Shown here: piece after piece, positions 1 to 64,000 of the stretch | How positions within the stretch are numbered: the stretch's first letter is position 1 | Layout: each line of letters opens with the position of its first letter | Origin: an uncultured Candidatus Saccharibacteria bacterium | Lineage (GTDB): Bacteria; Patescibacteriota; WWE3; CAZQFB01 | DNA length: 64,000 nt | Direction of reading: 5' to 3' | Assembly (NCBI GenBank): GCA_964592525.1 | Contig: CAZQFB010000004.1 | Span: forward strand, 1,195-65,194 | The notes under the pieces: model-generated | What the model was told of the DNA's origin: nothing | Database searches by the model: none | Seen by the model: the letters and a program-made list of their open reading frames with translations, nothing else | Made by a program: the position numbers and the translations under genes

Positions 1-1423
1 ACGAGTCACCATCCCAATACCAACCTTCGGTATTGATGGGGGTTGAGGAGGCGCTGGAGCTATATCCCAATTCACCCTCACAGTTATGGTTAAACCGTAA
101 CATGGCTTCTTGGATCTCTTCACCTCTAAGATTAAGCCAGGTAGAACCAACGAAAGGCTCGGTATTATTGCAGTCAAACCCAGTACCGTCACTCGGCGAG
201 CCTTGATCTACAATTCCCTGGAGCGGGTTGCTGCCTTCTAAAGTAACGTTTCTGATGTATAAGGTGTGGTTGGTATCTTGGTGATCCAGAAAGAGACTTA
301 TGTTGTTTGAGGCAGTGACAGGAGTATTGGCTGGGATAGTAAAGGTATAGGTGTTGGCGTTGTCTGCTTGGACCATAAAATATTCACCTGTGGGGTTATC
401 CGAACCGGTATCAGCCGTGATGAGGTGCTGGTTGTTCACATATAAAGACACTTGCGGACAATTACTGGTACTGCACTGTTGCCTGGTATAGGCTTCAAAA
501 GAAATGGAAGTTATCGGACTGGCATCCTGGACATCCATGGGATCACAACCTGGTCCTGGTGGTATTGGTAAATAGGAATCGCTGCAAAAACCACCAATGG
601 CGGTCAACCCTTCGGGGCGCCAGTCATTTAAAGAAGGATCTAGCCCCAGGGCTTCTTCTTCCGGTCCGACCATTCCCGTAATGGTGATACCTACGGTGCG
701 GAGAGGCTCTTGTGGGCTTTGGTGGATAGTGCATTCCCCCCCAAGCTCTCTCTCAATAGCCAGAATATGCCAATCCAGCATAAAAGAACCACAGACAGCT
801 TCAGTAGCGATTTCGTCCGTGCCCACTTCCCAGTTATAGGTATAAAGCTCCCCCGGGTTAAGAGTTAGTTCCCCACTTTGGACACCTGTGGTGCTTAAAG
901 CGCGCGCTTGCTTGGCAGTCGTGATTTCTGTGACCAGGGTTGGATCAGCAGCATAGGCATAATTGCAGGTTTGCCATAAGTTATCCCATTGGGCTTGTTC
1001 TGTGGTGAGGTCTAGTGGTGATTCCGTAGGCCAGTTACCCACGCACATGCGTAGGGGGTAGAGCTCTTCGGAGTCTAGTAACTCTCCTGGTGTGGCTTGA
1101 CCGAATGGATTATCACAGCGACAGGAGTTTAATTCGGAGTGAATGGTTAAAGTGGAAGCACTAACATTTTTAAGTGTCCATTCCATGATAAACTCCCCTG
1201 CTTCCTCATCAAAATATTTAGTTGGTTGTGATACTTCTAAGATGGGAGATGCCTCACCACCACCTGCTGTTAGATCTTCTTGGCAAGTAATGTCGTAACC
1301 CCCCAAGTCATAAAAAGCACCACTTTTAAGTTGGGTTCTTCTTTGCGCAATATAGGCAGCTACCGGTACCGCCACCAACAACAAAACCGTGACCAACAAA
1401 GAAAATTGTTGTTTGCGGCTCAT
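1..1423 (-). CDS. Cys-rich secreted surface protein, paralog A (N-terminal part; continues past window start)
   Basis: Manual reverse translation from ATG at 1423 gives MSRKQQFSLLVTVLLLVAVPVAAYIAQRRTQLKSGA..., the same basic-tail/TM/QRRxQL(K/R)SGA N-terminus as the next two genes. An internal module (QCSTSNCPQVSLYVNNQHLITADT) resembles modules in the 28646..34330 protein. It is absent from the ORF track because it runs off the window. Confidence 0.6.
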   Translation of the reverse strand, partial: MSRKQQFSLLVTVLLLVAVPVAAYIAQRRTQLKSGAFYDLGGYDITCQEDLTAGGGEASPILEVSQPTKYFDEEAGEFIMEWTLKNVSASTLTIHSELNSCRCDNPFGQATPGELLDSEELYPLRMCVGNWPTESPLDLTTEQAQWDNLWQTCNYAYAADPTLVTEITTAKQARALSTTGVQSGELTLNPGELYTYNWEVGTDEIATEAVCGSFMLDWHILAIERELGGECTIHQSPQEPLRTVGITITGMVGPEEEALGLDPSLNDWRPEGLTAIGGFCSDSYLPIPPGPGCDPMDVQDASPITSISFEAYTRQQCSTSNCPQVSLYVNNQHLITADTGSDNPTGEYFMVQADNANTYTFTIPANTPVTASNNISLFLDHQDTNHTLYIRNVTLEGSNPLQGIVDQGSPSDGTGFDCNNTEPFVGSTWLNLRGEEIQEAMLRFNHNCEGELGYSSSASSTPINTEGWYWDGDS

Positions 1424-1469
1424 GTTGGTAGACTGCCTACCGGGTGGTCGTTTAAAAATTTTCATCTTC

Positions 1470-3647
1470 TTAAAATATCATTTTAATACCTATAAATACT
1501 GCTACCATCACAACTATTGAGAGTACCAAAGCAGCACCATTAACTCCAGCTGGAGGTATTACAGGGTTAGCAACACAGGCCAAAGGATCACTTTTTCTGG
1601 CTTCACATAAACAACCGTTTTGTGGATTATTCCAGTCACAAACTTGGGTATTGGCTGGTTCTTCTCCTACCTTTTCCACACACCCACCACTGTCACAAGC
1701 CCAGTAGGTTGGTAGGCAGTCTGGATCGGGTCCAAGATTTTCACAGACCGGGCCGGGATTGGTAATGGTTGAGACGGTGGGGTCTTCGCAATTATATGTG
1801 TCATAGTTACAGATATAACCACCTGGTGGTGGCGTTGCTTGGCAAGGTTCATCATCTCCCAGACCAGAGCAATCTGGCCCTGGGTTGGTTACGGGGGCTT
1901 GCTGACAGGTGCGGGTGGTGAGATTGCAGATGTAGTCTACAGGTCCGCCTTCTTGGCAAGGTTCATCATCTAGTGGACCAGAGCAATCTGGCCCTGGGTT
2001 GGTTACGGGAGCTTGCTGACAGGTTTGGGTGGTGAGATTGCAGATGTAGTCTACTGGCGCGCCTTCACAAATCTCCCCCACACTCGCGCCAAAGTTGGTG
2101 CAAGGTACTTCGGTGGTTATCTGCTCTACCGCTTTGTTCTCACATATTTGGTTTTCAAAACAAACGTCTCTGCTACAGACGGCTGGTTGGTTGTGGGCTA
2201 GTGCGTCGGTGTAACTGCATCGCTCTAGTCCAGCTAACGAGGGTACCGTTAGCTCTTCGGGCAGATAACAGGTTTTTTGGTAGCAGAATCCTTTACAGGC
2301 ATTAGGATCTTCAGGGTCACAGGTGCTTTTTGCTTCTGCCCCCTCTTTTTTAACGCATTGCTCTCCTTCACAGGACCAGTAGTATTCCACACACTCTTCG
2401 TTTCTACCCGTACTTGGATCATTGCCCGTAGTGTTGCAGGTTTTGTCGCCAGGTTCTAAATCGCCTCTCTTGAGGATACAGGAATTGTTATGACACACAG
2501 CGTTGACATTACATTCACTATCTTGCTCACAGTTAATAACCAACTCTCCTCGGCTTAATCTACCCCTTAAATCCTCAATAGACACATAGCTACAACTGTT
2601 GTTAGCCACACAGATGTTTTCGCGACAATCATCGGCACTGGTGCATTTGTTATTTATTTGGTTGCATTCGTCTCCCACACATTCTCTACAAGACATGCCC
2701 TCACAAATACCGTTGCTAACCACTAAAGGACAATCTTGCGGACAATTGGCATTGGTTTCACCCGGATCGCAGGTACCATTACCACAAAGCGGTTCGGTGC
2801 TAAGTTCGCAAGTACCGCCTACAGGTGTGCTGTCGCTGTAGCGCCAAATAGAGGTAATATCATTACCTTCACCAGTAATCAGCGCCCCTACGGTTGAAGT
2901 TAACTGACCCGGTATTTTACGGATCGTACATTCTTCAGTTTCTTTACTAATCTCAAGGATATCCCAAATGATCTGGAAAGAACCACAATTGGTGTTGGTC
3001 GCGCCTGTGGTGCTGGTTGTCCATAAGAAAGCTTTCTGTTCACCTGGGTTAAGGATAATTGGACCATCATCCGTTTTGATGCCTGTTTTTTGGTTGGTTG
3101 CTTGGGCACGGGCGATCTTTTCGTTGATGATTGTTTGGTTACCATTAGCGTCTAGCTTGGCGGTATCGGCATAATAAGCATAATCACAGTAGTTCCAACG
3201 TTGGTTGACCTCATCAACAGTGGGTGGGTTAGTGGTGGTAATTTCCGGCCAGCTACCAACACACAAATAATCAAAACCATAGTAAGGTGAATTAACATCC
3301 GCACTTAATTCGGCAGGAGTGCTTTGGGCGTTTTCTTCTGAACACCGGCAGGAATAAAGCTCGGCATTGATGGTTAACGTCTCCGCACTCACATTTTCCA
3401 CATCCCAGCTTAGGGTATATTGACCATGCGGGACATCATATTCTTCGTGTAGGTTATAAACCCTTAACACAGTGGGGTAACCAGTAGCAGCGTCTTCCAC
3501 ACAAGAAATGTTATAGTCCGAGTACTCGTAAGCCCCACTTCTTAACTTGGCTCTTTTTTGTGCTAGAAACACTGCCAAGGGAACGACCAGTAACATGATC
3601 AAAAGGATGATGAGCGTAAATAAATGGGTTTGTTTTTTAATCTTCAT
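1470..3647 (-). CDS. Cys-rich secreted surface protein, paralog B (725 aa), with C-terminal hydrophobic anchor / sorting-like signal
   Basis: N-terminal signal-anchor helix followed by AQKRAKLRSGA. Many Cys-rich repeats (PVDYICNLTTQTCQQAPVTNPGPDCSG appears twice; a CGNGTCDPGETNANCPQDCP mini-module). C-terminus is IPPAGVNGAALVLSIVVMVAVFIGIKMIF (motif, hydrophobic stretch, Lys, short tail). Confidence 0.75.
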   Translation of the reverse strand: MKIKKQTHLFTLIILLIMLLVVPLAVFLAQKRAKLRSGAYEYSDYNISCVEDAATGYPTVLRVYNLHEEYDVPHGQYTLSWDVENVSAETLTINAELYSCRCSEENAQSTPAELSADVNSPYYGFDYLCVGSWPEITTTNPPTVDEVNQRWNYCDYAYYADTAKLDANGNQTIINEKIARAQATNQKTGIKTDDGPIILNPGEQKAFLWTTSTTGATNTNCGSFQIIWDILEISKETEECTIRKIPGQLTSTVGALITGEGNDITSIWRYSDSTPVGGTCELSTEPLCGNGTCDPGETNANCPQDCPLVVSNGICEGMSCRECVGDECNQINNKCTSADDCRENICVANNSCSYVSIEDLRGRLSRGELVINCEQDSECNVNAVCHNNSCILKRGDLEPGDKTCNTTGNDPSTGRNEECVEYYWSCEGEQCVKKEGAEAKSTCDPEDPNACKGFCYQKTCYLPEELTVPSLAGLERCSYTDALAHNQPAVCSRDVCFENQICENKAVEQITTEVPCTNFGASVGEICEGAPVDYICNLTTQTCQQAPVTNPGPDCSGPLDDEPCQEGGPVDYICNLTTRTCQQAPVTNPGPDCSGLGDDEPCQATPPPGGYICNYDTYNCEDPTVSTITNPGPVCENLGPDPDCLPTYWACDSGGCVEKVGEEPANTQVCDWNNPQNGCLCEARKSDPLACVANPVIPPAGVNGAALVLSIVVMVAVFIGIKMIF

Positions 3648-3648
3648 A

Positions 3649-6117
3649 TTAATACAACAGTTTCATCCCTAAGGCTAATAAACCAAGTGTTACTAGCGTT
3701 AATAGCAAGGCTGCTCCTTCCGTGCCTGTTTGCGGGTCTTCCGGGGTTAGACAGATGTTAGCCATGCCTTGATCAATATAATCTTTACACAAACAACCAT
3801 CCACCGGCGCATCAACAACACACTTGGTAGCTGTGGTTGGTTGATCACCAAAAATTTCTACACATGCGCCAGTGTCGCAAGCCCAATAGCTCTGGAGACA
3901 ATCTTTATCATTTTCGCACTGGGAGTCTCCGGAAGTTGGTACAATAACGCATCTGTCATTAACATCACATTCGGTATGCCGGTCTGTGGGTACTTCCCCG
4001 CGACAATCTTCATCTACTGTGCAAGGCTGGCTAGTGGGCGGGCTGTCAATCGGGAAAGGTTCACAAGTGGCAGTTGGTCCCGTGCCCACACAATAGGTAG
4101 CACTGCATTCATCAGACTGGGCGGTTACGGTGGTACAAGGGCGGTTGTTGTAACGAGGATCCAGCCGATTCTCTACGCGGATACAAGCGACACCCTCACA
4201 TACATTTTTGGGTGGGGAGCAGAGTTGACCAATATCAACTCCAAAATCACTGCAGGCAACTTCAGTGGTTATATTTTCCACGGCCTTGTTTTCACAGATG
4301 TCAGTCGTGAGATTACATACATTAAGACCGCAGTCATCCGGAGTACCTATCTCACCTATCTCACAAGGGATTAGGTTATCAAGAGCAATGCCACTGGAGA
4401 TCAGGCTTTCCTTGTCCCGACAAACAAAATTATGACAGAGGGCATCGGTGGGTATTCTTTCCACGATCCAGCCATAAGTAAAATTAAGATCACACGCCAG
4501 GGCATCAAAACGTAAGGTCGGCGTGTTGGTACCACCATTATAAGGACAACCGGGAGCATTTATAGATACCCCATCCTCACAAAAAGTATTCACAATACGA
4601 TACCCGAGCGCCGGTCCAGTTTGGGAAATAGTAACGCTGATGTCGGTGGCTTCTCGCAACCCCTCGCTTAAATAAGGTATGGTGAAATCGCGGTGGGCGA
4701 GGTTATCGGTGTCATTGTAAATTAGGGCATTGGATTCAATTGGTCCGGAAGCGGTAGGATCATCGGCGATAATTGATTTGGTCCAGAAACCTGTCACGGG
4801 GACAATATTACCGGCAGTGTCTCTGATTTCAACGGTATTGCTGTAGGGGCAGGTATGCTCTTTGATCCTCCAACCATATGTGATATTAGCGTTACAAGTA
4901 AAACGGAAGTTATCTATACGACCGGTATCTGGTTGACCCGTAATAGCTTCAGTGCCAGCTAAGGAAGTGGGGCACCCTGGTGCTTGCGGGTTATTGTCAA
5001 TACAAAACCTTTCAGCTACATAGTAACCACCTGGGATATGGGTGAGCTCAACTTTGTTGGTATCTGTGTTCATCACATTCCAAGGCAGGTTCCAAGTATG
5101 AGCGGGGTCATATATTTGGGCTTTGCTAAGTGGTGTAACTTGTGCCAAATCATAAGCGCTGACAGATTCACCGGTCGGATTACCTGGGGTAGGATTACCG
5201 TAAATAGTAGATCGGACTAAAAACTCGTTGGTACTGGCATTTAGTACGGTGCCAGGAGAATCTAAAGACTCAATCCTTAAATCCGTAACATAGGGGCATG
5301 GGCAACGGGTGAGGATATCCCACAATTCTAGCATCAGATTTAAGAAACCCTCTACTTCATAAGTAATGGGAAAGACTAGCGGTCCGTAGCCTTCCGCCAG
5401 ACTAACTACACGATCTTTTAAATATTGGTAACCGATATCATTGATGTAATCCGGGTTATTGATATCTCGGAAATGGAAAGCAGTAATTTCTACACCTGTA
5501 GCTTTGAGGTTGTTGGCCGAAGTATTAAGACAGCCCAGATTTAGTGTGCCGTTGACCCAACAAGGATCAGTAGGTGGTGGGTTATAAGCACCATCACTAA
5601 AGATGATTAATTTTTTGGGTTGCGTAGCTGTGCTTAGAGCGGTAGCGGTGGTGTTTAGTGCGGCAGCGATGTTGGAATACTCATGAGTTTGTAGATTATC
5701 TAAGGCATTGTAAATAGCATTTTTGTCATTAGTGAGATTGAGTTTGATGTCAGCATTATCATTAAACTCAATCACGGTGACACGATCTACGCCATCTCCT
5801 TTACCCCCATAAGGATCAAAGTCTAAGGTATCCATAAGAGCTTTGGCGAAGTTAATGGAAGCTTGGCGTTTGGTAATGCCTCCTGGGGCAATTGGGTCTT
5901 CCATGGTTTTGGACATATCCATAGCAATGGCCAAATCAATGTTTTGGTAACAATCATATTCACCGGGGGTGCCTTGTGCGCCACTTCTTAGTTGTTGTCG
6001 GCGTTGGACAATAAAAATAGTGATTGGCACAGAAAGGAGAAGCAAGGCTAATCCTATATAGGTAAAAAGATGTTTTCTTTTTTTCATTAAGGCAGGTTGT
6101 TTAAGTAAATTACTCAT
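3649..6117 (-). CDS. vWA (MIDAS) domain-containing Cys-rich secreted surface protein, paralog C (822 aa), with C-terminal sorting-like signal
   Basis: N-terminal TM followed by QRRQQLRSGA. vWA motifs DLAIAMDMSKTM (DxSxT), NIAAAL and IIFSDG. Cys-rich C-terminal half is paralogous to protein B (ICENKAVENITTEV..., YWACDTGACVE). C-terminal tail is DPQTGTEGAALLLTLVTLGLLALGMKLLY. Confidence 0.75.
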   Translation of the reverse strand: MSNLLKQPALMKKRKHLFTYIGLALLLLSVPITIFIVQRRQQLRSGAQGTPGEYDCYQNIDLAIAMDMSKTMEDPIAPGGITKRQASINFAKALMDTLDFDPYGGKGDGVDRVTVIEFNDNADIKLNLTNDKNAIYNALDNLQTHEYSNIAAALNTTATALSTATQPKKLIIFSDGAYNPPPTDPCWVNGTLNLGCLNTSANNLKATGVEITAFHFRDINNPDYINDIGYQYLKDRVVSLAEGYGPLVFPITYEVEGFLNLMLELWDILTRCPCPYVTDLRIESLDSPGTVLNASTNEFLVRSTIYGNPTPGNPTGESVSAYDLAQVTPLSKAQIYDPAHTWNLPWNVMNTDTNKVELTHIPGGYYVAERFCIDNNPQAPGCPTSLAGTEAITGQPDTGRIDNFRFTCNANITYGWRIKEHTCPYSNTVEIRDTAGNIVPVTGFWTKSIIADDPTASGPIESNALIYNDTDNLAHRDFTIPYLSEGLREATDISVTISQTGPALGYRIVNTFCEDGVSINAPGCPYNGGTNTPTLRFDALACDLNFTYGWIVERIPTDALCHNFVCRDKESLISSGIALDNLIPCEIGEIGTPDDCGLNVCNLTTDICENKAVENITTEVACSDFGVDIGQLCSPPKNVCEGVACIRVENRLDPRYNNRPCTTVTAQSDECSATYCVGTGPTATCEPFPIDSPPTSQPCTVDEDCRGEVPTDRHTECDVNDRCVIVPTSGDSQCENDKDCLQSYWACDTGACVEIFGDQPTTATKCVVDAPVDGCLCKDYIDQGMANICLTPEDPQTGTEGAALLLTLVTLGLLALGMKLLY

Positions 6118-6236
6118 TTCAAATTGTATCCTATTAGGCAGAACGATTGCAAAGGATTCTAAGCTTGAGGTGGGTTTAGCCCATAGAACTAGGAATTAAG
6201 TGGCGGGATTGCGCATAGCTGTGTACTATTAAAGAT

Positions 6237-6968
6237 ATGGTCCAGAAAAACTCTGCTCGCAAGCGCTCTTCCTCGCTGAAGGTGGGGCATCATAAATTAT
6301 GTGCTTTGGCTGGGAAAATAAAGCGACCTTTGGGTTTAGCTATTTTGTTTACAAGCACCTTTGTACTGTTTAATGAAATATTGTATCCCGCTTTTAATAC
6401 TAGAGCCGAGGCCAAAGTACTCCTACCCGTTCCCGACAATTATTTTGAAGAAATGGCGCTTAAAAGGTTAGCGGCTTTTTCTTTTGCAGAGTTGGCTTTT
6501 AATGAACTGATTGATCCCTATGCTGATTTAGCACCCGGTGAAACAATCCCACCTGTGTTTTATCTCACTGTACCTGAATTGGGATTATCTGGGGTTGCCG
6601 TAGAAACTAATAGTGTGGATACAACCCCCCACGAGATGCTGGGTCATTATAAAGGTAGTTCTCTGCCAGGTAAGAGAGGTAATGTATTTGTTTATGGTCA
6701 CTCTACTTTGCCTTCTCATTTTGATATCAACAACTACAAAACACTGTTTACTTTTTTGCCCAAGCTTGAAGCGGGAGATGAGATTATTGTTAATTACAAT
6801 AATAAGGATTATATCTACGTGGTTGAGAAAAAAGAGGTTTTTGAGCCGGATGAGCTGGATCCACTAAAATGGCGCCATCTTCATTACGGCTCGCTTTCTC
6901 TCATGACCTGCACGCCACCCGGTACTACTAACCAACGCACTGTCGTTTTTGCTAAGCAAGTCTATTGA
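6237..6968 (+). CDS. sortase family transpeptidase
   Basis: N-terminal membrane anchor. Conserved sortase core: His (VYGHSTLP), TLxTC-type motif (LSLMTCTPPGT) and downstream Arg (NQRTVVFAK). Divergently oriented to the three surface-protein genes. Confidence 0.7.
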   Translation: MVQKNSARKRSSSLKVGHHKLCALAGKIKRPLGLAILFTSTFVLFNEILYPAFNTRAEAKVLLPVPDNYFEEMALKRLAAFSFAELAFNELIDPYADLAPGETIPPVFYLTVPELGLSGVAVETNSVDTTPHEMLGHYKGSSLPGKRGNVFVYGHSTLPSHFDINNYKTLFTFLPKLEAGDEIIVNYNNKDYIYVVEKKEVFEPDELDPLKWRHLHYGSLSLMTCTPPGTTNQRTVVFAKQVY

Positions 6969-7398
6969 TACATGGTTTAAAAAGTTAGCCCACTTAACTT
7001 TGGGTATTTGCTCTTAAAATTTGAGGGATACTCCTTAATAATTGTTTTAACTAGGGAGCTGGGTTGAGGTTGGGCGTGACCGAAGTCTTATTCATAATAC
7101 CAACCTCATCAGCTAGTGCAAGAAGAATAAAACCCGAAATCACTGAAAACCAGCGTAAGTATTGAATTGCTAACGGCATCAATTCTACTAGTGTGTTTAT
7201 ACTAATGTTTACTGACTTTAAGTAGAGAAGCCATGCAGGTGAAAAAGTATTTGAGGTAAATAACGGAATGACTAATCAGGATTAAATATACTATCTAATT
7301 AGTAATCCTTTACCATTATGACTCGCTAGTGGGTGAGGTGTACTTTGCGTTGTTAATTTTTTCACCCACACGTTTCGCCTGTGGGTTATACTTACCTT

Positions 7399-8055
7399 AT
7401 GCTCTGGCTTAATTACAAAACATATGAAAAAGGCATCGGCGATAGAGGTTTGCGTTTAGCGAGAATTTGTGAGGAAGTGTCCCAAGAGTTTGGCGTGCGG
7501 ATGGTTGTGTGCCCGCAGATCGCCGATATTTATCGCTTGGGTCAGCAAGCTAATGTGGAAATTTGGGCACAGCATGTGGACGCTATCCTACCGGGTAAAA
7601 ATACTGGTTGGCAGTTGCCACAAGCGATTTTTCACGCCGGGGCTTCTGGTGTATTACTTAACCACAGCGAACACCCCCTATCACTAGCAGACCTTACCAA
7701 GACAATTAATATTTGTAAGGATATTGGTTTGCAGACGATGGTCTTTGCCTCTTCGGTTGAACAGGTGATGGAGTTTGATGGTTTAGGAGCCGACTATTTA
7801 GCCTTTGAGCCACCGACATTGGTTGGTGGGACTGTGTCTGTTTCTGTGGCACAACCAAATGAGATCAAGGTAGCTTTGGCGGCAGCAGTGAAAACAAATT
7901 TAGTTGTTGGAGCTGGGATTAATTCGGTGGCAGACATTCAAACCTGTCTGGATTTGGGAGTGTTAGGTGCTCTGGTGGCTTCGGCGGTTATGGAAAAAAC
8001 AGACGACCCGGAAACACTGCTTAGGGAATTAATTGCTCCCTTTGCTTCAGTTTGA
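7399..8055 (+). CDS. tpiA: triosephosphate isomerase, short archaeal type
   Basis: ~220 aa TIM-barrel protein. Begins MLWLNYKTYEKG..., like archaeal TIM N-termini (LIINYKAY). Internal motifs ASGVLLNHSEH and VGAGINS. The ATG at 7399 is preferred over the track's GTG at 7381. Confidence 0.6.
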   Translation: MLWLNYKTYEKGIGDRGLRLARICEEVSQEFGVRMVVCPQIADIYRLGQQANVEIWAQHVDAILPGKNTGWQLPQAIFHAGASGVLLNHSEHPLSLADLTKTINICKDIGLQTMVFASSVEQVMEFDGLGADYLAFEPPTLVGGTVSVSVAQPNEIKVALAAAVKTNLVVGAGINSVADIQTCLDLGVLGALVASAVMEKTDDPETLLRELIAPFASV

Positions 8056-8126
8056 CAAATAACCCATCCTACCGTATTAACAAAATACCACACAAGCCGG
8101 TGTTTCATTGAAATAGGACGGTCTCA

Positions 8127-8900
8127 ATGTATCTGTGCCGGGGGGATAACTTCTTAGCCGTTTCCTGTCAAGGAGCCATGATTTATCGCTGGCGGTATCG
8201 GGGAAGGGATATACTTTTTCCTCAAGATCTGCAGCCGCAGGGGAAGTTGCGAGGTGGGTTGTTTGAGGGGTTTCCTTTTTTTGGTCCTCCGCCAACAGGG
8301 ACCAACTACCCCCAACACGGGTACTTGCGTCACAGGATAGCTACTAGGCAAAGAGTAAGCTATTTTGCCGATGACACCAAGCTGATTTCTCATGTTGAGT
8401 TTGACTTTGAGGTGCCGTTTGGTGCAGATCCGTTGTATCAATGGGGTCACGTGTTGAAAGTGATGACGCGTGTGACCGAAGATGGCTTTCAGCGGAGTCT
8501 TACGCTCCGGTGGCTGCCACAGGACTTGTGGCGGGTTATTTCTCCAGAGCCTAGTGTTGGGCCTCTCACACTAGGAATCCACCCCTACTTTCACCTTCCC
8601 CACAAGCAGGCAATGGTTGGTGTGGGGAGAAGGGTGGTTGATATCTCGGCAACTTCAGAGTTGCCGGATCCACTACCTCTCACCGAAGAAGGGGTGGTTG
8701 AGGTTGATGTGCTGGGTTTGGGTCAAGTCACAATTCGGTTGGAAGGGCAACTGTGGCGTGATGGTTATGTTTGGCTGTGGCGGGATTCTGACGAGCATTT
8801 GTGTGTGGAACCAGTGATGGGGCAGCCGTGGTTGGCTAAACCAAAGGATAGAGAGCTTTTTTCCCTAGCCTATTCCATGTCTTTCACTCCTGTGGGGTGA
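8127..8900 (+). CDS. aldose 1-epimerase family protein (hexose-6-phosphate mutarotase-like)
   Basis: Motifs RGGLFEGFPFFGP, QHGYLRHR, GIHPYFHL and LCVEPVMGQPW resemble the YeaD/glucose-6-phosphate 1-epimerase family. An in-frame TGA at 8109 limits any upstream extension. Confidence 0.5.
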   Translation: MYLCRGDNFLAVSCQGAMIYRWRYRGRDILFPQDLQPQGKLRGGLFEGFPFFGPPPTGTNYPQHGYLRHRIATRQRVSYFADDTKLISHVEFDFEVPFGADPLYQWGHVLKVMTRVTEDGFQRSLTLRWLPQDLWRVISPEPSVGPLTLGIHPYFHLPHKQAMVGVGRRVVDISATSELPDPLPLTEEGVVEVDVLGLGQVTIRLEGQLWRDGYVWLWRDSDEHLCVEPVMGQPWLAKPKDRELFSLAYSMSFTPVG

Positions 8901-8985
8901 CCTTAGACGCTGACCCCTTAACTAATAATTAGTTAGGGGGTCAAGTATTTATTTCTCCAAGGGATCTAGGTGTTATCATTAAAAA

Positions 8986-9915
<930 letters not shown>

Positions 9916-10056
9916 CTTAAATCTAAAAAGCCATATCTAAATAACCACATCTATTTAAGTTATAACTTATCTGCTTGTAGATATTACTTTTGACCCTTAA
10001 CTTATTGGTTAAATAAACCTTGTTTCTTTTTTCATTATTCATGTTAAATTAACCTC

Positions 10057-10428
10057 ATGAAACCATACATAAATAACATCGAAAAGGAAACCGAAGAGAA
10101 CGAAAATTATAGAAAAGTGCTTTTTACCGGACCTAAGTCACAATTGGTGGTGATGACTCTTCAACCTGGAGAGGATATTGGGGAGGAAGTACATGACGAC
10201 CACGATCAATTCATTCGGCTTGAGGAAGGCGAAGGTAAGGCAATACTTGACGATGTCGAGTATGAGCTACAAGATGATTGGGCAGTGGTTATCCCTGCAG
10301 GTATGAAACATAACATCATAAATACTGGGGATACCAAGATGAAGCTTTACACCATCTATGCCCCACCCGAACACCCAGAAGGTACAGTACACCTTACTAA
10401 AGAAGAAGCTGAAGCTAAGCATCATTAA
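10057..10428 (+). CDS. cupin domain protein
   Basis: Small 123-aa protein with cupin-like His/Glu pattern (EEVHDDHDQF..., PAGMKHNIINTG). Confidence 0.45.
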   Translation: MKPYINNIEKETEENENYRKVLFTGPKSQLVVMTLQPGEDIGEEVHDDHDQFIRLEEGEGKAILDDVEYELQDDWAVVIPAGMKHNIINTGDTKMKLYTIYAPPEHPEGTVHLTKEEAEAKHH

Positions 10429-10508
10429 AGCACAATGACTCATGAATCAAGAGTCATCTGATTTCTTAGTTCATTGTTCATAATTCATTATTCATTTAAA
10501 CTAAGGAT

Positions 10509-12200
10509 ATGGATCCTGCCTTTATGCAATTTACTCTAGTGGTGGTGTTGGCTTGTTTGTTTTCTCTTTTGTTTCGTTATCTCAAACAGCCAGACATCTT
10601 AGCTTTTCTTCTCCTCGGGTCTTTGTTGGGGTTGTTTGGACCAGCTTTGGGATTTGATACTTTCCACTTTTTTGAGTTTTTCTCTAATTTAGGGCTTACC
10701 TTCTTACTCTTTTTAGTTGGTTTAGAAATGAGTACTCGGGAGATTAAACAACTGGGTAAACCTATCGCTCTTCTTTCTGTGGGTCAGCTCCTGCTTACTA
10801 TTGTTATTAGTTTTCTGGTTGGTTATGTGCTTCTTGGTTCTTGGGTAACTGCGGTTTATGTGGCCATAGGTATGAGTTTTTCTAGTACCGTGGTGGTGCT
10901 TAGATTACTAAGTAGCAAGGGTGAAGAACAATCCTTGTTTGGGCGATTGTGTGTGGGGGTTTTACTAGTTCAGGACTTGTTTGCAGTTTTGGCCTTAATC
11001 CTAGTAACCACCTATGTACCCGGAGAACCCTATAATTGGGCTATTTTGCCTTCTGTAATTATCAAAAGCGCTGTACTTTTTTCTCTGGTGTATTACCTTT
11101 CTCAAAAGTTTTTCCCGTGGCTTTTTGCGCGCTTGTGTCGGGATGTGGAAGCACTATATCTTTTAGGGTTAGCTTGGGCTTTGGGGTTAGCGGCTTTTGT
11201 AGCGTCGCCTTGGATGGGATTTTCTATTGAGATTGGTGGCTTTTTGGCCGGTATGGCCTTGGCTAACAGTGTTCAGCATTACCAGATAGCCACTAGGATG
11301 CGGCCTTTAAGGGATCTGTTTATCTTAGTTTTCTTTATTTATCTAGGTACCCACATAGATTTTTCGTTCCCCTCACCTATGCTTTGGGTGGCCTTAGCAC
11401 TGACGGTACTGGCTGTAGTGGTGAAACCAATAATTGTATTCGGAGTGCTTACTTTGATGAACTATCGTAAACGGACCTCTTTCTTGACCGCTATCTCTCT
11501 TGGTCAGATATCAGAGTTTTCTCTGATCCTTATCACCTTAGGCGAAAGGTTGGGTCATGTGGACAAAGAGTTATTAGCGCTAATGACTATTGTGGGGGCT
11601 TTATCTATGACTATCTCAACTTTCTTGATTCACCATGCCGATACTCTCTTTTCCTGGTTTGAACCCGTACTGGCTAAATTTGAAAGAAGGGTTCGCGATC
11701 CCCTTCATCTCCATCGTGATCGGTTACATAACCATGTGGTACTGGTAGGCTACGGACGCAAGGGTATTCCTGTCCTTCATGCGCTTCTAACGAAAGGATG
11801 GCCCCTTTTGGTAGTGGATACCGATCCCCTGGTGGCCAAATTAATGGTAGAGATGAACGTGCCGTTTTTGTTTGGTGATATAAACGATGAAGAAATTCAT
11901 GACCATGCAAATTTGCAGGGTGCCAAGCTACTTATCTCTACCGCGATGAGAGTAAACGAAGATTTAGCCCTGCTGTCCTTTTTGAAGATGAAAAGAAATA
12001 AGCCTAAGGTAATTGTGACAGCCAAAACGGTGGACGAAGCTAAGGATCTTTATCAGGCAGGAGCCTACTACGTGTTGTTGCCTCAATACGTAGCTGGACA
12101 GTTTTTGGCTGGGATGATCGGGAGTAAAAAAGATTTTCTGCGGTCTCTGGCCGCTATGCATACAAAAGAAGAGAAATGGTTTGAGCACCTCGCAGTTTAA
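10509..12200 (+). CDS. CPA2-family cation:proton antiporter with C-terminal RCK/TrkA-N domain (KefB-like)
   Basis: About 12 hydrophobic helices followed by a Rossmann motif (HVVLVGYGRKG) typical of TrkA-N/RCK. Confidence 0.75.
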   Translation: MDPAFMQFTLVVVLACLFSLLFRYLKQPDILAFLLLGSLLGLFGPALGFDTFHFFEFFSNLGLTFLLFLVGLEMSTREIKQLGKPIALLSVGQLLLTIVISFLVGYVLLGSWVTAVYVAIGMSFSSTVVVLRLLSSKGEEQSLFGRLCVGVLLVQDLFAVLALILVTTYVPGEPYNWAILPSVIIKSAVLFSLVYYLSQKFFPWLFARLCRDVEALYLLGLAWALGLAAFVASPWMGFSIEIGGFLAGMALANSVQHYQIATRMRPLRDLFILVFFIYLGTHIDFSFPSPMLWVALALTVLAVVVKPIIVFGVLTLMNYRKRTSFLTAISLGQISEFSLILITLGERLGHVDKELLALMTIVGALSMTISTFLIHHADTLFSWFEPVLAKFERRVRDPLHLHRDRLHNHVVLVGYGRKGIPVLHALLTKGWPLLVVDTDPLVAKLMVEMNVPFLFGDINDEEIHDHANLQGAKLLISTAMRVNEDLALLSFLKMKRNKPKVIVTAKTVDEAKDLYQAGAYYVLLPQYVAGQFLAGMIGSKKDFLRSLAAMHTKEEKWFEHLAV

Positions 12201-12226
12201 AATCCCTTTTGTGTTAATCTAGCTTC

Positions 12227-12712
12227 ATGATAATTCTTGGCTTGGATCCTGGTATTCATCGCACTGGGTGGGGGGCTATTAAGTTAAAAGATAAAAGTAC
12301 TAAGCTAGAAGTGGTTGGGTATGGATGTATTGAGACTACTCCTAATGCACCACAGGGAGAGAGGCTTCTTGATCTTTATGAACAATTTAAGAAAGTGGCG
12401 GTGGAGTACAACCCCGATGTTATTTCACTGGAACAACTTTTTTTTAGAACCAATATCACCACGGCAATGGTGGTAAGCCGAGCTTCTGGGGTGATTCTCC
12501 TATTGGCAGAACAGCGTCATATACCTGTGGTGGAGTATGCCCCCCTTCAGATAAAAACCGCTATTACTGGCTATGGCCGTGCGGAAAAAGGGCAAATGCA
12601 GAGGATGGTGCAAGTTCTTTTAAATTTAGATAAGCTTCCTAAGCCGGATGATGCGGCGGATGGTTTGGCACTAGCACTTTGTCATGCGGTGTCTATGAAA
12701 AATGAAACATGA
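12227..12712 (+). CDS. ruvC: crossover junction endodeoxyribonuclease RuvC
   Basis: MIILGLDPG... RuvC N-terminal catalytic Asp motif. Immediately upstream of ruvA/ruvB. Confidence 0.9.
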   Translation: MIILGLDPGIHRTGWGAIKLKDKSTKLEVVGYGCIETTPNAPQGERLLDLYEQFKKVAVEYNPDVISLEQLFFRTNITTAMVVSRASGVILLLAEQRHIPVVEYAPLQIKTAITGYGRAEKGQMQRMVQVLLNLDKLPKPDDAADGLALALCHAVSMKNET

Positions 12713-12810
12713 CGTATGAATCATGTGGGTATCATTAATAATTCATAACAATTGATACTTTTTTCTTGATTCATTACGCGTAATTCTTTTTTTAGTTTAA
12801 ACTAAAAACT

Positions 12811-13377
12811 ATGATCGGTTCTATAAGAGGAAAATTAATAAAAAGGCTTGATAGTAGTTTGCTAGTTGAGGTGACTGGTGTGGGATATCTAATCCAGGTA
12901 CCTTCTAATGTTTTTGAAAAAGTAAAAATAGAAGAGGAATTGTATCTTCTCACCCATCACTATGTACGTGAGGATGCCCAAACCCTTTACGGTTTTCTGG
13001 AAGAGCCCCAACTAAAACTTTTTGAGCTACTTTTAGGAGTATCGGGCATTGGACCTAAGATGGCTCTTTCAATAGTGTCTGCCCATGCGGTGGAAGAAAT
13101 AATGGCCGCGGTGAGTAATGCGCGAACCGATCTTTTCCAGTCTGTTTCTGGGATTGGCAAGAAGAATGCGCAAAGGATTATAGTGGATTTGCAATCTAAG
13201 ATTGGCATTTTAGAAGAGCTTGATTTTGTGGGTGATTTGGCTACCCAAGAAGTGGTAGATGCTTTGGTCAGCTTGGGATACCAGGCTAAGGATATTAGAA
13301 GTGTGTTAAAACATATAGACAAGAGCCTTACGGAAGAGGAACAATTAAAGAAAGCATTAAAGGAGCTGGGTAAATGA
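12811..13377 (+). CDS. ruvA: Holliday junction DNA helicase RuvA
   Basis: RuvA domain pattern (LYGF..E...F..L..V.GIGPK.AL.IL). Overlaps ruvB by 4 nt. Confidence 0.85.
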
Positions 13378-14381
13378 TCGAACAGGAACTGGTTGAATCA
13401 GAAGAATCTACAAAGGAGCTAGATGCTACTCTGCGTCCTCGTACCTTTAAGGATTTTCAAGGGCAGAAGGATCTTAAGGATCAGCTCAAGATATTTCTTA
13501 CCGCCGCCAAAAAGCGTGGAGAGGCTATGGAGCATGTGCTTTTTTATGGTCCACCGGGTTTGGGTAAAACAACCTTAGCCAATATCTTGGCCAGTGAAAT
13601 GGGAACCCAGATAAAAATCACTTCTGGTCCGGCTATTGAGAGAGCTGGAGATTTGGCTTCTCTTCTGACTAACGTGCAGGAAGGAGACATTATTTTTATT
13701 GATGAGATCCACCGGCTTAATAAAAACATTGAAGAAATTCTTTATCCGGCTATGGAAGATATGGCACTGGATATTATTCTTGGCAAAGGTCCTTCGGCGC
13801 GTACGGTACGATTGGAGCTCCCCAAATTCACACTTATTGGGGCAACCACGCAAGTGGGTAAGCTCTCCTCGCCTTTAAGAGATCGGTTTGGGGTACTGCA
13901 CCGACTAAGTTACTACTCCCCCGAGGAGCTGGTGTTAATTGTGCATCGGGCTTCCAGTATTATTGGTGTGGAGCTAGGGGAAGGGGTAGCTGAATTAGTA
14001 GCTTTTCGCTCCCGCGGTACACCTAGAATAGCTAACAGATTATTAAAAAGAGTGCGTGATTATGCGCAAGTGGCGGGGGTTTCCCCTATTTCAGAGGCGA
14101 TTGTGGTTGAGGCTTTGGTTAAGGTGGGGGTTGATGAAAAGGGTCTTAATAAAGAGGATAAGAGGTATCTGGAGCTGTTAATTGGTAAGTTTGACGGGGG
14201 ACCGGTGGGGATCAAGACTATTGCGGCCGCTCTCTCGGAGGATTTGCAGACTGTGGAAGAGGTGATAGAGCCATATTTAATGCAACTGGGGTTTTTAAAA
14301 CGGACCGCCCAAGGCAGGCAAGCCACTCCGTCAGCTTATGAATATTTGGGGTATCAAGCCCCACAACAAACGTTGCTATGA
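13374..14381 (+). CDS. ruvB: Holliday junction DNA helicase RuvB
   Basis: AAA+ Walker A ([11 protein letters not shown]), Walker B ([10 protein letters not shown]) and RuvB C-terminal winged helix. Confidence 0.95.
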
Positions 14382-15001
14382 AGATATATTTTGTTCGTCA
14401 TGGTCAAACCGACAATGCGGCTCAAGGTCTTACGCAGGAACCAGAATCAGGTCTTTCTAATAAGGGCATTGAACAGGCAGAAAAATTAGCTGAAATGCTT
14501 AACCATCATCAGATTGATAGGATATTTTGCAGCACTTACCGGAGAGCGAAGGAGACAGCCGATATTATCAACAAAAATATTAAAGTTAAACTTGACTATC
14601 TTGATGAGCTTAGGGAGGTTAGTAAACCTACTGTGATATGGGGTAAGAAAGAAGACGACCCCAGGGTTATGGAAATAAAAAGACAGGTTTATACCAATTT
14701 TGGTAAGAAGAATAGCAAAGTATCCGATGAGGAGAATTTTTTTGATTTAAAAGAGAGGGGGTCCTTTTGTCTAACGCAATTGAAATCTTTTGGGATAGAG
14801 AATGTATTGGTAGTGAGTCATGGAACTATTATTAGGATGATTGTAGCCCTAATGATGTTTGGGCAAGATGTTTCCTACGACCAATTTTCAGATTTGTTGG
14901 AGTTTTTTGGAATAGATAACACCGGGGTAAGTGTGTGTATTGAAGGTGGCTATAGGGATTGGAAACTAATCACTTGGAATCATACCTCTCACTTGCAATA
15001 A
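14378..15001 (+). CDS. histidine phosphatase (phosphoglycerate mutase) family protein
   Basis: N-terminal RHG motif (YFVRHGQT) and C-terminal SHG. Overlaps the ruvB stop by 4 nt. Confidence 0.7.
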
Positions 15002-15099
15002 AAGTTACTCTAATCACCTTAACCTATCCTAATCATCCTAATTCCGGGAATTGTATTGGTGCGTGGTTGGTGGTTTTTTAGTGGTTTAGAAAGAAAAAA

Positions 15100-15125
15100 C
15101 GCCGGGTTAACGCCCCGGCAAACGG
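15100..15125 (-). terminator. intrinsic terminator (minus strand): GCCGGG-loop-CCCGGC hairpin followed by U-run
   Basis: The reverse complement reads ccgtttGCCGGGgcgttaaCCCGGCgtttttt. It lies just downstream of minus-strand ORF 15133..15339. Confidence 0.45.
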
Positions 15126-15824
15126 GTTGGCTTTAACCTCCCCGAGGTGGGATTTTGACCCGATCCTCGTAGAAAGAGGCATATCCAACCAATAGCACCA
15201 TACTATAAGACTTCTTAGCTGTCAATAGTGTGGCATTGTAATAGCCCATCCTAATTCCGGGAATTCTTAAGGCCTTGTTTGAAAGGTTTCGTTGCTTTGG
15301 AAGATTTAGCCCGCTCGCCTTTTTTAGGCGAGCGGGCAAAACTTATGGTGTCACGTCTTCAAGGTAGATATTCAGTGCCACGGGGGACAAGGCATCCACG
15401 AAGTGGGTAGGTGCTCCAGTAGAGCTCATACGTTCCTTACTGATCAGGCAGAGTATGGCTCGGTGGTGTGTATGATCTACATTAAAAGCCCCCCCACCCC
15501 GCGTTAGATCATCCACGATATAGTACGCTTGGTCAAAACAACCCGCCTTGAGTACGATGAGACAACGTAGATCTCTCCTGGGGTTAGTGATTCTTCTGAT
15601 AACTCTTTCCCTGTCTCTCCTGCGCACCTTACTCTCCTTTTCTTTCGGCTTTTACGCATTGTATCACCGAACTGGTACTAATACATGTTCGACATACCTA
15701 ATTATGAATATAACAATTCTGGGAATTGTATTAGCGCCTGGTTGGTGGGTTTCGTGAGCTTCTTATTTCAAATTTATACATCATTCCGCCAGGCCGATGC
15801 ATCCTTCAGTATCATGTATGTAGC

Positions 15825-16769
15825 ATGCTACAATCAGTATCTATGACTGATCTTATTATCGTTGGCGCTGGAGCAGCAGGGCTTTCTGCCTCCCTTTTTG
15901 CCTCTCGCTATGGTATTAAACACCTGATTTTTGGTATGGAACCTGGCGGACAGTTAAATAATGCTCAAATGATTGAGAATTATCTAGGTTTCCCTGAAAT
16001 TACTGGGGAAAACTTGAAAAATAAGTTTGTTAAGCAGGTGGAAAGCTATGGTGTTGGTATTGATACGCGAAAAGTCGTTGGAATTAAAGCAAAAAATAAC
16101 GGTTTCCAAATTACTACGGAAAAAGGGGGAGCAGAAAGTAAGGCAATACTGCTTGCTATGGGCGCTAAACACCGCTCCTTGAATGTGCCCGGTGAAGAAG
16201 CGCTCATCGGACACGGCATTTCCTACTCTCCCATAGCGGATGCTATGGATTATCGGGGCAAAACGGTAGCTTTAGTGGGCGGTGGTGACAGTGCTTGCAC
16301 CGGTGCTATCGCTTTAGCCGAGTATGCCCAGAAGGTCTACCTTATCGTTAGGAAGGATAGTTTTCGCGCGGAAAAGCAGTGGTTGGATAAAGTACTCGCT
16401 ACTGATAACATTGAAATACTCTACAAAACTTTGGTAACACAAGTTAAAGGAGAAAATTGGGTAGAAAATATAACTCTGTCCAATGGCAAGGAATTGGCGA
16501 TAGAGGGCTTGTTTATAACCATTGGACAGGTACCAGCTGTAGAGGTAGTATCAGAAATTGGTGTAGCGTTGAATAATAACGGATATATAATCATAAGACC
16601 CGATTGCACCACCAATGTACCCGGAGTTTTTGCTGCAGGTGATCTTACTCAACCAGAAGGCGGTTTTGTTTTTCGCCAGATAATTACCTCTGCTGGTCAG
16701 GGAGCCTTGGCGGTGGCTTCAATTTTTCAATATCTACACCAAAGAAGACCAGAACCTAATTGGAGCTAA
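15825..16769 (+). CDS. TrxB-like FAD/NAD(P)-dependent oxidoreductase lacking the redox-active CxxC (ferredoxin-NADP reductase-like)
   Basis: FAD motif IIVGAGAAGLSA and NAD motif LVGGGDSA. The position matching CATC of TrxB reads GISYSPIADAMD, so both Cys are absent. Confidence 0.6.
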   Translation: MLQSVSMTDLIIVGAGAAGLSASLFASRYGIKHLIFGMEPGGQLNNAQMIENYLGFPEITGENLKNKFVKQVESYGVGIDTRKVVGIKAKNNGFQITTEKGGAESKAILLAMGAKHRSLNVPGEEALIGHGISYSPIADAMDYRGKTVALVGGGDSACTGAIALAEYAQKVYLIVRKDSFRAEKQWLDKVLATDNIEILYKTLVTQVKGENWVENITLSNGKELAIEGLFITIGQVPAVEVVSEIGVALNNNGYIIIRPDCTTNVPGVFAAGDLTQPEGGFVFRQIITSAGQGALAVASIFQYLHQRRPEPNWS

Positions 16770-17014
16770 AGTCTGCCATTTGATATACTATAAGGTGACC
16801 CCGTAACTATCTAAAGGAGGGTTGATGAGTTCCGTAAGTGCTCGTCAGCAAGTTTTCAGGCAGCCCGGGTCTCACATTGTGGCGAGGCATTTAGGTACCA
16901 CGAGGATACCGCGCGATATGCCTCGTGAAGAGATTACGGGCAAGAAAAGAGATAGGCACGGGAATTATCGTGGCCGCACAGAAGCGGCCTAAGCCCGCTT
17001 GCAGGTGAGCTGAA

Positions 17015-17044
17015 GAAGCCCGCTGAAAGCGGGCTTCTGTCTTT
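17015..17044 (+). terminator. intrinsic terminator: GAAGCCCGC-tgaaa-GCGGGCTTC followed by TGTCTTT
   Basis: Perfect 9-bp GC-rich stem plus T-rich tail, 43 nt upstream of the sufC start. Ends a ~250-nt non-coding structured region. Confidence 0.6.
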
Positions 17045-17086
17045 AGTTTGCTCCTTGGTCTGGTATTTGCTATCGTCTGACCACAT

Positions 17087-17824
17087 ATGCGTAATTTATT
17101 AACCATCAATAATTTATGGGTTTCTGTTCATAAACAACCGATAATCAAGGGTGTTACTTTAACTATTTACCCTGGGGAGGTGCATGCTTTGATGGGTCCT
17201 AATGGCTCGGGGAAAAGCACTTTGGCTCAAGCGTTAGCTGGTCACCCACGTTATGAAGTAACTAAGGGCTCTTTTCGCCTTAATGGCAGCGAACTTGCTA
17301 AATTATCGCCCGAAAAAAGGGCACAGCAAGGTTTATTTCTAGCTTTCCAAAATCCCAGTGAAGTAGCGGGGGTAAAATTATTTAACCTGTTGTGGCAAGC
17401 ACATCAAGCGATTCGGAAGGAGCCTATAAGTGCCGTGGAGTTTCTCTCTTTATTAGATTCTAAATTAGCTCTTTTGGGGATTGACCAAGCTTTTTTGGAC
17501 AGAGTGGCTAACGAAGGTTTTTCTGGGGGTGAAAAGAAGAAAGCAGAGATACTGCAGTTACTAACCCTATCGCCCAAGTTAGCTATTTTAGACGAAATTG
17601 ATTCGGGGTTGGATGTAGACGCTCTAAAATTAGTTGCACAAGCGGTTAATTCCTTAGTTAAAGAAGGTACTAGTATATTGGTGATCACTCATTATCAGAG
17701 AATTTTGGAGCATATCAAACCTAGCCATGTTCATGTTCTTAAAGAAGGGAAGATTGTGGCTTCGGGAGGTGGGGAATTGGTTAAGAGATTGGAAAAAGAG
17801 GGTTATGGCTTGCTTGGAAATTAG
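17087..17824 (+). CDS. sufC: Fe-S cluster assembly ATPase SufC
   Basis: ABC ATPase Walker A (GPNGSGKSTL), signature FSGGEKKK, and SufC-like length and context. Confidence 0.9.
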   Translation: MRNLLTINNLWVSVHKQPIIKGVTLTIYPGEVHALMGPNGSGKSTLAQALAGHPRYEVTKGSFRLNGSELAKLSPEKRAQQGLFLAFQNPSEVAGVKLFNLLWQAHQAIRKEPISAVEFLSLLDSKLALLGIDQAFLDRVANEGFSGGEKKKAEILQLLTLSPKLAILDEIDSGLDVDALKLVAQAVNSLVKEGTSILVITHYQRILEHIKPSHVHVLKEGKIVASGGGELVKRLEKEGYGLLGN

Positions 17825-17891
17825 CCACATTAAGCTTTAGGAACAATGAATCAAGAATCAGGCATTATATTTCATAGCGGGGTAGAGTCTC

Positions 17892-19307
17892 ATGTCAAAT
17901 AAAGTTGAGCTCTCTAAGATAATTTTAGATAAAAAGGAATACCTTGCTGGTTTTCACTACCCCGAAGAATATGTGTTTAAAGCCCATAAGGGCTTAACTG
18001 CGGGAATTGTGCAGGAAATAAGCGGGAAAAAAGAGGAACCTTGGTGGTTACTTAAGCAAAGGTTGGCTGCCTTTAAATTGTATGAACAGAGCTCTTTACC
18101 GTCCTGGATGCCTGATCTGGGAGCGCTTGATTTTTCCTCCCTGTATTACTATTTACAACCAACTTCAAAGGAGGTGCAAACTTGGGAAGATTTGCCGGTT
18201 TCTATTAAAAAGACTTATGCGCGATTAGGTTTACCGGAGGCGGAAAAAAATTACCTGGCTGGTGTTAAGGCTCAATATGAATCGGAAATAGTGTATGGTT
18301 CGCTACGCGCTAGTCTACAAAAGCAGGGCGTGCTGTTTATGGGAATGGAAGAAGGGTTTAAGAAATATCCTGAACTAGTAAGGAAATATTTTGGTACAGT
18401 GGTGCCGGCTTCGGATAACAAGTTTGCTGCTTTAAATACCGCTGTATGGAGTGGTGGCTCTTTTATTTACATACCTAAAGGACGAAAAGTTGAACTGCCT
18501 TTGCACTCTTATTTTAGGCTTAATGCAGCTAATCTAGGTCAATTTGAACGTACGCTAATTATTGCGGATGAAGGCTCACAAGTCCATTATCTTGAGGGTT
18601 GTACAGCGCCTATTTACGCAACGGCTTCTCTACATGCTGCCGTGGTAGAAATTGTGGTTAAAAAGGGTGCGCGGGTACGTTATACCACTATCCAAAACTG
18701 GTCCAAAAATGTCTACAACTTAGTGACTAAAAGAGCGTTGGTTGATGAGGGAGGTTTTTTGGAATGGGTGGATTGTAATCTTGGTGCTAGGCTGAACCTT
18801 AAATACCCCTCAATTTATCTTATGGGTCCAAAGGCTCGGGGGGAAGTGCTCTCGTTATCTTATGCGGGGAGTGGGCAATGTCACGATGTGGGCGCGAAAA
18901 TTATACATGGGGCAAGTGAAACTAAGGCTAAGGTTGTGTCTAAAGCCATTAGTAGTGGTACCGGCAGAAATACCTATCGGGGACTGGTGAAGGTTGAAAC
19001 ATCTGCCACAGGGTGCAAAACCCAAGTCACTTGCGAAGCCTTGTTACTTAATGATACCTCCGTAGCAGATACTTACCCGAAAATTGAAGTGGCTAACCCC
19101 ACAGCGATGGTGGCACATGAGGCAGCGGTCTCCAAAATTGAAGAAGACACCCTTTTTTATTTAATGACTCGCGGCTTAACTGCTGATGAGGCGGTAACTT
19201 TAGTTGTACTTGGTTTTATTGAGCCCTTAGTACAAGCTTTGCCCGTGGAGTATGGCGCGGAACTTACTCGTTTAATGCAACTGGAGGTGGGTAGCGCGGT
19301 GGGTTAA
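17892..19307 (+). CDS. sufB: Fe-S cluster assembly protein SufB
   Basis: 471 aa. SufB/SufD beta-helix C-terminal domain. Directly follows sufC. Confidence 0.9.
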   Translation: MSNKVELSKIILDKKEYLAGFHYPEEYVFKAHKGLTAGIVQEISGKKEEPWWLLKQRLAAFKLYEQSSLPSWMPDLGALDFSSLYYYLQPTSKEVQTWEDLPVSIKKTYARLGLPEAEKNYLAGVKAQYESEIVYGSLRASLQKQGVLFMGMEEGFKKYPELVRKYFGTVVPASDNKFAALNTAVWSGGSFIYIPKGRKVELPLHSYFRLNAANLGQFERTLIIADEGSQVHYLEGCTAPIYATASLHAAVVEIVVKKGARVRYTTIQNWSKNVYNLVTKRALVDEGGFLEWVDCNLGARLNLKYPSIYLMGPKARGEVLSLSYAGSGQCHDVGAKIIHGASETKAKVVSKAISSGTGRNTYRGLVKVETSATGCKTQVTCEALLLNDTSVADTYPKIEVANPTAMVAHEAAVSKIEEDTLFYLMTRGLTADEAVTLVVLGFIEPLVQALPVEYGAELTRLMQLEVGSAVG

Positions 19308-19332
19308 AGCCATGCCTCTTAATTAACTGGCG

Positions 19333-19962
19333 ATGAAAACCTTTTATCAATCATTAACTGGCGGGAAAGACGATATTCTAACCTGGGTGGTGCCGGCAAA
19401 TGCCACCCAAGAATTGGTGTTTTCATATCATACTACAGGGGATGCTAGTTTAAGTCTTGATGTAGTATTACAGAGTAACTCTACGCTTTGGTTGTGGGGT
19501 GTGTTTTATGTTCCCCATAAGGGTACTGTTAAGGTGACCACAAACATTAAACATCAAGAGCCGAACGCTTGCTCTAAGGTTTTAATTAAGGGTGTTGTGG
19601 GTGGCATAGCCCGTTTTGATTACGAAGGTTTAATTACCATAGACGCCAGCGCAGCTAAAACCAATGCCCATCTTGAGAGCCGTGTATTATTGTTAGGGCA
19701 CAAAGCAGTATCGGTTAGCAAACCTTCCCTTGAGATTGGCACTAATGATGTGAAAGTATCTCACGGTGCAACTGTGGGGCAACTGAACAAAGAGCATCTT
19801 TTTTATTTAATGAGTCGGGGGGTGGCGCAAGACATTGCGGAAAAAATGATTGTGTCTGGTTTTTTAACGGCTGTGGCGGACCAGGTGCAAGACCAAAAAA
19901 CGAGGGATAAATTGCGTTACGAGCTAGCGCGGGAGCTGGGAACAGGCTCTAGTAAGCCATAA
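19333..19962 (+). CDS. sufD: SufD-like Fe-S assembly protein (short form)
   Basis: 209 aa with SufBD beta-helix-like C-terminal region (HLFYLMSRGV). Lies between sufB and sufS. Shorter than canonical SufD. Confidence 0.55.
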   Translation: MKTFYQSLTGGKDDILTWVVPANATQELVFSYHTTGDASLSLDVVLQSNSTLWLWGVFYVPHKGTVKVTTNIKHQEPNACSKVLIKGVVGGIARFDYEGLITIDASAAKTNAHLESRVLLLGHKAVSVSKPSLEIGTNDVKVSHGATVGQLNKEHLFYLMSRGVAQDIAEKMIVSGFLTAVADQVQDQKTRDKLRYELARELGTGSSKP

Positions 19963-20021
19963 ACTAACTGCCTAGGCACTGGTTAACCAGTACATCGGCA
20001 CCTAAAATTAGCTTAGATTCA

Positions 20022-20393
20022 ATGAATAAAGAACAAAGAAGCAAGCAAAATGACATCAGGGAGAGGACTTACACCTTTTCCCTGCAAATAATAAAATTAG
20101 TTGGAGCTTTGCCCAATAAACCGGAATATTGGCCTTTTAGAGATCAACTACTTCGATCGGGTACAAGTATAGGTTCTAACTGTGTAGAGGCTGTGGGAGT
20201 ATCCTCTAGAAAGGAATTTGGTAGGTATAACGAAATTGCCCTTAGAAGTGCTCAAGAAGCAAGGTATTGGTTGAATTTACTTAAAGATTCAAGGTTGGTA
20301 GAAGCTTCTGATATTGATCCGTTGATTGACGAAGTTAACCAGCTGTGTAAAATGCTGTATGTGACTGTCAAATCAATAAAAAATAATTCATGA
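20022..20393 (+). CDS. four-helix-bundle protein (23S rRNA intervening-sequence protein family)
   Basis: RDQLLRSGTSIGSNCVEA is the hallmark motif of the TIGR02436-like four-helix-bundle family. Its 4-nt overlap with sufS suggests co-transcription. Confidence 0.7.
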   Translation: MNKEQRSKQNDIRERTYTFSLQIIKLVGALPNKPEYWPFRDQLLRSGTSIGSNCVEAVGVSSRKEFGRYNEIALRSAQEARYWLNLLKDSRLVEASDIDPLIDEVNQLCKMLYVTVKSIKNNS

Positions 20394-31600: not shown

Positions 31601-34330
31601 AGCTATTGTATGTTCATGTTTGATACTCCGGGTGACACGGCAGCGGATTGTGTGGGTAAAGCGATTGGTGCTTTGTGTGGTGAGGTAGTGGTGGTGCCAA
31701 CCTGTGGTGATGGGGTTTGTACTCCGCCTGAAGATAGCACCACCTGCCCACAGGATTGCCCGGCTGGAGGACTTACTTGTGGTGATGGGGTGTGTGAGCC
31801 CCCAGAGGATGAGATTAACTGCCCCCCAGATTGTGCTGTGGCTTTGTGTAGGGATGAGACCGCTGAATGTGGTGCTGGGGCATGTTGCCCCGGTTTAGTT
31901 GAAGTGGGTTTTTGTGAGCTAGGTTCGGATGGATTATGCGTATGTATGGATTGTGGCTCTGTTTGTAGAGCTTGTGGTAATGGGGTGTGTGAGGCTAATG
32001 AAAATGAGTGTATGTGTCCGCAAGATTGCGCGGTGGGTACCCCGGATTTAGAAGTATCGGGTATTACTTATTATGCTTCTGAAGCAGACGCAATTACGGG
32101 GACTACTCCTTTAACGGAAGCAGATCTTATTAATTACCTCGGCCAACAAATATATTTTAAGGCAGAGTTAACTAATATTGGTGATGGTCAGGTGCCTGTG
32201 GGGTTCTTTACCGAATGGCGTCAGGGTACTCCAGATGAAGACATTGCCGAGATGACCGTGTTAGATCACAGTTATCACACTTACCCAGTGGGTCCGATCT
32301 TGCCTCCGGGAACGGTATCAGAGCATGAAAGCACCATTCAAAATTGGACGGTAGTGGCAGGAACCCATAAAATCGGCTTTATTGCTGATAGTGAAAACTT
32401 CCCGGGTTCAACTCAAGGCGGCTATATTAGTGAAGTTAATGAAAACAATAATGCCTACACGATCACCTTACAGATTTCAGATTTAATTCCAATCCCAGAA
32501 GATGCTCATTGTGTGGGTTCAGCTTGTGTGGTGGGTGCTGGGGTTAAACCTTGTGTGGCTGATAGTGATTGTACTGATTACTGTGGGGCGATGGATATTA
32601 CTAAGACGCTTATGGGTCCAGATGAGCCTGTTATTATTACCCAGCCGATATTTTATTACTGGAATGGTGGTTATTGTGAGGAGTTTGATCCTTACCAATA
32701 TCTCTGTGAAGGCTCTGATTGCGGTGAGATGTTCAGAAGTGGTGATCGTTTAATGAGTAATACTCCGAAGCAGGCTTTACTGGATTGCCAGGCGGCTTTT
32801 GCCCATTGCCCTCAACAGGAGCCGGAAGTGTGTAACGCCGATCTATGTGTCAAAGCTCAAGCGGAGATAGACCATTTTGAGTTGGCTGATGGCTTGGAAA
32901 TTAATAACCAGCCACCCATGTTCAGGCTTTGGGTCAATGGCACTGCGTTGACTGAAGTTGGTGGCGTGAGACTACCGGTGCAACAGGTAGTGGCAAACGA
33001 AGGAGCTTGGCAAATTTATACCTTTGATGTTCCCGGTTTGCAACCAGATTCCTCTGTCTATATTGCCTATGTCAATGATCGCTTTGATACCCCAGAGCAT
33101 AACCGTAACTTGTTGATTGACTGGGTAGAGATTGCAGGTAACCGGATTCAGGCGGAGAACGCTCAATATGATATTGGTGAATTTGTCGGACACGCTGAAG
33201 TCTTTCGTGGTCATCAGTCTTCAGGTATGGACTGTAAGAGAGTGATAACGGGTCGGGAGGTTATGGAAGTTGAGGGGATGTTGCGCTTCAATAGTCCTTG
33301 TTATACCCCGGGTTCGTTACCTTTGGGTACCATCACCGGTAGATTATACGAGGGTGCTAGCTTTGCCGGCGACCAGCTAAGTGATCCTGGTTTTGAGCTG
33401 ACTGCTTCTTCAGCCTACACTTTACGGCTTGACCCTTCGGCTGGTACCACAGCTATTTTTGATTTTAGTGCCTACACGCCAAGTGGTTATACCCTAGCTG
33501 ATACTTGGCAGGGATTGCATGATCTGGATCTGATGTATGTTGGTGAGGGTGAAGTGCGCTATCGTGTTTGTGAGGAAGGTGGTTCTTGCACTGGTCTGTT
33601 GGAAGCAAGTAGCTTTGCCGATCATAACGTCATTACGATAGAGATCCCAGAAACTGGTTTAGGTACAACTCCTCTACTCACTATTGATTGGTACATTGGT
33701 GAAGTAACCGAAGCACAGGGGGATTGTGATATTTGCGAGCTTAACCCCAGCCGTAGCTACACTATAGCTGATGGGTTAGTAGCCGTGCTCAACCAAGCTG
33801 GCGCAGCTTATCAAGTACCAGCCGAGGTGCTTTTAGGCATTCTCCTACATGAGGGTTGGCATTCCAGTGGACCCCATGTCTTAGACTTTACACAAGAGCA
33901 AGTTAGCCAAGCTGTTACCTCGCGTGAACCCTATTGTTTTAGGAACTCTTACTGTGCGGCTGGACCGTTCCAATTTTCAACCAACCCTAGCTCTTTTGTT
34001 GGCACTGTTACAGAACTAAGCAATGGGTGCCCTGACTGGCCTGGCTATGACTTATGGTCAATTACAACTGGCACTGCCGGTTCTGATACTCGCCTTGAGT
34101 TTAATCAGGTGTTAGGCGAAACTGCGGACTATACTCCCCACCCCTGTAATTTAAGAGATGCTGCCTTTGCTGCGGCGGCTTATGTTAAAGAACATTTTAA
34201 TGCTGTTCCTAATAATTGTACTGCTTGGGGTGAGGCTGCATACGATGAAGCCTGGCGGATTTGGCATGGTACTTGCTATGACATCTGCGATAATAATTTT
34301 GAGTTTCTTACTGAAGTGTGCTTGGAGTAA
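28646..34330 (+). CDS. giant Cys-rich secreted/surface protein (1894 aa) with repeated CGDGVC..CPxDC mini-modules and duplicated beta-sandwich-like modules
   Basis: N-terminal TM followed by YRRQIFFNRAAS. Five copies of CG(D/N)GVC(E/T)xPEDxxxCP(E/Q)DC. Two ~100-aa modules (QCFSSNCPRIALFVNGEHIITTDS and LWVNGTALTEVGG...IDWVEIAGNRI) are shared with paralog A. The C-terminal ~180-aa Cys/Trp-rich domain is of unknown function. Confidence 0.7.
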   Translation: MMPNLPEPLTIPPSEIPSGGRSFKPFPHIKPQALIVLFMFLITPLVLFMLYRRQIFFNRAASLEEYTYEFTTPARVNAEVANAQIYPDLAIGEQRHFVTWRDHSVSGSDEAADIMVATSDGLVAGDSWGGYTQLTQASITASDDYYPVPSIAAANDDQAIVVWDGSSELYFSRTSNGGDEWTSPAIIQEKPPAITAISVEAKVSGQCFSSNCPRIALFVNGEHIITTDSKNYGEFVIIDSSVAQKYTFNLPSSVEITEADEVSIRVYNVEGLRTAYFRAVSINDQPEAKPGILDRGLLEDGSSFDGVDYAEITGSNWVTVSADEGAEGMLRFNHTSAGLLGNQAEFTFFNSGSEGFAHSPKIIYANGTYYVVAVILNDSEMKLVMYHSLDQGDSWSFEEVEAGLTGTDWQSVTPAIAYGGGKLHIVYAASDEIKYALREVASGSSWSTPQTIAPSFVSNPRLIANDDKVFVAFAGGEASVISIATKNHSDSNFNFYQVGTGENTHHPDLALSGDLLQVYWVSGNDLSYSGSRDEGVTWLAPIMVTTGGGNQYPAVAAGANTPGSVVYQGSASGDFDIYASSVVIEEVVNACGDGVCEAPEDSTSCPEDCPPSTTSPDLVVSGISYYASEGDALAGTNPLSEDALSNYLGQDIYFKAALQNVGSVILQKFYVDWREGSPGDVYEEMSSFKMEEHSYPENERLSNLLPGEISSHGSTVGRWTVPGAGSYAVGFRADVEHEPDLNPQAIGSLEEDDEDNNEFVLTFQISGSSCGDGVCTPPEDGSNCPEDCGITPVPRNGNIVVVAKGIASSSGVMPKIKVAADGSFLKVTDGGDETEVEVTSEYQSYYFAITTSREKIDVLFANSDINLAIADVADKAILLIDRVSMYTPFLQETRIEVENGMGSASEAIILDTGGSFAQEFSSLTTRHFIQATDLVCSADNLLGGVTPCESNALTISETGALRINYDSSVQCLQDNNPSLPLLAPRSYCMFMFDTPGDTAADCVGKAIGALCGEVVVVPTCGDGVCTPPEDSTTCPQDCPAGGLTCGDGVCEPPEDEINCPPDCAVALCRDETAECGAGACCPGLVEVGFCELGSDGLCVCMDCGSVCRACGNGVCEANENECMCPQDCAVGTPDLEVSGITYYASEADAITGTTPLTEADLINYLGQQIYFKAELTNIGDGQVPVGFFTEWRQGTPDEDIAEMTVLDHSYHTYPVGPILPPGTVSEHESTIQNWTVVAGTHKIGFIADSENFPGSTQGGYISEVNENNNAYTITLQISDLIPIPEDAHCVGSACVVGAGVKPCVADSDCTDYCGAMDITKTLMGPDEPVIITQPIFYYWNGGYCEEFDPYQYLCEGSDCGEMFRSGDRLMSNTPKQALLDCQAAFAHCPQQEPEVCNADLCVKAQAEIDHFELADGLEINNQPPMFRLWVNGTALTEVGGVRLPVQQVVANEGAWQIYTFDVPGLQPDSSVYIAYVNDRFDTPEHNRNLLIDWVEIAGNRIQAENAQYDIGEFVGHAEVFRGHQSSGMDCKRVITGREVMEVEGMLRFNSPCYTPGSLPLGTITGRLYEGASFAGDQLSDPGFELTASSAYTLRLDPSAGTTAIFDFSAYTPSGYTLADTWQGLHDLDLMYVGEGEVRYRVCEEGGSCTGLLEASSFADHNVITIEIPETGLGTTPLLTIDWYIGEVTEAQGDCDICELNPSRSYTIADGLVAVLNQAGAAYQVPAEVLLGILLHEGWHSSGPHVLDFTQEQVSQAVTSREPYCFRNSYCAAGPFQFSTNPSSFVGTVTELSNGCPDWPGYDLWSITTGTAGSDTRLEFNQVLGETADYTPHPCNLRDAAFAAAAYVKEHFNAVPNNCTAWGEAAYDEAWRIWHGTCYDICDNNFEFLTEVCLE

Positions 34331-34336
34331 GACAAG

Positions 34337-36565
34337 CTAAGGTAGGACTTCGGGTCGCGTGTCCGCTTCTAGATTATCGGCTTCCTCTAAAGTAGTGCCA
34401 TCTTCTTCAGTAGCTTTTTTCTGCTCTTCCTCTGACGCCTCCTCCGCTTGTTCTTCTGGTTCAAGCTCGGCGGCGGGTGATGCTTCCACCTGTTCGCCTA
34501 AAATGTTGGTTTCAACTGGAACCTGTTCTTGTTGTGATAGTTCAACTTGTTGCTCACCGGCTAGTTTGACCAATTCTTCAAGTTCCGCATGGGCTTTTAA
34601 GTAACTTTCACTAGTGGGATCTACTAAATCTTTAGTGCGTTGCATGGCTTGCGCTGCCAGCGCTAAATCACCTTTTTGGCGGTAAGACCAAGCTAAGTTG
34701 TAAAAAGCATTAGCATAATCATTCTTTAAACGAGCTGCATCCGAAAAAGCAGAAATAGCATTGTCCCAATCCTGCAGACCATAGTAAATGCCTCCAATGG
34801 CTACTCTTAATCTGGGGTTAAAGGGATTTAGGTTGATAGCTTGGGTGTAGGAGGTAATTGCCCACTGGTCAGCTCCAGCAGCGACACCACGAAGGTCACG
34901 GTACGTGTTCCCCAAAATTTCCCAGTACGCAGCGTTGTTTGGTGCAATGGTTACGGTTTTACGAGCTTCTCGGATGGCTTGGTTAATGAGCTGACTAATA
35001 TTTTGTCTATCCTGTTCCGTTAGTCCCTCGGGGGTTCTTGCTGCCAGAGCATTGGCAATGGCCATGTTAGTAGTCGCATAAGCAGCATGGAACTTTGGCT
35101 CTAGAGGATTAAGTTTAATAACCTGTTGCTGTAGCGTGTAGGTGCGCGTGCCACTACCTTCTCTAGCGGCTTGCAAGCTTTGCGCAAACTTAACTTCGGC
35201 GGCGTAAATACGCGACAAACCATAAAAAGCGCCAACGTTAAGTAGTAAGATCAACCCCAAAGCGACCTTAGTCATGTTAGTTTTTGGTAAATTCTCCCAA
35301 GCTGGTGCGCCCCCCTCATAATTACCTTGATTAACGGGTAAAGTAATCACCCACAGCTGTACCTCTTGACCAGGTTTGTTCTTCAGTAGAAAACTGTGTT
35401 TATCAAATAGCGCGGCGGTAACCACAAACAAAAATAACGTAGTTGTGGTTAGGGGTAGCAGAATTAAGATTAAAGTACTTGCCAGCAAAGAAGCCGTGAG
35501 TACTAGTTGCAGAGCTTCAGCAGCCGTTCTCACCTTTGTGCTTTGCACGGCAGGCTCGGCTGCATATTCAGTTGGTTGTTCTGGGGAAGGTTGGTTATTA
35601 TTAATTAGACCCGAAAGCACTTCTTTTAAGCTAAAGCCGGCCGCAATTAGTAAGAGTACTAACGCAAGTAACCCGACTGTTCCCAGTTCCGTAAAAATTT
35701 GTAGTGGTGTGTTGTGGGCAGAGCCAAAGATAACCGCCCAGTTGACCGTCTTATTGTATTCTAACGGTTTATATTGCTGAAACGCTTCCGAGTATTTACC
35801 CGGTCCGGTACCAAAAAGAGGACTTTCTTTAAACTCACTGGTGGCAATGGTCCAAGAATCTTTAAGGCTGGGCAGAGGTGTTGTTTGTTGGTTGCTGATT
35901 GGATTTTGGATTAATAAAGCGACTGTTGCCACTAAAGTTACAGCAAACAGTGTTAATTTAAGCTGCTTTTTTTTAAGCAGTAAGGTCAGTGAACCTGCCA
36001 TTACTATGGTTAATATCTGTAGGGCATTCAAATTAAAGATTGAGCCGGCTGGTGTTAGGGCTTGAGCTGGTAGCCAAGCTGCTTTAGAGAAAAAATTAAG
36101 AGCAATGCCTTGCTGATACAGCGCCAACAGAGAAATAATGGTACTGCTAAAAAGAAGCGCACCCAGAATAAGATAAATATTTTGTGGCTTGACTACGCCA
36201 TTAAGATATATTTGGTAGAGGAAGGGTAGTGCCACCAAGACCCAGGTGGTTAAACTAACTAGACTGACAGTACGAGAGGGGTTCATAATCAGTGAGAGCA
36301 GACTAGCAAAGGCGAGCAAAAAAAGAGGCAGCGCAATTTTGGTTTTAATCAGTCTGATTTCGCGCTGGAGCGTTAATTTTACTCCCCACAGAACTAAGCC
36401 TACTAAAGTGACGGAGATGAATAAGAGTTGCTTGTTAAGTTCAAACCAGTCTTGGGTAATAGGTAGCAAGAACAAGGGGAGCAAAAAAGCTGCTCCAGCC
36501 AACAAATAGATGATTACATTATTGAGTATATTTTGGCTGTTTAGATTTTGTTCATTCATTAACAT
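34337..36565 (-). CDS. O-antigen ligase (Wzy_C)-like polytopic membrane protein with C-terminal TPR repeats and highly acidic tail
   Basis: Ten or more TM helices. GSAHNTPLQIFTELGTVGLL matches the Wzy_C/O-antigen ligase H..N...E.G..G motif. TPR-like repeats (AYWEILGNTY..., AFYNLAWSYRQKGD). Final ~70 aa rich in E/Q/A. Confidence 0.6.
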   Translation of the reverse strand: MLMNEQNLNSQNILNNVIIYLLAGAAFLLPLFLLPITQDWFELNKQLLFISVTLVGLVLWGVKLTLQREIRLIKTKIALPLFLLAFASLLSLIMNPSRTVSLVSLTTWVLVALPFLYQIYLNGVVKPQNIYLILGALLFSSTIISLLALYQQGIALNFFSKAAWLPAQALTPAGSIFNLNALQILTIVMAGSLTLLLKKKQLKLTLFAVTLVATVALLIQNPISNQQTTPLPSLKDSWTIATSEFKESPLFGTGPGKYSEAFQQYKPLEYNKTVNWAVIFGSAHNTPLQIFTELGTVGLLALVLLLIAAGFSLKEVLSGLINNNQPSPEQPTEYAAEPAVQSTKVRTAAEALQLVLTASLLASTLILILLPLTTTTLFLFVVTAALFDKHSFLLKNKPGQEVQLWVITLPVNQGNYEGGAPAWENLPKTNMTKVALGLILLLNVGAFYGLSRIYAAEVKFAQSLQAAREGSGTRTYTLQQQVIKLNPLEPKFHAAYATTNMAIANALAARTPEGLTEQDRQNISQLINQAIREARKTVTIAPNNAAYWEILGNTYRDLRGVAAGADQWAITSYTQAINLNPFNPRLRVAIGGIYYGLQDWDNAISAFSDAARLKNDYANAFYNLAWSYRQKGDLALAAQAMQRTKDLVDPTSESYLKAHAELEELVKLAGEQQVELSQQEQVPVETNILGEQVEASPAAELEPEEQAEEASEEEQKKATEEDGTTLEEADNLEADTRPEVLP

Positions 36566-36694
36566 CCAATATTAAACTTGTTAGTGTCAGCTTGGCAAGG
36601 GGGTATTTGGCTGTGGAGCCAATATTTTATTGGTTATAAGTGTGTAATCGGTTGTTTTTATGGGAAATATATTCTTTCGTAGTAAAATAATAAA

Positions 36695-37141
36695 GTGATG
36701 GTTTATCTTGGCTCTGATCATGCTGGTTTCGGTATCAAAAAAGAACTTGCTAAGTTTTTTATTACTTGTTGCTTGAAGTACGAAGACTGTGGTCCTGAAG
36801 CTTATGATCAGACAGATGATTACCCCCAGCATGCCGAGAAAGTAGCTAAGCGAGTAGCAGCTAATCCTGGCTCCAGGGGAATTTTGATTTGTGGTACGGG
36901 AACCGGCATGGTGATCATTGCCAATAAAATTAAAGGCATCCGCGCTGCTGTTGGTTTTTCAGACTACGCGGTTAAAATGGCACGCAGAGATAATGATGTT
37001 AATATCATTACCTTTTCTGGTCGTAAACAGTCTGCTTCAGAAATTATTCAGCTCGTGAAGATTTTTCTGGATACTCCTTTTTCAGACACACCCCGCCACC
37101 AAAACCGGCTATCAGAAATAAAAAGGATAGAGGGTAAATGA
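36695..37141 (+). CDS. rpiB: ribose-5-phosphate isomerase B
   Basis: RpiB/LacAB family motifs GSDHAGF and ILICGTGTGM. Confidence 0.8.
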   Translation: MMVYLGSDHAGFGIKKELAKFFITCCLKYEDCGPEAYDQTDDYPQHAEKVAKRVAANPGSRGILICGTGTGMVIIANKIKGIRAAVGFSDYAVKMARRDNDVNIITFSGRKQSASEIIQLVKIFLDTPFSDTPRHQNRLSEIKRIEGK

Positions 37142-37794
37142 CCAAATCTCTAACAGTTATTCCAGGTATACTGGCTAGAAGCAAAGAAGATTTTGCCGAA
37201 AAACTGGCTGTTTTGGAAAGTCTAAAGCCACCCCGAATTCAGGTTGATTTAGCAGATGGTTTGGCGGTACCCAACCGCACTCTGTCTTTAGCGGATATCC
37301 AGTCAGTCCCTAGTACCATTAGTCAAACGCTGCACTTGATGGTGCTTAATCCCCATCAGGTTGTTCCTCAAATACAAGACTCTGGTGTAATTACAGAAAT
37401 TATTTTTCATCTTGATTGGGAACAAAAACCCTATTTAGTTTTTGATTATGCCACTGAAAAAAATATCTCGGTCTCAATTGCTCTGACACCAGTGATGAAC
37501 GAAACGGTGGGGGTAGCAGACATCGCCCCTTTTGTCTCTATGCTTAGTTCGGTGGTGGTATTGGCAGTAGTACCTGGTTTTTCAGGGCAGCCTTTTCGCG
37601 AGAATGTGCTGACCACGATTTTTCATTTAAAAAAAGAATATCCTCAATTACCTATTGGCGTGGATGGGGGTATGAACCCTGAAACTGTAGCTAAAGTAGC
37701 TCAAGCCGGTGCTTCTATTATTTACGCCACGAGTTATATTCTTCGCTCGCCCCAACCACAAGTAGCACTTGAAGAGCTGCAAGCAACCGCCTAG
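37138..37794 (+). CDS. rpe: ribulose-phosphate 3-epimerase-like protein
   Basis: TIM-barrel Rpe pattern VIPGILARS...IQVDLADGLAVPN...VDGGMNPETV. Divergent at metal-ligand positions. Overlaps rpiB by 4 nt. Confidence 0.55.
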   Translation: MTKSLTVIPGILARSKEDFAEKLAVLESLKPPRIQVDLADGLAVPNRTLSLADIQSVPSTISQTLHLMVLNPHQVVPQIQDSGVITEIIFHLDWEQKPYLVFDYATEKNISVSIALTPVMNETVGVADIAPFVSMLSSVVVLAVVPGFSGQPFRENVLTTIFHLKKEYPQLPIGVDGGMNPETVAKVAQAGASIIYATSYILRSPQPQVALEELQATA

Positions 37795-37804
37795 AATCAA
37801 AGAC

Positions 37805-38407
37805 ATGAAAAGTGTTAATAAAGTTACTATTTTTGGTTACGCTTCGGCTACGGAAGAAGAACCTTTATACAAACAGGTGTTTGAGGTGGCTAAATTATTA
37901 GCAGAGAATGGTTTTGTGGTGGTTCAAGGAGGTGGGACTGGGTTAATGAGAGCCGCTGGGCAAGGAGCTAAAGCAGGTGGGGGTAAGACAATTAGTGTGA
38001 CTCTCGCCCCAGACGCGCTAACGGAAGTGGCACTATCTAATTTTGAAGGTAAAGATCCCAATAATCCTTTTGATGAGGAAATAATTACTCATAGTTATGT
38101 AGAAAGAACTTTAACCTTAATGCAGCAAGGAGATGTGTATGTGATTTTTAATGGTGGTACCGGGACGGTTTCTGAATTTGGTATGGCTTGGGGGTTAGCT
38201 AAAATCTATTTTGGTCAGCATAAACCCTTAATCTTATTTGGTGGTTGGTGGCATAATATTATGGAAACTTTCGCTAGGAACATGTACATCAGAGATGCAG
38301 CGCTTAAGGTTTATAAAATAGTTGATGAGCCAGCGGAGGTTATTGAAGCGATCAATGATTTAAGTGCTGATTTAGATTATTTCCAAACTGGGTCTGCTGG
38401 TCATTAA
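37805..38407 (+). CDS. LOG family protein (TIGR00730 Rossmann-fold nucleotide-binding / cytokinin riboside 5'-monophosphate phosphoribohydrolase-like)
   Basis: VVQGGGTGLMRAAGQGA...NGGTGTVSEFGMAW matches the LOG-family GGGxGxM...GGxGTxxE motifs. The ATG at 37805 is preferred to the track start at 37769, which overlaps rpe. Confidence 0.65.
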   Translation: MKSVNKVTIFGYASATEEEPLYKQVFEVAKLLAENGFVVVQGGGTGLMRAAGQGAKAGGGKTISVTLAPDALTEVALSNFEGKDPNNPFDEEIITHSYVERTLTLMQQGDVYVIFNGGTGTVSEFGMAWGLAKIYFGQHKPLILFGGWWHNIMETFARNMYIRDAALKVYKIVDEPAEVIEAINDLSADLDYFQTGSAGH

Positions 38408-38410
38408 ATA

Positions 38411-39265
38411 ATGGCTAACTACACCTTTTCAGAATTACAGGCAATCGCTAACGAAATCAGGGAAGATGTTATCAAGATGTTGTTGAAAGCCGGCTCTGGT
38501 CATAGTGCGGGGTCACTTGGTACTGCGGAAATTTTCACCACCTTATATTTAAAGGTGCTTAAGCTTTCTCCAGGTCGGGTTAGGGATCCCAAGAGGGATC
38601 GGTTTGTGTTGTCAGCGGGTCATTTAGCGCCAGTGTGGTATGCAGTTTTAGCGCGGGCGGGGTTTATAGACCGTTCCGAACTAAAGACCCTGCGTCAGTT
38701 GGGCTCGCCACTTCAAGGTCACCCTCATAATCTTGAACTTAAAGTACTGGAAACCAGCTCTGGACCTCTGGGTCAAGGTCTGTCACAAGCTATCGGTATG
38801 GCTTTGGCGGGTCGATTAGACCATCATCGTTACCAAGTTTATTGTTTGATGAGTGATGGTGAACAGCAAGAAGGTCAGGTTTGGGAGGCTTTGATGTTTG
38901 CTGGCAAGGAAAAACTAAACAACCTGACGGCTATTGTTGATCGCAATTTTATTCAAATTAGTGGCGGTACCGAGGAGGTTATGCCCCTTGAACCACTAGC
39001 CGATAAGTACCGTGCTTTTTCTTGGCTGGTGTTAGAGGTAGATGGTCATGATTGTAGCCAGATAGTTGATGCCTGTAATCAAGCGCAAAGAAGTCCCAAA
39101 CCAACTGTTATTATTGCCCACACTACCCCAGGTAAGGGGGTCTCTTTTATGGAAGGCAGTTATGAGTGGCATGGTAAAGCCCCCGAAGATACCTCTCAAG
39201 CAGAAAAGGCTTTGCGTGAGTTGAGAACTCTGCAGGGCAAGATTGAAGCGCAAGATTTAACGTAA
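38411..39265 (+). CDS. transketolase, N-terminal subunit (split transketolase)
   Basis: Thiamine diphosphate-binding motifs GSGHSAGSLGTAE and SAGHLAPVWYAVLA. 284 aa, matching only the N-terminal third of a full transketolase. Confidence 0.85.
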   Translation: MANYTFSELQAIANEIREDVIKMLLKAGSGHSAGSLGTAEIFTTLYLKVLKLSPGRVRDPKRDRFVLSAGHLAPVWYAVLARAGFIDRSELKTLRQLGSPLQGHPHNLELKVLETSSGPLGQGLSQAIGMALAGRLDHHRYQVYCLMSDGEQQEGQVWEALMFAGKEKLNNLTAIVDRNFIQISGGTEEVMPLEPLADKYRAFSWLVLEVDGHDCSQIVDACNQAQRSPKPTVIIAHTTPGKGVSFMEGSYEWHGKAPEDTSQAEKALRELRTLQGKIEAQDLT

Positions 39266-39269
39266 AGCG

Positions 39270-40235
39270 ATGGCACTACTAGTCAAAGATTATTTAAACC
39301 GAGATAAGCTAGCCCACGAGTCTAACCGAGAGGGTTTTGGTCGGGGGTTGGTTGCGGTGGGGCAGACCCATCCAGAAGTGGTGGTTTTGAGTGCTGATTT
39401 ATCTGATTCAACGAAAGTGCGTGACTTTAAAGAACAGTTTCCGGAGCGTTTTTTTGAGGTGGGGGTAGCGGAACAAAATATGTTAGGCATCGCTGCTGGT
39501 TTAGCGCTTTCGGGAAAAATCCCTTTTGCCTCTTCCTATGCGGTTTTTTCGCCGGGGCGTAATTGGGATCAGCTTAGGGTTTCCGTTTGTTATTCGCAAG
39601 CGAATGTCAAAATTGTGGGATCACATGCGGGTTTATCTGTTGGTGCGGATGGGGCAACACATCAGGGTTTAGAAGATATTGCTTTAACCCGAGTCTTGCC
39701 TAATTTAGTAGTGTTAAGCCCAGCGGACAGTAATCAAGCGGAAAAGGCAGTCTTGGCGGCACTAGAACATCCAGGTCCTGTTTATCTCCGTTTGTCGCGT
39801 GCTAACACGGCTGTTTTTTACACCGCGGATGCTCCTTTGGTTATTGGCCAGGCTGAAGTGCTTAAAGAAGGGCATGAAGCGGTTATTTTCGCGACCGGAC
39901 CTTTAGTATATGAAGCGTTATTAGCTGCGGAAGAATTGCAGGGCAAGCGTTCTCTGGCGGTGGTGGATGTCTCGTCAATAAAACCGCTGGATGAAGTGAC
40001 GATTATTTCTCTGGCGAAGAGAACAGGTAAAGTGATTACGGTGGAAGAACACCAGATAGCTGGGGGTTTGGGGGGAGCTGTTGCGGAGCTACTAGCAGAG
40101 AAATTACCCGTGCCTGTGAAAAGAATTGGTGTGGAGGATCGTTTTGGGGAATCGGGCAGCGTTGCTCAATTGTGGCGTAAATATGGTCTTGATGCGACTA
40201 GTTTAGTCACTAAGTTTGATACTTTATTATCTTAA
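39270..40235 (+). CDS. transketolase, C-terminal subunit (split transketolase)
   Basis: Pyrimidine-binding domain motif FEVGVAEQNMLGIAAGLALSGKIPFASSYAVF and C-terminal domain. Immediately follows the N-subunit gene. Confidence 0.85.
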   Translation: MALLVKDYLNRDKLAHESNREGFGRGLVAVGQTHPEVVVLSADLSDSTKVRDFKEQFPERFFEVGVAEQNMLGIAAGLALSGKIPFASSYAVFSPGRNWDQLRVSVCYSQANVKIVGSHAGLSVGADGATHQGLEDIALTRVLPNLVVLSPADSNQAEKAVLAALEHPGPVYLRLSRANTAVFYTADAPLVIGQAEVLKEGHEAVIFATGPLVYEALLAAEELQGKRSLAVVDVSSIKPLDEVTIISLAKRTGKVITVEEHQIAGGLGGAVAELLAEKLPVPVKRIGVEDRFGESGSVAQLWRKYGLDATSLVTKFDTLLS

Positions 40236-40243
40236 AGGCAGCG

Positions 40244-40510
40244 ATGAAAAAATTAGACGAGTTGATGGTTAATTTGGAGTTGGGGAGTGAGGGGAATCGA
40301 GTGACTAGAGAGTTTCAGGATTATGGTTTACGCTTAGCAGAACAACTAGGTGATACCCAGCATAAAGCTTTATATATTAAGCTTGCTAAGACTTTAGAGA
40401 GAAGATTATTGCAGGATGCTTTAGAATTTGTGCTAGATGCTAAGGCAAAAAGCAAAGCCAGGCTTTTTATGTGGAAACTACAGCAATTGAAAGCAGAAAA
40501 ACCTAAATGA
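40244..40510 (+). CDS. hypothetical small charged protein (88 aa)
   Basis: ORF tightly packed after the transketolase genes. No recognisable motif. Confidence 0.3.
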   Translation: MKKLDELMVNLELGSEGNRVTREFQDYGLRLAEQLGDTQHKALYIKLAKTLERRLLQDALEFVLDAKAKSKARLFMWKLQQLKAEKPK

Positions 40511-40757
40511 TTAGAGTGCTAGCACAGGTAGCGCTTTTTGAGCACTAAAGATCGGGTTTTCTTGGGTCATGTAGCTTCTCGTTGTATAATGCCTTTTACG
40601 GTTGAAGGAAGGTTGAGCTTTTGTAGCTTTCAATGCCGACTTGGTGCTTGTTCACGAAGTGAACAAGAGGCAGAGTCTAATTAATCCAGCTCTTTTATAA
40701 AAAGAGCTGGGTAGTGGGTTAATAATAAGCTGGTAAAAAGGGTTGAGAGTAGCTTAA

Positions 40758-40829
40758 GCGCCCGTAGCTCAGTGGTAGAGCACGACTCTTATAAAGTCGG
40801 GGTCCCTGGTTCGATCCCAGGTGGGCGCA
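40758..40829 (+). tRNA. tRNA-Ile (anticodon UAU)
   Basis: Manual cloverleaf. Acceptor GCGCCCG/TGGGCGC, D-arm GCTC-AGTGGTA-GAGC, anticodon stem CGACT/AGTCG with loop CTTATAA (anticodon TAT), T-arm CCTGG-TTCGATC-CCAGG, discriminator A. Confidence 0.8.
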
Positions 40830-40917
40830 CAGTATAGCGGGCAGTATAAAAGTTGAGAGCGATAATTTAATTTTCACACCAGAGTACTTTAAGCAAGTAA
40901 CTCTCTAGCCTCTGGAG

Positions 40918-43035
40918 GTGATTTCCACGAGTACTAATATTTGGTATGATAGTTATATGGCGTCGCCAGATATAGCTGCCCCAAAACTAACCAGTGATAC
41001 CAACGAAAAATTGGGTTTTCAAGAAAGAAAGCCCCCCTTAAAAATTGCTTCTTCTGCTTTACTGTTTATGTTGCTGCTTTTGATAGGTATTACTTATGTT
41101 ATTTACCAAAATGCAGACAAACCCGAAATTAAAGATCCTTCCTCCAAAGGTAGTAAGGTTAAGGTTGGTGAAAAATTTACGCTGCAACAATTTGCCAGTG
41201 AAGATGAGTACAAAGAATATCTTAAATCTTACGAGAATCAAAGAAATGCTCAAGATGGTTATGGCGTGCCTTTAATGAAGCAAACGGCTCCTTCCGTTAA
41301 CAGTGCGGTGCCTGTTCCTAGCACCACAGGAGCGTTAGAAGATTCTTCTCTTGGCGGTGGGGGAGGTCCTGGGCGAGTTTCGGAAACCAACGTCCAAGTG
41401 CTTGGTATTGATGAACCAGACATTGTCAAAACTGATGGGGAAAATATATTTCTTTCCAGTGAGTATTATCTATATAATTATGATCTTGGTCGGAAATATG
41501 AGGGGGGTTATGAGATTAACCCGGCAGAGGGTTATTCCCGAGAAAAAACCCAAATAATTAAAGCATTTCCTCCGGAAGCTTTGTCTAAAATTACTGATAT
41601 TGAAACGGCGGGGGAATTGTTATTAAGCCAAGACACCCTACTCGTTTTTTCTGGGGTAAATCTTTTAGCTTTTGATGTTTCTAATCCACAAGAACCACAA
41701 AAACAGTGGCAATTAAATTTTGAAGAAAGCCAAGAGATTGTAACTTCAAGATTATTTAACGATAAGTTGTATTTGGTGGCTCGTAAATTTGTCTCTTCTT
41801 ATGATCCGTGCCCTATCCCCTTGCTTGAAGGTGCAGAGGCTCTCAATATTTCTTGTACCGATATTTATTATCCCGATGTTACAACTGCTGTTTCTGACAG
41901 TACTTATACTGTGTTACAGGTAGATATAGCTACGGGAAAGGTCAAACAAAAAGTGTCTTTTGTGGGTAATGGCTATGATTCAGTTGTTTACATGTCTCCA
42001 CAGGCTTTTTATATCACCTATAACATGATTGATTCTTATAATGAAGTTACTTTAGACTTTTACGCTACAAAGCTAAACGATTTAATTCCGGCTGAATTGG
42101 TGAAACGTATTCAAGAGATTAAGGGGCTAAACATTAGTGCCACTGCCAAGATGGTGGAGGTGAATTATGAATTAAACAATTATCGTAATTCTCTTTCAGC
42201 TGATAGTAGTTTAGAGTTTGAAAATAACCTTACGAACCGTTTAGTTGATTACCTAAAAGAGCGGGTTCGAGATCTAGTGAGATCTGGTATTGTGCGCGTG
42301 ACTATAGAAGACTTTAAGGTAACTGCTTCGGTTATTGTACCCGGTTCGCCTCTCAATCAGTTTTCACTTGATGAATACGACGGCTATTTACGTTATGCCA
42401 CTAGTGCTAATGCTTGGAGCTTTGGTTCGGAAAATAGTACCAATGATGTTTACATTTTAGATCAGACCTTAAAAGTGGTCGGTCAGGTACAGGATTTGGG
42501 GTTAAGCGAAAGTATTTATTCGGTGCGTTTTATTAAGGAGAGAGGCTATGTAGTTACCTACCGTCAGATCGATCCTTTTTATGTGTTGGATTTATCTAAT
42601 CCCCAAAACCCACAACTTAAGGGAGAATTGAAAATACCTGGTTATTCTTCTTATCTTCATCCACTTGGCCAGGAGCGGATTTTAGGTATTGGTGAAGAGG
42701 GCAGGAATGTAAAAGTGTCTTTATTTAATGTTACGAACGCTTCTGAACCGCTTGAGGTAAGTAAATATGCTTTGGATGAGTATTGGAGTGAAGTATCCCA
42801 AACGCACCATGCCTTCTTGTTGGATGAGGAAAAAGAGATTTTCTTTATTCCCGGAAGTAAGGGTGGTTATATATTCACTTACGCCAAAGATAACTTATCG
42901 CTAGTGAAAGCGGTGAGTGCGTCTGGAGTAAGACGGGCTTTATATCTAGATGACTACTTATACCTTGTGGGGGATAGGGAAATTACGATTTGGGATGAGA
43001 ATACTTGGGATAAAGTAAACGAACTCACTTTGTAA
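40918..43035 (+). CDS. secreted beta-propeller domain protein (705 aa) with N-terminal membrane anchor
   Basis: N-terminal TM (ALLFMLLLLIGITYVIY). Repeated strand-rich motifs (VVTYRQIDPFYVLDLSNPQNPQ, KVSLFNVTNASEP, LYLVGDREITIWD) resemble the 'beta-propeller domain' family of secreted proteins. Confidence 0.55.
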   Translation: MISTSTNIWYDSYMASPDIAAPKLTSDTNEKLGFQERKPPLKIASSALLFMLLLLIGITYVIYQNADKPEIKDPSSKGSKVKVGEKFTLQQFASEDEYKEYLKSYENQRNAQDGYGVPLMKQTAPSVNSAVPVPSTTGALEDSSLGGGGGPGRVSETNVQVLGIDEPDIVKTDGENIFLSSEYYLYNYDLGRKYEGGYEINPAEGYSREKTQIIKAFPPEALSKITDIETAGELLLSQDTLLVFSGVNLLAFDVSNPQEPQKQWQLNFEESQEIVTSRLFNDKLYLVARKFVSSYDPCPIPLLEGAEALNISCTDIYYPDVTTAVSDSTYTVLQVDIATGKVKQKVSFVGNGYDSVVYMSPQAFYITYNMIDSYNEVTLDFYATKLNDLIPAELVKRIQEIKGLNISATAKMVEVNYELNNYRNSLSADSSLEFENNLTNRLVDYLKERVRDLVRSGIVRVTIEDFKVTASVIVPGSPLNQFSLDEYDGYLRYATSANAWSFGSENSTNDVYILDQTLKVVGQVQDLGLSESIYSVRFIKERGYVVTYRQIDPFYVLDLSNPQNPQLKGELKIPGYSSYLHPLGQERILGIGEEGRNVKVSLFNVTNASEPLEVSKYALDEYWSEVSQTHHAFLLDEEKEIFFIPGSKGGYIFTYAKDNLSLVKAVSASGVRRALYLDDYLYLVGDREITIWDENTWDKVNELTL

Positions 43036-43109
43036 GCTAATTTTTCTCTGATGTTTTTAGTCACACCCCCAGCTCTTTTTTTAAGATTGATATTTGATAT
43101 GATGGTATT

Positions 43110-43358
43110 ATGGAACTGCCCCCCGAAAAACGAGCTGAACTGATCAACTTTGTTAATGAGGCACGAACTGCCAAAAAGAAAGATAAAGAAATTCGCCAAT
43201 TATTGCTAAATGCTGGTTGGGTAGACGAGGTGATCATGCCTGTTTTAATTGAGACCAGGCCAAAATCAAGGATTTCGCCGGCGTCATTAACGGTATTTTT
43301 ATTGGCGGTAGTGTCTTTTACGGTTACGGGTATAATCATTTACCTAGCCCTGCGGTAA
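43110..43358 (+). CDS. hypothetical small membrane protein (82 aa)
   Basis: Charged N-terminus and a single C-terminal TM (LTVFLLAVVSFTVTGIIIYLAL). Weak support. Confidence 0.3.
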   Translation: MELPPEKRAELINFVNEARTAKKKDKEIRQLLLNAGWVDEVIMPVLIETRPKSRISPASLTVFLLAVVSFTVTGIIIYLALR

Positions 43359-43520
43359 ACTATGCCCTTTTGCTTGGGTTAGTAATTAATCGCTTTTTTG
43401 GATATTTTTAGGTTCTATACGCTGTTTATTACCATAGAGGTTTAAAAGCTCCTTTGGCTGGAAGCGCTTTATTTTATTGGGTTAGTGGTATACTGTACTT
43501 GGGCCTTTTTACTTGTGGTG

Positions 43521-43680
43521 TGGGGGTTTGTAGCTAAGTTGGTCAAGTCGCCCGAGGTACCTTGGGCTCATAGGTGTGTATCGTACCCCTTACACCTGTC
43601 CTTTATAATTAGGGCCCGCAGCTCACTTGGTAGACCTGCCCGAAGTGCCTTGGGCTCATAGGTAAGTGGTATCCTCGCAT
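43521..43680 (+). repeat. two tandem degenerate tRNA-like units (D-arm-like GTAGCTAAGTTGGTCAAGTC / GCAGCTCACTTGGTAGACCT, each followed by GCCCGA(G/A)GT(A/G)CCTTGGGCTCATAGG)
   Basis: Direct repeat of ~90 nt immediately upstream of tRNA-Ala. Resembles tRNA 5' halves (GTAGCTCAGTGGTAGAGC) but could not be folded into complete cloverleafs. Confidence 0.4.
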
Positions 43681-43752
43681 GGGGCTGTAGCTCAGTGGTA
43701 GAGCGTTCCGTTCGCAATGGAAAGGTCGGGGGTTCAACTCCCCCCAGCTCCA
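43681..43752 (+). tRNA. tRNA-Ala (anticodon CGC)
   Basis: Acceptor GGGGCTG/CAGCTCC with G3:U70 Ala identity pair. Anticodon stem TTCCG/TGGAA with loop TTCGCAA. T-arm GGGGG-TTCAACT-CCCCC. Discriminator A. Confidence 0.85.
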
Positions 43753-43824
43753 CGTGTACTTCGAGTTCCCTGCCTGCCGGCAGGCAGGGATTCTCGGTGA
43801 GTCCACATATAGGCAGGCGGGGCG

Positions 43825-43871
43825 CAACATTCGCATTGTTGAGGTCAGGAGTTCGATCCTCCTCGGGTCCA
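43825..43871 (+). repeat. orphan tRNA 3'-half fragment (Ala-like anticodon arm CAACA-TTCGCAT-TGTTG, T-arm AGGAG-TTCGATC-CTCCT, acceptor CGGGTCC-A)
   Basis: Canonical anticodon arm, T-arm and acceptor 3' strand, but no matching 5' acceptor or D-arm upstream. Lies between tRNA-Ala and the integrase gene. Preceded by the perfect 22-bp palindrome CCCTGCCTGCCGGCAGGCAGGG (43768..43789). Confidence 0.5.
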
Positions 43872-44050
43872 CACTGGTACTGGGCTGGTTGTTAATTTCA
43901 CAGTAAGGCAAGTGGGATGCAATATTAGTATGTTTGCAGTTAGGAATTTAACAGCAACGCTTTTTTCTTAAAGTAGCTCTTGCTTATATTATGGAAGACC
44001 GCACTTTTTGGAAGTTTGGGGAGGTTGTTATTTTCTACCCGTAGAATTTT

Positions 44051-44923
44051 TTAAAGCTCGTCAAGATCGACTTTTTCGTCTTCAATTTTGTCAATATATT
44101 GGAGATATTTTTCCGTAGTGGCTAATCTTTTATGTCCGGCTAATTTGGACACGACCACTAAACTGGTTCCCTTTTTCAGGTGATGGGCAATAAAGGTATG
44201 TCGTAAATCATTTACTTTAGCCCTTTCAATCCCCGCTAAACGGAAATAACGATCAATGGAGGTGCGGATGTTGCGCACTAATAAAGGATTACCAGTTTTC
44301 GTGACAAATAAAGCGGGATGGTTAGTGGTGGTACGCACTTCTAAATATTCACTGACAGCTTCTTGAGCAGCCCTGTTAAGTGGTATTTCTCGCCCCTCAC
44401 GGTTGTGTCCTCCAGGTACGGATACTGTCCCCGTAGCTTCCGCAGCTCCAAAATTGACATGACCGACTTCTAACTGGGCGAGTTCTCCGATGCGTACTCC
44501 GGTTTGTAGTAGTAACTCTACTACCGCTGAAGTGCGCTTATCATGACGACAAGCATCCCTTAAAGCCCGATACTCTAGCCGACTTAAAATCCGAGGTGGT
44601 TTAACGTCAAATTTAGGATGAGCAACTAAAGTGGCTGGATCCTCATTAATGTAACCACTGTTTTTTAAAAACTTGAAAAATGTTTTAGTGGAGTTGGTTT
44701 TTCGTGAGATACTTTTATTAGTAAACCCGCGTTGACGAAGAGAGTCCATAAAGGCGTTAATATCATCTTTAGTGACCTCTTTAGCTGTAACTTTACCATG
44801 TTTATTGAGAAACTCTATAAGTTGCTCAATATCTTTGCCATAGGCAACCACAGTCGCTTGAGAACGATTTTTATCTTCTAGATCTTGTATAAATTTTTGT
44901 CGCGCATCTAATAATTGGGTCAT
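44051..44923 (-). CDS. tyrosine recombinase, XerC/XerD family (site-specific integrase)
   Basis: N-terminal SAM-like core-binding domain. Catalytic region with conserved R...HxxR...Y (LRHTFIAHHL..., LAGHKRLATTEKYLQY). Confidence 0.8.
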   Translation of the reverse strand: MTQLLDARQKFIQDLEDKNRSQATVVAYGKDIEQLIEFLNKHGKVTAKEVTKDDINAFMDSLRQRGFTNKSISRKTNSTKTFFKFLKNSGYINEDPATLVAHPKFDVKPPRILSRLEYRALRDACRHDKRTSAVVELLLQTGVRIGELAQLEVGHVNFGAAEATGTVSVPGGHNREGREIPLNRAAQEAVSEYLEVRTTTNHPALFVTKTGNPLLVRNIRTSIDRYFRLAGIERAKVNDLRHTFIAHHLKKGTSLVVVSKLAGHKRLATTEKYLQYIDKIEDEKVDLDEL

Positions 44924-45053
44924 TATTTATTGTCCTTTAGGTTTTTACCACGATAGCTAGAAACTGTCAATAATATCTACTACAGGTTACATCTTAACAT
45001 AAAGAAGAATCTTTTTCACCCTGGCAATCTCACCTGCGTGCTAGAATGTATTT

Positions 45054-45407
45054 ATGCTTAGCCGGTTTAAAGTCTTGCTTGTTATTTTAGTATCGCTTTT
45101 TGCGATTTGGTGGTTTGGTCGACCCTTGGTTGAGGTTTATAAAAGGGTTTCCAGAATAGATACCTTAAGTTTTGAAGTGGCTACTCTGCGGTCAGAAAGA
45201 GATAAACTCTCTGCTGATTTAGAGTATTATCGGAGTTTGGCTTTTGTGGAAAAGGAGGCGCGGAATCGTTTTAATTTCTCTAGACCTGGGGAAACGGTCG
45301 TTATTGTACCAGAAGAAGGAGAAGATATCTTGGGAGAGCAGACCACCCACTTAGAGGAAAAGACTATAAGTAATTGGAAAGCATGGTATAACCTGTTTTT
45401 TGAGTAA
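45054..45407 (+). CDS. septum formation initiator family protein (FtsB/DivIC-like)
   Basis: N-terminal TM, coiled coil, and C-terminal motif YYRSLAFVEKEARNRFNFSRPGETVVIV typical of the FtsB/DivIC family. Confidence 0.55.
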   Translation: MLSRFKVLLVILVSLFAIWWFGRPLVEVYKRVSRIDTLSFEVATLRSERDKLSADLEYYRSLAFVEKEARNRFNFSRPGETVVIVPEEGEDILGEQTTHLEEKTISNWKAWYNLFFE

Positions 45408-45494
45408 TCTCTGTTGTCGTTATAGGTGTGTGTTTACTCATTATGGACGCAGTTGAAAATAGTCTTTTCAGCAGCTAAAATGGCTTGTGTTTAA

Positions 45495-45568
45495 GCCTGG
45501 GTAGCTCAGTTGGTTAGAGCACCGGACTCATAAACCGGAGATCGAGGGTTCGATCCCCTCCCCAGGTA
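45495..45568 (+). tRNA. tRNA-Met elongator or tRNA-Ile2 (anticodon CAT)
   Basis: TAGCTCAGTTGGTTAGAGC D-arm nearly identical to E. coli elongator tRNA-Met. Anticodon loop CTCATAA. T-arm GAGGG-TTCGATC-CCCTC. Acceptor GCCTGGG/CCCAGGT (G1:U72 wobble) and an A31:A39 mismatch lower confidence. Confidence 0.65.
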
Positions 45569-45755
45569 CGATCTTGACCTAAACACTTAATGGGTTTTGG
45601 TTATGGAGTAAAAAATTTTACTGCTTATACCTATTTATCCAGTCTGCTTGGGTTATGCCCCAAGTGTTTATAGACCGAGTTTTATTTATCGTAACCAGCT
45701 TTTAAGACTTGTCACTATGGTTTGCTCGTGTTAACCTTCTTACGGATTTAACTGC

Positions 45756-45828
45756 CGCCGGCGAGAGGAGCGGCTACCTCGTCAGGCTCATAACCTGAAG
45801 TTGCCCGGTTCGACTCCGGGGCCGGCAA
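45756..45828 (+). tRNA. initiator tRNA-fMet (anticodon CAT)
   Basis: C1:A72 mismatch (CGCCGGC/GCCGGCA). A11:U24 in D-stem (GAGG/CCTC). Anticodon stem TCAGG/CCTGA with loop CTCATAA. Close overall similarity to E. coli tRNA-fMet. Followed by CC. Confidence 0.8.
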
Positions 45829-46154
45829 CCTACTGTTGGTTGCTTTTTTAAACAGTTACTTAAGATATACCCCTTATGCTGTTGGTGGTTAGTTTTGCTT
45901 AAATGCTATTGACAGGGAATTTGTTTAGCTGTCATAGCCTCAATAGTAACGCTTGACGCATTTGGGTTAACCGAATATGTCTTTAGGGGATTGTCTGTGT
46001 GCTGCCAAAAACTTTTGCTCTTAGTATGTAACAGTGACTTGGGGGAGTTCATGACCATTATGGTAGTGTTGTTATTCGCTTAATATTAAATGCCTTTGGT
46101 CAGTAGACCTTTGCTAAGACTTGTTTTGTTGATTATAATTCCCCAGCATATCTT

Positions 46155-48164
46155 ATGACGATGGCAATGAAAATTAAGACTAAACCAATTAAGCCCACAG
46201 TTGGTAAAAATAAACCACTGTTCAAAACGAATATGAATGAGTTGAAAGGTCAAGCTAAGGAAAGGTCCTTGTTTTTTTATTTTTTAATTTCTCTTTTACT
46301 CTTAGGTTTTATTTTTAGCATGACTCCCCAAGACCCAACTCCCGAGGAACCGTTCTCCAGAGTTGCTTCCTTGATTAAGGAGGGGCAAGTTGAAGAGATA
46401 ATGGTCACAGGTGATCAACTACAGATAAAGCTTAAAGACGGTTCTAGTATTAAATCGCGCCGTGATTCTGTGGAAGGCTTGACCGAAACTTTCAATAATC
46501 TTGGGGTGGATATTGGTGGTGTCAAAATTATTTATGATGATCCAGCCAAAAACTCTTTTGTGAAGGATGTGTTGCTGACTTTTGGTCCGGTGCTTTTAAT
46601 TATTGTGCTCTTTTCCATAATCTTTCGTTCGGCGGGTAGGGGTGGGGCGGATGTATTTTCTTTTGGAAAATCCAGAGCGCGTATGTTTAACAAAGACAAC
46701 CCGCAAGTGAAATTTGCTAATGTGGGTGGGGCGGATGAGGCTAAGCATGAGTTGGAAGAAGTGGTGGATTTTCTCCGCAATCCCGGCAAATACCGCAAAT
46801 TGGGTGCCAGAATTCCCAAAGGTGTGTTGTTAGTTGGTCCAGCAGGTACCGGTAAAACACTGTTAGCCCGAGCGATTGCCGGTGAAGCGGAAGTACCTTT
46901 CTTTTCTATTGCCGGTAGTGAGTTTATGGAAATGTTGGTTGGCGTTGGCGCTTCCCGAGTACGTGATTTATTCAAAAATGCTAAAGAAAACGCACCGGCG
47001 CTCATATTTATTGATGAGGTTGAAAGCATTGGTCGCCAGCGCGGTTATGGTGTGGGTGGTGGCCATGATGAAAGGGAGCAGACCCTTAACCAGATTTTAG
47101 TGGAAATGGATGGCTTTGAGCCTAACACTAACGTGATTGTGTTAGCAGCCACCAACCGACCAGATTTATTGGATCCGGCATTGATTCGGGCGGGGCGGTT
47201 TGACCGCCGGGTTATGGTGGGGCTACCCGATATTGAAGGTCGAACCCAAATTATAGGTATTCATATGAAAGGTAAACCTTTTCATCAGGATGTAAGTGCG
47301 GAAGCGATTGCCCGTCGGACGGTCGGTTTTTCTGGGGCTGATTTGGAAAATATGCTTAATGAGGCAGCGATTTTAGCGGCTAGTGGGGGTAAAAAGGAAA
47401 TTGATCGGCATGATATTGATGAGGCGGCTACCAAGGTTAAATTGGGACCAGAAAAGAAGCGAATGCAAAGTGATGAAGCACGCAAGCTCACGGCGTGTCA
47501 TGAGGCAGGACATGCCGTAGTCATGCATTTATTACCCACCACCGATCCGGTTCACACGGTGTCTATTATTTCGCGGGGGATGGCGTTGGGTTTTACTCTC
47601 GCCCCACCATCGGTTGATCGCTACAACGAAACAAAAGAACGCTTGGAAGATATGATTACCTCTTACATGGGCGGTCGTGTCGCCGAGGAAATGGTTTGTG
47701 GTGAACAAAGTGTTGGTGCCAGTGACGATTTGGATAAAGCCACCGAAATAGCTAAGGCTATGGTGACTGAATATGGTATGAGTTCTTTGGGTCCGATCAG
47801 CTTTAAAAGTTATAACGAGGAAGGTATGTATGGCTATTTGGTCAGTGGTCCAAGTAATAAGATTAGTGAAGAATTAATGGCTAAGGTGGATAGTGAAATA
47901 AGTCAGATTTTGCATCAGGCATACGACAAGGCGAAGAAGTTGTTAAAAGGTAACACAGCTACGCTGGATCAGGTAATTGCCTATCTTTTGCAGCACGAAA
48001 CCTTAGATGCTGATGAGTTTGAAAAAATTATGGGGGGAGAAAAAAAGGTAAAAGGTGGGGTACCTCGGAGCGAGGGGGTAGTGATTGCTCCCGAGGCTCA
48101 TCCGCAGAAAGATAAAAGAGTAGCTCCGTCAGCTGGTGGGCAAAGAACGGAAGAGCAGGTTTAA
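46155..48164 (+). CDS. ftsH: ATP-dependent zinc metalloprotease FtsH
   Basis: AAA+ Walker A ([18 protein letters not shown]), Walker B (IIFIDEVE), SRH, and zinc-binding HEAGHAVV. Confidence 0.9.
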
Positions 48165-48180
48165 AAGTTAGTAGGTTCTA

Positions 48181-48294
48181 GGTATAAGGTATTAGTTTGA
48201 ATACCCTTTTTTTCGTAAATTCATTGAGCACTTGTCATATACAGAAAAGCAAAGGCCCGGTATGCAAGTGGGCATTTGCTTGCCTTACCGGGCT
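48181..48294 (+). repeat. ~115-bp repeat, copy 1 (terminator hairpin + conserved spacer + long GC hairpin GCCCGGTA..TACCGGGC)
   Basis: Direct repeat of copy 2 at 48838..48956 with a few mismatches. Homology extends a further ~20 nt upstream, into the last codons of ftsH. Confidence 0.6.
48188..48213 (+). terminator. intrinsic terminator after ftsH: GGTATT-agtttg-AATACC followed by CTTTTTTT
   Basis: Hairpin plus U-run 24 nt after the ftsH stop. Forms the start of repeat copy 1. Confidence 0.5.
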
Positions 48295-48837
48295 TTGGAT
48301 CATTAGTAATGATCGTTGAGCTGGACTAGGATCCAGAAGACCACTCCTCCGGAAAAGAATATTCCTGGCAGGATTGAAGCTGGTATCTCTGTTGTGTTAC
48401 AAGATACCGTGATCATGACGGATATTGCTCCAACCAACACACTGGCGAAGACTAGATCCCAATGGCTTTTGAGGGTGCTTTTGAGCCTGACCCAACAGCT
48501 ACCCCTCTCCAACCTGGGCTCTTCACAGTGAGTGTATCCCATTTTCACTTTATCCTCTCTTTATCTCCAACCAGGCAATGTTTTAGTGGGTGAAGCAAAG
48601 GTCTTGTTTATCTCTTAAGTAAACATCTGCCGGAACCAGGCCTTGAGCAGAAGACAGAAGTACCTCCAACGCTTGTAGTTGGTGAGCGGTTCACCACCGC
48701 CATCAGTGTAGGCAGTGTTTCCCATGGCGATTACCTTTCTGTTAACGGTGCGGTTAATGGCTGGATTGTAGCATGGATGCTCGGTGACTGCGAAATCTTG
48801 TGGGCTAGTTGATTAGTGAACAGAAGAACGGGTTTGA

Positions 48838-48956
48838 GGTATTAGGTATTAGTTTGAATACCCTTTTTCTTACATTAATTAATCATTGAGCAAATTACAT
48901 TTTCAAAAAAGCAAAGGCCCGGTGTGCAAGTGGGCATTTGCTTGCCTTACCGGGCT
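48838..48956 (+). repeat. ~115-bp repeat, copy 2
   Basis: GGTATTAGGTATTAGTTTGAATACCCTTTTT...AAAGCAAAGGCCCGGTGTGCAAGTGGGCATTTGCTTGCCTTACCGGGCT is near-identical to copy 1. Confidence 0.6.
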
Positions 48957-49344
48957 GAACGTTTACTCACCTTCTCTATACTTTATGCGGTCACGAGGGG
49001 GGGTTATTTTATCCCTAGATCTTCCCTCCAGACCCTCCAGTACGTCTCGAAAGCCCCCGCCGTTGCGTGTCTCATGCAATCTGGTTTACCACAGCAAGCC
49101 ATAGAAGTACCCCCTGACGGAAGCCTGGGGTCGTTCTGGGGTCCGCGGGCACAAGCCTTCAGGGTTGCTTTCCCCCCGCAATATCTACATGGGACATTAT
49201 CTTCATAATCAGCAGGAGCCTCGAACCAGAATGAGTGTACCGCTTTGGGTACCTCAATCCCCATCACCTTCATTTGTCTTTCCCTTCATTGGTTTCTCGC
49301 GGGTGGTTGTGCGAAATAATACCACATCTTGTTACAATTTGATT

Positions 49345-50238
49345 ATGAAACGATTAGTTTTAGTTGATTCCCATTCTCTTATCCATCGAGCTTATCACGC
49401 CTTGCCTAAAACATTTATCACCAAAGATGGTAAGCATACAAATGCGGTGTATGGCTACACCCGCATGCTTTTAAAGGTAATTGAGGAGCTGAGTCCCGAT
49501 TACCTAGGAGCTACCTTTGATGCTCCTGGTCCCACCTTTCGTACGGAAATGGCTCCAACATACAAGGCTCACCGACCCAAAGCAGATAGGGAACTAGTGG
49601 AGCAGTTTGATTATGTAGATGAAATTGTAGACGCTTTGGGTATTCACAGAGTGAGGATGGGGGGATATGAAGCTGACGATTTAATAGCTACCATGACGAA
49701 AAGATATGGTGATGAGATGGAGGTTATAATCGTTACCGGAGATAACGATCTGATGCAATTGGTCACTGAAAACGTGAAGGTTTATTACCCAGTGAAGGGT
49801 ATATCTCAATCCCAAATGTATGGTGTTGAGGATGTGCGCAAAAAGTTTGATCTGGAGCCCTCACAGATTGCTGATTATAAAGCCTTGAGGGGTGATCCTA
49901 GTGATAATATCCCAGGGGTGGTTGGTATTGGCGAAAAAACGGCAGTGGAGCTTCTTAAAAAGTATGGGAGTTTGGAAGGAATATACAGAAATATTGAGGA
50001 TGTAAATGGAAGGACAAAAGAATTATTAGAGGGTAAGCGTGGCGCGGCGGAGTTATCTAAAAAATTAGCTTCCCTTGAATATGAAGTGCCGGTTAAAGAA
50101 AGCCCCCGTGACCTTACTATAGATCTGGAACCAGAAAAATATATCCCCATCTTGGCTAAGTATCAGTTTTTTTCTCTATTAAAACAATTAAGCGGTGAAG
50201 GGTCGGCAGAGAACAAAGACCAATTGAGTTTGCTCTAA
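49345..50238 (+). CDS. 5'-3' exonuclease (FEN / Pol I N-terminal domain-like)
   Basis: MKRLVLVDSHSLIHRAYHAL... Conserved acidic clusters (TFDAPGPTFR, GYEADDLIAT, VTGDNDLMQL) and H3TH (GVVGIGEKTAVELL). The start at 49345 is preferred. The track's extension to 49165 has a non-homologous N-terminus. Confidence 0.8.
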   Translation: MKRLVLVDSHSLIHRAYHALPKTFITKDGKHTNAVYGYTRMLLKVIEELSPDYLGATFDAPGPTFRTEMAPTYKAHRPKADRELVEQFDYVDEIVDALGIHRVRMGGYEADDLIATMTKRYGDEMEVIIVTGDNDLMQLVTENVKVYYPVKGISQSQMYGVEDVRKKFDLEPSQIADYKALRGDPSDNIPGVVGIGEKTAVELLKKYGSLEGIYRNIEDVNGRTKELLEGKRGAAELSKKLASLEYEVPVKESPRDLTIDLEPEKYIPILAKYQFFSLLKQLSGEGSAENKDQLSLL

Positions 50239-50339
50239 AGTGCTCTTATATTTTATAACCCATAACCTAAACTGCTAGGTGATAATTAAACAGGCTGTGG
50301 CTTTTAGCTTTAAGCTGTAAGTTATGTTTTAATCGTTTT

Positions 50340-51449
50340 ATGAAAGTAGCGCTAGTGCACGATTATCTCAAGGAATTTGGAGGAGCAGAGCAGGTTCTTT
50401 TAGCTCTTGGCGAGCTTTTTCCCCATGCTCCTATCTACACGTCCTTCACTACCCCGCAGTTTCTTGATCAGCACCCAGAGTTTAAGGATAAAACCATCCG
50501 CCCCACCTTTCTGCAAAAAGTGCCTTTAGTAAAGCAGTTTTCTAAACACTATACCTTTATGTACCCGTTCGCATTTGAGCAGTTTGATCTGCGTGAGTAT
50601 GATTTGGTTATTTCGGATTCGGCTTGTTGGGCTAAGGGAGTGATCACTTCACCGCATCAGAAACACATCAGTTATATTCTGACCCCACCTCGGTTTCTGT
50701 ATCACTACACTGGTGAAACTGATCGTCGTTCACTTTGGCTATTAAAACCGTTATTAACACCTTTGGATACTTACTTACGGATTTGGGATTACCAAGCAGC
50801 GCAGCGAGCTGATTGTGTGGTGTCAATTTCGCAAACCGTGGCTAAGCGGGTACGTAAATTCTACCAACGAGATTCCGCTGTGATCTATCCGCCAGTGTTA
50901 GTGCCAACAGAGAGCCCCAGTTCGGTTAGGGGTGATTTCTATCTGGTGGTTTCACGTCTAGCCAAATATAAAAATATTGAAGTGGTGATAGCAGCAGCTA
51001 ACAGACTACGAGTACCCTTGAAAGTAGTGGGCATAGGTAGAGAAGAAAAGCGCTTGAGAGAGCTAGCTGGCAACACTGTGGAGATGTTGGGGTTTGTATC
51101 ACCAGCAGAATTAGCTAATTTGTACCGATCCTGTAAGGCATTGATTTTCCCCACCCTTGATGAGGATTTTGGCATCGTGCCTGTAGAGGCAATGGGACAT
51201 GGTGCGCCAGTGATTGCGGTTAAATCTGGTGGGGTGAGGGAAACAGTAGTGGCCGGATTATCTGGTGAGTTTTATTCTCCTGGTACTGTGGCGGAAATGG
51301 TCAACAATCTCATCACGGTGTTGGAACAATTTGATGGTAAAAAGTATCCGGCGCAGACTGTAAGTCAACAAGCAAATAGATACAGCCGTGAACGCTTTAT
51401 CAGCGAATTTAATCATTTATGTACTGTAGTGATGAAGGAGGTAATTTAG
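50340..51449 (+). CDS. glycosyltransferase family 4 (GT-B, group 1)
   Basis: C-terminal EDFGIVPVEAMGHGAPVIA (the E-x7-E-like motif of GT4). Confidence 0.75.
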   Translation: MKVALVHDYLKEFGGAEQVLLALGELFPHAPIYTSFTTPQFLDQHPEFKDKTIRPTFLQKVPLVKQFSKHYTFMYPFAFEQFDLREYDLVISDSACWAKGVITSPHQKHISYILTPPRFLYHYTGETDRRSLWLLKPLLTPLDTYLRIWDYQAAQRADCVVSISQTVAKRVRKFYQRDSAVIYPPVLVPTESPSSVRGDFYLVVSRLAKYKNIEVVIAAANRLRVPLKVVGIGREEKRLRELAGNTVEMLGFVSPAELANLYRSCKALIFPTLDEDFGIVPVEAMGHGAPVIAVKSGGVRETVVAGLSGEFYSPGTVAEMVNNLITVLEQFDGKKYPAQTVSQQANRYSRERFISEFNHLCTVVMKEVI

Positions 51450-51450
51450 C

Positions 51451-52263
51451 ATACCAGAACTACCGGAAGTGGAAACAATTCGTCAAGATTTAAACAAAGC
51501 GGTGTTAGGTGCCACTATTACTGGTTTGACTTCCAATTGGTCAAAAAAAGTAAAGCCTTCTCTTCAGGGTGTGCAGCAGAGGGTGGTGGGTAAGAAGATT
51601 ATGGGCATTGATCGCCAAGCTAAATTGCTAAGTATAGATTTGAGTGGTGGTGAGCACCTGTTGATTCATTTGAAAATGACTGGTCAGTTGCTCCTAAGAA
51701 ATCAGGAGGATAAAGCGGATAAGTATGTCCACCATATCATCCAGCTTGGGCATCGGGAATTAAGGTTTGCTGATGTCCGCAAGTTTGGTTATCTGCAGGT
51801 GGTTAACAGCGCCGAGAAAGAAAAGATCTTTGCTAGTTTTGGGTTGGATGTGTTGGTTTCTAGAGCGGACATTTCAGTATTTTGCAAAATACTGCAGAAG
51901 AAGGTGGTGCCAATAAAAACAGCACTGATGGAGCAGACTCTTATTGCTGGGGTGGGTAATATCTATGCTAATGAAGCCTTATTTTTGGCAGGGATAAATC
52001 CCCTTAGAAAGTCTAAGACCCTCTCGGAAGTTGAAGTAACAAAGCTTCTTAGCTGCCTGAAAAAAGTGTTTAAGCAAGGTCTTAAATACCGTGGGGTATC
52101 GGATAGCACTTATGTGGATCTCTATGGCAAGCAAGGTCAGTTCCAAAATCACCTTAAGGTTTATCGCAAAAGAGGTGCGCCGTGTCCCCACTGTGGCGCA
52201 AAAATCATGTACCAGAAGCTCAACGGTCGGGGTACTTATTATTGTCAGTTTTGTCAGAAATAG
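51451..52263 (+). CDS. fpg: formamidopyrimidine-DNA glycosylase (MutM/Fpg), apparent AUA start codon
   Basis: Reading frame encodes (I)PELPEVETIRQDL..., matching the Fpg N-terminus MPELPEVE with catalytic Pro2. C-terminal zinc finger CPHCGAKI...YYCQFCQ. Only ATA precedes the Pro codon, after an in-frame TAA at 51442. SD AAGGAGGT sits 8 nt upstream. The track start (GTG 51469) would delete the catalytic Pro. Confidence 0.75.
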   Translation: MPELPEVETIRQDLNKAVLGATITGLTSNWSKKVKPSLQGVQQRVVGKKIMGIDRQAKLLSIDLSGGEHLLIHLKMTGQLLLRNQEDKADKYVHHIIQLGHRELRFADVRKFGYLQVVNSAEKEKIFASFGLDVLVSRADISVFCKILQKKVVPIKTALMEQTLIAGVGNIYANEALFLAGINPLRKSKTLSEVEVTKLLSCLKKVFKQGLKYRGVSDSTYVDLYGKQGQFQNHLKVYRKRGAPCPHCGAKIMYQKLNGRGTYYCQFCQK

Positions 52264-52369
52264 CCCCACTCTTTTTATATCGCATCTAAAAAATTTAATT
52301 TAAGGGGATTTATTTTAGTCAATGGAAAGCGACAGAAAGCTTAACCAGCCAGGGCTGGGTAAATGAGAA

Positions 52370-52402
52370 GGGCGGGTCGCCTTCGGCGACCCGCCCATTT
52401 TA
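52370..52402. terminator. strong GC hairpin GGGCGGGTCGCC-ttcg-GCGACCCGCCC, bidirectional terminator-like
   Basis: Perfect 11-12-bp stem with UUCG tetraloop. Sits immediately 3' of the minus-strand ORF 52404..52934 and ~100 nt downstream of fpg. Flanked by moderately T/A-rich tracts. Confidence 0.5.
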
Positions 52403-52403
52403 G

Positions 52404-52934
52404 CTAGGCTATCCTTCTCGCCTCTTTTCTTATCGTGTCGTAAAGAGCCGAGGTGAGGTATTCCCCCCACTTCTTCTCGGTCCGGAAACCGCATGCCTTG
52501 GCGGCGTCCGCTGCGCGCCAGAAGTAGCGCAGGGCGTTTTCAACCATCTTCTTGCCAATGTCGATTTCTCGATCAGTGGCGCGCCCCTCCTGCTCTCGCG
52601 CGAGGACCCGGTCCTGCTCCCGGATGACCTCCTCTACGTACAACGCTCTCTTGACGAGCTCCAGTTGCACGTCGCTTCTGGTTATGTCTTCCGGGAGTTC
52701 CCCGAACTCCCGGAAGAAGCGGTTGCGGTTGCGAGCCTCCCTTAGCTTTCGCACCGGCCAGAAGACCTTCCCCCAATACCAGGCGGTGAAGCGGAACAGC
52801 TTCGCGCCTCCTTGTATGGCGAGCGTTTCGTTCAAGGGCTTGACACAGATATACCATATCAAGCCCAGCAACGCGGGGATCGTTGCGCCAACGCTGATGC
52901 CGAGCATCGCCACCAACATAAGTTTCCAGTCCAC
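52404..52934 (-). CDS. hypothetical membrane protein (176 aa) in GC-rich island
   Basis: Two N-terminal TM helices then a charged region. The locus is much more GC-rich than its surroundings, and many overlapping ORFs in other frames are consistent with high GC. Confidence 0.4.
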   Translation of the reverse strand: MDWKLMLVAMLGISVGATIPALLGLIWYICVKPLNETLAIQGGAKLFRFTAWYWGKVFWPVRKLREARNRNRFFREFGELPEDITRSDVQLELVKRALYVEEVIREQDRVLAREQEGRATDREIDIGKKMVENALRYFWRAADAAKACGFRTEKKWGEYLTSALYDTIRKEARRIA

Positions 52935-53316
52935 TGCACTTCTCCTTTGGGGATTCGCCCCAGAGGTGCCAGATTCTCTGGCACTACGAGCAGAGGTTTT
53001 CTAGCCCCCGCACCGCGAGATTCGCTCGCAGATGGGGGAGAAGATAACAGACAATAAACCTATAGTCAAGGAGGTGGTTTTGTACCTGGCTTTTCTATTA
53101 AAGCGGTTGATTAATTTGAGCAACTACGCTTTTGTCATTTGAATATTGCTGATATACCGCTTTGACAAATCTTTATATGGAGATAGTTAATTTTGTGCAA
53201 AGTGTCTGTACTATTTTTTGTTTATCCTAATTAGCACCAGAAAGAGTGTGACTAATTCCAGCAACAGCTTGCTACTCTTACTGGATTTCGTGGTGCTTTA
53301 CACTTACACTACGGCT

Positions 53317-54384
53317 GTGCAGATAACTTCTCTCAAACTAACTAATTTCCGCAACCATGGTGACTTAGAAATAAACTTTAAGCAAAATAATACTTACGTG
53401 GTTGGTCCTAACGCAGTTGGTAAAACAAATTTATTGGAGGCAATAGCTGTGCTGACTAATGCTAAACCAATACGTGGTTCGCTGGAGGTAGAGCTAATTA
53501 CTGCTGGTGCCGACTATACACGCGTAGAAGGTCAGATTGTGAAAGATAATAGAAGCATTCCCTTAACTTTTTACTTAGAAAGGGGTGACGGTGCTAGAGC
53601 TCGTAAAAGGGTTTGGGTTAATCAGGTGGTCAAATCACAGGTTAAGTTTGCTGGTATTTTTCAAGTGGTTATCTTTAGACCCGAACAAATTGAGGTGCTA
53701 ACCCACTCTCCTAGTTACCGTCGTAAACAGCTGGATACAATGTTTATGCAATATGATAACAGTTACTTGATGGCAAAGCGTAATTATGATCGGGTAGTTA
53801 AACAGCGGAACCGGCTTTTGGAAGCAATTAGGGAATCAGGTAGAAATCAAGACACCTTATCTTATTGGAACGATAAACTACTTGAATATGGCTTGTTGCT
53901 ACAAGGCAAGAGAGCGCATTTTCTCAATTTCTTAACTAATTACTTTAACCACCAAGCTGGGGCTGTAGATCCAGCCGGTCAAAGCTTAAAAGTTAGTTAT
54001 CACAAAAGCAGATTAACGCAGGAACATCTGTTTGAAATTCAAGATAGGGAAATTGCTGCTCGGAGGACTTTAGTTGGTCCTCACTTGGATGATCTTCTTT
54101 TCACCCTTCAGGGTCGTGCTTTGGCTGATTTTGCCTCTCGTGGCGAGCAACGGTCGACGATGTTGTTGTGGAAGATGGCGGAGTTGGATTATTTGCAGGA
54201 GCAAACTGGACATCGGCCAGTTCTTCTTCTAGATGATGTTTTTTCCGAGTTTGATGAACAGCATCGGGAGAATGTCCTCAAACTTTTAGGGCAGCAACAG
54301 ACGATTGTGACCGCTACTGATTTGGCAAGGATAGATCAGGGTCTTTTGGCAAGTGCGGAAATAATTAGTTTGGCTAATTGTTAG
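53317..54384 (+). CDS. recF: DNA replication and repair protein RecF
   Basis: LKLTNFRNH...VVGPNAVGKTNLLEAI (Walker A) and C-terminal LLLDDVFSEFD (Walker B/D-loop). The GTG at 53317 gives a RecF-like N-terminus. The track ORF extends to the ATG at 53218 with a non-homologous extension. Confidence 0.75.
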   Translation: MQITSLKLTNFRNHGDLEINFKQNNTYVVGPNAVGKTNLLEAIAVLTNAKPIRGSLEVELITAGADYTRVEGQIVKDNRSIPLTFYLERGDGARARKRVWVNQVVKSQVKFAGIFQVVIFRPEQIEVLTHSPSYRRKQLDTMFMQYDNSYLMAKRNYDRVVKQRNRLLEAIRESGRNQDTLSYWNDKLLEYGLLLQGKRAHFLNFLTNYFNHQAGAVDPAGQSLKVSYHKSRLTQEHLFEIQDREIAARRTLVGPHLDDLLFTLQGRALADFASRGEQRSTMLLWKMAELDYLQEQTGHRPVLLLDDVFSEFDEQHRENVLKLLGQQQTIVTATDLARIDQGLLASAEIISLANC

Positions 54385-54567
54385 CAAATCACGAACATTA
54401 CTAATTACTATTAGGGTCTGTTAGGCTCAACCTGCTGATATGAACACAAGGTGTGGGAGGTTCGGTCAATCCTTAACCCCCACACACCTTGTCGGTTTCT
54501 AGTTACTTGCTTAACCAAGTACTTCTTGTCTTTTCTGATTTGCTGGGGTTCAATTACCCCCAAATCC

Positions 54568-54858
54568 TTATTTGGCTTTTTGGATAGCCTTTGTCAGAGC
54601 TCTTTTGATTTCACTCGCTATCTGACGGCTAAGCTCTGAAGGGCGGTGGGTATCAATTTGATCCCCGGTGATTTTTACTCGGTTTCTCTGTAGACAAGCA
54701 CCATTTTCGGCAAAGACGGCAACTTCCACTACCAGGTTGTATTTAGCCATCAGACCCTCCTTAAGGTGGGTGTCGTATTTGGTTGATACCCTTTTGCAGG
54801 GTAAGTTGTCAATTATCTTCTGGGTATCAAAAAAGGCAGTTGCCCAATAACTGGGCAA
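54568..54858 (-). CDS. hypothetical small protein
   Basis: ORF in a GC-elevated island. The likely product starts at the internal MAKYNLVVEVAVF... (~60 aa). No confident family assignment. Confidence 0.3.
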   Translation of the reverse strand: MPSYWATAFFDTQKIIDNLPCKRVSTKYDTHLKEGLMAKYNLVVEVAVFAENGACLQRNRVKITGDQIDTHRPSELSRQIASEIKRALTKAIQKAK

Positions 54859-54873
54859 CTGCCTGGCTCTTAT

Positions 54874-55224
54874 TTATTCTGCTACATGTCCAGTGCCCTG
54901 GCATTGGGGGCACCTTAGCCATTCGTAGCCTGGCTGGGCGGTTGGGTGGTAGGTGTACCCACGTCTGGTCCAGGAGCCCTTCTTGCAGGTAGAACAGTTC
55001 CAGGGGTATTCTGCCTCCTTGTTCATGTTACTAGCACAAATAACGGCCTCCCTAAGTTGGCTAAGGCTACACAGCAACAAGCGATATAGCGCTGCGAGGT
55101 CTGTGGTAGGTACTTCGCCACTTCCAACCTTGTTTGTGTAACTTGTTAGTTGTGCCTCCAGTTCTGTTGCTTGCTGTTGAGTATCCGCGAGGACTCTCTG
55201 GAGAAGGTTAAGGTCAAGTGCCAA
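54874..55224 (-). CDS. hypothetical protein with coiled-coil N-terminus and C-terminal zinc-ribbon (CxxC...CxxC)
   Basis: CSTCKKG...CPQCQGTG cysteine pairs. Lies in the GC-elevated island. Confidence 0.35.
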   Translation of the reverse strand: MALDLNLLQRVLADTQQQATELEAQLTSYTNKVGSGEVPTTDLAALYRLLLCSLSQLREAVICASNMNKEAEYPWNCSTCKKGSWTRRGYTYHPTAQPGYEWLRCPQCQGTGHVAE

Positions 55225-55376
55225 GCTGATTCTCCTTTTATGTTGAACTCGCCAAGCGGTTGTGTCTGATGTTAATACCCGCTGCTCTTTAATGCAACTG
55301 TGGGTGATCGGTTCTTTTGTGGGTGGTTATTTAAACGGATGAGCCCCGCACTTTCCCTGAAAGTGCGGGGCTCTGG

Positions 55377-55724
55377 TCAAGGACTGATAAGGTAGGCGTA
55401 TTCTGCTCCGTAGTACGCCTCAAAATAGGCTGGAGAGATTGTCCGTAATTGATGACAATCCGGTACTGAATAAGTCACTTGCTTGCCATTGGTGTTGACC
55501 GACCGGAAACAGACAAAAGGTCCTTTCGTGATCACAAACCGCTCAAGGTTAGGTGTTATCATCACATGATTGAGGGTTTCTGGTGCCGCGAGTTCGGTTT
55601 GTAACTGTGCTTGTTGGCGCTCTTCGTATCGTGTCGCTTGTCCAAATCCGAGCATCACCATTCTGACTATAACCGTGACGACTGCGAGTGAGACTGCGAT
55701 TGCTGCAACTTCGCGCTTGCTCAT
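55377..55724 (-). CDS. hypothetical membrane-anchored protein
   Basis: A start at MSKREVAAIAVSLAVVTVIV... (TM anchor) is preferred over the track start at 55817. Confidence 0.35.
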   Translation of the reverse strand: MSKREVAAIAVSLAVVTVIVRMVMLGFGQATRYEERQQAQLQTELAAPETLNHVMITPNLERFVITKGPFVCFRSVNTNGKQVTYSVPDCHQLRTISPAYFEAYYGAEYAYLISP

Positions 55725-55909
55725 TGTGATTCTCCTGTAGCTTGAAGTGCGCAGAGTACAAGTTGAGCAGATGATACTATTATAGTTAATTAAATACAAG
55801 GGGGGTAGGAGACTCATAGTTATTAAATAAAAGGAAGAACCCAGCTCTGGTTAGCCAAAGCTGGGTTCTCGGGTAGGTTGTGCTCCGACCGTATCTCCTC
55901 CTGTAGTGA

Positions 55910-57151
55910 CTACTTGGGGGAGAGCAGGAAAGGCAGGTACACTCTTACCGGGCTGTAATAAGGATCCGGCAAGGCGTTGGGGCAGGCTCGCTGGAAAGCG
56001 ACTTGCGGACCGTTCGTGCCCCTATATACCAAATCCATCAACCCGTCCCCGTTCAGATCCGGAGCCATAAACTCGTCCTGGTCAAGCCAATAGGGCAGTG
56101 GTCCGATGTCTTCTTGGTACCACTGGCCAGTACTGTCCTCCAGCCAACTGATTGAGTAGTTATTGACGATTACCAACTCGTCCTGACCGTCACAAGTCAG
56201 ATCAATGAAGGACATTCCCACAACACCAGGGGGTATTTCTCGAAACCACGAGGGTTTCAAGTGATCCCCTTCTTGGATGAAGGTATGGATGGCAGAATCA
56301 TTGCCACCATAGGCAATGACCACATCCAGAAGACCATCCTGAACTCGCCCTTCACCTGGTCCTGGTGCACTTAAATCAACCAGATAGATGGCTCGAGGTA
56401 GACCATACCACGGTCTATCCCTCTGATAATCTACCGGTTGGTCAAAACCACCACCAGGCAGACCAGCATAGACCGAGAAAACGGGGTTCTGACCCTGACC
56501 CCACATCACCACCAGGTCGCCCAAGCCATCTCCGTTGACATCACCAAACACAATCCGGTTATCACCGGCAGGGTGGCTATACATTCTGGTTACCTTTAGC
56601 TCGTTCCGGTTTGGATCAAATCGGAATACAGCCAAGTGTACCAGTACAGACCTTGGCCAGCTGGTCACAGCCAAGCCCCCAGGAAACACGGCGAGGGCAT
56701 CGGCAGCTACATCGGCGACGGTCCCAAAAAGGTACTTGTCGGCCCGACCAGACCACCATACTTGGTACTGGTTTCCACAAAAGACAACCACGTCGTTGTG
56801 ACCGTCTTGGTTAATGTCCTCGATTCCAAGCAGGGCCTTCTCGTGGAGCATCAACTTGGTATCCATGATGCTCTGGTGATAGACGCCCTCTTGGTGATCG
56901 AAGGTATGGATCTGGACATTGCCACCAGTTCGGCTGGTGGCGACCAGGATTTCTGGTTCGGGGTCAGTGTCCATGTTACCAATGGCTATGGACTTGTCCC
57001 ATGTGGCATCCATGTTAGCTAGCAGTGTCGGTTCGGTGAACCGATCACTTGGGATCCGGGAAATTGGGTCCCTTGCCTCCACAAGAGAGGGAAGGCTCAA
57101 AAGAACCCATCCCAGAACGATTACTACTGCGAACATTTGGAGACCGCGCAT
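55910..57151 (-). CDS. secreted FG-GAP/VCBS repeat protein (integrin-alpha-like beta-propeller)
   Basis: Signal peptide (MRGLQMFAVVIVLGWVLLSLPSLVEA). Repeated Ca-binding-like DxNGDGxxDLV motifs (DINQDGHNDVVV, GDVNGDGLGDLVV, DLNGDGLMDLV, DLTCDGQDELV). GC clearly higher than the genome background. Confidence 0.65.
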   Translation of the reverse strand: MRGLQMFAVVIVLGWVLLSLPSLVEARDPISRIPSDRFTEPTLLANMDATWDKSIAIGNMDTDPEPEILVATSRTGGNVQIHTFDHQEGVYHQSIMDTKLMLHEKALLGIEDINQDGHNDVVVFCGNQYQVWWSGRADKYLFGTVADVAADALAVFPGGLAVTSWPRSVLVHLAVFRFDPNRNELKVTRMYSHPAGDNRIVFGDVNGDGLGDLVVMWGQGQNPVFSVYAGLPGGGFDQPVDYQRDRPWYGLPRAIYLVDLSAPGPGEGRVQDGLLDVVIAYGGNDSAIHTFIQEGDHLKPSWFREIPPGVVGMSFIDLTCDGQDELVIVNNYSISWLEDSTGQWYQEDIGPLPYWLDQDEFMAPDLNGDGLMDLVYRGTNGPQVAFQRACPNALPDPYYSPVRVYLPFLLSPK

Positions 57152-57258
57152 TTGCTCCTCCTGGAAGCTTAGGCCCTCAATTGGGCAAGATACCTTCGAA
57201 ACAGGCGGTATTTTATCAGAGATTATTCAGCAAAGCAAACACTATGGGTTACTAGGAT

Positions 57259-57867
57259 TCAGATGATGTTTCCAAGGAATGTTATGCGGTGGATGGGGCT
57301 GACGCCATGCCTTTGTATTGCTTGGCAATGGAAGTTTGTGCCGTAGCCTTTGTGCTTATCAAAGCCATATTGTGGGTACTGTTTATGCATTTTAAGCATG
57401 ATGCTATCTCGGGTTACTTTAGCGATAATGGAAGCAGCTGCAATGGAGGCGACGGTACGATCACCTTTAGTGATACCTCTTTGCCTAGCGTTACTTATCG
57501 GTTTTAAGGTAAAGTGGTCTATAAGGTAGAAATCAATGGGTTCCCTTAAAGCGTCACAGGCTCTTAGAAAAGCTAGCTCATTCGCTGCCCTTATGCCCAG
57601 CTCGTCTACCTCCAGGTTGGAGACTTCACCTAAACCATATTTAACGTAAGTAGTTAGTTCCGTAAACAGTAACTCGCGACGTTTTGGGGTGACTAGTTTA
57701 GAGTCTCTTAGATAGGGGTGAACCACAAAATCTCTGGGTAGTATGACCGCAGCAGCCACTAATGGACCAGCTAAAGGTCCCCGACCAGCTTCGTCTAAAC
57801 CAACGACATTAGTGAAACCCTTGTGCCACAGGATGTTTTCGGCAATTAAGGTGGGGGAGATTTTCAT
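57259..57867 (-). CDS. rnhB: ribonuclease HII
   Basis: VGLDEAGRGPLAGPLVAAAV catalytic DEAGRG motif. ~200 aa. Confidence 0.85.
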   Translation of the reverse strand: MKISPTLIAENILWHKGFTNVVGLDEAGRGPLAGPLVAAAVILPRDFVVHPYLRDSKLVTPKRRELLFTELTTYVKYGLGEVSNLEVDELGIRAANELAFLRACDALREPIDFYLIDHFTLKPISNARQRGITKGDRTVASIAAASIIAKVTRDSIMLKMHKQYPQYGFDKHKGYGTNFHCQAIQRHGVSPIHRITFLGNII

Positions 57868-58071
57868 AGCTTCAAGATAGCACAGGAGGGAGCAAAAAAA
57901 TAAGTCCCAAGACGGATAACGGCAGCTAATAGTAAGCGATCCCGCAGGACAACTTTCCAGTTCACCATCATTAAATTGGACAAAATATCCTTAATGTTAT
58001 AGGATTTCGGCAACCGAAAGGAGACGGAAATCACTACCGAACTTGAGCAGCTGGTATTTGACCCCGACCAA

Positions 58072-58305
58072 GTGCAAAGGGTACGAAAGGTCATTGCGGA
58101 TGCCTGTTTGGTTGATGGCGGAGTTGGGGGTGGAGGAGCGCTTCTGTGGTTTGGTTGGTCTGACTGCTCACGGCTTGAGCGCTTCATGCTAAGAGAGGCT
58201 ATTGAGCGAACTTTAACAGAGTTAGGGTGGAAGTATCGAACCTTGTGGTGCGAGAATGGGTTTCTGGTCACCCTCCCGTCTGTTATTCTCTACCGTGGTA
58301 TCTAG
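58072..58305 (+). CDS. hypothetical small protein (77 aa), followed by intrinsic terminator
   Basis: GTG-start ORF ending 10 nt before a + strand terminator. The open frame extends further upstream without an ATG. No family recognised. Confidence 0.25.
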   Translation: MQRVRKVIADACLVDGGVGGGGALLWFGWSDCSRLERFMLREAIERTLTELGWKYRTLWCENGFLVTLPSVILYRGI

Positions 58306-58314
58306 AACACAACT

Positions 58315-58354
58315 CTCCCCGCTTGATTTGGCGGGGAGGGTTTACCTTTTATTT
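58315..58354 (+). terminator. intrinsic terminator: CTCCCCGC-ttgatttg-GCGGGGAG followed by GGTTTACCTTTTATTT
   Basis: 8-bp GC-rich stem plus T-rich tail on + strand, upstream of fic. Confidence 0.5.
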
Positions 58355-58453
58355 ACCGCATAATAATCTTATAATTACCGCAGGGGTTTGGTGGCAGGGA
58401 GTGCTCACTCATCCTGACCTTATGTTTGTAAGGGCGATAGCTTTTTAAGTTTT

Positions 58454-64000: not shown

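Follow-up and report, generated by a model that had tools for sequence, protein, structure and literature searches.

Does the sortase of a CPR bacterium anchor the cysteine-rich proteins that are encoded directly beside it to the cell wall? Cultivated CPR bacteria (Patescibacteria) attach to other microbes, and their envelopes and attachment factors are largely unknown. The window, that is, the whole 64,000-nt stretch of DNA that was analysed, begins with a minus-strand tandem of three genes, C, B and A, which encode mosaic, paralogous, Cys-rich and putatively secreted proteins, followed by the only sortase gene of the window (Table 1). A preliminary description had listed three tandem paralogous genes, the first cut by the window edge, and a divergent sortase about 120 bp from the vWA gene; the present gene calls agree with it throughout, the measured gap being 119 nt. 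It had also suspected a CPR-like organism, and the sortase homologues indeed carry the names Patescibacteria or WWE3; these relatives are the sole source of the placement, and the closest GTDB representative locus among those returned has a sortase of 49% identity. Promoter and terminator scans of positions 1–7500 yielded no more sites than shuffled sequence. No peptidoglycan genes were seen in the window; MurJ, LCP and MltG were seen in related loci only.

Table 1. Features of the sortase locus (positions refer to the window).
Feature	Positions	Strand	Description
Gene C	2–1423	−	Partial; N-terminal 474 aa from translation, C-terminus beyond the window
Gene B	1470–3647	−	725 aa, 56 Cys; no Pfam family
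B tail	1473–1559	−	IPPAG, VN, 18 hydrophobic residues GAALVLSIVVMVAVFIGI, KMIF end
Tandem duplication in B	1838–2066	−	Two 114-nt copies, 91% identical (score of 388 in Tandem Repeats Finder)
Gene A	3649–6117	−	822 aa, 38 Cys
A tail	3652–3738	−	DPQTG, TE, 18 hydrophobic residues GAALLLTLVTLGLLALGM, KLLY end
vWA domain of A	5431–5937	−	Residues 61–229; Pfam VWA_2 2.9e-13, VWA 6.1e-11
Intergenic region A/sortase	6118–6236		Divergent, 119 nt
Sortase	6237–6968	+	243 aa
Triose-phosphate isomerase (TIM)	7381–8055		3' of the sortase, as in sortase orthologues
Tail-derived peptide sequences			CLTPEDPQTGTEGA; NPVIPPAGVNGA; CLTPEDPQTGTEGAA; ANPVIPPAGVNGAA

The sortase gene encodes a genuine sortase with a predicted eight-stranded beta-barrel fold. 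The protein matches Pfam Sortase (PF04203) at 9.6e-23, with 80.7 bits compared to a threshold of 26.6, and passes the generic NCBIfam model sortase_fam (TIGR01076) with 51.6 bits (cut-off 39.35). The catalytic residues His155 (in YGHS; positions 6699–6701), Cys225 (in SLMTC; 6909–6911) and Arg234 (6936–6938) are invariant in an alignment of 28 sequences and align with those of sortases in the PDB; the preliminary description had called the protein a bona fide sortase unless one of the three should prove absent on alignment, and all are present. An N-terminal membrane anchor covers residues 29–55 approximately, and the C-terminus (..VVFAKQVY) follows directly on the last strand, without a second anchor. 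The AF2 model has a mean pLDDT of 72.7, with 83–96 in most core blocks and values down to 53 in a few loop blocks. When the model was compared to the PDB with Foldseek, all 50 matches listed were sortases with a probability of 1.00 and a best E of 1e-10, and 138 matches had an E of 0.001 or lower.

The three neighbouring proteins are related to each other piecewise. A and B have about 250 C-terminal residues in common (33% identity, E = 6e-26), B resembles C over about 350 residues at the N-terminus (356 aa in BLASTP, 32% identity, E = 2e-38), and an N-terminal signal of the form "hydrophobic..VP..Q(R/K)R.QL(R/K)SGA" is common to A, B and C. The N-terminus encoded by gene C reads MSRKQQFSLLVTVLLLVAVPVAAYIAQRRTQLKSGA, with signal and head domain as in B. 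For A, the comparison with orthologues suggests that Met11 (MKKRKHLF..) may be the true start. Cysteines account for 4.6% of the residues of A and 7.7% of those of B; elsewhere in the window the content is mostly 0–1.8%, with a single 1894-aa protein reaching 3.4%. From its N-terminus, A consists of a signal, the vWA/MIDAS domain, a pair of beta-rich modules (about 130 aa apiece, both with C..TYGW at the end), the Cys-rich stalk that it has in common with B, and a tail resembling a sorting signal. The tandem duplication in B encodes a 38-aa Cys-rich stalk module (..YICNLTTxTCQQAPVTNPGPDCSG..) and is recent. An AF2 model of A residues 48–570, built from two sequences, had a pLDDT of 39.7 and was not usable for fold assignment.

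The head of A is a predicted metal-site (MIDAS) vWA domain. Its Pfam matches are well above the thresholds (VWA_2 50.8 bits versus 27, VWA 43.3 bits versus 23.8), and the motifs named in the preliminary description, which had assigned a vWA domain to the sortase-proximal protein, start at residues 67 (DMSKT), 149 (NIAAAL) and 171 (IIFSDG). The MIDAS-type site is D67-M-S69-K-T71, where three orthologues (P0034, L001 and L002) have DxSxS. The second MIDAS loop lies around S147 (Y-S-N-I) and reads G/A-T-S/R in the orthologues; the S/T loop and the Asp of SDG (D175) are conserved in the alignment with the same three proteins. A search of the vWA domain against PDB sequences gave no match at E<=0.01.

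A vWA protein and two paralogues within one operon beside a sortase fit a sortase-assembled pilus or fibre, which the preliminary description had brought into play. In such a structure A, with its vWA domain, would be the tip adhesin, shaft or base would be formed by B and C, and the sortase would polymerise them in a class C-like manner. Indeed, among PDB sequences the sortase is closest to class C pilin sortases (phmmer, 1e-9), the class C structures 7cg9, 3tbe and 2xwg are matched by Foldseek at an E of about 1e-10, and class C is the top-scoring NCBIfam class. However, all NCBIfam class models stay below their cut-offs: class C (class_C_sortase, NF033745) scores 55.8 bits and class E (class_E_sortase, NF033747) is nearly level with 50.8 bits, both with a cut-off of 160, while class D reaches 36.9 and class F 30.6 bits (cut-offs 160–166). 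The Foldseek lead over SrtA and SrtE is likewise small (1e-10 versus 5e-9 to 3e-8). In class C sortases, the C-terminus is anchored in the membrane, and the active site is covered by a lid that contains a conserved DP(F/W/Y). The window sortase is anchored at the N-terminus only, and its putative lid residues, DPY at 92–94, are not conserved in orthologues of 60–71% identity and lie in a region with a pLDDT of 56–62. A pattern search of A, B and C for [YFW]PK, including the pilin motif YPK, and for the E-box found neither, and a Pfam scan of the locus found no pilin, Cna or isopeptide domain. In addition, this single sortase is orthologous to CPR sortases that reside in housekeeping synteny. 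On these grounds the pilus reading is not supported, and we regard it as improbable.

If the sortase acts on A and B, the signal should be found at their C-termini. Both proteins end in the motif that had been pointed out before, DPQTG or IPPAG, followed by a hydrophobic run, which proved to be 18 residues long rather than about 17, and a single Lys with a short end. Among the stop-to-stop ORFs of at least 100 aa in the window, only those of A and B carry such tails, and in about 97 kb of sequence that belongs to this lineage they are limited to these proteins. Seven tails from five genomes were compared, namely those of window A, window B, P0034, L001, L002 and the A-like and B-like proteins of L089. 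All seven have the tripartite design of motif, hydrophobic segment and basic tail, and they follow the pattern [P/I/G]-x-[T/S/A]-G-x-x-G-[A/L/M]-[A/T], a hydrophobic segment of about 13–19 residues (18 in most) and [KR] with three hydrophobic residues. The Gly at position 5 is present in 7/7 tails and position 4 is small or hydroxylated (Thr in 4/7, Ser in 2/7, Ala in 1/7), while neighbouring tail residues vary freely and the proteins are otherwise only 29–39% identical. D, E, P and I occupy position 1, and Leu occurs there in 0/7 tails. The motif P-x-[TA]-G of the preliminary description thus held in part: the tail architecture is conserved in the orthologues, but Pro is present in only 5/7 tails and not invariant, because orthologues read IDTG and GVSG, and another, PISG, has Ser. 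Ser at position 4 is found in both L089 paralogues and in no other tail, which fits one shared processing enzyme per genome. The supposed novelty of a non-LPXTG motif did not stand, since xPxTG with a variable first residue is already a sortase signal, as in YPRTG, IPQTG and VPDTG of S. pneumoniae pilins (PMC5640630).

The same tails can be read differently. A signal peptide plus a C-terminal helix describes a type I membrane protein equally well, so that A, B and C could be membrane adhesins with ordinary, uncleaved anchors, and the sortase a neighbour by inherited gene order. In that case, [T/S/A]-G-x-x-G-A-A would merely be the Gly/Ala-rich start of a helix. The Pro, a key determinant in known sorting signals, is missing from 2/7 tails, the charged end of one K/R plus three hydrophobic residues is shorter than in classical signals, and the tails of window A and B matched none of the curated LPXTG-type HMMs (including TIGR01167). 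Conversely, an invariant Gly at position 5 and a small or hydroxylated position 4 across paralogues that otherwise vary argue against a plain helix start, and a one-residue basic tail is weak for stable anchoring. Overall, we consider uncleaved membrane anchors rather unlikely, though a serious contender.

Alternatively, the tail might be a signal for an exosortase/archaeosortase-, rhombosortase- or myxosortase-like enzyme elsewhere in the genome, with other substrates for the sortase. All such systems are built on this tripartite plan of a short motif, a helix and a basic residue (bioRxiv 10.1101/2023.06.07.544157), and the tail is atypical for LPXTG. Nevertheless, the NCBIfam models of non-sortase C-terminal sorting domains were unmatched, and the only curated sorting-signal profiles that were touched at all, below threshold and by the L001 and L002 tails only, were sortase-type: Rumino_NPXTG with 15.4 bits for L001 (cut-off 23.5) and LPXTG_anchor with 13.2 bits for L002 (cut-off 15.9). 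No such enzyme was recognisable among the window proteins scanned, and the adjacency to the sortase is conserved. A foreign enzyme is, therefore, highly improbable.

This adjacency was seen wherever the context of the tails is visible. The arrangement of a vWA protein, a paralogue, a sortase and TIM recurs in three other metagenomic genomes, and in 4/4 inspectable contexts (the window, L001, L002 and L089/L090) the tail-bearing genes lie directly upstream of the sortase gene and are divergent from it, the sortases being 60–71% identical. In L001, L002 and L089, the divergent region is filled by a small secreted gene (138–160 aa) that is absent from the window. The composition of the cluster differs by genome (A, B and C; A and a C-like gene; or A and a second vWA protein), and this inconstancy also speaks against a pilus. 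A profile of the A/B tail module, run against 1.84 billion representative proteins, returned A, B, P0034 and P0036, the last identical to the L001 fragment; P0035 and P0037, from the same search, were spurious repeat proteins and were rejected. The tail family is narrow, with about five known members among these representatives, so that no broad motif logo could be derived. Word-indexed searches with A or B (for B, across 5.8 billion proteins) returned the queries only among at most 8000 candidates; as the B search missed even A, they are uninformative on rarity. A metagenome scan with the full-length A family gave no matches, and one with close sortases led to L089, L090 and L091. The known examples are all confined to a single narrow lineage, which favours the membrane-anchor explanation, and the adjacency could be inherited synteny inside that lineage; yet the gene order beside the sortase was kept despite protein divergence to about 30% identity.

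More than half of CPR genomes are reported to carry sortases, and LPXTG-type sorted proteins have been predicted in WWE3 and TM7 (PMC6744442; PMC3812714). The orthologues of the window sortase lie in conserved housekeeping neighbourhoods, TIM-LCP-holA-sortase or AlaRS-x-sortase-MltG, and the sortases of more distant CPR genomes are located in housekeeping blocks without A/B/C-type proteins. Together with TIM, the other neighbour of the window sortase and itself a housekeeping gene, this is in line with uncleaved anchors beside a sortase that is a neighbour by inherited gene order. Against that explanation stands a second kind of neighbour: in at least 57 of 83 loci of related CPR sortases (mostly WWE3-type), a gene convergent to the sortase encodes a VPxTG-type motif before a membrane helix, with the ending ..TQST-VP[E/D/A]TG, transmembrane helix, (N/G)PRK. 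At position 2 of its motif P occurs 39 times and L 12 times, position 4 has T in 48 cases, S in 7 and G in 2, and position 5 is occupied by G in 57. One locus, L033, has further neighbours with IPETG and VPSTG. This sortase clade thus adjoins x-P/L-x-T-G signals. The substitutions in the window lineage, I at position 2 (compare Leu) and S or A at position 4, lie within or near the range of these partners, which have Ser at position 4 in some cases but never Ala. No homologue of the WWE3-type partner was found in the window. When sortase residues were compared with P versus L at position 2 of this partner, the L-class sortases fell into a single clade that also holds P-class members at 85–88% identity, and the discriminating sortase columns are therefore clade markers.

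Taken together, we consider it moderately probable that the sortase is a housekeeping CPR sortase that anchors the adhesin-like proteins A, B and probably C to the wall, in a locus of sortase and substrates. A, B and probably C would be exported by Sec via the conserved N-terminal signal ending in ..LRSGA. Outside the cell, each would fold into a stalk rich in disulfides with a head domain on it, which in A is a candidate ligand-binding vWA/MIDAS domain. The C-terminal hydrophobic segment and the single Lys or Arg would retain the proteins in the membrane, where the membrane-anchored sortase would cut x-[P/I]-x-[T/S/A]-G between [T/S/A] and G. Transfer to an amine of the cell wall (lipid II/peptidoglycan) would yield covalently wall-anchored adhesins. 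In this scheme the enzyme would be the general, housekeeping sortase of the lineage and not a pilus polymerase; cleavage of the tails by it is deduced from sequence.

A more far-reaching proposal is tentative. CPR bacteria might have a sortase class of their own outside A–F, with a relaxed x-[P/L/I]-x-[T/S/A]-G signal and a minimal basic tail, which was here recruited to display fast-evolving, disulfide-rich, vWA-headed adhesins for host attachment; the WWE3-type VPxTG bitopic protein would then be the ancestral, universal substrate or a regulator. If the sortase processes the tails, the locus would provide a concrete rule for the prediction of wall-anchored CPR surface proteins, which strict LPXTG searches, as in earlier CPR genome papers, would overlook. 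It would also offer candidate host-attachment adhesins, with a vWA head on a disulfide-rich stalk, and a sortase of possibly relaxed specificity with potential use in protein ligation. Without such processing, the genes here would simply encode membrane-anchored surface proteins beside a housekeeping gene.

Compared with the housekeeping sortases of classes A and E (LPXTG/LAXTG), the system is alike in its single membrane-anchored enzyme with a His-Cys-Arg triad, in substrates that carry a signal at the N-terminus and, at the C-terminus, a motif followed by a hydrophobic stretch and a basic residue, in a presumed scissile site of Thr-Gly (or Ala-Gly or Ser-Gly), and in its conserved core-genome context. 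The differences are that the window sortase misses every class HMM cut-off, that the motif starts with D, E, P or I instead of L and does not always continue with P or A, that the basic tail consists of one residue and three hydrophobic ones, and that the host is a CPR bacterium with a poorly understood envelope.

RrgA is a vWA tip adhesin, as are SpaC of C. diphtheriae and L. rhamnosus and GBS104. With class C pilus islands, such as the RrgA/SrtC system of S. pneumoniae (PMC5640630), the locus shares a vWA protein and paralogous surface proteins adjoining a sortase as well as signals of the xPxTG type whose first residue varies, and the PDB sequences and folds nearest to its sortase are those of class C enzymes. 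It differs in a sortase that misses the class C HMM threshold, lacks the C-terminal anchor and a conserved lid and resides in housekeeping synteny, and in proteins that lack Cna-type domains, an E-box and the pilin motif; the stalks of class C systems are isopeptide-bonded and Ig-like, whereas those encoded here are predicted to be disulfide-rich short repeats. The PEP-CTERM/exosortase, PGF-CTERM/archaeosortase, GlyGly-CTERM/rhombosortase and MYXO-CTERM systems also have a short motif abutting a C-terminal helix with basic residue(s) behind it. However, the tails match none of their models, no such enzyme is among the window proteins scanned, and the motif instead resembles the T-G core of sortase signals.

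A further comparison is with the known CPR sortases, fam000526 of Meheust et al. 2019 (PMC6744442) and those of WWE3 and TM7 described by Kantor et al. 2013 (PMC3812714). The window sortase is 35–49% identical to the WWE3-type enzymes, TIM is nearby in both, and the invariant blocks GHYKGSSLPG, YGHS, NYKT(I/L)F and SLMTC.P.GT are common to them. In contrast, neither the convergent VPxTG bitopic gene nor the LCP-holA neighbours are present in the window lineage, the beta6/beta7 loop of its sortase is three residues shorter, and it adds a Cys-rich operon of its own, divergent and upstream. The locus is probably a variant, particular to this lineage, of an established system for anchoring proteins at the cell surface.

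At the left end of the window, three consecutive minus-strand genes (A, B and C) encode cysteine-rich proteins predicted to be secreted, and a sortase gene is transcribed divergently from A at a distance of 119 nt, in agreement with the roughly 120 bp of the preliminary description. Because the genes are separated by only 1 nt (A-B) and 46 nt (B-C), they probably form one operon. The paralogy noted earlier was confirmed by pairwise protein comparison and turned out to be mosaic: A and B share the C-terminal ~250 residues (33% identity, E = 6e-26), and B and C, the latter cut by the window edge, share the N-terminal ~350 residues (32% identity, E = 2e-38). Common to all three is an N-terminal signal of basic residues and a ~20-residue hydrophobic stretch with VP, followed by Q(R/K)RxQL(R/K)SGA. 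Cysteines number 38 in A (4.6%) and 56 in B (7.7%), compared with 0–1.8% in most other proteins of the window and 3.4% in one 1894-aa protein. A tandem duplication in gene B (2 × 114 nt, 91% identical) comprises a Cys-rich module; thus, the Cys-rich stalk of B is recently expanded. As had been proposed, the sortase-proximal protein A contains a vWA domain (residues 61–229, Pfam VWA_2, 2.9e-13), whereas the Pfam scan returned no match for B and C.

Coordinates of the genes and features discussed, in the window and in related sortase loci (L numbers)
Sequence	Position	Strand	Feature
Window	2-1423	-	gene C, N-terminal 474 aa inside the window
Window	1470-3647	-	gene B, 725 aa
Window	1838-2066		tandem duplication in gene B
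Window	3649-6117	-	gene A, 822 aa
Window	6237-6968	+	sortase, 243 aa
Window	21605-22930		441-aa secreted protein
Window	22927-27948	-	1673-aa secreted protein
Window	28646-34330	+	1894-aa protein
Window	40918-43035	+	Beta_propel protein
Window	55910-57151	-	FG-GAP repeat protein
L001	1592-4070	-	vWA orthologue in two ORFs
L001	4220-4657	+	small secreted protein
L002	1-1152	-	second vWA protein
L002	4109-4525	+	small secreted protein
L088	3-350	+	small secreted protein
L089	6189-6671	+	small secreted protein
L007	10745-11251	-	VPxTG partner
L014	10645-11109	-	VPxTG partner
L045	10495-11004	-	VPxTG partner
L007	11270-12660	-	three further small genes
L033	5904-6410	+	ORF with IPETG
L033	7000-7695	-	ORF with VPSTG

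The assignment of the divergent gene as a bona fide sortase with catalytic His, Cys and Arg was borne out. The protein matches Pfam Sortase (9.6e-23), and His155, Cys225 and Arg234 are invariant in an alignment of 28 homologues and align with their catalytic counterparts in crystallised PDB sortases. In a Foldseek comparison of the AlphaFold2 model (mean pLDDT 72.7, most core blocks 83–96) with the PDB, 50 of 50 among the matches listed were sortases (probability 1.00), headed by class C (E ~1e-10), followed by SrtA (~5e-9) and SrtE (3e-8). The score for the generic NCBIfam sortase family (51.6 bits) was above the cut-off of 39.35, whereas the class-specific scores (C 55.8, E 50.8, D 36.9 and F 30.6 bits) were far under the respective cut-offs of 160–166 bits. 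Given the triad, the fold, the generic match and the missed class cut-offs, the enzyme is a genuine sortase whose clade is unclassified. It has a single N-terminal membrane anchor and stops directly after the last strand; the 'DPY' of its N-terminal linker is not kept in close orthologues. A local profile search detected no second sortase in the window.

The tail of A reads DPQTG-TE-GAALLLTLVTLGLLALGM-KLLY, and that of B reads IPPAG-VN-GAALVLSIVVMVAVFIGI-KMIF. When 1.84 billion representative proteins were searched with a profile built from the tail modules of A and B, one additional orthologue (P0034) was recovered and otherwise only a fragment from L001; the tail-bearing family is therefore rare. 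Seven tails could be aligned.

C-terminal tails of the window proteins and their orthologues or paralogues
Protein	Tail
Window A	PEDPQTG-TE-GAAL..GMKLLY
P0034	PEDIDTG-TS-GAAL..GVKLLF
L001	PEEPDTG-VN-GAAL..GLRLIF
L002	P--PDTG-VE-GATV..GIRLLF
Window B	PVIPPAG-VN-GAAL..GIKMIF
L089 B-like	PPPPISG-TS-GLAV..SIRMLL
L089 A-like	VGVSG-ASV-GMAV..ALRLLLR

All seven retain the motif Gly, preceded by a small or hydroxyl residue (Thr in four, Ser in two, Ala in one), and the ending of one basic and three hydrophobic residues, so that the idea of a sorting signal survives. The P-x-[TA]-G motif proposed previously is looser than assumed, because Pro occupies position 2 in only five of the seven tails (Ile and Gly in the others) and Ser stands before the Gly in two. 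Both of the latter are the L089 paralogues; every other tail has Thr or Ala there. A shared Ser would be expected if one processing enzyme shapes the tails of a genome, but gene conversion could also produce it. No other ORF with such a tail was found in ~97 kb of DNA from the window lineage.

The best explanation, which we hold with moderate confidence, is that A, B and probably C are exported, held in the membrane, cleaved by the neighbouring sortase and linked to the wall. The proteins would leave the cell through Sec and fold outside with disulfide formation (DsbA-like and VKOR families are enriched in CPR genomes; PMC6744442), the C-terminal helix would keep them in the membrane, and the sortase would cut at [T/S/A]|G and attach them to the wall, so that the Cys-rich stalk of A would present a vWA/MIDAS binding head. 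The main alternative, in which the tails stay uncleaved as membrane anchors and the adjacency is synteny inherited in a narrow lineage, appears rather unlikely to us, and service of the tails by a different processing enzyme highly improbable.

The supposed CPR-like origin is supported by the relatives of the sortase. Of 31 homologues recovered, those named are sortases of a 'Patescibacteria group bacterium', and a scan of GTDB species representatives yielded 80 loci with at most 49% identity, mostly from candidate division WWE3, Patescibacteria, Microgenomates-type genomes or mislabelled MAGs. Sortases are encoded in more than half of the CPR genomes and are near universal in Microgenomates (PMC6744442); WWE3 and TM7 genomes encode sortases together with predicted LPXTG-sorted proteins (PMC3812714). 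In three further genomes with sortases 60–71% identical to that of the window (L001, an ENA assembly; L002, a Logan assembly; L089/L090, JGI metagenomes), a vWA protein gene, with or without paralogues, is divergent from the sortase gene, which is followed by the triose-phosphate isomerase gene (TIM). The L001 vWA orthologue is split into ORFs of 680 aa and 152 aa, the latter with the tail, which reflects a frameshift, pseudogenisation or an error of assembly. In L002, a second vWA gene lies downstream in place of a B- or C-like paralogue; thus, the cargo of the cluster differs between genomes. In the closest relatives, the vWA and sortase genes also enclose a gene for a 138–160 aa secreted protein with 'DVDW(R/Y)R(F/V/S)..', which resembles a pre-peptidase C-terminal domain by eye, has no Pfam match and is missing from the 119-nt gap of the window.

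Elsewhere in the window, the 1673-aa protein is polymorphic-toxin-like, having RHS repeats (3.4e-17) as well as a weak SpvB N-terminal match; it is followed by the 441-aa protein, which has no assigned family. The 1894-aa Cys-rich protein carries a CBM60 carbohydrate-binding module (3.3e-15) and no sorting-signal-like tail; the Beta_propel protein (PF09826, 1.4e-105) and the FG-GAP repeat protein, both predicted surface proteins, also lack this tail.

The wider CPR sortase loci have conserved surroundings. In the WWE3-type block, the order is PGK, an unnamed gene, AFOR_N, TIM, LCP (LytR_cpsA_psr), holA and the sortase, followed by four small convergent genes, S20, MurJ and LepA; in the Microgenomates type, it is AlaRS, a ~780-aa protein, the sortase, thymidine phosphorylase or RuvX, and an MltG-like gene. 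This housekeeping context argues for a core envelope component rather than a pilus-island accessory. The locus had been read as pilus- or adhesin-like, and the nearest solved relatives of the sortase are indeed class C enzymes, which build pili typically tipped by vWA adhesins. However, A, B and C contain no YPK-type pilin motif or E-box, and pilin or Cna Pfam domains were not found; the sortase is alone, under the class C threshold, without the class C C-terminal anchor and in housekeeping synteny, and the cluster varies by genome (A+B+C, A with a C-like gene, or A with a second vWA protein). A sortase-assembled pilus is therefore improbable. Structure prediction of the middle domains of A, from two sequences only, reached a pLDDT of 39.7.

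In at least 57 of 83 CPR sortase loci, mostly WWE3-type, a convergent gene, usually 0–80 nt from the sortase, encodes a bitopic protein of 140–200 aa (examples among L003–L070 are tabulated). Its N-terminal helix, 'GFKTF(I/V)LTLS(I/V)SL', is followed by a low-complexity Thr/Ser/Glu-rich linker and '..VLAGA..TQST-VP[E/D/A]TG'; after a second helix, the protein finishes with the conserved '(N/G)PRK.AL..FEK'. Within the motif, V predominates at position 1; position 2 holds P in 39 and L in 12, position 4 holds T in 48, S in 7 and G in 2, and position 5 is G in 57 of 57. This VPxTG partner matched no Pfam family, and no description of it was found in the literature searched; candidate roles are a universal cognate substrate of the CPR sortase, a regulator of this enzyme, or a tether between membrane and wall. 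It lies outside the window and is a more general observation than the window locus. In L033, two sortase-adjacent ORFs have the motifs IPETG and VPSTG ahead of a helix and a basic tail and look, from their sequences, like conventional CPR sortase substrates. With these and the partner genes, x-P/L-x-T-G signals consistently lie beside the sortases of this clade. Three more small genes, one PilO-like (PF04350, 6.2e-7), follow the VPxTG gene in L007, with equivalents in L003, L005 and L006; the block of small genes, S20 and MurJ is conserved in all four loci examined.

The departures of the window-lineage tails lie within or near the range of the partners: both have non-Leu residues at position 1 and Ser at position 4, and Ile at position 2 resembles the partner Leu, whereas the Ala at position 4 of window B is absent from the partners. 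In the alignment, the beta6/beta7 loop is three residues shorter in window-lineage sortases than in the WWE3 type. In SrtA and SrtB, it is this loop that determines how motif residues 1 and 2 are recognised, and the difference in length is a lead on motif specificity.

Review-table motifs are LPXTG for classes A, C and F, (N/S/P)PXTG for B, LPXTA for D and LAXTG for E (PMC8225981), and pneumococcal pilins carry YPRTG, IPQTG and VPDTG (PMC5640630). In view of the latter, the only departure of DPQTG from known signals is at position 1, which varies among these anyway. IPPAG departs from them at the Thr; in S. aureus, signals of the form LPxAG occur. The L001 and L002 tails gave sub-threshold matches to two curated sortase-signal models and none to any other curated sorting-domain family, and the window A and B tails matched no curated sorting-signal model. 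Thus, the non-LPXTG motifs reported earlier are present, but the window signal is most aptly called a degenerate form of the sortase signal and not a new kind, xPxTG being already known. Sortases in CPR and the clustering of sortases with substrates are likewise known; new are the narrow Cys-rich protein family, which includes a vWA-headed member, the degenerate motif with its minimal tail, and a sortase outside the curated classes.

Follow-up and report, generated by a model that had tools for sequence, protein, structure and literature searches.

An intact tRNA-Ala gene nested between the two halves of a split tRNA-Ala gene in a bacterial genome

Introduction

How do pieces of tRNA genes come to lie on both sides of an intact tRNA-Ala(CGC) gene, close to a gene for a tyrosine recombinase? 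The question is raised by a locus in a 64-kb stretch of DNA (the whole stretch that was analyzed, hereafter the window), whose host is a bacterium as judged from the encoded FtsH, DivIC, Fpg, and Xer. tRNA genes disrupted outside the anticodon loop are known in archaea and a few eukaryotes; for bacteria, the familiar tRNA disruptions are, to our knowledge, limited to group I introns and integrase scars. An earlier note on this DNA had read the pieces as duplicated partial attachment (att) sites, left by a tRNA-targeting integrase. Here, we show that they are instead the two halves of one split gene. The best explanation of the locus as a whole, which we hold to be probable though far from assured, is that this gene, A, was broken by a composite insertion holding a second broken tRNA gene (B), a short palindrome (P), and an intact tRNA gene (C).

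Results

An intact tRNA-Ala lies between two cognate halves of another

The intact tRNA-Ala(CGC) gene claimed by the earlier note, here called C, was borne out, as its match to Rfam RF00005 (43681-43752) scored 71.1 bits against a gathering threshold of 29 (Table 1). Its acceptor stem, GGGGCTG/CAGCTCC, contains the G3:U70 pair and is followed by A73. C is presumably the working gene, and its transcript would mature in the ordinary way, through RNase P and 3' processing.

Table 1. Features of the locus, with positions in the window
Feature	Position	Strand	Description
Unit 1	43524..43611	+	tRNA-like 5' part GGGTTTGTAGCTAAGTTGGTCAA, hairpin GCCCGAGGTACCTTGGGC, TCATAGGT
tRNA A 5' piece	43612..43634	+	Acceptor GGGCCCG, C8 A9, D-stem GCTC, D-loop ACTTGGTA, G22 A23
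Composite insertion, 187 nt	43635..43821	+	Separates positions 23 and 24 of A, within the 3' strand of its D-stem
Left arm of P-variant palindrome, CCTGCCCGAA	43635..43644	+	Matches the left arm of the L189 variant at 8/10 positions
tRNA B 5' piece	43652..43674	+	GGGCTCA TA GGTAAGTGGTATCC; D-arm degenerate
tRNA C, tRNA-Ala(CGC), intact	43681..43753	+	ARAGORN; Rfam tRNA 71.1 bits, full length
tRNA B 3' piece	43761..43805	+	T-stem TCGAG, T-loop TTC[P]GATT, T-stem CTCGG, acceptor TGAGTCC, A73
Palindrome P, CCTGCCTGCCGGCAGGCAGG, 20 nt	43769..43788	.	Between C56 and G57 of the T-loop of B
Right arm of P-variant palindrome, GGCAGGCGGG	43812..43821	+	No mismatch to the right arm of the L189 variant
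tRNA A 3' piece	43822..43871	+	G24 C25 G26, anticodon arm CAACA TTCGCAT TGTTG, AGGTC, T-arm AGGAG TTCGATC CTCCT, acceptor CGGGTCC, A73
Xer-type tyrosine recombinase	44051..44923	-	Pfam Phage_integrase and SAM-like N domain; neighbor, outside the structure

Downstream of C, the same note had described an orphan tRNA 3' half without a 5' partner. The half itself stood, with its CGC anticodon arm, T-arm, and acceptor 3' strand: at 31.4 bits, it exceeded the Rfam tRNA gathering score of 29 as a 5'-truncated match (E 1.7e-5, model positions 23-71). The claim that it has no partner did not stand, since the partner is found 187 nt upstream, beyond the intact tRNA, where unit 2, the second of two tandem units, opens with the 23 nt GGGCCCGCAGCTCACTTGGTAGA (43612-43634). 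This 5' piece of A is too short for the Rfam tRNA model to match; when joined to the 3' piece, however, it gave a tRNA-Ala(CGC) by ARAGORN. The acceptor strands pair at 7/7 positions (5' piece with 43865-43871), G3:U70 included. Overall, A is nearly undecayed, with all stems paired, canonical loops, G18 and G19 present, and only one odd base.

We then compared A with intact genes by scanning public contigs with the last 25 nt of its 3' piece, a scan that served to find the cognate 5' end and whose matches came mostly from unrelated Alphaproteobacteria. The 25 nt were identical in 168 intact tRNA-Ala genes. Among the full-length genes sharing this 3' end, 150/150 begin with GGGCC and 148/150 with GGGCCCGTAGCTCA. 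The 5' piece of A matches the opening of intact genes of this set at 22/23 positions; six of the 150 begin with GGGCCCGTAGCTCACTTGGTAGAGCGC, which equals the A piece except for T8C. The odd base is C8, at a position where all 150 comparable genes carry T. The two halves of A are cognate and make up one tRNA-Ala(CGC).

Along the locus, the pieces are arranged in the nested order A5'-B5'-C-B3'-A3', and the fold of lowest energy shows this nested pairing, both for the whole precursor and for the two flanks cofolded. The alanine identity elements G3:U70 and A73 can be read in A, B, and C. No further tRNA fragments were detected elsewhere in the 64-kb window. A promoter and terminator scan of the region gave nothing useful; a TATAAT at 43604-43609 is too near the first base of A to serve it.

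The insertion in A carries a second broken tRNA

The edges of the insertion were set by comparison with intact A-type tRNAs and by the start of the truncated Rfam match. The 187 nt are missing from the intact orthologous genes of the relatives L003, L001, and L241. They are bounded by the halves of a P-variant palindrome (CCTGCC... and ...GGCAGGCGGG); a P variant in the viral locus L189 has the halves CCTGCCTGAC and GGCAGGCGGG. In the minimum-energy fold, CCTGCC of the left arm pairs with GGCAGG at 43812-43817. The right arm with its next base (GGCAGGCGGGG, 43812-43822) is 10/11 identical to GGCAGGCAGGG at 43779-43789, the right half of P plus the next base. At the junction, the 6-bp CCTGCC/GGCAGG helix adjoins the D-stem, where just one of the strands has a bulge, of 4 nt, and inspection by eye revealed no bulge-helix-bulge motif at the junctions (the two 3-nt bulges 4 bp apart are missing).

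Within the insertion, the 5' piece of B pairs 7/7 with 43798-43804 in the minimum-energy fold, including G3:U70. The resulting acceptor, GGGCTCA/TGAGTCC, is one compensatory pair away from that of the intact tRNA-Ala(CGC) of L241 (GGGCTCG/CGAGTCC). Taken alone, this piece only weakly resembles a tRNA 5' part (score 21, where the null 95% value is 24). The 3' piece is a direct repeat with the 3' end of A, and when P is taken out, it becomes a canonical T-arm, TCGAG TTCGATT CTCGG, with the T-loop found in L001, L003, and L241. C takes the place of the anticodon arm. As read from these features, B appears to be a degenerate, broken tRNA-Ala and a real tRNA remnant.

The two tandem upstream units with tRNA-like starts that had been reported were confirmed: they lie 88 nt apart, share a 44-nt core that is 80% identical, and each has at its start an acceptor and the 5' part of a D-arm that are tRNA-like. 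The similarity is uneven, with 24/26 identities in the 26-nt hairpin core and only about 65% in the tRNA-like part. A 25-nt hairpin motif of the units occurs at two places only in the window, against 0 expected, and the unit hairpin motif GCCCGANNNNCCTTGGGCTCATAGGT had 0 matches in metagenome and viral contigs. Alignment revealed no homology between the units and the region upstream of the L241 gene. We also considered unit 1 as another 5' half for A, but on cofolding it formed no acceptor stem with the 3' piece.

That the units might be genuine intron-containing tRNAs was not upheld under covariance models. Group I introns (RF00028) gave no match at E<=10 in 43300-44100, while the same type of search gave 86 bits in L220; Rfam tmRNA matches were far under threshold (14-15 bits versus 47-70).

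Unit 1 would be a decayed, older copy of the left junction, comprising the A 5' part, the hairpin, and the B 5' part. Because it holds the same junction, it should be younger than the insertion. Yet unit 1 differs from unit 2 by 20-35%, whereas A is nearly pristine, a contrast better accounted for by selection or gene conversion acting on A than by A having been a relic for long.

P is a dispersed element that recurs within tRNAs

The palindrome that the earlier note had given as 22 bp and perfect is indeed perfect, but its length at the locus is 24 nt (arms 43767-43778 and 43779-43790). It is unique in the window. The distance from its 20-nt core, P, to the xer stop is 262 nt. P could be read as 7-bp arms around GCCGGC, in the manner of a Xer/dif site, in which two recombinase-binding arms enclose a 6-8 bp spacer at a single place in the chromosome; the copies of P described next are, however, multiple in phage contigs and variably placed in relatives.

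Exact P was also found in the relatives L003 (within the D-arm of a tRNA-Met, 21/22) and L184; it is absent from L241. In viral contigs, P occurs at 39 distinct sites in 35 stretches, compared with 0 for each of two control palindromes. Several copies lie within tRNA sequences, in the variable loop in L213 and L190 and in the D-arm (21/22) in L220, and in five independent sequences the flanks of P are contiguous halves of tRNA loops. The same 20-mer is found across contigs of 38-68% G+C, is multi-copy in some of these phage contigs, and is differently placed among relatives. It is mostly intergenic, as it is in low-GC contigs, and P-bearing contigs also hold diversified P variants. P is a real dispersed element. 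In a separate scan of viral contigs, the 3' end of C was matched only by tmRNA 3' ends at prophage borders, which is uninformative.

Three properties were tried for P and rejected. Target-site duplication failed, as flanking repeats of at least 7 nt were present at 3/42 sites, all three in tandem-repeat tracts; a general preference for hairpin loops failed, as flank complementarity equaled that of controls; and a mobilizing enzyme shared by the P-bearing phage loci was not found, the shared clusters checked being portal, capsid, and tail-tube proteins. Disruption of genes by P was likewise considered and dropped, P being intergenic in the low-GC contigs. No transposase-like protein common to P loci was present among the most widely shared clusters, and no conserved flank or insertion-site consensus was detected. 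GenBank phages and PLSDB plasmids gave no exact P; when P was run in BLAST together with its flanks, only near-chance partial matches came back. A literature search gave no match. Because we found no enzyme, target duplication, or site consensus for P, the word insertion is used here as a description and not as a mechanism.

The arrangement is absent from relatives

An intact A-type tRNA-Ala(CGC) adjoins the same 82-amino acid gene in both L001 and L003; L003 carries this gene, the intact tRNA, and Xer. The 82-amino acid protein has two detectable homologs only. The tRNA-Ala(CGC) of L241 is likewise intact. In L241, two genes lie between tRNA-Ala and Xer, and thus the conserved linkage is with the 82-amino acid gene and not with Xer. 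The stretch from the 82-amino acid gene and tRNA-Ala to Xer differs in every relative examined, and tRNA genes vary in orientation between relatives. None of these relatives conserves the arrangement described here, and such a locus is known once only. In a loose sense, the data support a scarred tRNA site within a rearrangement-prone stretch.

Taken together, these observations are consistent with the following scheme. The resident tRNA-Ala(CGC) gene A, normally placed just 3' of the conserved 82-amino acid gene, would have been hit between positions 23 and 24, and each resident tRNA-Ala copy would have been disabled by incoming DNA bearing a replacement copy. P-type palindromes would mark the insertion points and may perhaps mediate insertion. 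A, B, and unit 1 are then most likely leftovers of nested insertions, with C as the working gene. The leftovers would be non-functional, as is suggested for A by C8 and by the absence of the arrangement from relatives.

Alternative explanations

One alternative, which we consider unlikely, is that recombination, without a mobile element, scrambled tRNA-Ala copies that were tandem or acquired. Short conserved tRNA segments and palindromes would have served as microhomology and P would be a bystander repeat; the routes could be gene conversion, template switching, or illegitimate recombination, facilitated by homology, with related-strain DNA. A-type and B-type acceptors are both found as alleles at the orthologous site in relatives, which suggests DNA exchange among them, and tRNA order and orientation differ while protein genes stay put. 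The absence of a transposase, target duplication, or consensus site among our findings for P also agrees with scrambling, as does a Logan contig that diverges exactly at the end of the A 3' piece. However, simple crossovers between tRNA copies should give hybrids and not a strict nested order, and a bystander P predicts neither P-variant arms at both ends of the insertion nor a clean P in a T-loop.

It is also conceivable, but improbable, that A is a functional interrupted tRNA. In that case, C would be released by RNase P and 3' processing while the flanks stayed paired, held by the A acceptor, the CCTGCC/GGCAGG helix, and the B helix, and A would act as a two-piece or ligated molecule. The nearly pristine halves (G3:U70, A73, canonical anticodon and T loops, G18 G19) would be expected under this explanation. 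The minimum-energy cofold of the flanks contains the A acceptor, anticodon arm, and T-arm, and P sits in other tRNAs where an extra arm might be tolerated (the D-loop, 21/22, in L003; the variable loop in L213). On the other hand, every relative carries ordinary intact genes without this arrangement, C, with the same anticodon, would make A redundant, and the break falls inside a D-stem strand of a molecule with C8 in place of the near-universal U8. Neither a bulge-helix-bulge, by eye, nor a group I core was seen, and we know of no bacterial enzyme that joins such tRNA halves, which further counts against function.

A broader version of this idea starts from P. P-type palindromes would be a small mobile element or recombination site in Patescibacteria and diverse phages, landing in tRNA loops and able to carry payloads; some interrupted tRNAs would still be functional, through an extra arm or reassembling halves, and A would be a split tRNA of a bacterium whose maturation follows incidentally from the processing of the nested one. 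We regard this, too, as a doubtful proposition.

The reading of the earlier note, in which the adjacent gene encodes a tRNA-targeting tyrosine integrase whose elements integrated and were lost, leaving duplicated partial att sites, is very unlikely. Its starting points are sound: partial tRNA pieces adjoin an intact tRNA, and a XerC/XerD-family gene does end close to the 3' half, its stop lying 179 nt from the A 3' piece where 180 nt had been stated. In addition, the 3' flank of Xer varies among relatives, and the Logan contig changes sequence exactly at the tRNA 3' end. However, the fragments are not repeats of the 3' end of the intact tRNA. Orphan against intact tRNA gave a local score of 34, compared with 146 for the self-comparison, and the stems differ; the A 3' piece is not a copy of the 3' end of C, and no att-type duplication was found at the locus. 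Because this piece starts in the D-stem and pairs across the intact tRNA, it belongs to one split gene and is not a duplicated att core. Genuine att-type orphans in the proteobacterial loci L045, L051, L077, L087, L107, and L115 start in the anticodon loop and are unlike the cognate, nested fragments seen here. Nor are there element genes between the fragments, as C and the A 3' piece are only 68 nt apart.

The recombinase itself also argues against this reading. Its best NCBIfam matches are XerC, XerA, and XerD, it has 7099 relatives at E<=1e-20, with about 60% identity across Microgenomatia, and it lies divergently beside DivIC in 8/8 relatives' loci in which that flank is present. A search of genome contigs for loci related via Xer found nothing. 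The neighbor is thus the conserved chromosomal housekeeping Xer and not a mobile-element integrase, a possibility that the earlier note had itself named as fatal to its proposal, and nothing links Xer to the structure. The supposed accessory-looking genes up to 45.4 kb are Xer and DivIC, both conserved in relatives. Together with the linkage of tRNA-Ala to the 82-amino acid gene seen in L241, these results already largely refute an att origin.

Last, an assembly or library artefact, that is, a chimeric join or an artificial palindrome in the metagenome-assembled genome (MAG), is the least credible explanation: two Logan contigs of relatives do end 3 nt past P, same-organism Logan contigs disagree with the MAG after 43873 (L006 reads GAATATTATCGGAAAAAGAAGG from there) and leave 43874-43967 uncovered, and exact P is missing from GenBank phages and PLSDB plasmids, but an independent Logan assembly, made with a second assembler, matches 43359-43873 base for base, and neither the tRNA-loop halves flanking P in five independent sequences nor the diversified P variants, set against 0 for control palindromes, are what an artefact would produce.

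Discussion

Our results place a whole tRNA-Ala(CGC) gene within a broken one, itself within another. We found no report in the literature of a tRNA nested in a broken tRNA within another broken tRNA, and the locus differs from each known system that it resembles. Like the tRNA att sites of phages and islands, it has partial tRNAs beside an intact tRNA, a variable region, and a tyrosine recombinase gene. At att sites, however, near-identical copies of the 3' part start at the crossover and bracket an element, whereas here the halves come from a different allele and enclose the intact gene, element genes are absent between them, and the recombinase is the housekeeping Xer.

Group I introns in the anticodon loops of bacterial and phage tRNAs, with their homing endonuclease genes, likewise interrupt bacterial tRNA genes, and the duplicated 5' units seen here have a parallel in L220, where a tRNA 5' exon is duplicated and is accompanied by a group I intron and a GIY-YIG gene. 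In contrast, our locus has its break in the D-arm, no Rfam group I core, and no endonuclease gene. The two-piece permuted tmRNA is also an alanine-accepting tRNA-like molecule of two base-paired pieces and could serve as an analogy only if A were functional; here the gene order is unpermuted and the two-piece form is a putative one.

Disrupted tRNA genes of archaea include the split genes of Nanoarchaeum, the tri-split genes of Caldivirga, and the non-canonical introns of Thermoproteales (PMC10714607). They share with A a break outside the anticodon loop and break-flanking sequences whose pairing can bring the halves together. In contrast, the present locus belongs to a bacterium, shows no bulge-helix-bulge by eye, holds a whole tRNA inside, and is not conserved in relatives.

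P itself resembles REP/BIME sequences, with their RAYT transposases, and the Rickettsia palindromic elements in being a short GC-rich palindrome that is multi-copy, has variants, and is mostly intergenic but sometimes lies in RNA genes. It differs from them in being identical across 38-68% G+C, in having no GTAG-type flank, target duplication, or transposase that we could find, and in that it can bracket a payload.

Gene finders miss such tRNA pieces entirely. Should the pieces be relics, the locus would document the in-place replacement of an essential tRNA gene in a reduced genome; if the split gene works, it would represent a new tRNA maturation route in bacteria. The more general lead is P, an identical short sequence shared by unrelated phage contigs and these bacteria and found repeatedly within tRNAs.

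Anatomy of the tRNA-Ala locus

The window comes from a Microgenomatia-like genome of the Patescibacteria and encodes a split transketolase, RpiB, FtsH, DivIC, Fpg, and a 5'-3' exonuclease. An earlier note had described an intact tRNA-Ala(CGC), here called C, with two tandem units upstream, a perfect palindrome and an orphan tRNA 3' half downstream, and a recombinase gene nearby, all of which we found in place. The two units lie 88 nt apart, are 80% identical over a 44-nt core, and share a 25-nt hairpin motif that is found nowhere else in the window; the palindrome likewise occurs there once. Searched alone from its first nucleotide, the 3' piece beyond the palindrome matched the Rfam tRNA model with 31.4 bits, above the gathering score, as a 5'-truncated hit to model positions 23-71. 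The piece is not, as had been claimed, devoid of a 5' partner, since the start of unit 2 pairs with it. Together with the pieces of two split tRNA-Ala genes, A and B, the locus reads A5'-B5'-C-B3'-A3'. At minimum energy, the region folds with this nested pairing (z = -2.8 versus shuffles), and so do the two flanks when cofolded without C. The anatomy is secure; this locus is the only known case of such nesting.

Coordinates of features in and around the tRNA-Ala locus
Feature	Position	Strand	Remarks
tRNA gene	40758-40830		used in strand comparison
705-aa beta-propeller protein gene	40918-43035		between tRNA-Ile and 82-aa gene
Unit 1	43524-43611
Unit 2 start (A 5' piece)	43612-43634
Insertion splitting A	43635-43821		187 nt
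B 5' strand	43652-43674		upstream of C
C, tRNA-Ala(CGC)	43681-43753		called by ARAGORN and Rfam
Perfect palindrome	43767-43790		12-nt arms
P	43769-43788		20 nt
Palindrome right arm	43779-43789		right half of P plus next base
Insertion right end	43812-43822
A 3' piece	43822-43871
Xer-type recombinase gene	44051-44923	minus	integrase catalytic and SAM-like domains
tRNA gene	45495-45569		used in strand comparison
Second tRNA-Met(CAT)	45756-45830		used in strand comparison; ARAGORN call; below Rfam tRNA gathering score (whole-window scan)
Interval between FtsH and 5'-3' exonuclease genes	48165-49165		~1 kb; short overlapping ORFs, both strands

Gene A is split by 187 nt

Unit 2 begins with GGGCCCG CA GCTC ACTTGGTA GA, and the 3' piece reads GC G CAACA TTCGCAT TGTTG AGGTC AGGAG TTCGATC CTCCT CGGGTCC A. 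The acceptor strands pair at 7/7 positions and contain G3:U70 and A73, the alanine identity set, while across the break the D-stem strand GCTC is complementary to GA plus GC. The joined halves were called as tRNA-Ala(CGC) by ARAGORN. As an independent test of the pairing, we scanned public metagenome and genome contigs with the last 25 nt of the 3' piece and found 168 matches within intact tRNA-Ala genes. All 150 genes that could be extracted at full length begin with GGGCC, and 148 of them with GGGCCCGTAGCTCA; six tRNA-Ala genes begin with GGGCCCGTAGCTCACTTGGTAGAGCGC, which is the unit 2 start but for one change, T8 to C. The scan supports the pairing of the two pieces. Because the pieces pair, join into a tRNA-Ala(CGC), and match public intact genes, A is one gene split between positions 23 and 24.

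A probable second split gene, B, and the copy in unit 1

The palindrome is flanked by TTC on the left and GATT on the right, outside which lie TCGAG and CTCGG, followed by TGAGTCC and A. Excision of P leaves a canonical T-arm, TCGAG TTCGATT CTCGG, and an acceptor 3' strand, with a T-loop the same as in the relatives' loci L001, L003, and L241. The candidate 5' strand upstream of C, weak by sequence similarity alone, reads GGGCTCA, then TA, then a D-loop-like AGTGGTA. The acceptor pairs again include G3:U70 and differ from those of the intact L241 gene by one compensatory pair. Given the restored T-arm and the complementary acceptor strand upstream of C, B is therefore probably a second split tRNA-Ala, with C standing where its anticodon arm would be. 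Unit 1 is a diverged copy of A5', the hairpin, and B5': its tRNA-like part is ~65% identical, and its hairpin core matches at 24/26 positions. Upon cofolding, unit 1 did not pair with the A 3' piece.

The palindrome recurs in relatives and viral contigs

Both ends of the insertion look like halves of P (CCTGCCTGCCGGCAGGCAGG). The right end, GGCAGGCGGGG, is identical at 10/11 positions to the palindrome right arm, GGCAGGCAGGG, and 43812-43821 matches without exception the right arm of a palindrome variant that the viral locus L189 carries, CCTGCCTGAC-GGCAGGCGGG. The left arm of that variant agrees at 8/10 positions with the left end of the insertion, CCTGCCCGAA. Exact P is also present in two relatives (L003 and L184, 4-23 in each), whose Logan contigs both stop 3 nt beyond it. 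In L003 (1-60, minus), it interrupts the D-arm of an elongator-type tRNA-Met between positions 21 and 22, as GCCTGGGTAGCTCAGTTGGTCA, P, GAG; the L184 copy is situated downstream of DivIC.

Among IMG/VR contigs, P was found in 35 stretches (L189-L223) at 39 distinct sites, on contigs of 38-68% G+C encoding tailed-phage genes, while composition-matched and inside-out control palindromes had no match in viral contigs. Three of the viral sites fall within tRNA sequences. In L213 and L190, P occupies the variable loop of tRNA-Met, and the L213 gene is called as a tRNA both with and without it. In L220 (490-1420), P lies in the D-arm at 21/22, within one copy of a duplicated tRNA 5' exon. A GIY-YIG gene (553-819) comes after this copy, and a group I intron core (1182-1416, 86 bits) after the second (~823-858). 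By eye, the ORF after the second copy resembles an HNH endonuclease. Many P variants occur together on the P-bearing viral contigs, several of which have more than one copy of P, and one viral contig (L222, 3935-4124) carries the half-palindrome GGCAGGCAGG ten times at 21-nt spacing. The P sites displayed neither a consistent target duplication nor a general preference for hairpin loops, and the protein clusters checked revealed no mobilizing enzyme common to P-bearing loci. A literature search found no mention of P, and GenBank phages and PLSDB plasmids held no exact copy.

Gene order in relatives

In L003 (Xer 78% identical), an intact tRNA-Ala(CGC) with a GGGCCCG/CGGGTCC acceptor comes after an 82-aa gene and is oriented as in the window; 18 nt separate it from the Xer stop. 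L241 (FtsH 69% identical, 59-kb contig) has an intact tRNA-Ala(CGC) after the 82-aa gene, with a GGGCTCG/CGAGTCC acceptor and two genes between it and Xer. In L001 (Xer 79% identical), a tRNA-Ala of the A type is intact yet inverted, next to a SET-domain gene, and L002, L004, and L007 have none beside Xer. Given these gene orders, the tRNA-Ala is linked to the 82-aa gene, and its nearness to Xer in the window is incidental.

Comparison of three window tRNA genes with L001, L003, L004, L185, L187, and L241 revealed that tRNA genes switch strand between relatives while adjacent protein genes hold their order and orientation. The window tRNA-Ile(TAT) is opposite to those of L001, L003, and L241; relative to DivIC, the tRNA-Met genes of L241 and L004 are on the strand opposite to that in the window; and the two tRNA-Met genes are ordered differently in the window and L003. 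The D-arm region of the second tRNA-Met(CAT) looks unusual. The beta-propeller gene, which L001, L003, and L241 lack at the corresponding place, is another lineage-specific insertion in the stretch. The FtsH-exonuclease interval, which has only short ORFs and gave no Rfam match at E<=0.1, could harbor a novel RNA or the remains of a gene.

Origin of the nested locus

Recombinational scrambling with no mobile element is an unlikely origin for this arrangement. All relatives lack the arrangement, which favors reading A, B, and unit 1 as relics. It is rather improbable that A is a functional split tRNA: A is redundant with C and carries C at position 8 versus T in 150/150 comparable genes, both of which favor a relic. 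Counting against a relic, A is pristine in all other respects, unlike unit 1, which has the same junction yet is heavily decayed. The difference suggests that A is under selection, that other tRNA-Ala genes have converted it, or that its history is more complicated.

The earlier proposal that a tRNA-targeting integrase left duplicated att sites was not supported, and we consider it very unlikely. The best matches of the neighboring recombinase are XerC, XerA, and XerD, every one under its equivalog cut-off. Its relatives at E<=1e-20 number 7099, and the nearest named ones are from Woykebacteria and Daviesbacteria (~60% identity). In L003, L004, L005, L184, L185, L186, L187, L188, and L241, Xer lies divergently beside DivIC, beyond which are tRNA-Met genes and, wherever the locus extends far enough, FtsH; the Xer 3' flank differs in each lineage. 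The recombinase is the chromosomal Xer rather than a mobile-element integrase, an outcome that the earlier note had itself named as one that would refute its proposal. True att-type orphans, in proteobacterial loci, are wholly unlike the window locus: they start in the anticodon loop and come after element DNA, in L115 after an apparent integrase gene end.

An assembly artefact is hardly credible, as an independent Logan assembly is identical to 43359-43873, although it departs from the window directly past the tRNA 3' end and 43874-43967 is in neither Logan contig. One contig from the same organism (L006, 2391-2412) matches exactly through the end of the A 3' piece and continues with GAATATTATCGGAAAAAGAAGG, which does not occur in the window; the Xer-bearing contig (L005) begins at 43968. 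The divergence at 43873/43874 suggests a second context for the tRNA end or a strain variant.

On the most likely reading, C would be the working tRNA-Ala gene, and nested insertions, each bringing in a replacement tRNA-Ala copy, would have left A, B, and unit 1 as relics.

What the first reader, a model, noticed from the sequence alone, without database searches (positions are those of the whole stretch)
51435..51471. fpg appears to start at an AUA codon, with a perfect SD, overlapping the upstream stop
The Fpg reading frame encodes PELPEVETIR directly after codon ATA (51451..51453). Three codons upstream is an in-frame TAA, and no ATG/GTG/TTG is available. The catalytic N-terminal Pro (after Met removal) is essential in Fpg. 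The only alternative start (GTG 51469, used by the ORF track) deletes it. AAGGAGGT lies 8 nt upstream of ATA, and the upstream glycosyltransferase stop TAG (51447..51449) abuts it. This implies either genuine AUA initiation (rare) or a sequencing/assembly error of ATG to ATA.
Basis: seen in the sequence. Interest (0 to 1): 0.65.

Follow-up and report, generated by a model that had tools for sequence, protein, structure and literature searches.

The report
fpg gene starting at AUA
A DNA-repair gene (fpg) in an uncultured Patescibacteria genome has ATA where its ATG start codon should be; the base is real, the gene is otherwise intact, and intact fpg genes with weak start codons (ATA/ATC/ATT/ACG) turn up in many other bacteria, so it is most likely a genuine low-efficiency start.

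Summary
AAGGAGGT lies at 51435-42 and an in-frame TAA at 51442-44. The upstream glycosyltransferase stops at TAG 51447-49. ATA 51451-53 is followed directly by PELPEVETIR. The ORF is an equivalog-level Fpg that matches the profiles from residue 1. A sequencing or assembly error is unlikely, because two separate per-run Logan assemblies are identical to the window, ATA included. The gene shows no decay: it matches 69 of 73 highly conserved columns, and its protein has diverged no faster than those of ATG-start relatives. Internal ATA codons align with Ile, so there is no codon reassignment. Scans of public genomes and metagenomes found many full-length Fpg ORFs with ATA, ATC, ATT or ACG directly before PELPEVE and no canonical start available. 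These are conserved within clades and under purifying selection. None had AAG or AGG. Best reading (about 0.65): fMet-tRNA initiates at AUA at low efficiency, helped by the longest Shine-Dalgarno match I found at a candidate start of the window's larger ORFs and by coupling to the upstream stop; Met removal then exposes the catalytic Pro. Main rival (about 0.25): a very recent start-codon mutation that has silenced, or nearly silenced, the gene. The public GTG-start protein (264 aa) lacks the catalytic residues and is probably mis-annotated. This is a new member of a known kind, of moderate interest.

The parts
50224..50252 (+). Sigma-70-like promoter match (TTGAGT-17-TATATT) between the 5'-3' exonuclease gene and the GT4 gene. 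It is a candidate promoter for a GT4-fpg bicistron.
   Evidence: This is a consensus match only, and such matches are no more frequent here than in shuffles, so the evidence is weak.
50340..51449 (+). GT4-family glycosyltransferase gene (369 aa). Its last codons, ATG AAG GAG GTA ATT TAG, contain the fpg Shine-Dalgarno sequence.
   Evidence: Glycos_transf_1, 1.9e-26. The gene is absent from this position in relatives L122, L123 and L245.
51435..51442 (+). Shine-Dalgarno sequence AAGGAGGT, 8 nt upstream of ATA.
   Evidence: It is the longest SD match found at any candidate start of the 45 larger ORFs (>=110 aa) I examined in the window.
51442..51444 (+). In-frame TAA that closes the fpg frame upstream, so no N-terminal extension is possible.
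51447..51449 (+). TAG stop of the GT4 gene, 1 nt before ATA. This is a termination-reinitiation (coupling) arrangement.
51451..51453 (+). ATA, the proposed near-cognate initiation codon of fpg. It aligns with Met1 of all 119 homologs.
51451..52263 (+). fpg/mutM CDS: 270 codons plus TAG. It contains Fapy_DNA_glyco, H2TH and a C4 zinc finger.
51454..51459 (+). Codons for Pro2 and Glu3, the catalytic nucleophile and acid of Fpg/Nei enzymes.
   Evidence: The role of Pro2 is described in PMC11323726.
51469..51471 (+). GTG (Val7), used as the start by ORF callers and by the public protein P0001 (264 aa). It is probably a false start: the SD ends 26 nt upstream, and the product would lack Pro2 and Glu3.
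   Evidence: the truncated protein starts at profile position 8.
52370..52396 (.). Hairpin with a 12-bp stem (11 G-C pairs) and T-rich tails on both strands. It is a likely bidirectional terminator ending the GT4-fpg unit.
45756..45830 (+). Initiator tRNA(CAU) with C1xA72 and A11:U24. Its anticodon stem UCAGG/CCUGA is the au/GC/GC variant of the three conserved G:C pairs. This is the tRNA that would read AUA at initiation.
   Evidence: The same stem is present in relative L245. The variant is described in PMC5389676.
40758..40830 (+). tRNA-Ile(UAU), the elongator that decodes AUA as Ile. It shows that AUA is not reassigned to Met.

Best explanation
fpg here is a functional gene whose translation starts at the near-cognate codon AUA (51451-53). 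The steps below are inferred. GT4 and fpg are co-transcribed. The 8-nt SD AAGGAGGU, which lies inside the last GT4 codons, pairs with the 16S rRNA 3' end and places AUA in the P site at 8-nt spacing. Ribosomes terminating at the GT4 UAG, 1 nt upstream, can also reinitiate there. fMet-tRNAfMet (anticodon CAU) pairs with AUA with a mismatch at the third codon position. IF3 proofreading makes this inefficient: in E. coli, AUA gives a few percent of the AUG level, and more in a strong TIR. Deformylase and methionine aminopeptidase then remove fMet, which is allowed before Pro, and expose Pro as the N-terminal catalytic nucleophile. The net result is authentic Fpg made at a low level. What is shown: the sequence anatomy, that the ATA base is real, that the ORF is intact, and that near-cognate-start fpg genes persist under purifying selection in other lineages. 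What is inferred: the transcription unit, actual initiation at AUA, and the expression level.
For: (1) The anatomy is as described. NCBIfam Fpg equivalogs are passed from residue 1: NF002211 scores 258.7 bits against a cutoff of 212, and TIGR00577 scores 245.2 against 203.3. The protein aligns end to end with L. lactis Fpg structures (E 2e-48 for 4cis, 3.9e-48 for 1tdz), with the Lys of RxxK and the C4 zinc finger conserved.
(2) ATA is present in three assemblies, two of them from separate runs, with 0 mismatches over 2-3 kb.
(3) There is no decay. The protein matches 69 of 73 columns that are >=95% conserved in 119 homologs, and the 4 differences are conservative. Its mean identity to 117 outgroup Fpgs is 47.7%, against 46.8-48.5% for its ATG-start relatives, so there is no rate acceleration.
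(4) The SD is the longest found at a candidate start of the 45 larger ORFs examined, most of which have no SD at their first canonical start. The TIR is unstructured (z +0.79). GTG 51469 has no properly spaced SD.
(5) There are precedents. Of these, 36 are full-length Fpg ORFs with an upstream in-frame stop and no canonical start (6 ATA, 16 ATC, 14 ATT), from about 14 lineages. They include isolate genomes (Pacificimonas flava, Algimonas arctica) and the CPR group Saccharibacteria.
(6) In a gammaproteobacterial clade (Ca. Azotimanducaceae/Pseudomonadales) the ATA start is kept in 4 species while dS is >1.2 or saturated and dN is 0.08-0.13 (pN/pS 0.145).
(7) Control: in front of PELPEVE, ACG gives 30 full-length Fpg ORFs with no canonical start, AAG gives 0 of 45 hits and AGG gives 0 of 15. 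This is what a functional filter would produce. Whether AAG and AGG really do not initiate rests on my recollection of the IF3 literature.
(8) Literature. AUA, AUC, AUU and CUG give 1-2% of AUG in E. coli (10.1101/063800). AUA gave 7.5% in another construct, the T4 rIIB AUG>AUA mutant kept about 15% of translation at 25 C, and in an optimised TIR in vitro AUA mRNA behaved like AUG mRNA (PMC5499595). Weaker start codons tend to be associated with stronger SDs (PMC5622118).
Against: There is no expression or proteomic data. ATA is seen in this one strain only. The nearest relatives available (50-56% Fpg identity) all use ATG, so the age of the ATA and selection on it cannot be measured in this lineage. 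Intactness is equally expected if the mutation is very recent. At least one ATA-start fpg elsewhere (Moorella mulderi MAG, L079) is also frameshifted, so an ATA can be a step toward gene loss. The SD 8-mer is not enriched window-wide, and it could predate the ATA. The 16S 3' end of this organism was not seen. The ATH survey (genome contigs) and the AVG control (metagenome contigs) used different, truncated scans, and most ACG hits belong to one clade.
Confidence: 0.65

Rival explanations
1. A real but recent ATG>ATA mutation has effectively silenced fpg. On this reading the gene is a null, or nearly null, allele at the first step of pseudogenisation in a reduced CPR genome. The SD and the intact ORF are simply inherited from the ATG ancestor.
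For: ATA is unique to this strain among the relatives available, and the syntenic relatives use ATG. AUA gives only 1-2% of AUG in E. coli reporters. The ATA-start fpg of a Moorella MAG (L079) is also frameshifted, and L024 keeps only a 46-codon remnant. No close relatives exist in the collections to test for selection.
Against: There is no second lesion. The protein matches 69 of 73 conserved columns and shows no rate acceleration. ATA-start fpg genes are kept under purifying selection elsewhere. Only initiation-competent near-cognates appear in front of PELPEVE across bacteria. Even this reading implies some residual initiation at AUA, so it differs from the best explanation in degree rather than kind.
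Confidence: 0.25
2. The ATA is a sequencing or assembly error, and the true codon is ATG.
For: A single-base difference from ATG. The genome is a metagenome-assembled one.
Against: Two Logan per-run assemblies (SRR11845623, SRR11845625) and the window agree at every base over 49036-52309 and 50327-52360. The same kind of codon recurs in isolate genomes and closed long-read MAG chromosomes elsewhere. Raw reads were not inspected, and the NCBI MAG may derive from the same runs.
Confidence: 0.04
3. Translation starts at GTG 51469, as in the public annotation, giving a 264-aa protein without the catalytic Pro and Glu. This would be a non-glycosylase paralog or a DNA-binding remnant.
For: GTG 51469 is the first canonical start in the frame. 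The 264-aa protein is the one deposited (P0001).
Against: The SD ends 26 nt upstream of the GTG and nothing SD-like lies at a proper spacing. The six codons before the GTG encode exactly (M)PELPE as in every homolog. The truncated protein starts at profile position 8. Pro2 is the essential nucleophile of Fpg/Nei enzymes (PMC11323726). No homolog among the 120 listed starts there.
Confidence: 0.04
4. AUA is reassigned to Met in this organism, or a special tRNA reads it cognately at initiation.
For: None beyond the ATA itself. The organism decodes AUA in an unusual way, with tRNA-Ile(UAU).
Against: Internal ATA codons sit at Ile or other aliphatic positions: FtsH codon 284 is Ile in 76 of 76 homologs, and Fpg codons 147 and 182 are Ile in 100 and 112 of 119. 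A tRNA-Ile(UAU) gene is present. The initiator tRNA has a normal CAU anticodon.
Confidence: 0.01

Closest known systems
infC (IF3) AUU start codon of E. coli and many other bacteria
   Same: A natural AUH near-cognate start in an SD-led TIR, read by fMet-tRNA and limited by IF3 proofreading (PMC5499595).
   Different: The infC AUU is widely conserved and is the sensor of an autoregulatory loop, because IF3 represses its own non-canonical start. Nothing suggests feedback for fpg. Here the codon is AUA and is seen in a single strain.
Phage T4 rIIB AUG>AUA start-codon mutant, and engineered AUA starts in E. coli reporters
   Same: The same codon change. They show that AUA supports initiation with Met at reduced efficiency: about 15% at 25 C and temperature-sensitive for rIIB, 7.5% in another construct, and 1-2% in reporters.
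   Different: Those are laboratory mutants in E. coli. This is a natural allele in an uncultured Patescibacteria bacterium whose translation apparatus is uncharacterised.
Near-cognate-start fpg genes found here (ATC in Trueperaceae; ATA/ATT/ATC in Ca. Azotimanducaceae/Pseudomonadales; ATT in Gaiellales; ATC/ATT in Bacteriovoracaceae; ATT/ATA/ATC in Caulobacterales; ATT in Saccharibacteria; an ACG clade in metagenome contigs)
   Same: The same gene and the same position: the codon directly before PELPEVE, with an in-frame stop upstream and no canonical start. Several also lie next to or overlap the upstream gene's stop codon.
   Different: In those lineages the codon is conserved across species and selection could be measured (pN/pS 0.15-0.48). 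In the window's lineage it could not. About half of them lack a strong SD, whereas the window has a perfect 8-mer.
Canonical Fpg/MutM (E. coli, L. lactis, G. stearothermophilus)
   Same: The same domain architecture and catalytic residues, with equivalog-level scores.
   Different: Only the initiation codon and the operon context differ. Here fpg is the downstream cistron of a glycosyltransferase gene.

Membership tests
Fpg/MutM (Fpg/Nei superfamily; NCBIfam NF002211 / TIGR00577) | A whole-protein score above the curated equivalog cutoff, covering the profile from position 1. | tested here: met
   NF002211 scores 258.7 bits (cutoff 212) over residues 1-270 and profile 1-274. TIGR00577 scores 245.2 (cutoff 203.3).
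Fpg/MutM (Fpg/Nei superfamily; NCBIfam NF002211 / TIGR00577) | Pro immediately after the initiator Met (the nucleophile once Met is removed), followed by Glu. | tested here: met
   The codons after ATA are CCA GAA, which read Pro-Glu. This is met only if translation starts at ATA. The role of Pro2 is described in PMC11323726.
Fpg/MutM (Fpg/Nei superfamily; NCBIfam NF002211 / TIGR00577) | An H2TH DNA-binding domain and a C-terminal C4 zinc finger. | tested here: met
   PF06831 at 2.2e-22 and PF06827 at 1e-4. The motif CPHC-x16-CQFC aligns with the zinc finger of L. lactis Fpg.
Fpg/MutM (Fpg/Nei superfamily; NCBIfam NF002211 / TIGR00577) | Glycosylase / AP-lyase activity on 8-oxoG or Fapy lesions. 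| not testable with these tools
   This needs a biochemical assay of the recombinant protein.
Natural near-cognate (AUH) bacterial start codons | No canonical start is available in frame that is compatible with the conserved N-terminus. | tested here: met
   TAA lies 3 codons upstream, and there is no ATG, GTG or TTG before Val7.
Natural near-cognate (AUH) bacterial start codons | A ribosome-binding signal at functional spacing. | tested here: met
   AAGGAGGT with an 8-nt gap. The TIR is unstructured. The organism's anti-SD sequence was not seen.
Natural near-cognate (AUH) bacterial start codons | The codon is real in the DNA, not an error. | tested here: met
   Three identical assemblies, from two separate runs. 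Raw reads were not inspected.
Natural near-cognate (AUH) bacterial start codons | The non-canonical codon is conserved in related genomes, with purifying selection on the ORF. | tested here: inconclusive
   This is not met among the available relatives, which use ATG at 50-56% identity. No close relatives exist in the collections. It is met for other lineages with AUH-start fpg.
Natural near-cognate (AUH) bacterial start codons | The protein N-terminus or the initiation site is verified experimentally. | not testable with these tools
   This needs N-terminomics, TIS profiling or reporter fusions.

The most novel reading that the evidence does not exclude
fpg/mutM repeatedly acquires and then keeps near-cognate start codons (AUA/AUC/AUU/ACG, never AAG/AGG) in roughly 14 lineages from several phyla, under purifying selection. 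This may be because a very low Fpg dosage is favoured, or because downstream-cistron reinitiation tolerates such codons. Since the catalytic Pro fixes the start site unambiguously, fpg would serve as a natural cross-phylum reporter of which non-AUG codons real ribosomes accept. The window would be its AUA example in Patescibacteria, which arose when a glycosyltransferase insertion turned a stand-alone ATG-start fpg (possibly leaderless) into an SD-led downstream cistron.
Probability: 0.45. Interest if true: 0.55.

Novelty: new member of a known kind. Interest (0 to 1): 0.4.

Why it matters
There are three practical points. First, the deposited protein (264 aa, GTG start) lacks the catalytic Pro and Glu. 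Gene callers that allow only ATG, GTG and TTG will mis-annotate this gene and dozens of similar fpg genes, or call them truncated. Second, it is a clean natural case where the start codon can be assigned from enzymology alone, which is useful for benchmarking start-site prediction and for asking how permissive CPR ribosomes are. Third, the cross-lineage pattern is a small piece of comparative evidence that near-cognate initiation is used stably in nature: AUH and ACG are present, conserved and under purifying selection, while AAG and AGG are absent. I found no paper on this for fpg/mutM in the searchable library. It does not reveal a new mechanism.

Tried and rejected
(1) Sister-genome comparison. 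The search for related loci on metagenome contigs found no relative. The closest Fpg proteins anywhere are only 50-56% identical, so neither dN/dS nor the age of the ATA could be measured for this lineage.

(2) Codon reassignment (AUA read as Met). Rejected, because internal ATA codons align with Ile and a tRNA-Ile(UAU) gene is present.

(3) A link between the au/GC/GC initiator tRNA and relaxed start-codon choice. The variant is real, but it is shared with relative L245, whose fpg uses ATG. It is also a known natural variant in alpha-proteobacteria and some mycoplasmas. It is therefore not specific to this ATA, and I keep it only as a speculation.

(4) Translational coupling as a general rule for near-cognate fpg starts. 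My upstream-ORF scan was noisy and mixed: overlap or a gap of 5 nt or less in about one third, and none detected in about half. I make no general claim.

(5) RNA structure at the TIR. Nothing beyond shuffles.

(6) An Rfam scan of the window. It found only three tRNAs and no rRNA, so the anti-SD sequence could not be read.

(7) Cluster look-up for the organism name. It returned no name. The taxon was inferred from FtsH hits instead.

(8) Literature searches for fpg/mutM non-canonical starts. No relevant paper was found.

(9) I did not test whether other genes in the window use near-cognate starts by comparing with homologs. The SD-based scan showed no other convincing candidate.
Full report
**1. 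Observation**

AAGGAGGT lies at 51435-51442. TAA at 51442-51444 is in the fpg frame. TAG at 51447-51449 ends a 369-aa GT4 glycosyltransferase ORF (50340..51449; Pfam Glycos_transf_1, 1.9e-26). After one more base comes ATA at 51451-51453, followed by CCA GAA CTA CCG GAA GTG GAA ACA ATT CGT, which reads PELPEVETIR.

Between the TAA and GTG 51469 (Val7) there is no ATG, GTG or TTG. That is why the mechanical ORF list starts at the GTG.

The degenerate PELPEVE pattern occurs once in the window and never in 100 shuffles. The 8-mer AAGGAGGT is not enriched window-wide: there are 4 copies against 2.33 expected. Its significance therefore lies only in its position, 8 nt before this codon.

**2. What the gene is**

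Started at ATA, the 270-aa product passes the NCBIfam Fpg equivalog cutoffs and covers both profiles from position 1. NF002211 scores 258.7 bits (cutoff 212) and TIGR00577 scores 245.2 (cutoff 203.3). The GTG-started version begins at profile position 8.

Pfam finds Fapy_DNA_glyco (from residue 2, aligned to profile position 2), H2TH and the Fpg zinc finger. The protein aligns end to end with the Lactococcus lactis Fpg structures 4cis (E 2e-48) and 1tdz (E 3.9e-48). The RxxK lysine and the CxxC-x16-CxxC zinc finger are conserved.

The nearest homologs were read in full, about 75 sequences. All contain MPELPEVE (one has MPELPEIE), either at the called start or a few residues after it.

Pro2 is the Schiff-base nucleophile of Fpg/Nei enzymes, as stated for Nei2 and the family in PMC11323726. 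A protein that started at Val7 would therefore be catalytically dead.

**3. Is the ATA real?**

The GTG-called 264-aa protein (P0001) is on record from NCBI (a 66,067-bp contig) and from two Logan assemblies of separate runs, SRR11845623 and SRR11845625.

Both Logan contigs are 100% identical to the window, over 49036-52309 and 50327-52360 respectively, ATA included. A random sequencing or assembly error is therefore unlikely. I did not see raw reads.

**4. Is the gene decaying?**

The protein matches 69 of the 73 alignment columns that are >=95% conserved among 119 homologs. The four differences are conservative (Q/R, D/E, F/L, F/Y). This is within the range of bona fide ATG-start homologs.

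Its mean identity to 117 outgroup Fpgs is 47.7%. Its three closest ATG-start relatives score 46.8-48.5%, so its protein has not evolved faster. If the ATA inactivated the gene, it did so very recently.

**5. Organism and context**

FtsH, encoded 3 kb upstream, has its best named hits in Patescibacteria: Microgenomates group, Daviesbacteria and Curtissbacteria.

The local gene order is FtsH, 5'-3' exonuclease, GT4, fpg, terminator hairpin (52370-52396), an unknown minus-strand gene, then a RecF-like gene.

In relatives the exonuclease...fpg linkage is conserved, but the slot between the two genes varies. It is empty in L122 and L123. It holds a PadR-like gene plus three ORFs in L245. It holds GT4 here.

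In all three relatives fpg starts with ATG and has no SD:
- L122: tttaaactaatcccATG
- L245: tatacttccttcATG
- L123: gtaggcATG

I examined the 45 larger ORFs (>=110 aa) of the window. At most of them the first canonical start also lacks an SD and is preceded by AT-rich elements resembling a -10 box. fpg's AAGGAGGT is the longest SD match found at any candidate start of these ORFs. The TIR is unstructured.

My inference is that insertion of GT4 turned fpg into a downstream cistron that depends on an SD and on coupling to the upstream stop.

**6. No reassignment**

Internal ATA codons align with Ile or other aliphatic residues. FtsH codon 284 is Ile in 76 of 76 homologs. Fpg codons 147 and 182 are Ile in 100 and 112 of 119 homologs. 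The only ATA that aligns with Met is fpg codon 1.

The window carries a tRNA-Ile(UAU) gene and an initiator tRNA(CAU). The initiator has C1xA72 and A11:U24, and its anticodon stem is the au/GC/GC variant.

That variant is a known natural one (PMC5389676). It is shared with L245, whose fpg uses ATG. It therefore does not explain this ATA specifically.

**7. Precedents elsewhere**

I scanned one genome per GTDB species for ATH-CCN-GAR-YTN-CCN-GAR-GTN-GA.

Of these, 65 are complete ORFs of 240-330 codons. In 36 of them an in-frame stop lies upstream with no canonical start in between: 6 ATA, 16 ATC and 14 ATT.

They come from about 14 lineages:
- Trueperaceae/Deinococcota
- Ca. Azotimanducaceae/Pseudomonadales
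- Halieaceae
- Steroidobacteraceae
- Caulobacterales
- Pacificimonas
- Gaiellales
- Acidimicrobiales and other Actinomycetota
- Bacteriovoracaceae
- Bacillota
- Acidobacteriota
- Saccharibacteria

These include isolate genomes (Pacificimonas flava JLT2015, Algimonas arctica KCTC 32513) and closed long-read MAG chromosomes. Two Yanofskybacteria (CPR) loci, L028 and L089, also have ATT before PELPEVE, but in-frame canonical codons lie 7-12 codons upstream, so they are outside the 36.

The codon is conserved within clades while neighbouring synonymous sites vary. In the gammaproteobacterial ATA clade (L029, L061, L091, L107), dN is 0.08-0.13, dS is >1.2 or saturated, and mean pN/pS is 0.145. Other clades give pN/pS of 0.23-0.48. 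Within two clades the codon wanders among ATA, ATT and ATC.

**8. Control**

Full-length Fpg ORFs with no canonical start upstream were found as follows:

| Codon | Full-length Fpg, no canonical start |
|---|---|
| ACG | 30 (several clades; one large soil clade dominates) |
| AAG | 0 of 45 hits |
| AGG | 0 of 15 hits |

ATC and ATT are transversion products of ATG, as AAG and AGG are. Mutation bias therefore does not explain the contrast. The pattern fits a functional filter: only codons able to initiate are retained. That AAG and AGG initiate very poorly is my recollection of the IF3-discrimination literature, not something I checked here.

There are caveats. The two scans used different collections, both were truncated, and clade structure reduces the number of independent events.

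**9. Mechanism**

The literature I retrieved shows that AUA can initiate with Met in E. coli:
- 1-2% of AUG in reporters (bioRxiv 10.1101/063800)
- 7.5% in a murein-hydrolase construct (PMC5499595)
- about 15% at 25 C, temperature-sensitive, in the T4 rIIB AUG>AUA mutant (PMC5499595)
- AUG-like behaviour in an optimised TIR in vitro (PMC5499595)

Weaker start codons also tend to be associated with stronger SDs (PMC5622118).

I therefore propose the following. Initiation at AUA is SD-led and coupled to termination, and uses fMet-tRNAfMet. It is inefficient because of IF3 proofreading. fMet is then removed to expose Pro1.

Transcription as a GT4-fpg unit is inferred from three things: the 1-nt intergenic gap, a promoter-like match at 50224-50252, and the terminator at 52370-52396.

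**10. Rivals**

- **Recent silencing mutation (0.25).** This cannot be excluded. ATA is known from one strain only, and one ATA-start fpg elsewhere (Moorella MAG, L079) is also frameshifted.
- **Sequencing error (0.04).** Disfavoured by the three identical assemblies.
- **GTG start (0.04).** The SD is 26 nt away and the catalytic residues would be lost.
- **Reassignment (0.01).** Refuted.

**11. Verdict**

The phenomenon, near-cognate bacterial start codons, is known, so this is a new member of a known kind. The public GTG-start annotation is probably wrong.

The by-product is more interesting than the single case: fpg recurrently carries conserved AUH or ACG starts across bacteria. I found no paper describing this. 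It still needs an untruncated, phylogeny-aware count.

Noticed in passing
window 40758-40830 (also L245 2613-2685): A tRNA-Ile with anticodon UAU. From memory, this way of decoding AUA is uncommon in bacteria, which usually use a lysidine-modified CAU tRNA. It is conserved in the syntenic relative.
   Followed up: partly
window 45756-45830 (also L245 about 8558-8629, minus strand): An initiator tRNA(CAU) with C1xA72, A11:U24 and anticodon stem UCAGG/CCUGA, which is the au/GC/GC variant of the three conserved G:C pairs. It folds as a clean cloverleaf but falls below Rfam's tRNA gathering score; its best match is tRNA-Sec at 27.9 bits. The same stem is present in L245.
   Followed up: partly
window-wide gene starts, e.g. 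10057, 10509, 12227, 12811, 19333, 45054, 50340, 58454: Most genes have no Shine-Dalgarno sequence. Instead they have an AT-rich element resembling a -10 box (TAAACT, TAAATT, TAATCT, TAGAAT) about 6-10 nt before the ATG. This suggests leaderless or very short-leader mRNAs in this Patescibacteria lineage. The relatives' fpg genes (L122, L245) look the same.
   Followed up: no
window 50239-51450, compared with L122 1229-1237, L123 1458-1600 and L245 13805-16495: The slot between the 5'-3' exonuclease gene and fpg is variable. It holds a GT4 glycosyltransferase here, a PadR-like gene plus three ORFs in L245, and nothing in L122 or L123.
   Followed up: partly
window 52300-58300: Both Logan contigs end at 52309 and 52360, just before the strong bidirectional hairpin at 52370-52396. 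The following 6 kb has higher GC (0.46-0.49) and mostly minus-strand genes of mixed content: unknown proteins, an FG-GAP repeat protein, RNase HII and a RecF-like gene on the plus strand. Several of the minus-strand genes have good SDs. Part of this region may be strain-variable or acquired.
   Followed up: no
L022, L039, L043, L048, L050, L062, L097 and other Trueperaceae/Deinococcota loci: fpg starts at a conserved ATC that lies inside the 3' end of an upstream gene in another frame. That gene's TGA stop lies inside fpg, a 17-nt overlap, and a GAAGGGA/GAGGGGA motif sits 8-9 nt upstream. This is a family-wide non-canonical start.
   Followed up: partly
L129, L130, L132, L141, L144, L151, L158 and others (metagenome contigs): A large clade, probably from soil metagenomes, of 271-codon Fpg ORFs (TPELPEVETTRRGIAPALLE...) with ACG in place of ATG. 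They usually lie 20-25 nt after an upstream gene ending ...IK*, and have no evident SD.
   Followed up: partly
L079 (Moorella mulderi MAG, DRZV01000088.1), about 908-1722, minus strand: An ATA-start fpg that is also frameshifted near codon 167. This is either a pseudogene or an assembly error.
   Followed up: partly
window 49165-50238; P0003 / L123 1601-1660: Two start-site artefacts. The mechanical ORF for the 5'-3' exonuclease starts at TTG 49165, but Pfam coverage and the 297-aa length called in L001 and in relatives fit ATG 49345. The called protein P0003 carries a 19-aa extension in front of MPELPEVE that would bury the catalytic Pro, so it is probably an over-extended call.
   Followed up: partly

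Follow-up and report, generated by a model that had tools for sequence, protein, structure and literature searches.

Genomic islands and transferred genes are reported to be common in Patescibacteria, where they take up as much as 13% of genome length (PMC12455944). Phage morons of the HK97 gene 15 type are independent units that carry their own promoter and terminator and have a GC content unlike that of their neighbours (PMC3594210). The locus described here, around recF in a 64-kb stretch of DNA (the whole of which we call the window), bears comparison with both. An earlier note on this DNA had singled out a GC-rich patch on either side of recF and suggested recent horizontal acquisition. 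We believe it likely that both patches, islands 1 and 2, arose by lineage-specific insertion of foreign DNA, which interrupted a conserved string of co-directional housekeeping genes in a Microgenomates-like CPR bacterium (Patescibacteria). The features of the locus are collected in Table 1.

Table 1. Genes and sequence elements of the recF locus, in window coordinates.
Feature	Position	Strand	Remarks
fpg	51451..52263	+	Backbone, left flank of island 1; abuts or overlaps recF in relatives
Terminator-like hairpin	52370..52396	.	Perfect 12-bp stem, 11 G-C pairs, 3-nt loop; left edge of island 1
176-aa orphan gene	52404..52934	-	GTG start; GC ~0.586, GC3 0.767
5' leader of 176-aa gene	52935..53040	-	GC-rich, ~100 nt, three short stem-loops (by folding)
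Sigma-70-like promoter match	53041..53069	-	TTGACT, 17-nt spacer, TG, TATCTT; consensus match only
recF	53317..54384	+	Backbone, between both islands
Imperfect inverted repeat, 15 bp	54446..54492	.	Spacer between recF and island 2
60-aa basic protein gene	54568..54750	-	SD AAGGAGG, ATG start
Intrinsic terminator of Zn-ribbon gene (consensus match)	54834..54864	-	Perfect 13-bp stem, then TTTTTTGA
116-aa zinc-ribbon-like protein gene	54874..55224	-	TTG start, SD AAGGAGA; GC3 0.534
Hairpin	55341..55373	-	Perfect 15-bp stem, 3-nt loop; 3 nt past stop of 115-aa gene
115-aa protein gene	55377..55724	-	SD AGGAGA, ATG start; N-terminal membrane anchor
Terminator of FG-GAP gene (consensus match)	55835..55870	-	16-pair stem, T-rich tail
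413-aa FG-GAP protein gene	55910..57151	-	GC ~0.531 (53%), GC3 0.574
rnhB (RNase HII)	57259..57867	-	Beside recF in L005; not at recF junction in L015, L008

Both GC-rich patches are present as described. Against a mean GC of 0.443 in the window (sd 0.034, 700-nt windows), island 1 (52330-53060) reaches 0.581, the top peak of the window (z ~4.0-4.3 at 500-700 nt), and island 2 (54400-57260) reaches 0.499, the window maximum at the 2.8-kb scale (z 3.1). By tetranucleotide L1 distance to the window signature, the top two of 1266 windows of 730 nt are those at 52301 (z 5.3) and 56301 (z 5.2), and the lowest GC-normalised signature correlation falls on the FG-GAP gene; the sliding-window GC and tetranucleotide checks called for by the earlier note thus place the islands as top outliers rather than within genome variance. 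Island 2 is a GC-rich block only in part, however: the FG-GAP and Zn-ribbon genes deviate, whereas the ORFs at 54568-54858 (0.447) and 55377-55817 (0.467) lie near background. The tetranucleotide window at 54401 (730 nt, z 0.6) is no outlier.

Third codon positions of the 41 background genes have a GC3 of 0.401±0.044 (maximum 0.525), from which the 176-aa gene stands 8 sd off. Codon log-likelihood shows a deficit of -0.14 to -0.30 per codon in four of the five island genes (-0.17 in the Zn-ribbon gene and -0.19 in the 115-aa gene), which sets them apart from 40 background genes, all within ±0.09; the value for rnhB is -0.09. One could suppose that the GC excess comes from protein composition, through repeats rich in Gly, Pro, Ala, Arg and Asp, or that island 1 is a structured non-coding RNA. 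The FG-GAP protein is indeed rich in Gly, Asp and Pro, the overlapping ORFs reported for island 1 are open in several frames and on both strands, and the leader of the 176-aa gene folds significantly well (z -2.8, with none of 200 shuffles folding equally well). However, the GC expected from a gene's own amino acids and background codon usage is 0.459 for the 176-aa gene and 0.469 for the FG-GAP gene, as opposed to the observed 0.587 (z 9.6) and 0.532 (z 7.7), on a scale where background genes have an sd of 1.5 and a maximum of 3.9. Because this expectation is only 0.46-0.47, the excess lies in synonymous codon choice. As for RNA, island 1 contains no Rfam family at gathering score, and E-value scans gave chance-level matches only; the best Rfam match, an L20 leader, was rejected at 24.9 bits with 58.7 needed, its score coming from the terminator hairpin. 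The minus frame of the 176-aa gene has the coding pattern GC3>GC1>GC2, and its product has a homologue at the protein level. Protein P0141, the single distant homologue found by exhaustive phmmer among 1.84 billion representatives (E 9e-6, 31-34% identity), is alike in architecture, matches at 4e-14 in pairwise BLASTP and is a genuine relative; the 176-aa gene is coding. We find it hardly credible that protein composition or a structured RNA accounts for the patches.

By the same amino-acid-controlled measure the remaining genes of island 2 are graded. The Zn-ribbon gene (z 2.9) and the 115-aa gene (z 2.0) are moderate compositional outliers, the latter weakly atypical, and the 60-aa gene (z 0.8) is native-like, with the composition of the background. 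With this last gene compositionally unremarkable, island 2 may not represent a single, homogeneous acquisition. In composition and codon usage nothing else in the window deviates as strongly as island 1 and the FG-GAP gene.

A higher-GC contaminant falsely joined into a CPR contig would also produce compositional jumps, which here fall at hairpins, and further independent contigs that pass through fpg end at 52360, the sequence resuming at 52374, so that 13 nt at the left junction of island 1 (52361-52373) are uncovered beside the hairpin at 52370-52396. Nevertheless, per-run Logan contigs from three runs (SRR11845623, SRR11845624 and SRR11845625) agree with the window at 100% over two stretches, 52374-53822 and 53869-59610, the second of them contiguous. 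They span the junctions of island 1 with recF and of recF with island 2, the internal junctions of island 2 and the passage from the FG-GAP gene through rnhB to fic. Complete identity between the window and contigs assembled separately from three runs argues against a chimera, which would moreover require four false joins, since each of the two islands has colinear backbone on both sides. A chimeric assembly is very unlikely.

All minus-strand genes of the window fall in exactly two junctions, fpg/recF and recF/fic. In the relative L015, whose RecF is 43% identical, eight backbone genes stand in the same order on one strand at 40-54% identity (FtsH, 5'-3' exonuclease, GT4, Fpg, RecF, Fic, ATP ligase and P-type ATPase), fpg overlaps recF, recF overlaps fic, and the island genes are all missing. 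The fpg and recF genes overlap in L008 too, where two unrelated small minus-strand genes lie between recF and fic, and in L005 (RecF 50%) fpg is followed by a 52-nt gap, recF, an unrelated 102-aa minus-strand gene and then rnhB. None of the four relatives, which come from different sub-lineages (RecF 41-50% identity, the closest 50%), carries the island genes at the syntenic position, and no homology was found between the island genes and the small genes in the same slot of the relatives. Given that fpg and recF overlap in two relatives and that all four lack the island genes, the uninterrupted string is more simply the ancestral state. The minus-strand cargo of the recF|fic junction differs across relatives, and to judge from these gene orders the junction appears to have served several lineages as an insertion site. 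Since rnhB stands at the recF junction in L005 and is missing there in L015 and L008, it probably entered this slot by an earlier insertion. A RecF search of genome contigs gave as its sole match an unrelated gammaproteobacterial RecF.

The similarity search for a donor of the FG-GAP gene, which the earlier note had proposed, found none: the best matches in a word search of 5.8 billion clusters are 24-31% identical and at the level of repeats. Neither main island protein has a match above 31-34% identity in these clusters or in the 1.84 billion representatives, and no collection held a donor lineage or close homologue. The island proteins tested had no match in viral contigs, metagenome contigs, phage genomes (DNA and protein), plasmids (protein), PHROG, PADLOC or NCBIfam, and those searched against PDB sequences had no usable match. 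At the island edges there is no integrase, transposase, tRNA target, target duplication, or direct or terminal inverted repeat, flanking repeats being chance-level matches of 8-18 nt only; the sole tyrosine recombinase of the window, XerC/D-like, lies 7 kb off at 44051-44923. Integron gene cassettes were considered and rejected, as the hairpins are perfect or near-perfect, mutually unrelated and, by inspection, without a GTTRRRY core, and the window has no IntI.

The want of a donor, of mobility genes and of flanking repeats, together with the distance of the relatives, speaks for an alternative in which these would be fast-evolving native genes restricted to the lineage, with synonymous sites made GC-rich by selection on expression or on mRNA structure or stability, and with junctions that differ by loss in the relatives. 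A gene at 8127-8900 without a Pfam or NCBIfam match likewise has a GC3 of 0.525 and a strong downstream hairpin, which hints at a class of such genes and not at isolated events. However, the 176-aa gene, with a GC3 of 0.77, is far removed from the background genes and deviates in tetranucleotides too, composition differs between the two islands, and loss would have to be invoked for four of four relatives. We consider native origin unlikely. Horizontal acquisition of island 1 and the FG-GAP gene is well supported because of the synonymous GC excess, the odd tetranucleotides, the interrupted junctions and the improbability of a chimera; the earlier proposal of acquisition thus holds for these and may not extend to the compositionally ordinary 60-aa gene. 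The source would be an unsampled one of higher GC, be it another cell or a pool of phages or mobile DNA.

The FG-GAP repeats recognised in the 413-aa protein were borne out by both Pfam models, PF13517 (1.5e-16, 61.1 bits, cut-off 26.9) and PF01839 (4e-11, 43.0 bits, cut-off 22.1). The protein has DxNxDGxxD motifs at residues 112, 204 and 365 and an N-terminal hydrophobic, signal-like segment. An AF2 model (pLDDT 75.5, pTM 0.77) predicts a seven-bladed, integrin-alpha-like beta-propeller, whose top Foldseek matches are KICSTOR complex chain B and integrin alpha-v (probability 1.00). The model places the protein in the seven-bladed propeller fold class, with predicted calcium-binding loops, and we propose that it may be a secreted, calcium-binding module for ligand or surface binding. 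It has its repeats, loops and secretion signal in common with known FG-GAP/integrin-alpha propellers. Unlike them, it is a propeller standing alone, with neither additional domains nor a sortase motif or anchor, and no protein in the 5.8 billion clusters is more than 31% identical to it.

The other products are smaller. The 176-aa protein has an N-terminal membrane anchor (residues ~5-29) and a strongly charged, all-helical C-terminal domain (AF2 pLDDT 67, helices throughout); the earlier note had given it two transmembrane segments, but Kyte-Doolittle analysis yields one clear segment, peaking at residues 5-23. No family was found for the 115-aa protein, and the idea that these two membrane proteins are paralogues, hinted at by two short DNA repeats, was rejected (BLASTP E 1.4). 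The 116-aa protein has a helical, coiled-coil-like N-terminal half and a C-terminal CSTC...CPQCQGTG motif, in agreement with the coiled-coil/zinc-ribbon assignment made earlier. Against the Pfam model DnaJ_CXXCXGXG (PF00684) it scores 16.9 bits (E 0.0077), short of the gathering score of 32.7. As in DnaJ modules, its CPQCQGTG and upstream CSTC could form a zinc centre; in contrast to DnaJ zinc fingers, there is one potential centre, no J domain and an unrelated helical half. The 60-aa, 115-aa and 413-aa products are already recorded as called genes in the protein collection. For the 115-aa (55724) and 60-aa (54750) genes we adopt starts later than that of the longest ORF, with AGGAG before each.

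Every island gene start is preceded by a Shine-Dalgarno (AGGAG) site, and a strong hairpin lies directly 3' of four of the five genes. The GC hairpin noted at the boundary of island 1 is confirmed, 7 nt 3' of the 176-aa stop and ~105 nt 3' of the fpg stop. The region holds 15 terminator-like sites, by consensus match, against 7.1±2.9 expected, and when the stem-loops of the entire window are ranked by strength, five of the top eight fall in the islands. The promoter match, one of only three promoter-like sites in 7 kb, lies where AT-rich sequence gives way to GC-rich at the upstream end of island 1. In the last leader stem of the 176-aa gene, CCUC is predicted to pair with GGAG of the Shine-Dalgarno site (AAAGGAGAA); the leader of the homologue (L009) is likewise structured (z -4.2), in a comparison of two sequences only. 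A perfect 14-bp palindrome within the 176-aa coding sequence is treated as incidental, since the homologue lacks it.

Based on these observations, we propose that the island genes were acquired horizontally as self-contained units with envelope-directed products. Island 1 would be a single transcription unit in the fpg|recF junction, consisting of the promoter-like site, the structured leader, the GTG-start gene and the strong hairpin. Island 2, in the recF|fic junction, would comprise four units arranged head to tail. All four would have a ribosome-binding site, and the three upstream units would also each end in a terminator hairpin of their own; the repeat between recF and island 2 may serve as terminator to recF and the 60-aa gene, which converge there. 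All inserted genes would be antiparallel to the backbone and, on this arrangement of signals, expressed independently of it. Most products would be envelope-bound, namely the secreted propeller and the two small membrane-anchored proteins of 176 and 115 aa, with a probable envelope or host-interaction role, and a cytoplasmic zinc-ribbon protein and the 60-aa basic protein would make up the rest.

Small membrane proteins are a typical form of exclusion factor, and the islands might instead be integrated phage remnants, or defence-hotspot cargo beside a SoFic-like fic gene, acting in exclusion or defence rather than adhesion. The Fic protein matches the PADLOC SoFic model (1.8e-52), the small genes in the recF|fic slot differ between relatives, and the units resemble morons (in the sense of PMC3594210) in their deviant GC and would do so in a promoter and terminator of their own, for which they carry consensus matches. 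Against this, the phage, viral, plasmid and defence collections gave no match for the island proteins tested, structural and integrase genes are absent, and Fic is a conserved backbone member in L015 and L008; we regard a phage or defence origin as quite improbable. A more speculative extension of lineage-specific insertion, which we hold to be doubtful, is that the 176-aa unit represents an unsampled family of mobile single-gene cassettes among CPR bacteria or viruses, for which recF-proximal junctions are a recurrent hotspot. Its members would share a GC-rich structured leader, begin translation at GTG behind a AAAGGAGA Shine-Dalgarno site and encode a helical protein with a membrane anchor. 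If true, lineages would swap envelope, host-interaction or exclusion genes at this spot without a recognisable recombinase.

CPR bacteria have tiny, streamlined genomes and rely on host cells, and those of their accessory genes whose products reach the cell surface are strong candidates for a role in attaching to the host or in keeping phages out. The island genes are nearly without relatives and therefore enlarge the 'dark' accessory pool rather than explain it. Like the morons, the units described here separate genes that are neighbours in relatives, and small membrane proteins are frequent among their products; their promoter and terminators are consensus matches. Unlike that of morons, their recipient is a chromosomal housekeeping string, flanked by fpg, recF, rnhB and fic, and not a prophage (PMC3594210). 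With the islands of Patescibacteria they share atypical GC and tetranucleotides, genes of unknown function and a streamlined, conserved backbone; they differ in being very small (0.7 and 2.8 kb, island 1 a single gene) and in having no mobility genes, tRNA target, repeats or donor (PMC12455944). As transferred islands are already documented in this group, the finding is illustrative rather than surprising. The recF locus is an unusually clean and well-bounded example of an ordinary kind of event, in which genes would have entered as self-contained antiparallel units at junctions within a gene string that is otherwise tightly packed and resembles an operon.

The two GC-rich islands that the earlier note placed on either side of recF are real compositional features, and their genes are real. 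Against a window mean of 44.3%, island 1 (52330-53060, between fpg and recF) has a GC content of 58.1%, the top peak across the 64 kb at scales of 300-1000 nt (z about 4), and island 2 (54400-57260, between recF and fic) has 49.9%, the maximum among 2.8-kb values (z 3.1). The two largest deviations of a strand-symmetric tetranucleotide scan of the window lie at 52.3 kb (z 5.3) and 56.3 kb (z 5.2), outside what could be called genome variance, and when tetranucleotides were normalised for base composition the correlation with the window signature was still lowest at the FG-GAP gene of island 2. Island 2 is GC-rich only in part: its signal comes from the FG-GAP and Zn-ribbon genes (53.1% and 52.1% GC, respectively), whereas GC is near background in the 115-aa gene and between 54.4 and 54.87 kb.

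A GC excess of this kind might be the by-product of encoding a Gly/Asp/Pro-rich repeat protein. However, when the protein sequence was held constant and codons were sampled according to background usage, the observed GC of the 176-aa gene of island 1 was 0.587 against an expected 0.459 (z 9.6) and that of the FG-GAP gene 0.532 against 0.469 (z 7.7); background genes gave a z sd of 1.5 and a maximum of 3.9. The codon log-likelihood deficit was 0.14-0.30 per codon in four of the five island genes, all other genes lying within ±0.09. Since both measures place the anomaly at synonymous positions, protein composition is ruled out as its cause. The codon-usage comparison proposed in the earlier note gave the same picture, with GC3 values of 0.767 (176-aa gene), 0.574 (FG-GAP gene) and 0.534 (Zn-ribbon gene) against 0.401±0.044 (maximum 0.525) in 41 background genes.

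Chimeric assembly would require four false joins. Separately assembled contigs of runs SRR11845623, SRR11845624 and SRR11845625 are 100% identical to the window and cover 52374-53822, 53869-59610 contiguously, and the upstream backbone through fpg to 52360. They bridge all island/backbone junctions except for 13 nt (52361-52373) beside the hairpin that closes island 1, and their other gap (53823-53868) falls within recF with no junction nearby. We therefore consider a chimera very unlikely.

The nearest RecF relative is only 50% identical, so the lineage is poorly sampled; relatives of named source (~37-40% identity) are labelled Patescibacteria, Microgenomates or 'uncultured bacterium'. In one relative's contig, L015 (RecF 43%), eight co-directional genes follow in the order FtsH, 5'-3' exonuclease, GT4 glycosyltransferase, Fpg, RecF, Fic, ATP-dependent ligase and P-type ATPase, with overlaps at fpg/recF and recF/fic. 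The window keeps all eight in this order, at 40-54% identity, and minus-strand genes in this part of it are confined to two junctions, fpg|recF (island 1) and recF|fic (island 2 and rnhB). Among the contigs compared, fpg|recF is interrupted in the window only: the two genes overlap in L008 and are 52 nt apart in L005, the closest relative. The recF|fic junction holds two unrelated small minus-strand genes in L008, and in L005 recF is followed by an unrelated 102-aa gene and then rnhB. Because this cargo differs among relatives and bears no likeness to the island genes, the junction looks like an insertion slot used repeatedly. The rnhB gene (57259-57867, minus strand), absent from this junction in L015 and L008 and present in L005, has mildly atypical codon usage (log-likelihood -0.09) and is probably an older insertion in the same slot. 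The Fic-domain protein (58454-59494), with an HTH at its C terminus, hits the SoFic defence model of PADLOC at 1.8e-52; its gene is nonetheless conserved backbone, found in both L015 and L008 as a neighbour of recF or of the ligase. The 586-bp spacer (57868-58453) that separates the divergently oriented rnhB and fic contains a 13-pair hairpin (58311-58342) and a low-complexity, proline/serine-rich putative 135-aa ORF (GC3 0.52) that overlaps the rnhB start; it has no Rfam match.

Island 1 is a single minus-strand unit (see table), bounded, as the earlier note had it, by a strong GC hairpin. The 176-aa protein, previously described as having two transmembrane segments, has a single one (residues about 5-29) followed by an all-helical, highly charged domain (AF2 pLDDT 67). 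It belongs to no Pfam, NCBIfam, PHROG or PADLOC family, and a structural neighbour search found none. When 1.84 billion representatives were searched exhaustively with phmmer, one distant homologue emerged, P0141 (31-34% identity; E 9e-6 library-wide, 4e-14 pairwise), of identical architecture and with the common motifs FWP, RNRxFxEFGxxPxD and FWRAxxxAKxxGF. Its gene, on the 1.35-kb contig L009 from run SRR22388039, likewise has a GTG start, a AAAGGAGA site and raised GC3 (0.63). This homology, together with the matching gene features, settles that the 176-aa ORF is a genuine gene. In both members of the family, a leader of 3-4 short GC hairpins (385-510 in L009, fold z -4.2; 52935-53040 in the window) ends at an AAAGGAGA site and a GTG start, and GAA/GAAT-rich loops recur. 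From these two sequences, there is a hint that leader and gene move as one, and the structured leader may be a translational control element. Within the 176-aa coding sequence, a 14-bp perfect palindrome with a 3-nt loop (52687-52717) encodes the most conserved peptide motif, FFREFGELPED; its DNA is not conserved in L009, the sole homologue.

The four minus-strand genes reported for island 2 are indeed four head-to-tail units, each preceded by an AGGAG site; the SD site of the FG-GAP gene is strong, and no terminator separates this gene from rnhB. Together the islands, about 6% of the window, account for five of its eight strongest stem-loops. The assignment of the 413-aa product as an FG-GAP/VCBS repeat protein was upheld, Pfam FG-GAP_3 and FG-GAP both scoring above gathering thresholds behind a signal-like N-terminus. 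Its AF2 model is a seven-bladed propeller (pTM 0.77), nearest among solved structures to KICSTOR complex chain B and integrin alpha propellers, with three strict DxNxDGxxD motifs as predicted calcium loops. It has no lipobox, LPXTG motif or C-terminal anchor, and its best database relatives reach only 24-31% identity, which is repeat-level similarity. The N-terminal half of the 116-aa protein is helical; this protein also bears CSTC...CPQCQGTG motifs and matches a DnaJ zinc-finger model under threshold; the 115-aa protein has an N-terminal anchor and the 60-aa protein is basic, with a family detected for neither.

Signals and structures flanking the island genes
Feature	Position	Strand	Remark
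Sigma-70-like site	53069-53041	-	Consensus match, precisely at the AT-to-GC transition
Leader, about 100 nt, three short GC stem-loops	52935-53040	-	Fold z -2.8
Shine-Dalgarno site AAAGGAGAA, then GTG start	Island 1	-	Precedes the 176-aa ORF
12-bp hairpin, 11 G-C pairs	52370-52396		7 nt past the 176-aa stop
Hairpin after FG-GAP gene	55870-55835	-	Strong stem
Hairpin after 115-aa gene	55373-55341	-	Strong stem
Hairpin after Zn-ribbon gene	54864-54834	-	Strong stem

Several features elsewhere in the window deserve mention. Between TIM and thioredoxin reductase, a gene of 257 aa (8127-8943 region) has raised GC (0.52) and GC3 (0.525), with z 3.9 once amino acids are controlled for. Neither Pfam nor NCBIfam matches it, and a 16-bp hairpin (8911-8943) lies 3' of it; this gene may represent a third insertion of similar style, though a milder one. 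Large surface-type proteins (1470-6968 and 22927-34330) of 725 aa (no family), 822 aa (VWA domain), 1673 aa and 1894 aa lie near a sortase gene (6237-6968) and with it probably form the cell-surface machinery of this CPR bacterium; a sortase motif is absent from the FG-GAP protein. The fpg gene has an apparent ATA start (51437-51471), reading I-P-E-L-P-E-V where relatives have the obligatory MPELPEV, with an AGGAGG site 8 nt 5' and no ATG, GTG or TTG in frame ahead of the catalytic proline; gene callers start it at GTG 51469 and so lose that proline. It appears, from its reading frame, either to use a rare ATA initiation codon or to be inactivated. A tRNA-Ile with anticodon UAU (40758-40830, ARAGORN), an AUA decoding uncommon among bacteria, may be relevant to this apparent ATA start.

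We think it likely that the islands are foreign insertions. The horizontal acquisition proposed earlier is favoured by the atypical synonymous composition and the interrupted gene string, but the islands yielded no sign of an integrase or transposase, of a tRNA target, or of target-site duplications or terminal inverted repeats. The sole recombinase, 7 kb away, is a Xer-like tyrosine recombinase encoded on the minus strand (44051-44923); its gene has tRNA-Ala(CGC) on one side and two tRNA-Met genes on the other, and a perfect 16-nt palindrome (43767-43790) is immediately 3' of tRNA-Ala. The simplest account would be that self-contained gene units were acquired horizontally from an unsampled higher-GC source. 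By the known relation between GC3 and genomic GC, island 1 suggests a donor of ~58-65% GC; the host proposed in the earlier note would be one candidate. Given their different compositions, the two islands probably arose in separate events, or at different times. Their products would be envelope- or surface-directed accessory proteins, and we infer function at that level only. That the 176-aa cassette belongs to an unsampled mobile family, and that, in this CPR lineage, the recF-proximal junctions are an insertion hotspot for genes of host interaction or exclusion, strikes us as improbable.

Published work already describes genomic islands and transferred genes as frequent among Patescibacteria (PMC12455944), and the kind of event is therefore known. 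Like phage morons (PMC3594210), the island units have their own putative promoter and terminator and deviant GC. In contrast to morons, they occupy a chromosomal string of housekeeping genes and have no phage homology, and the likeness is one of functional analogy, not family membership.
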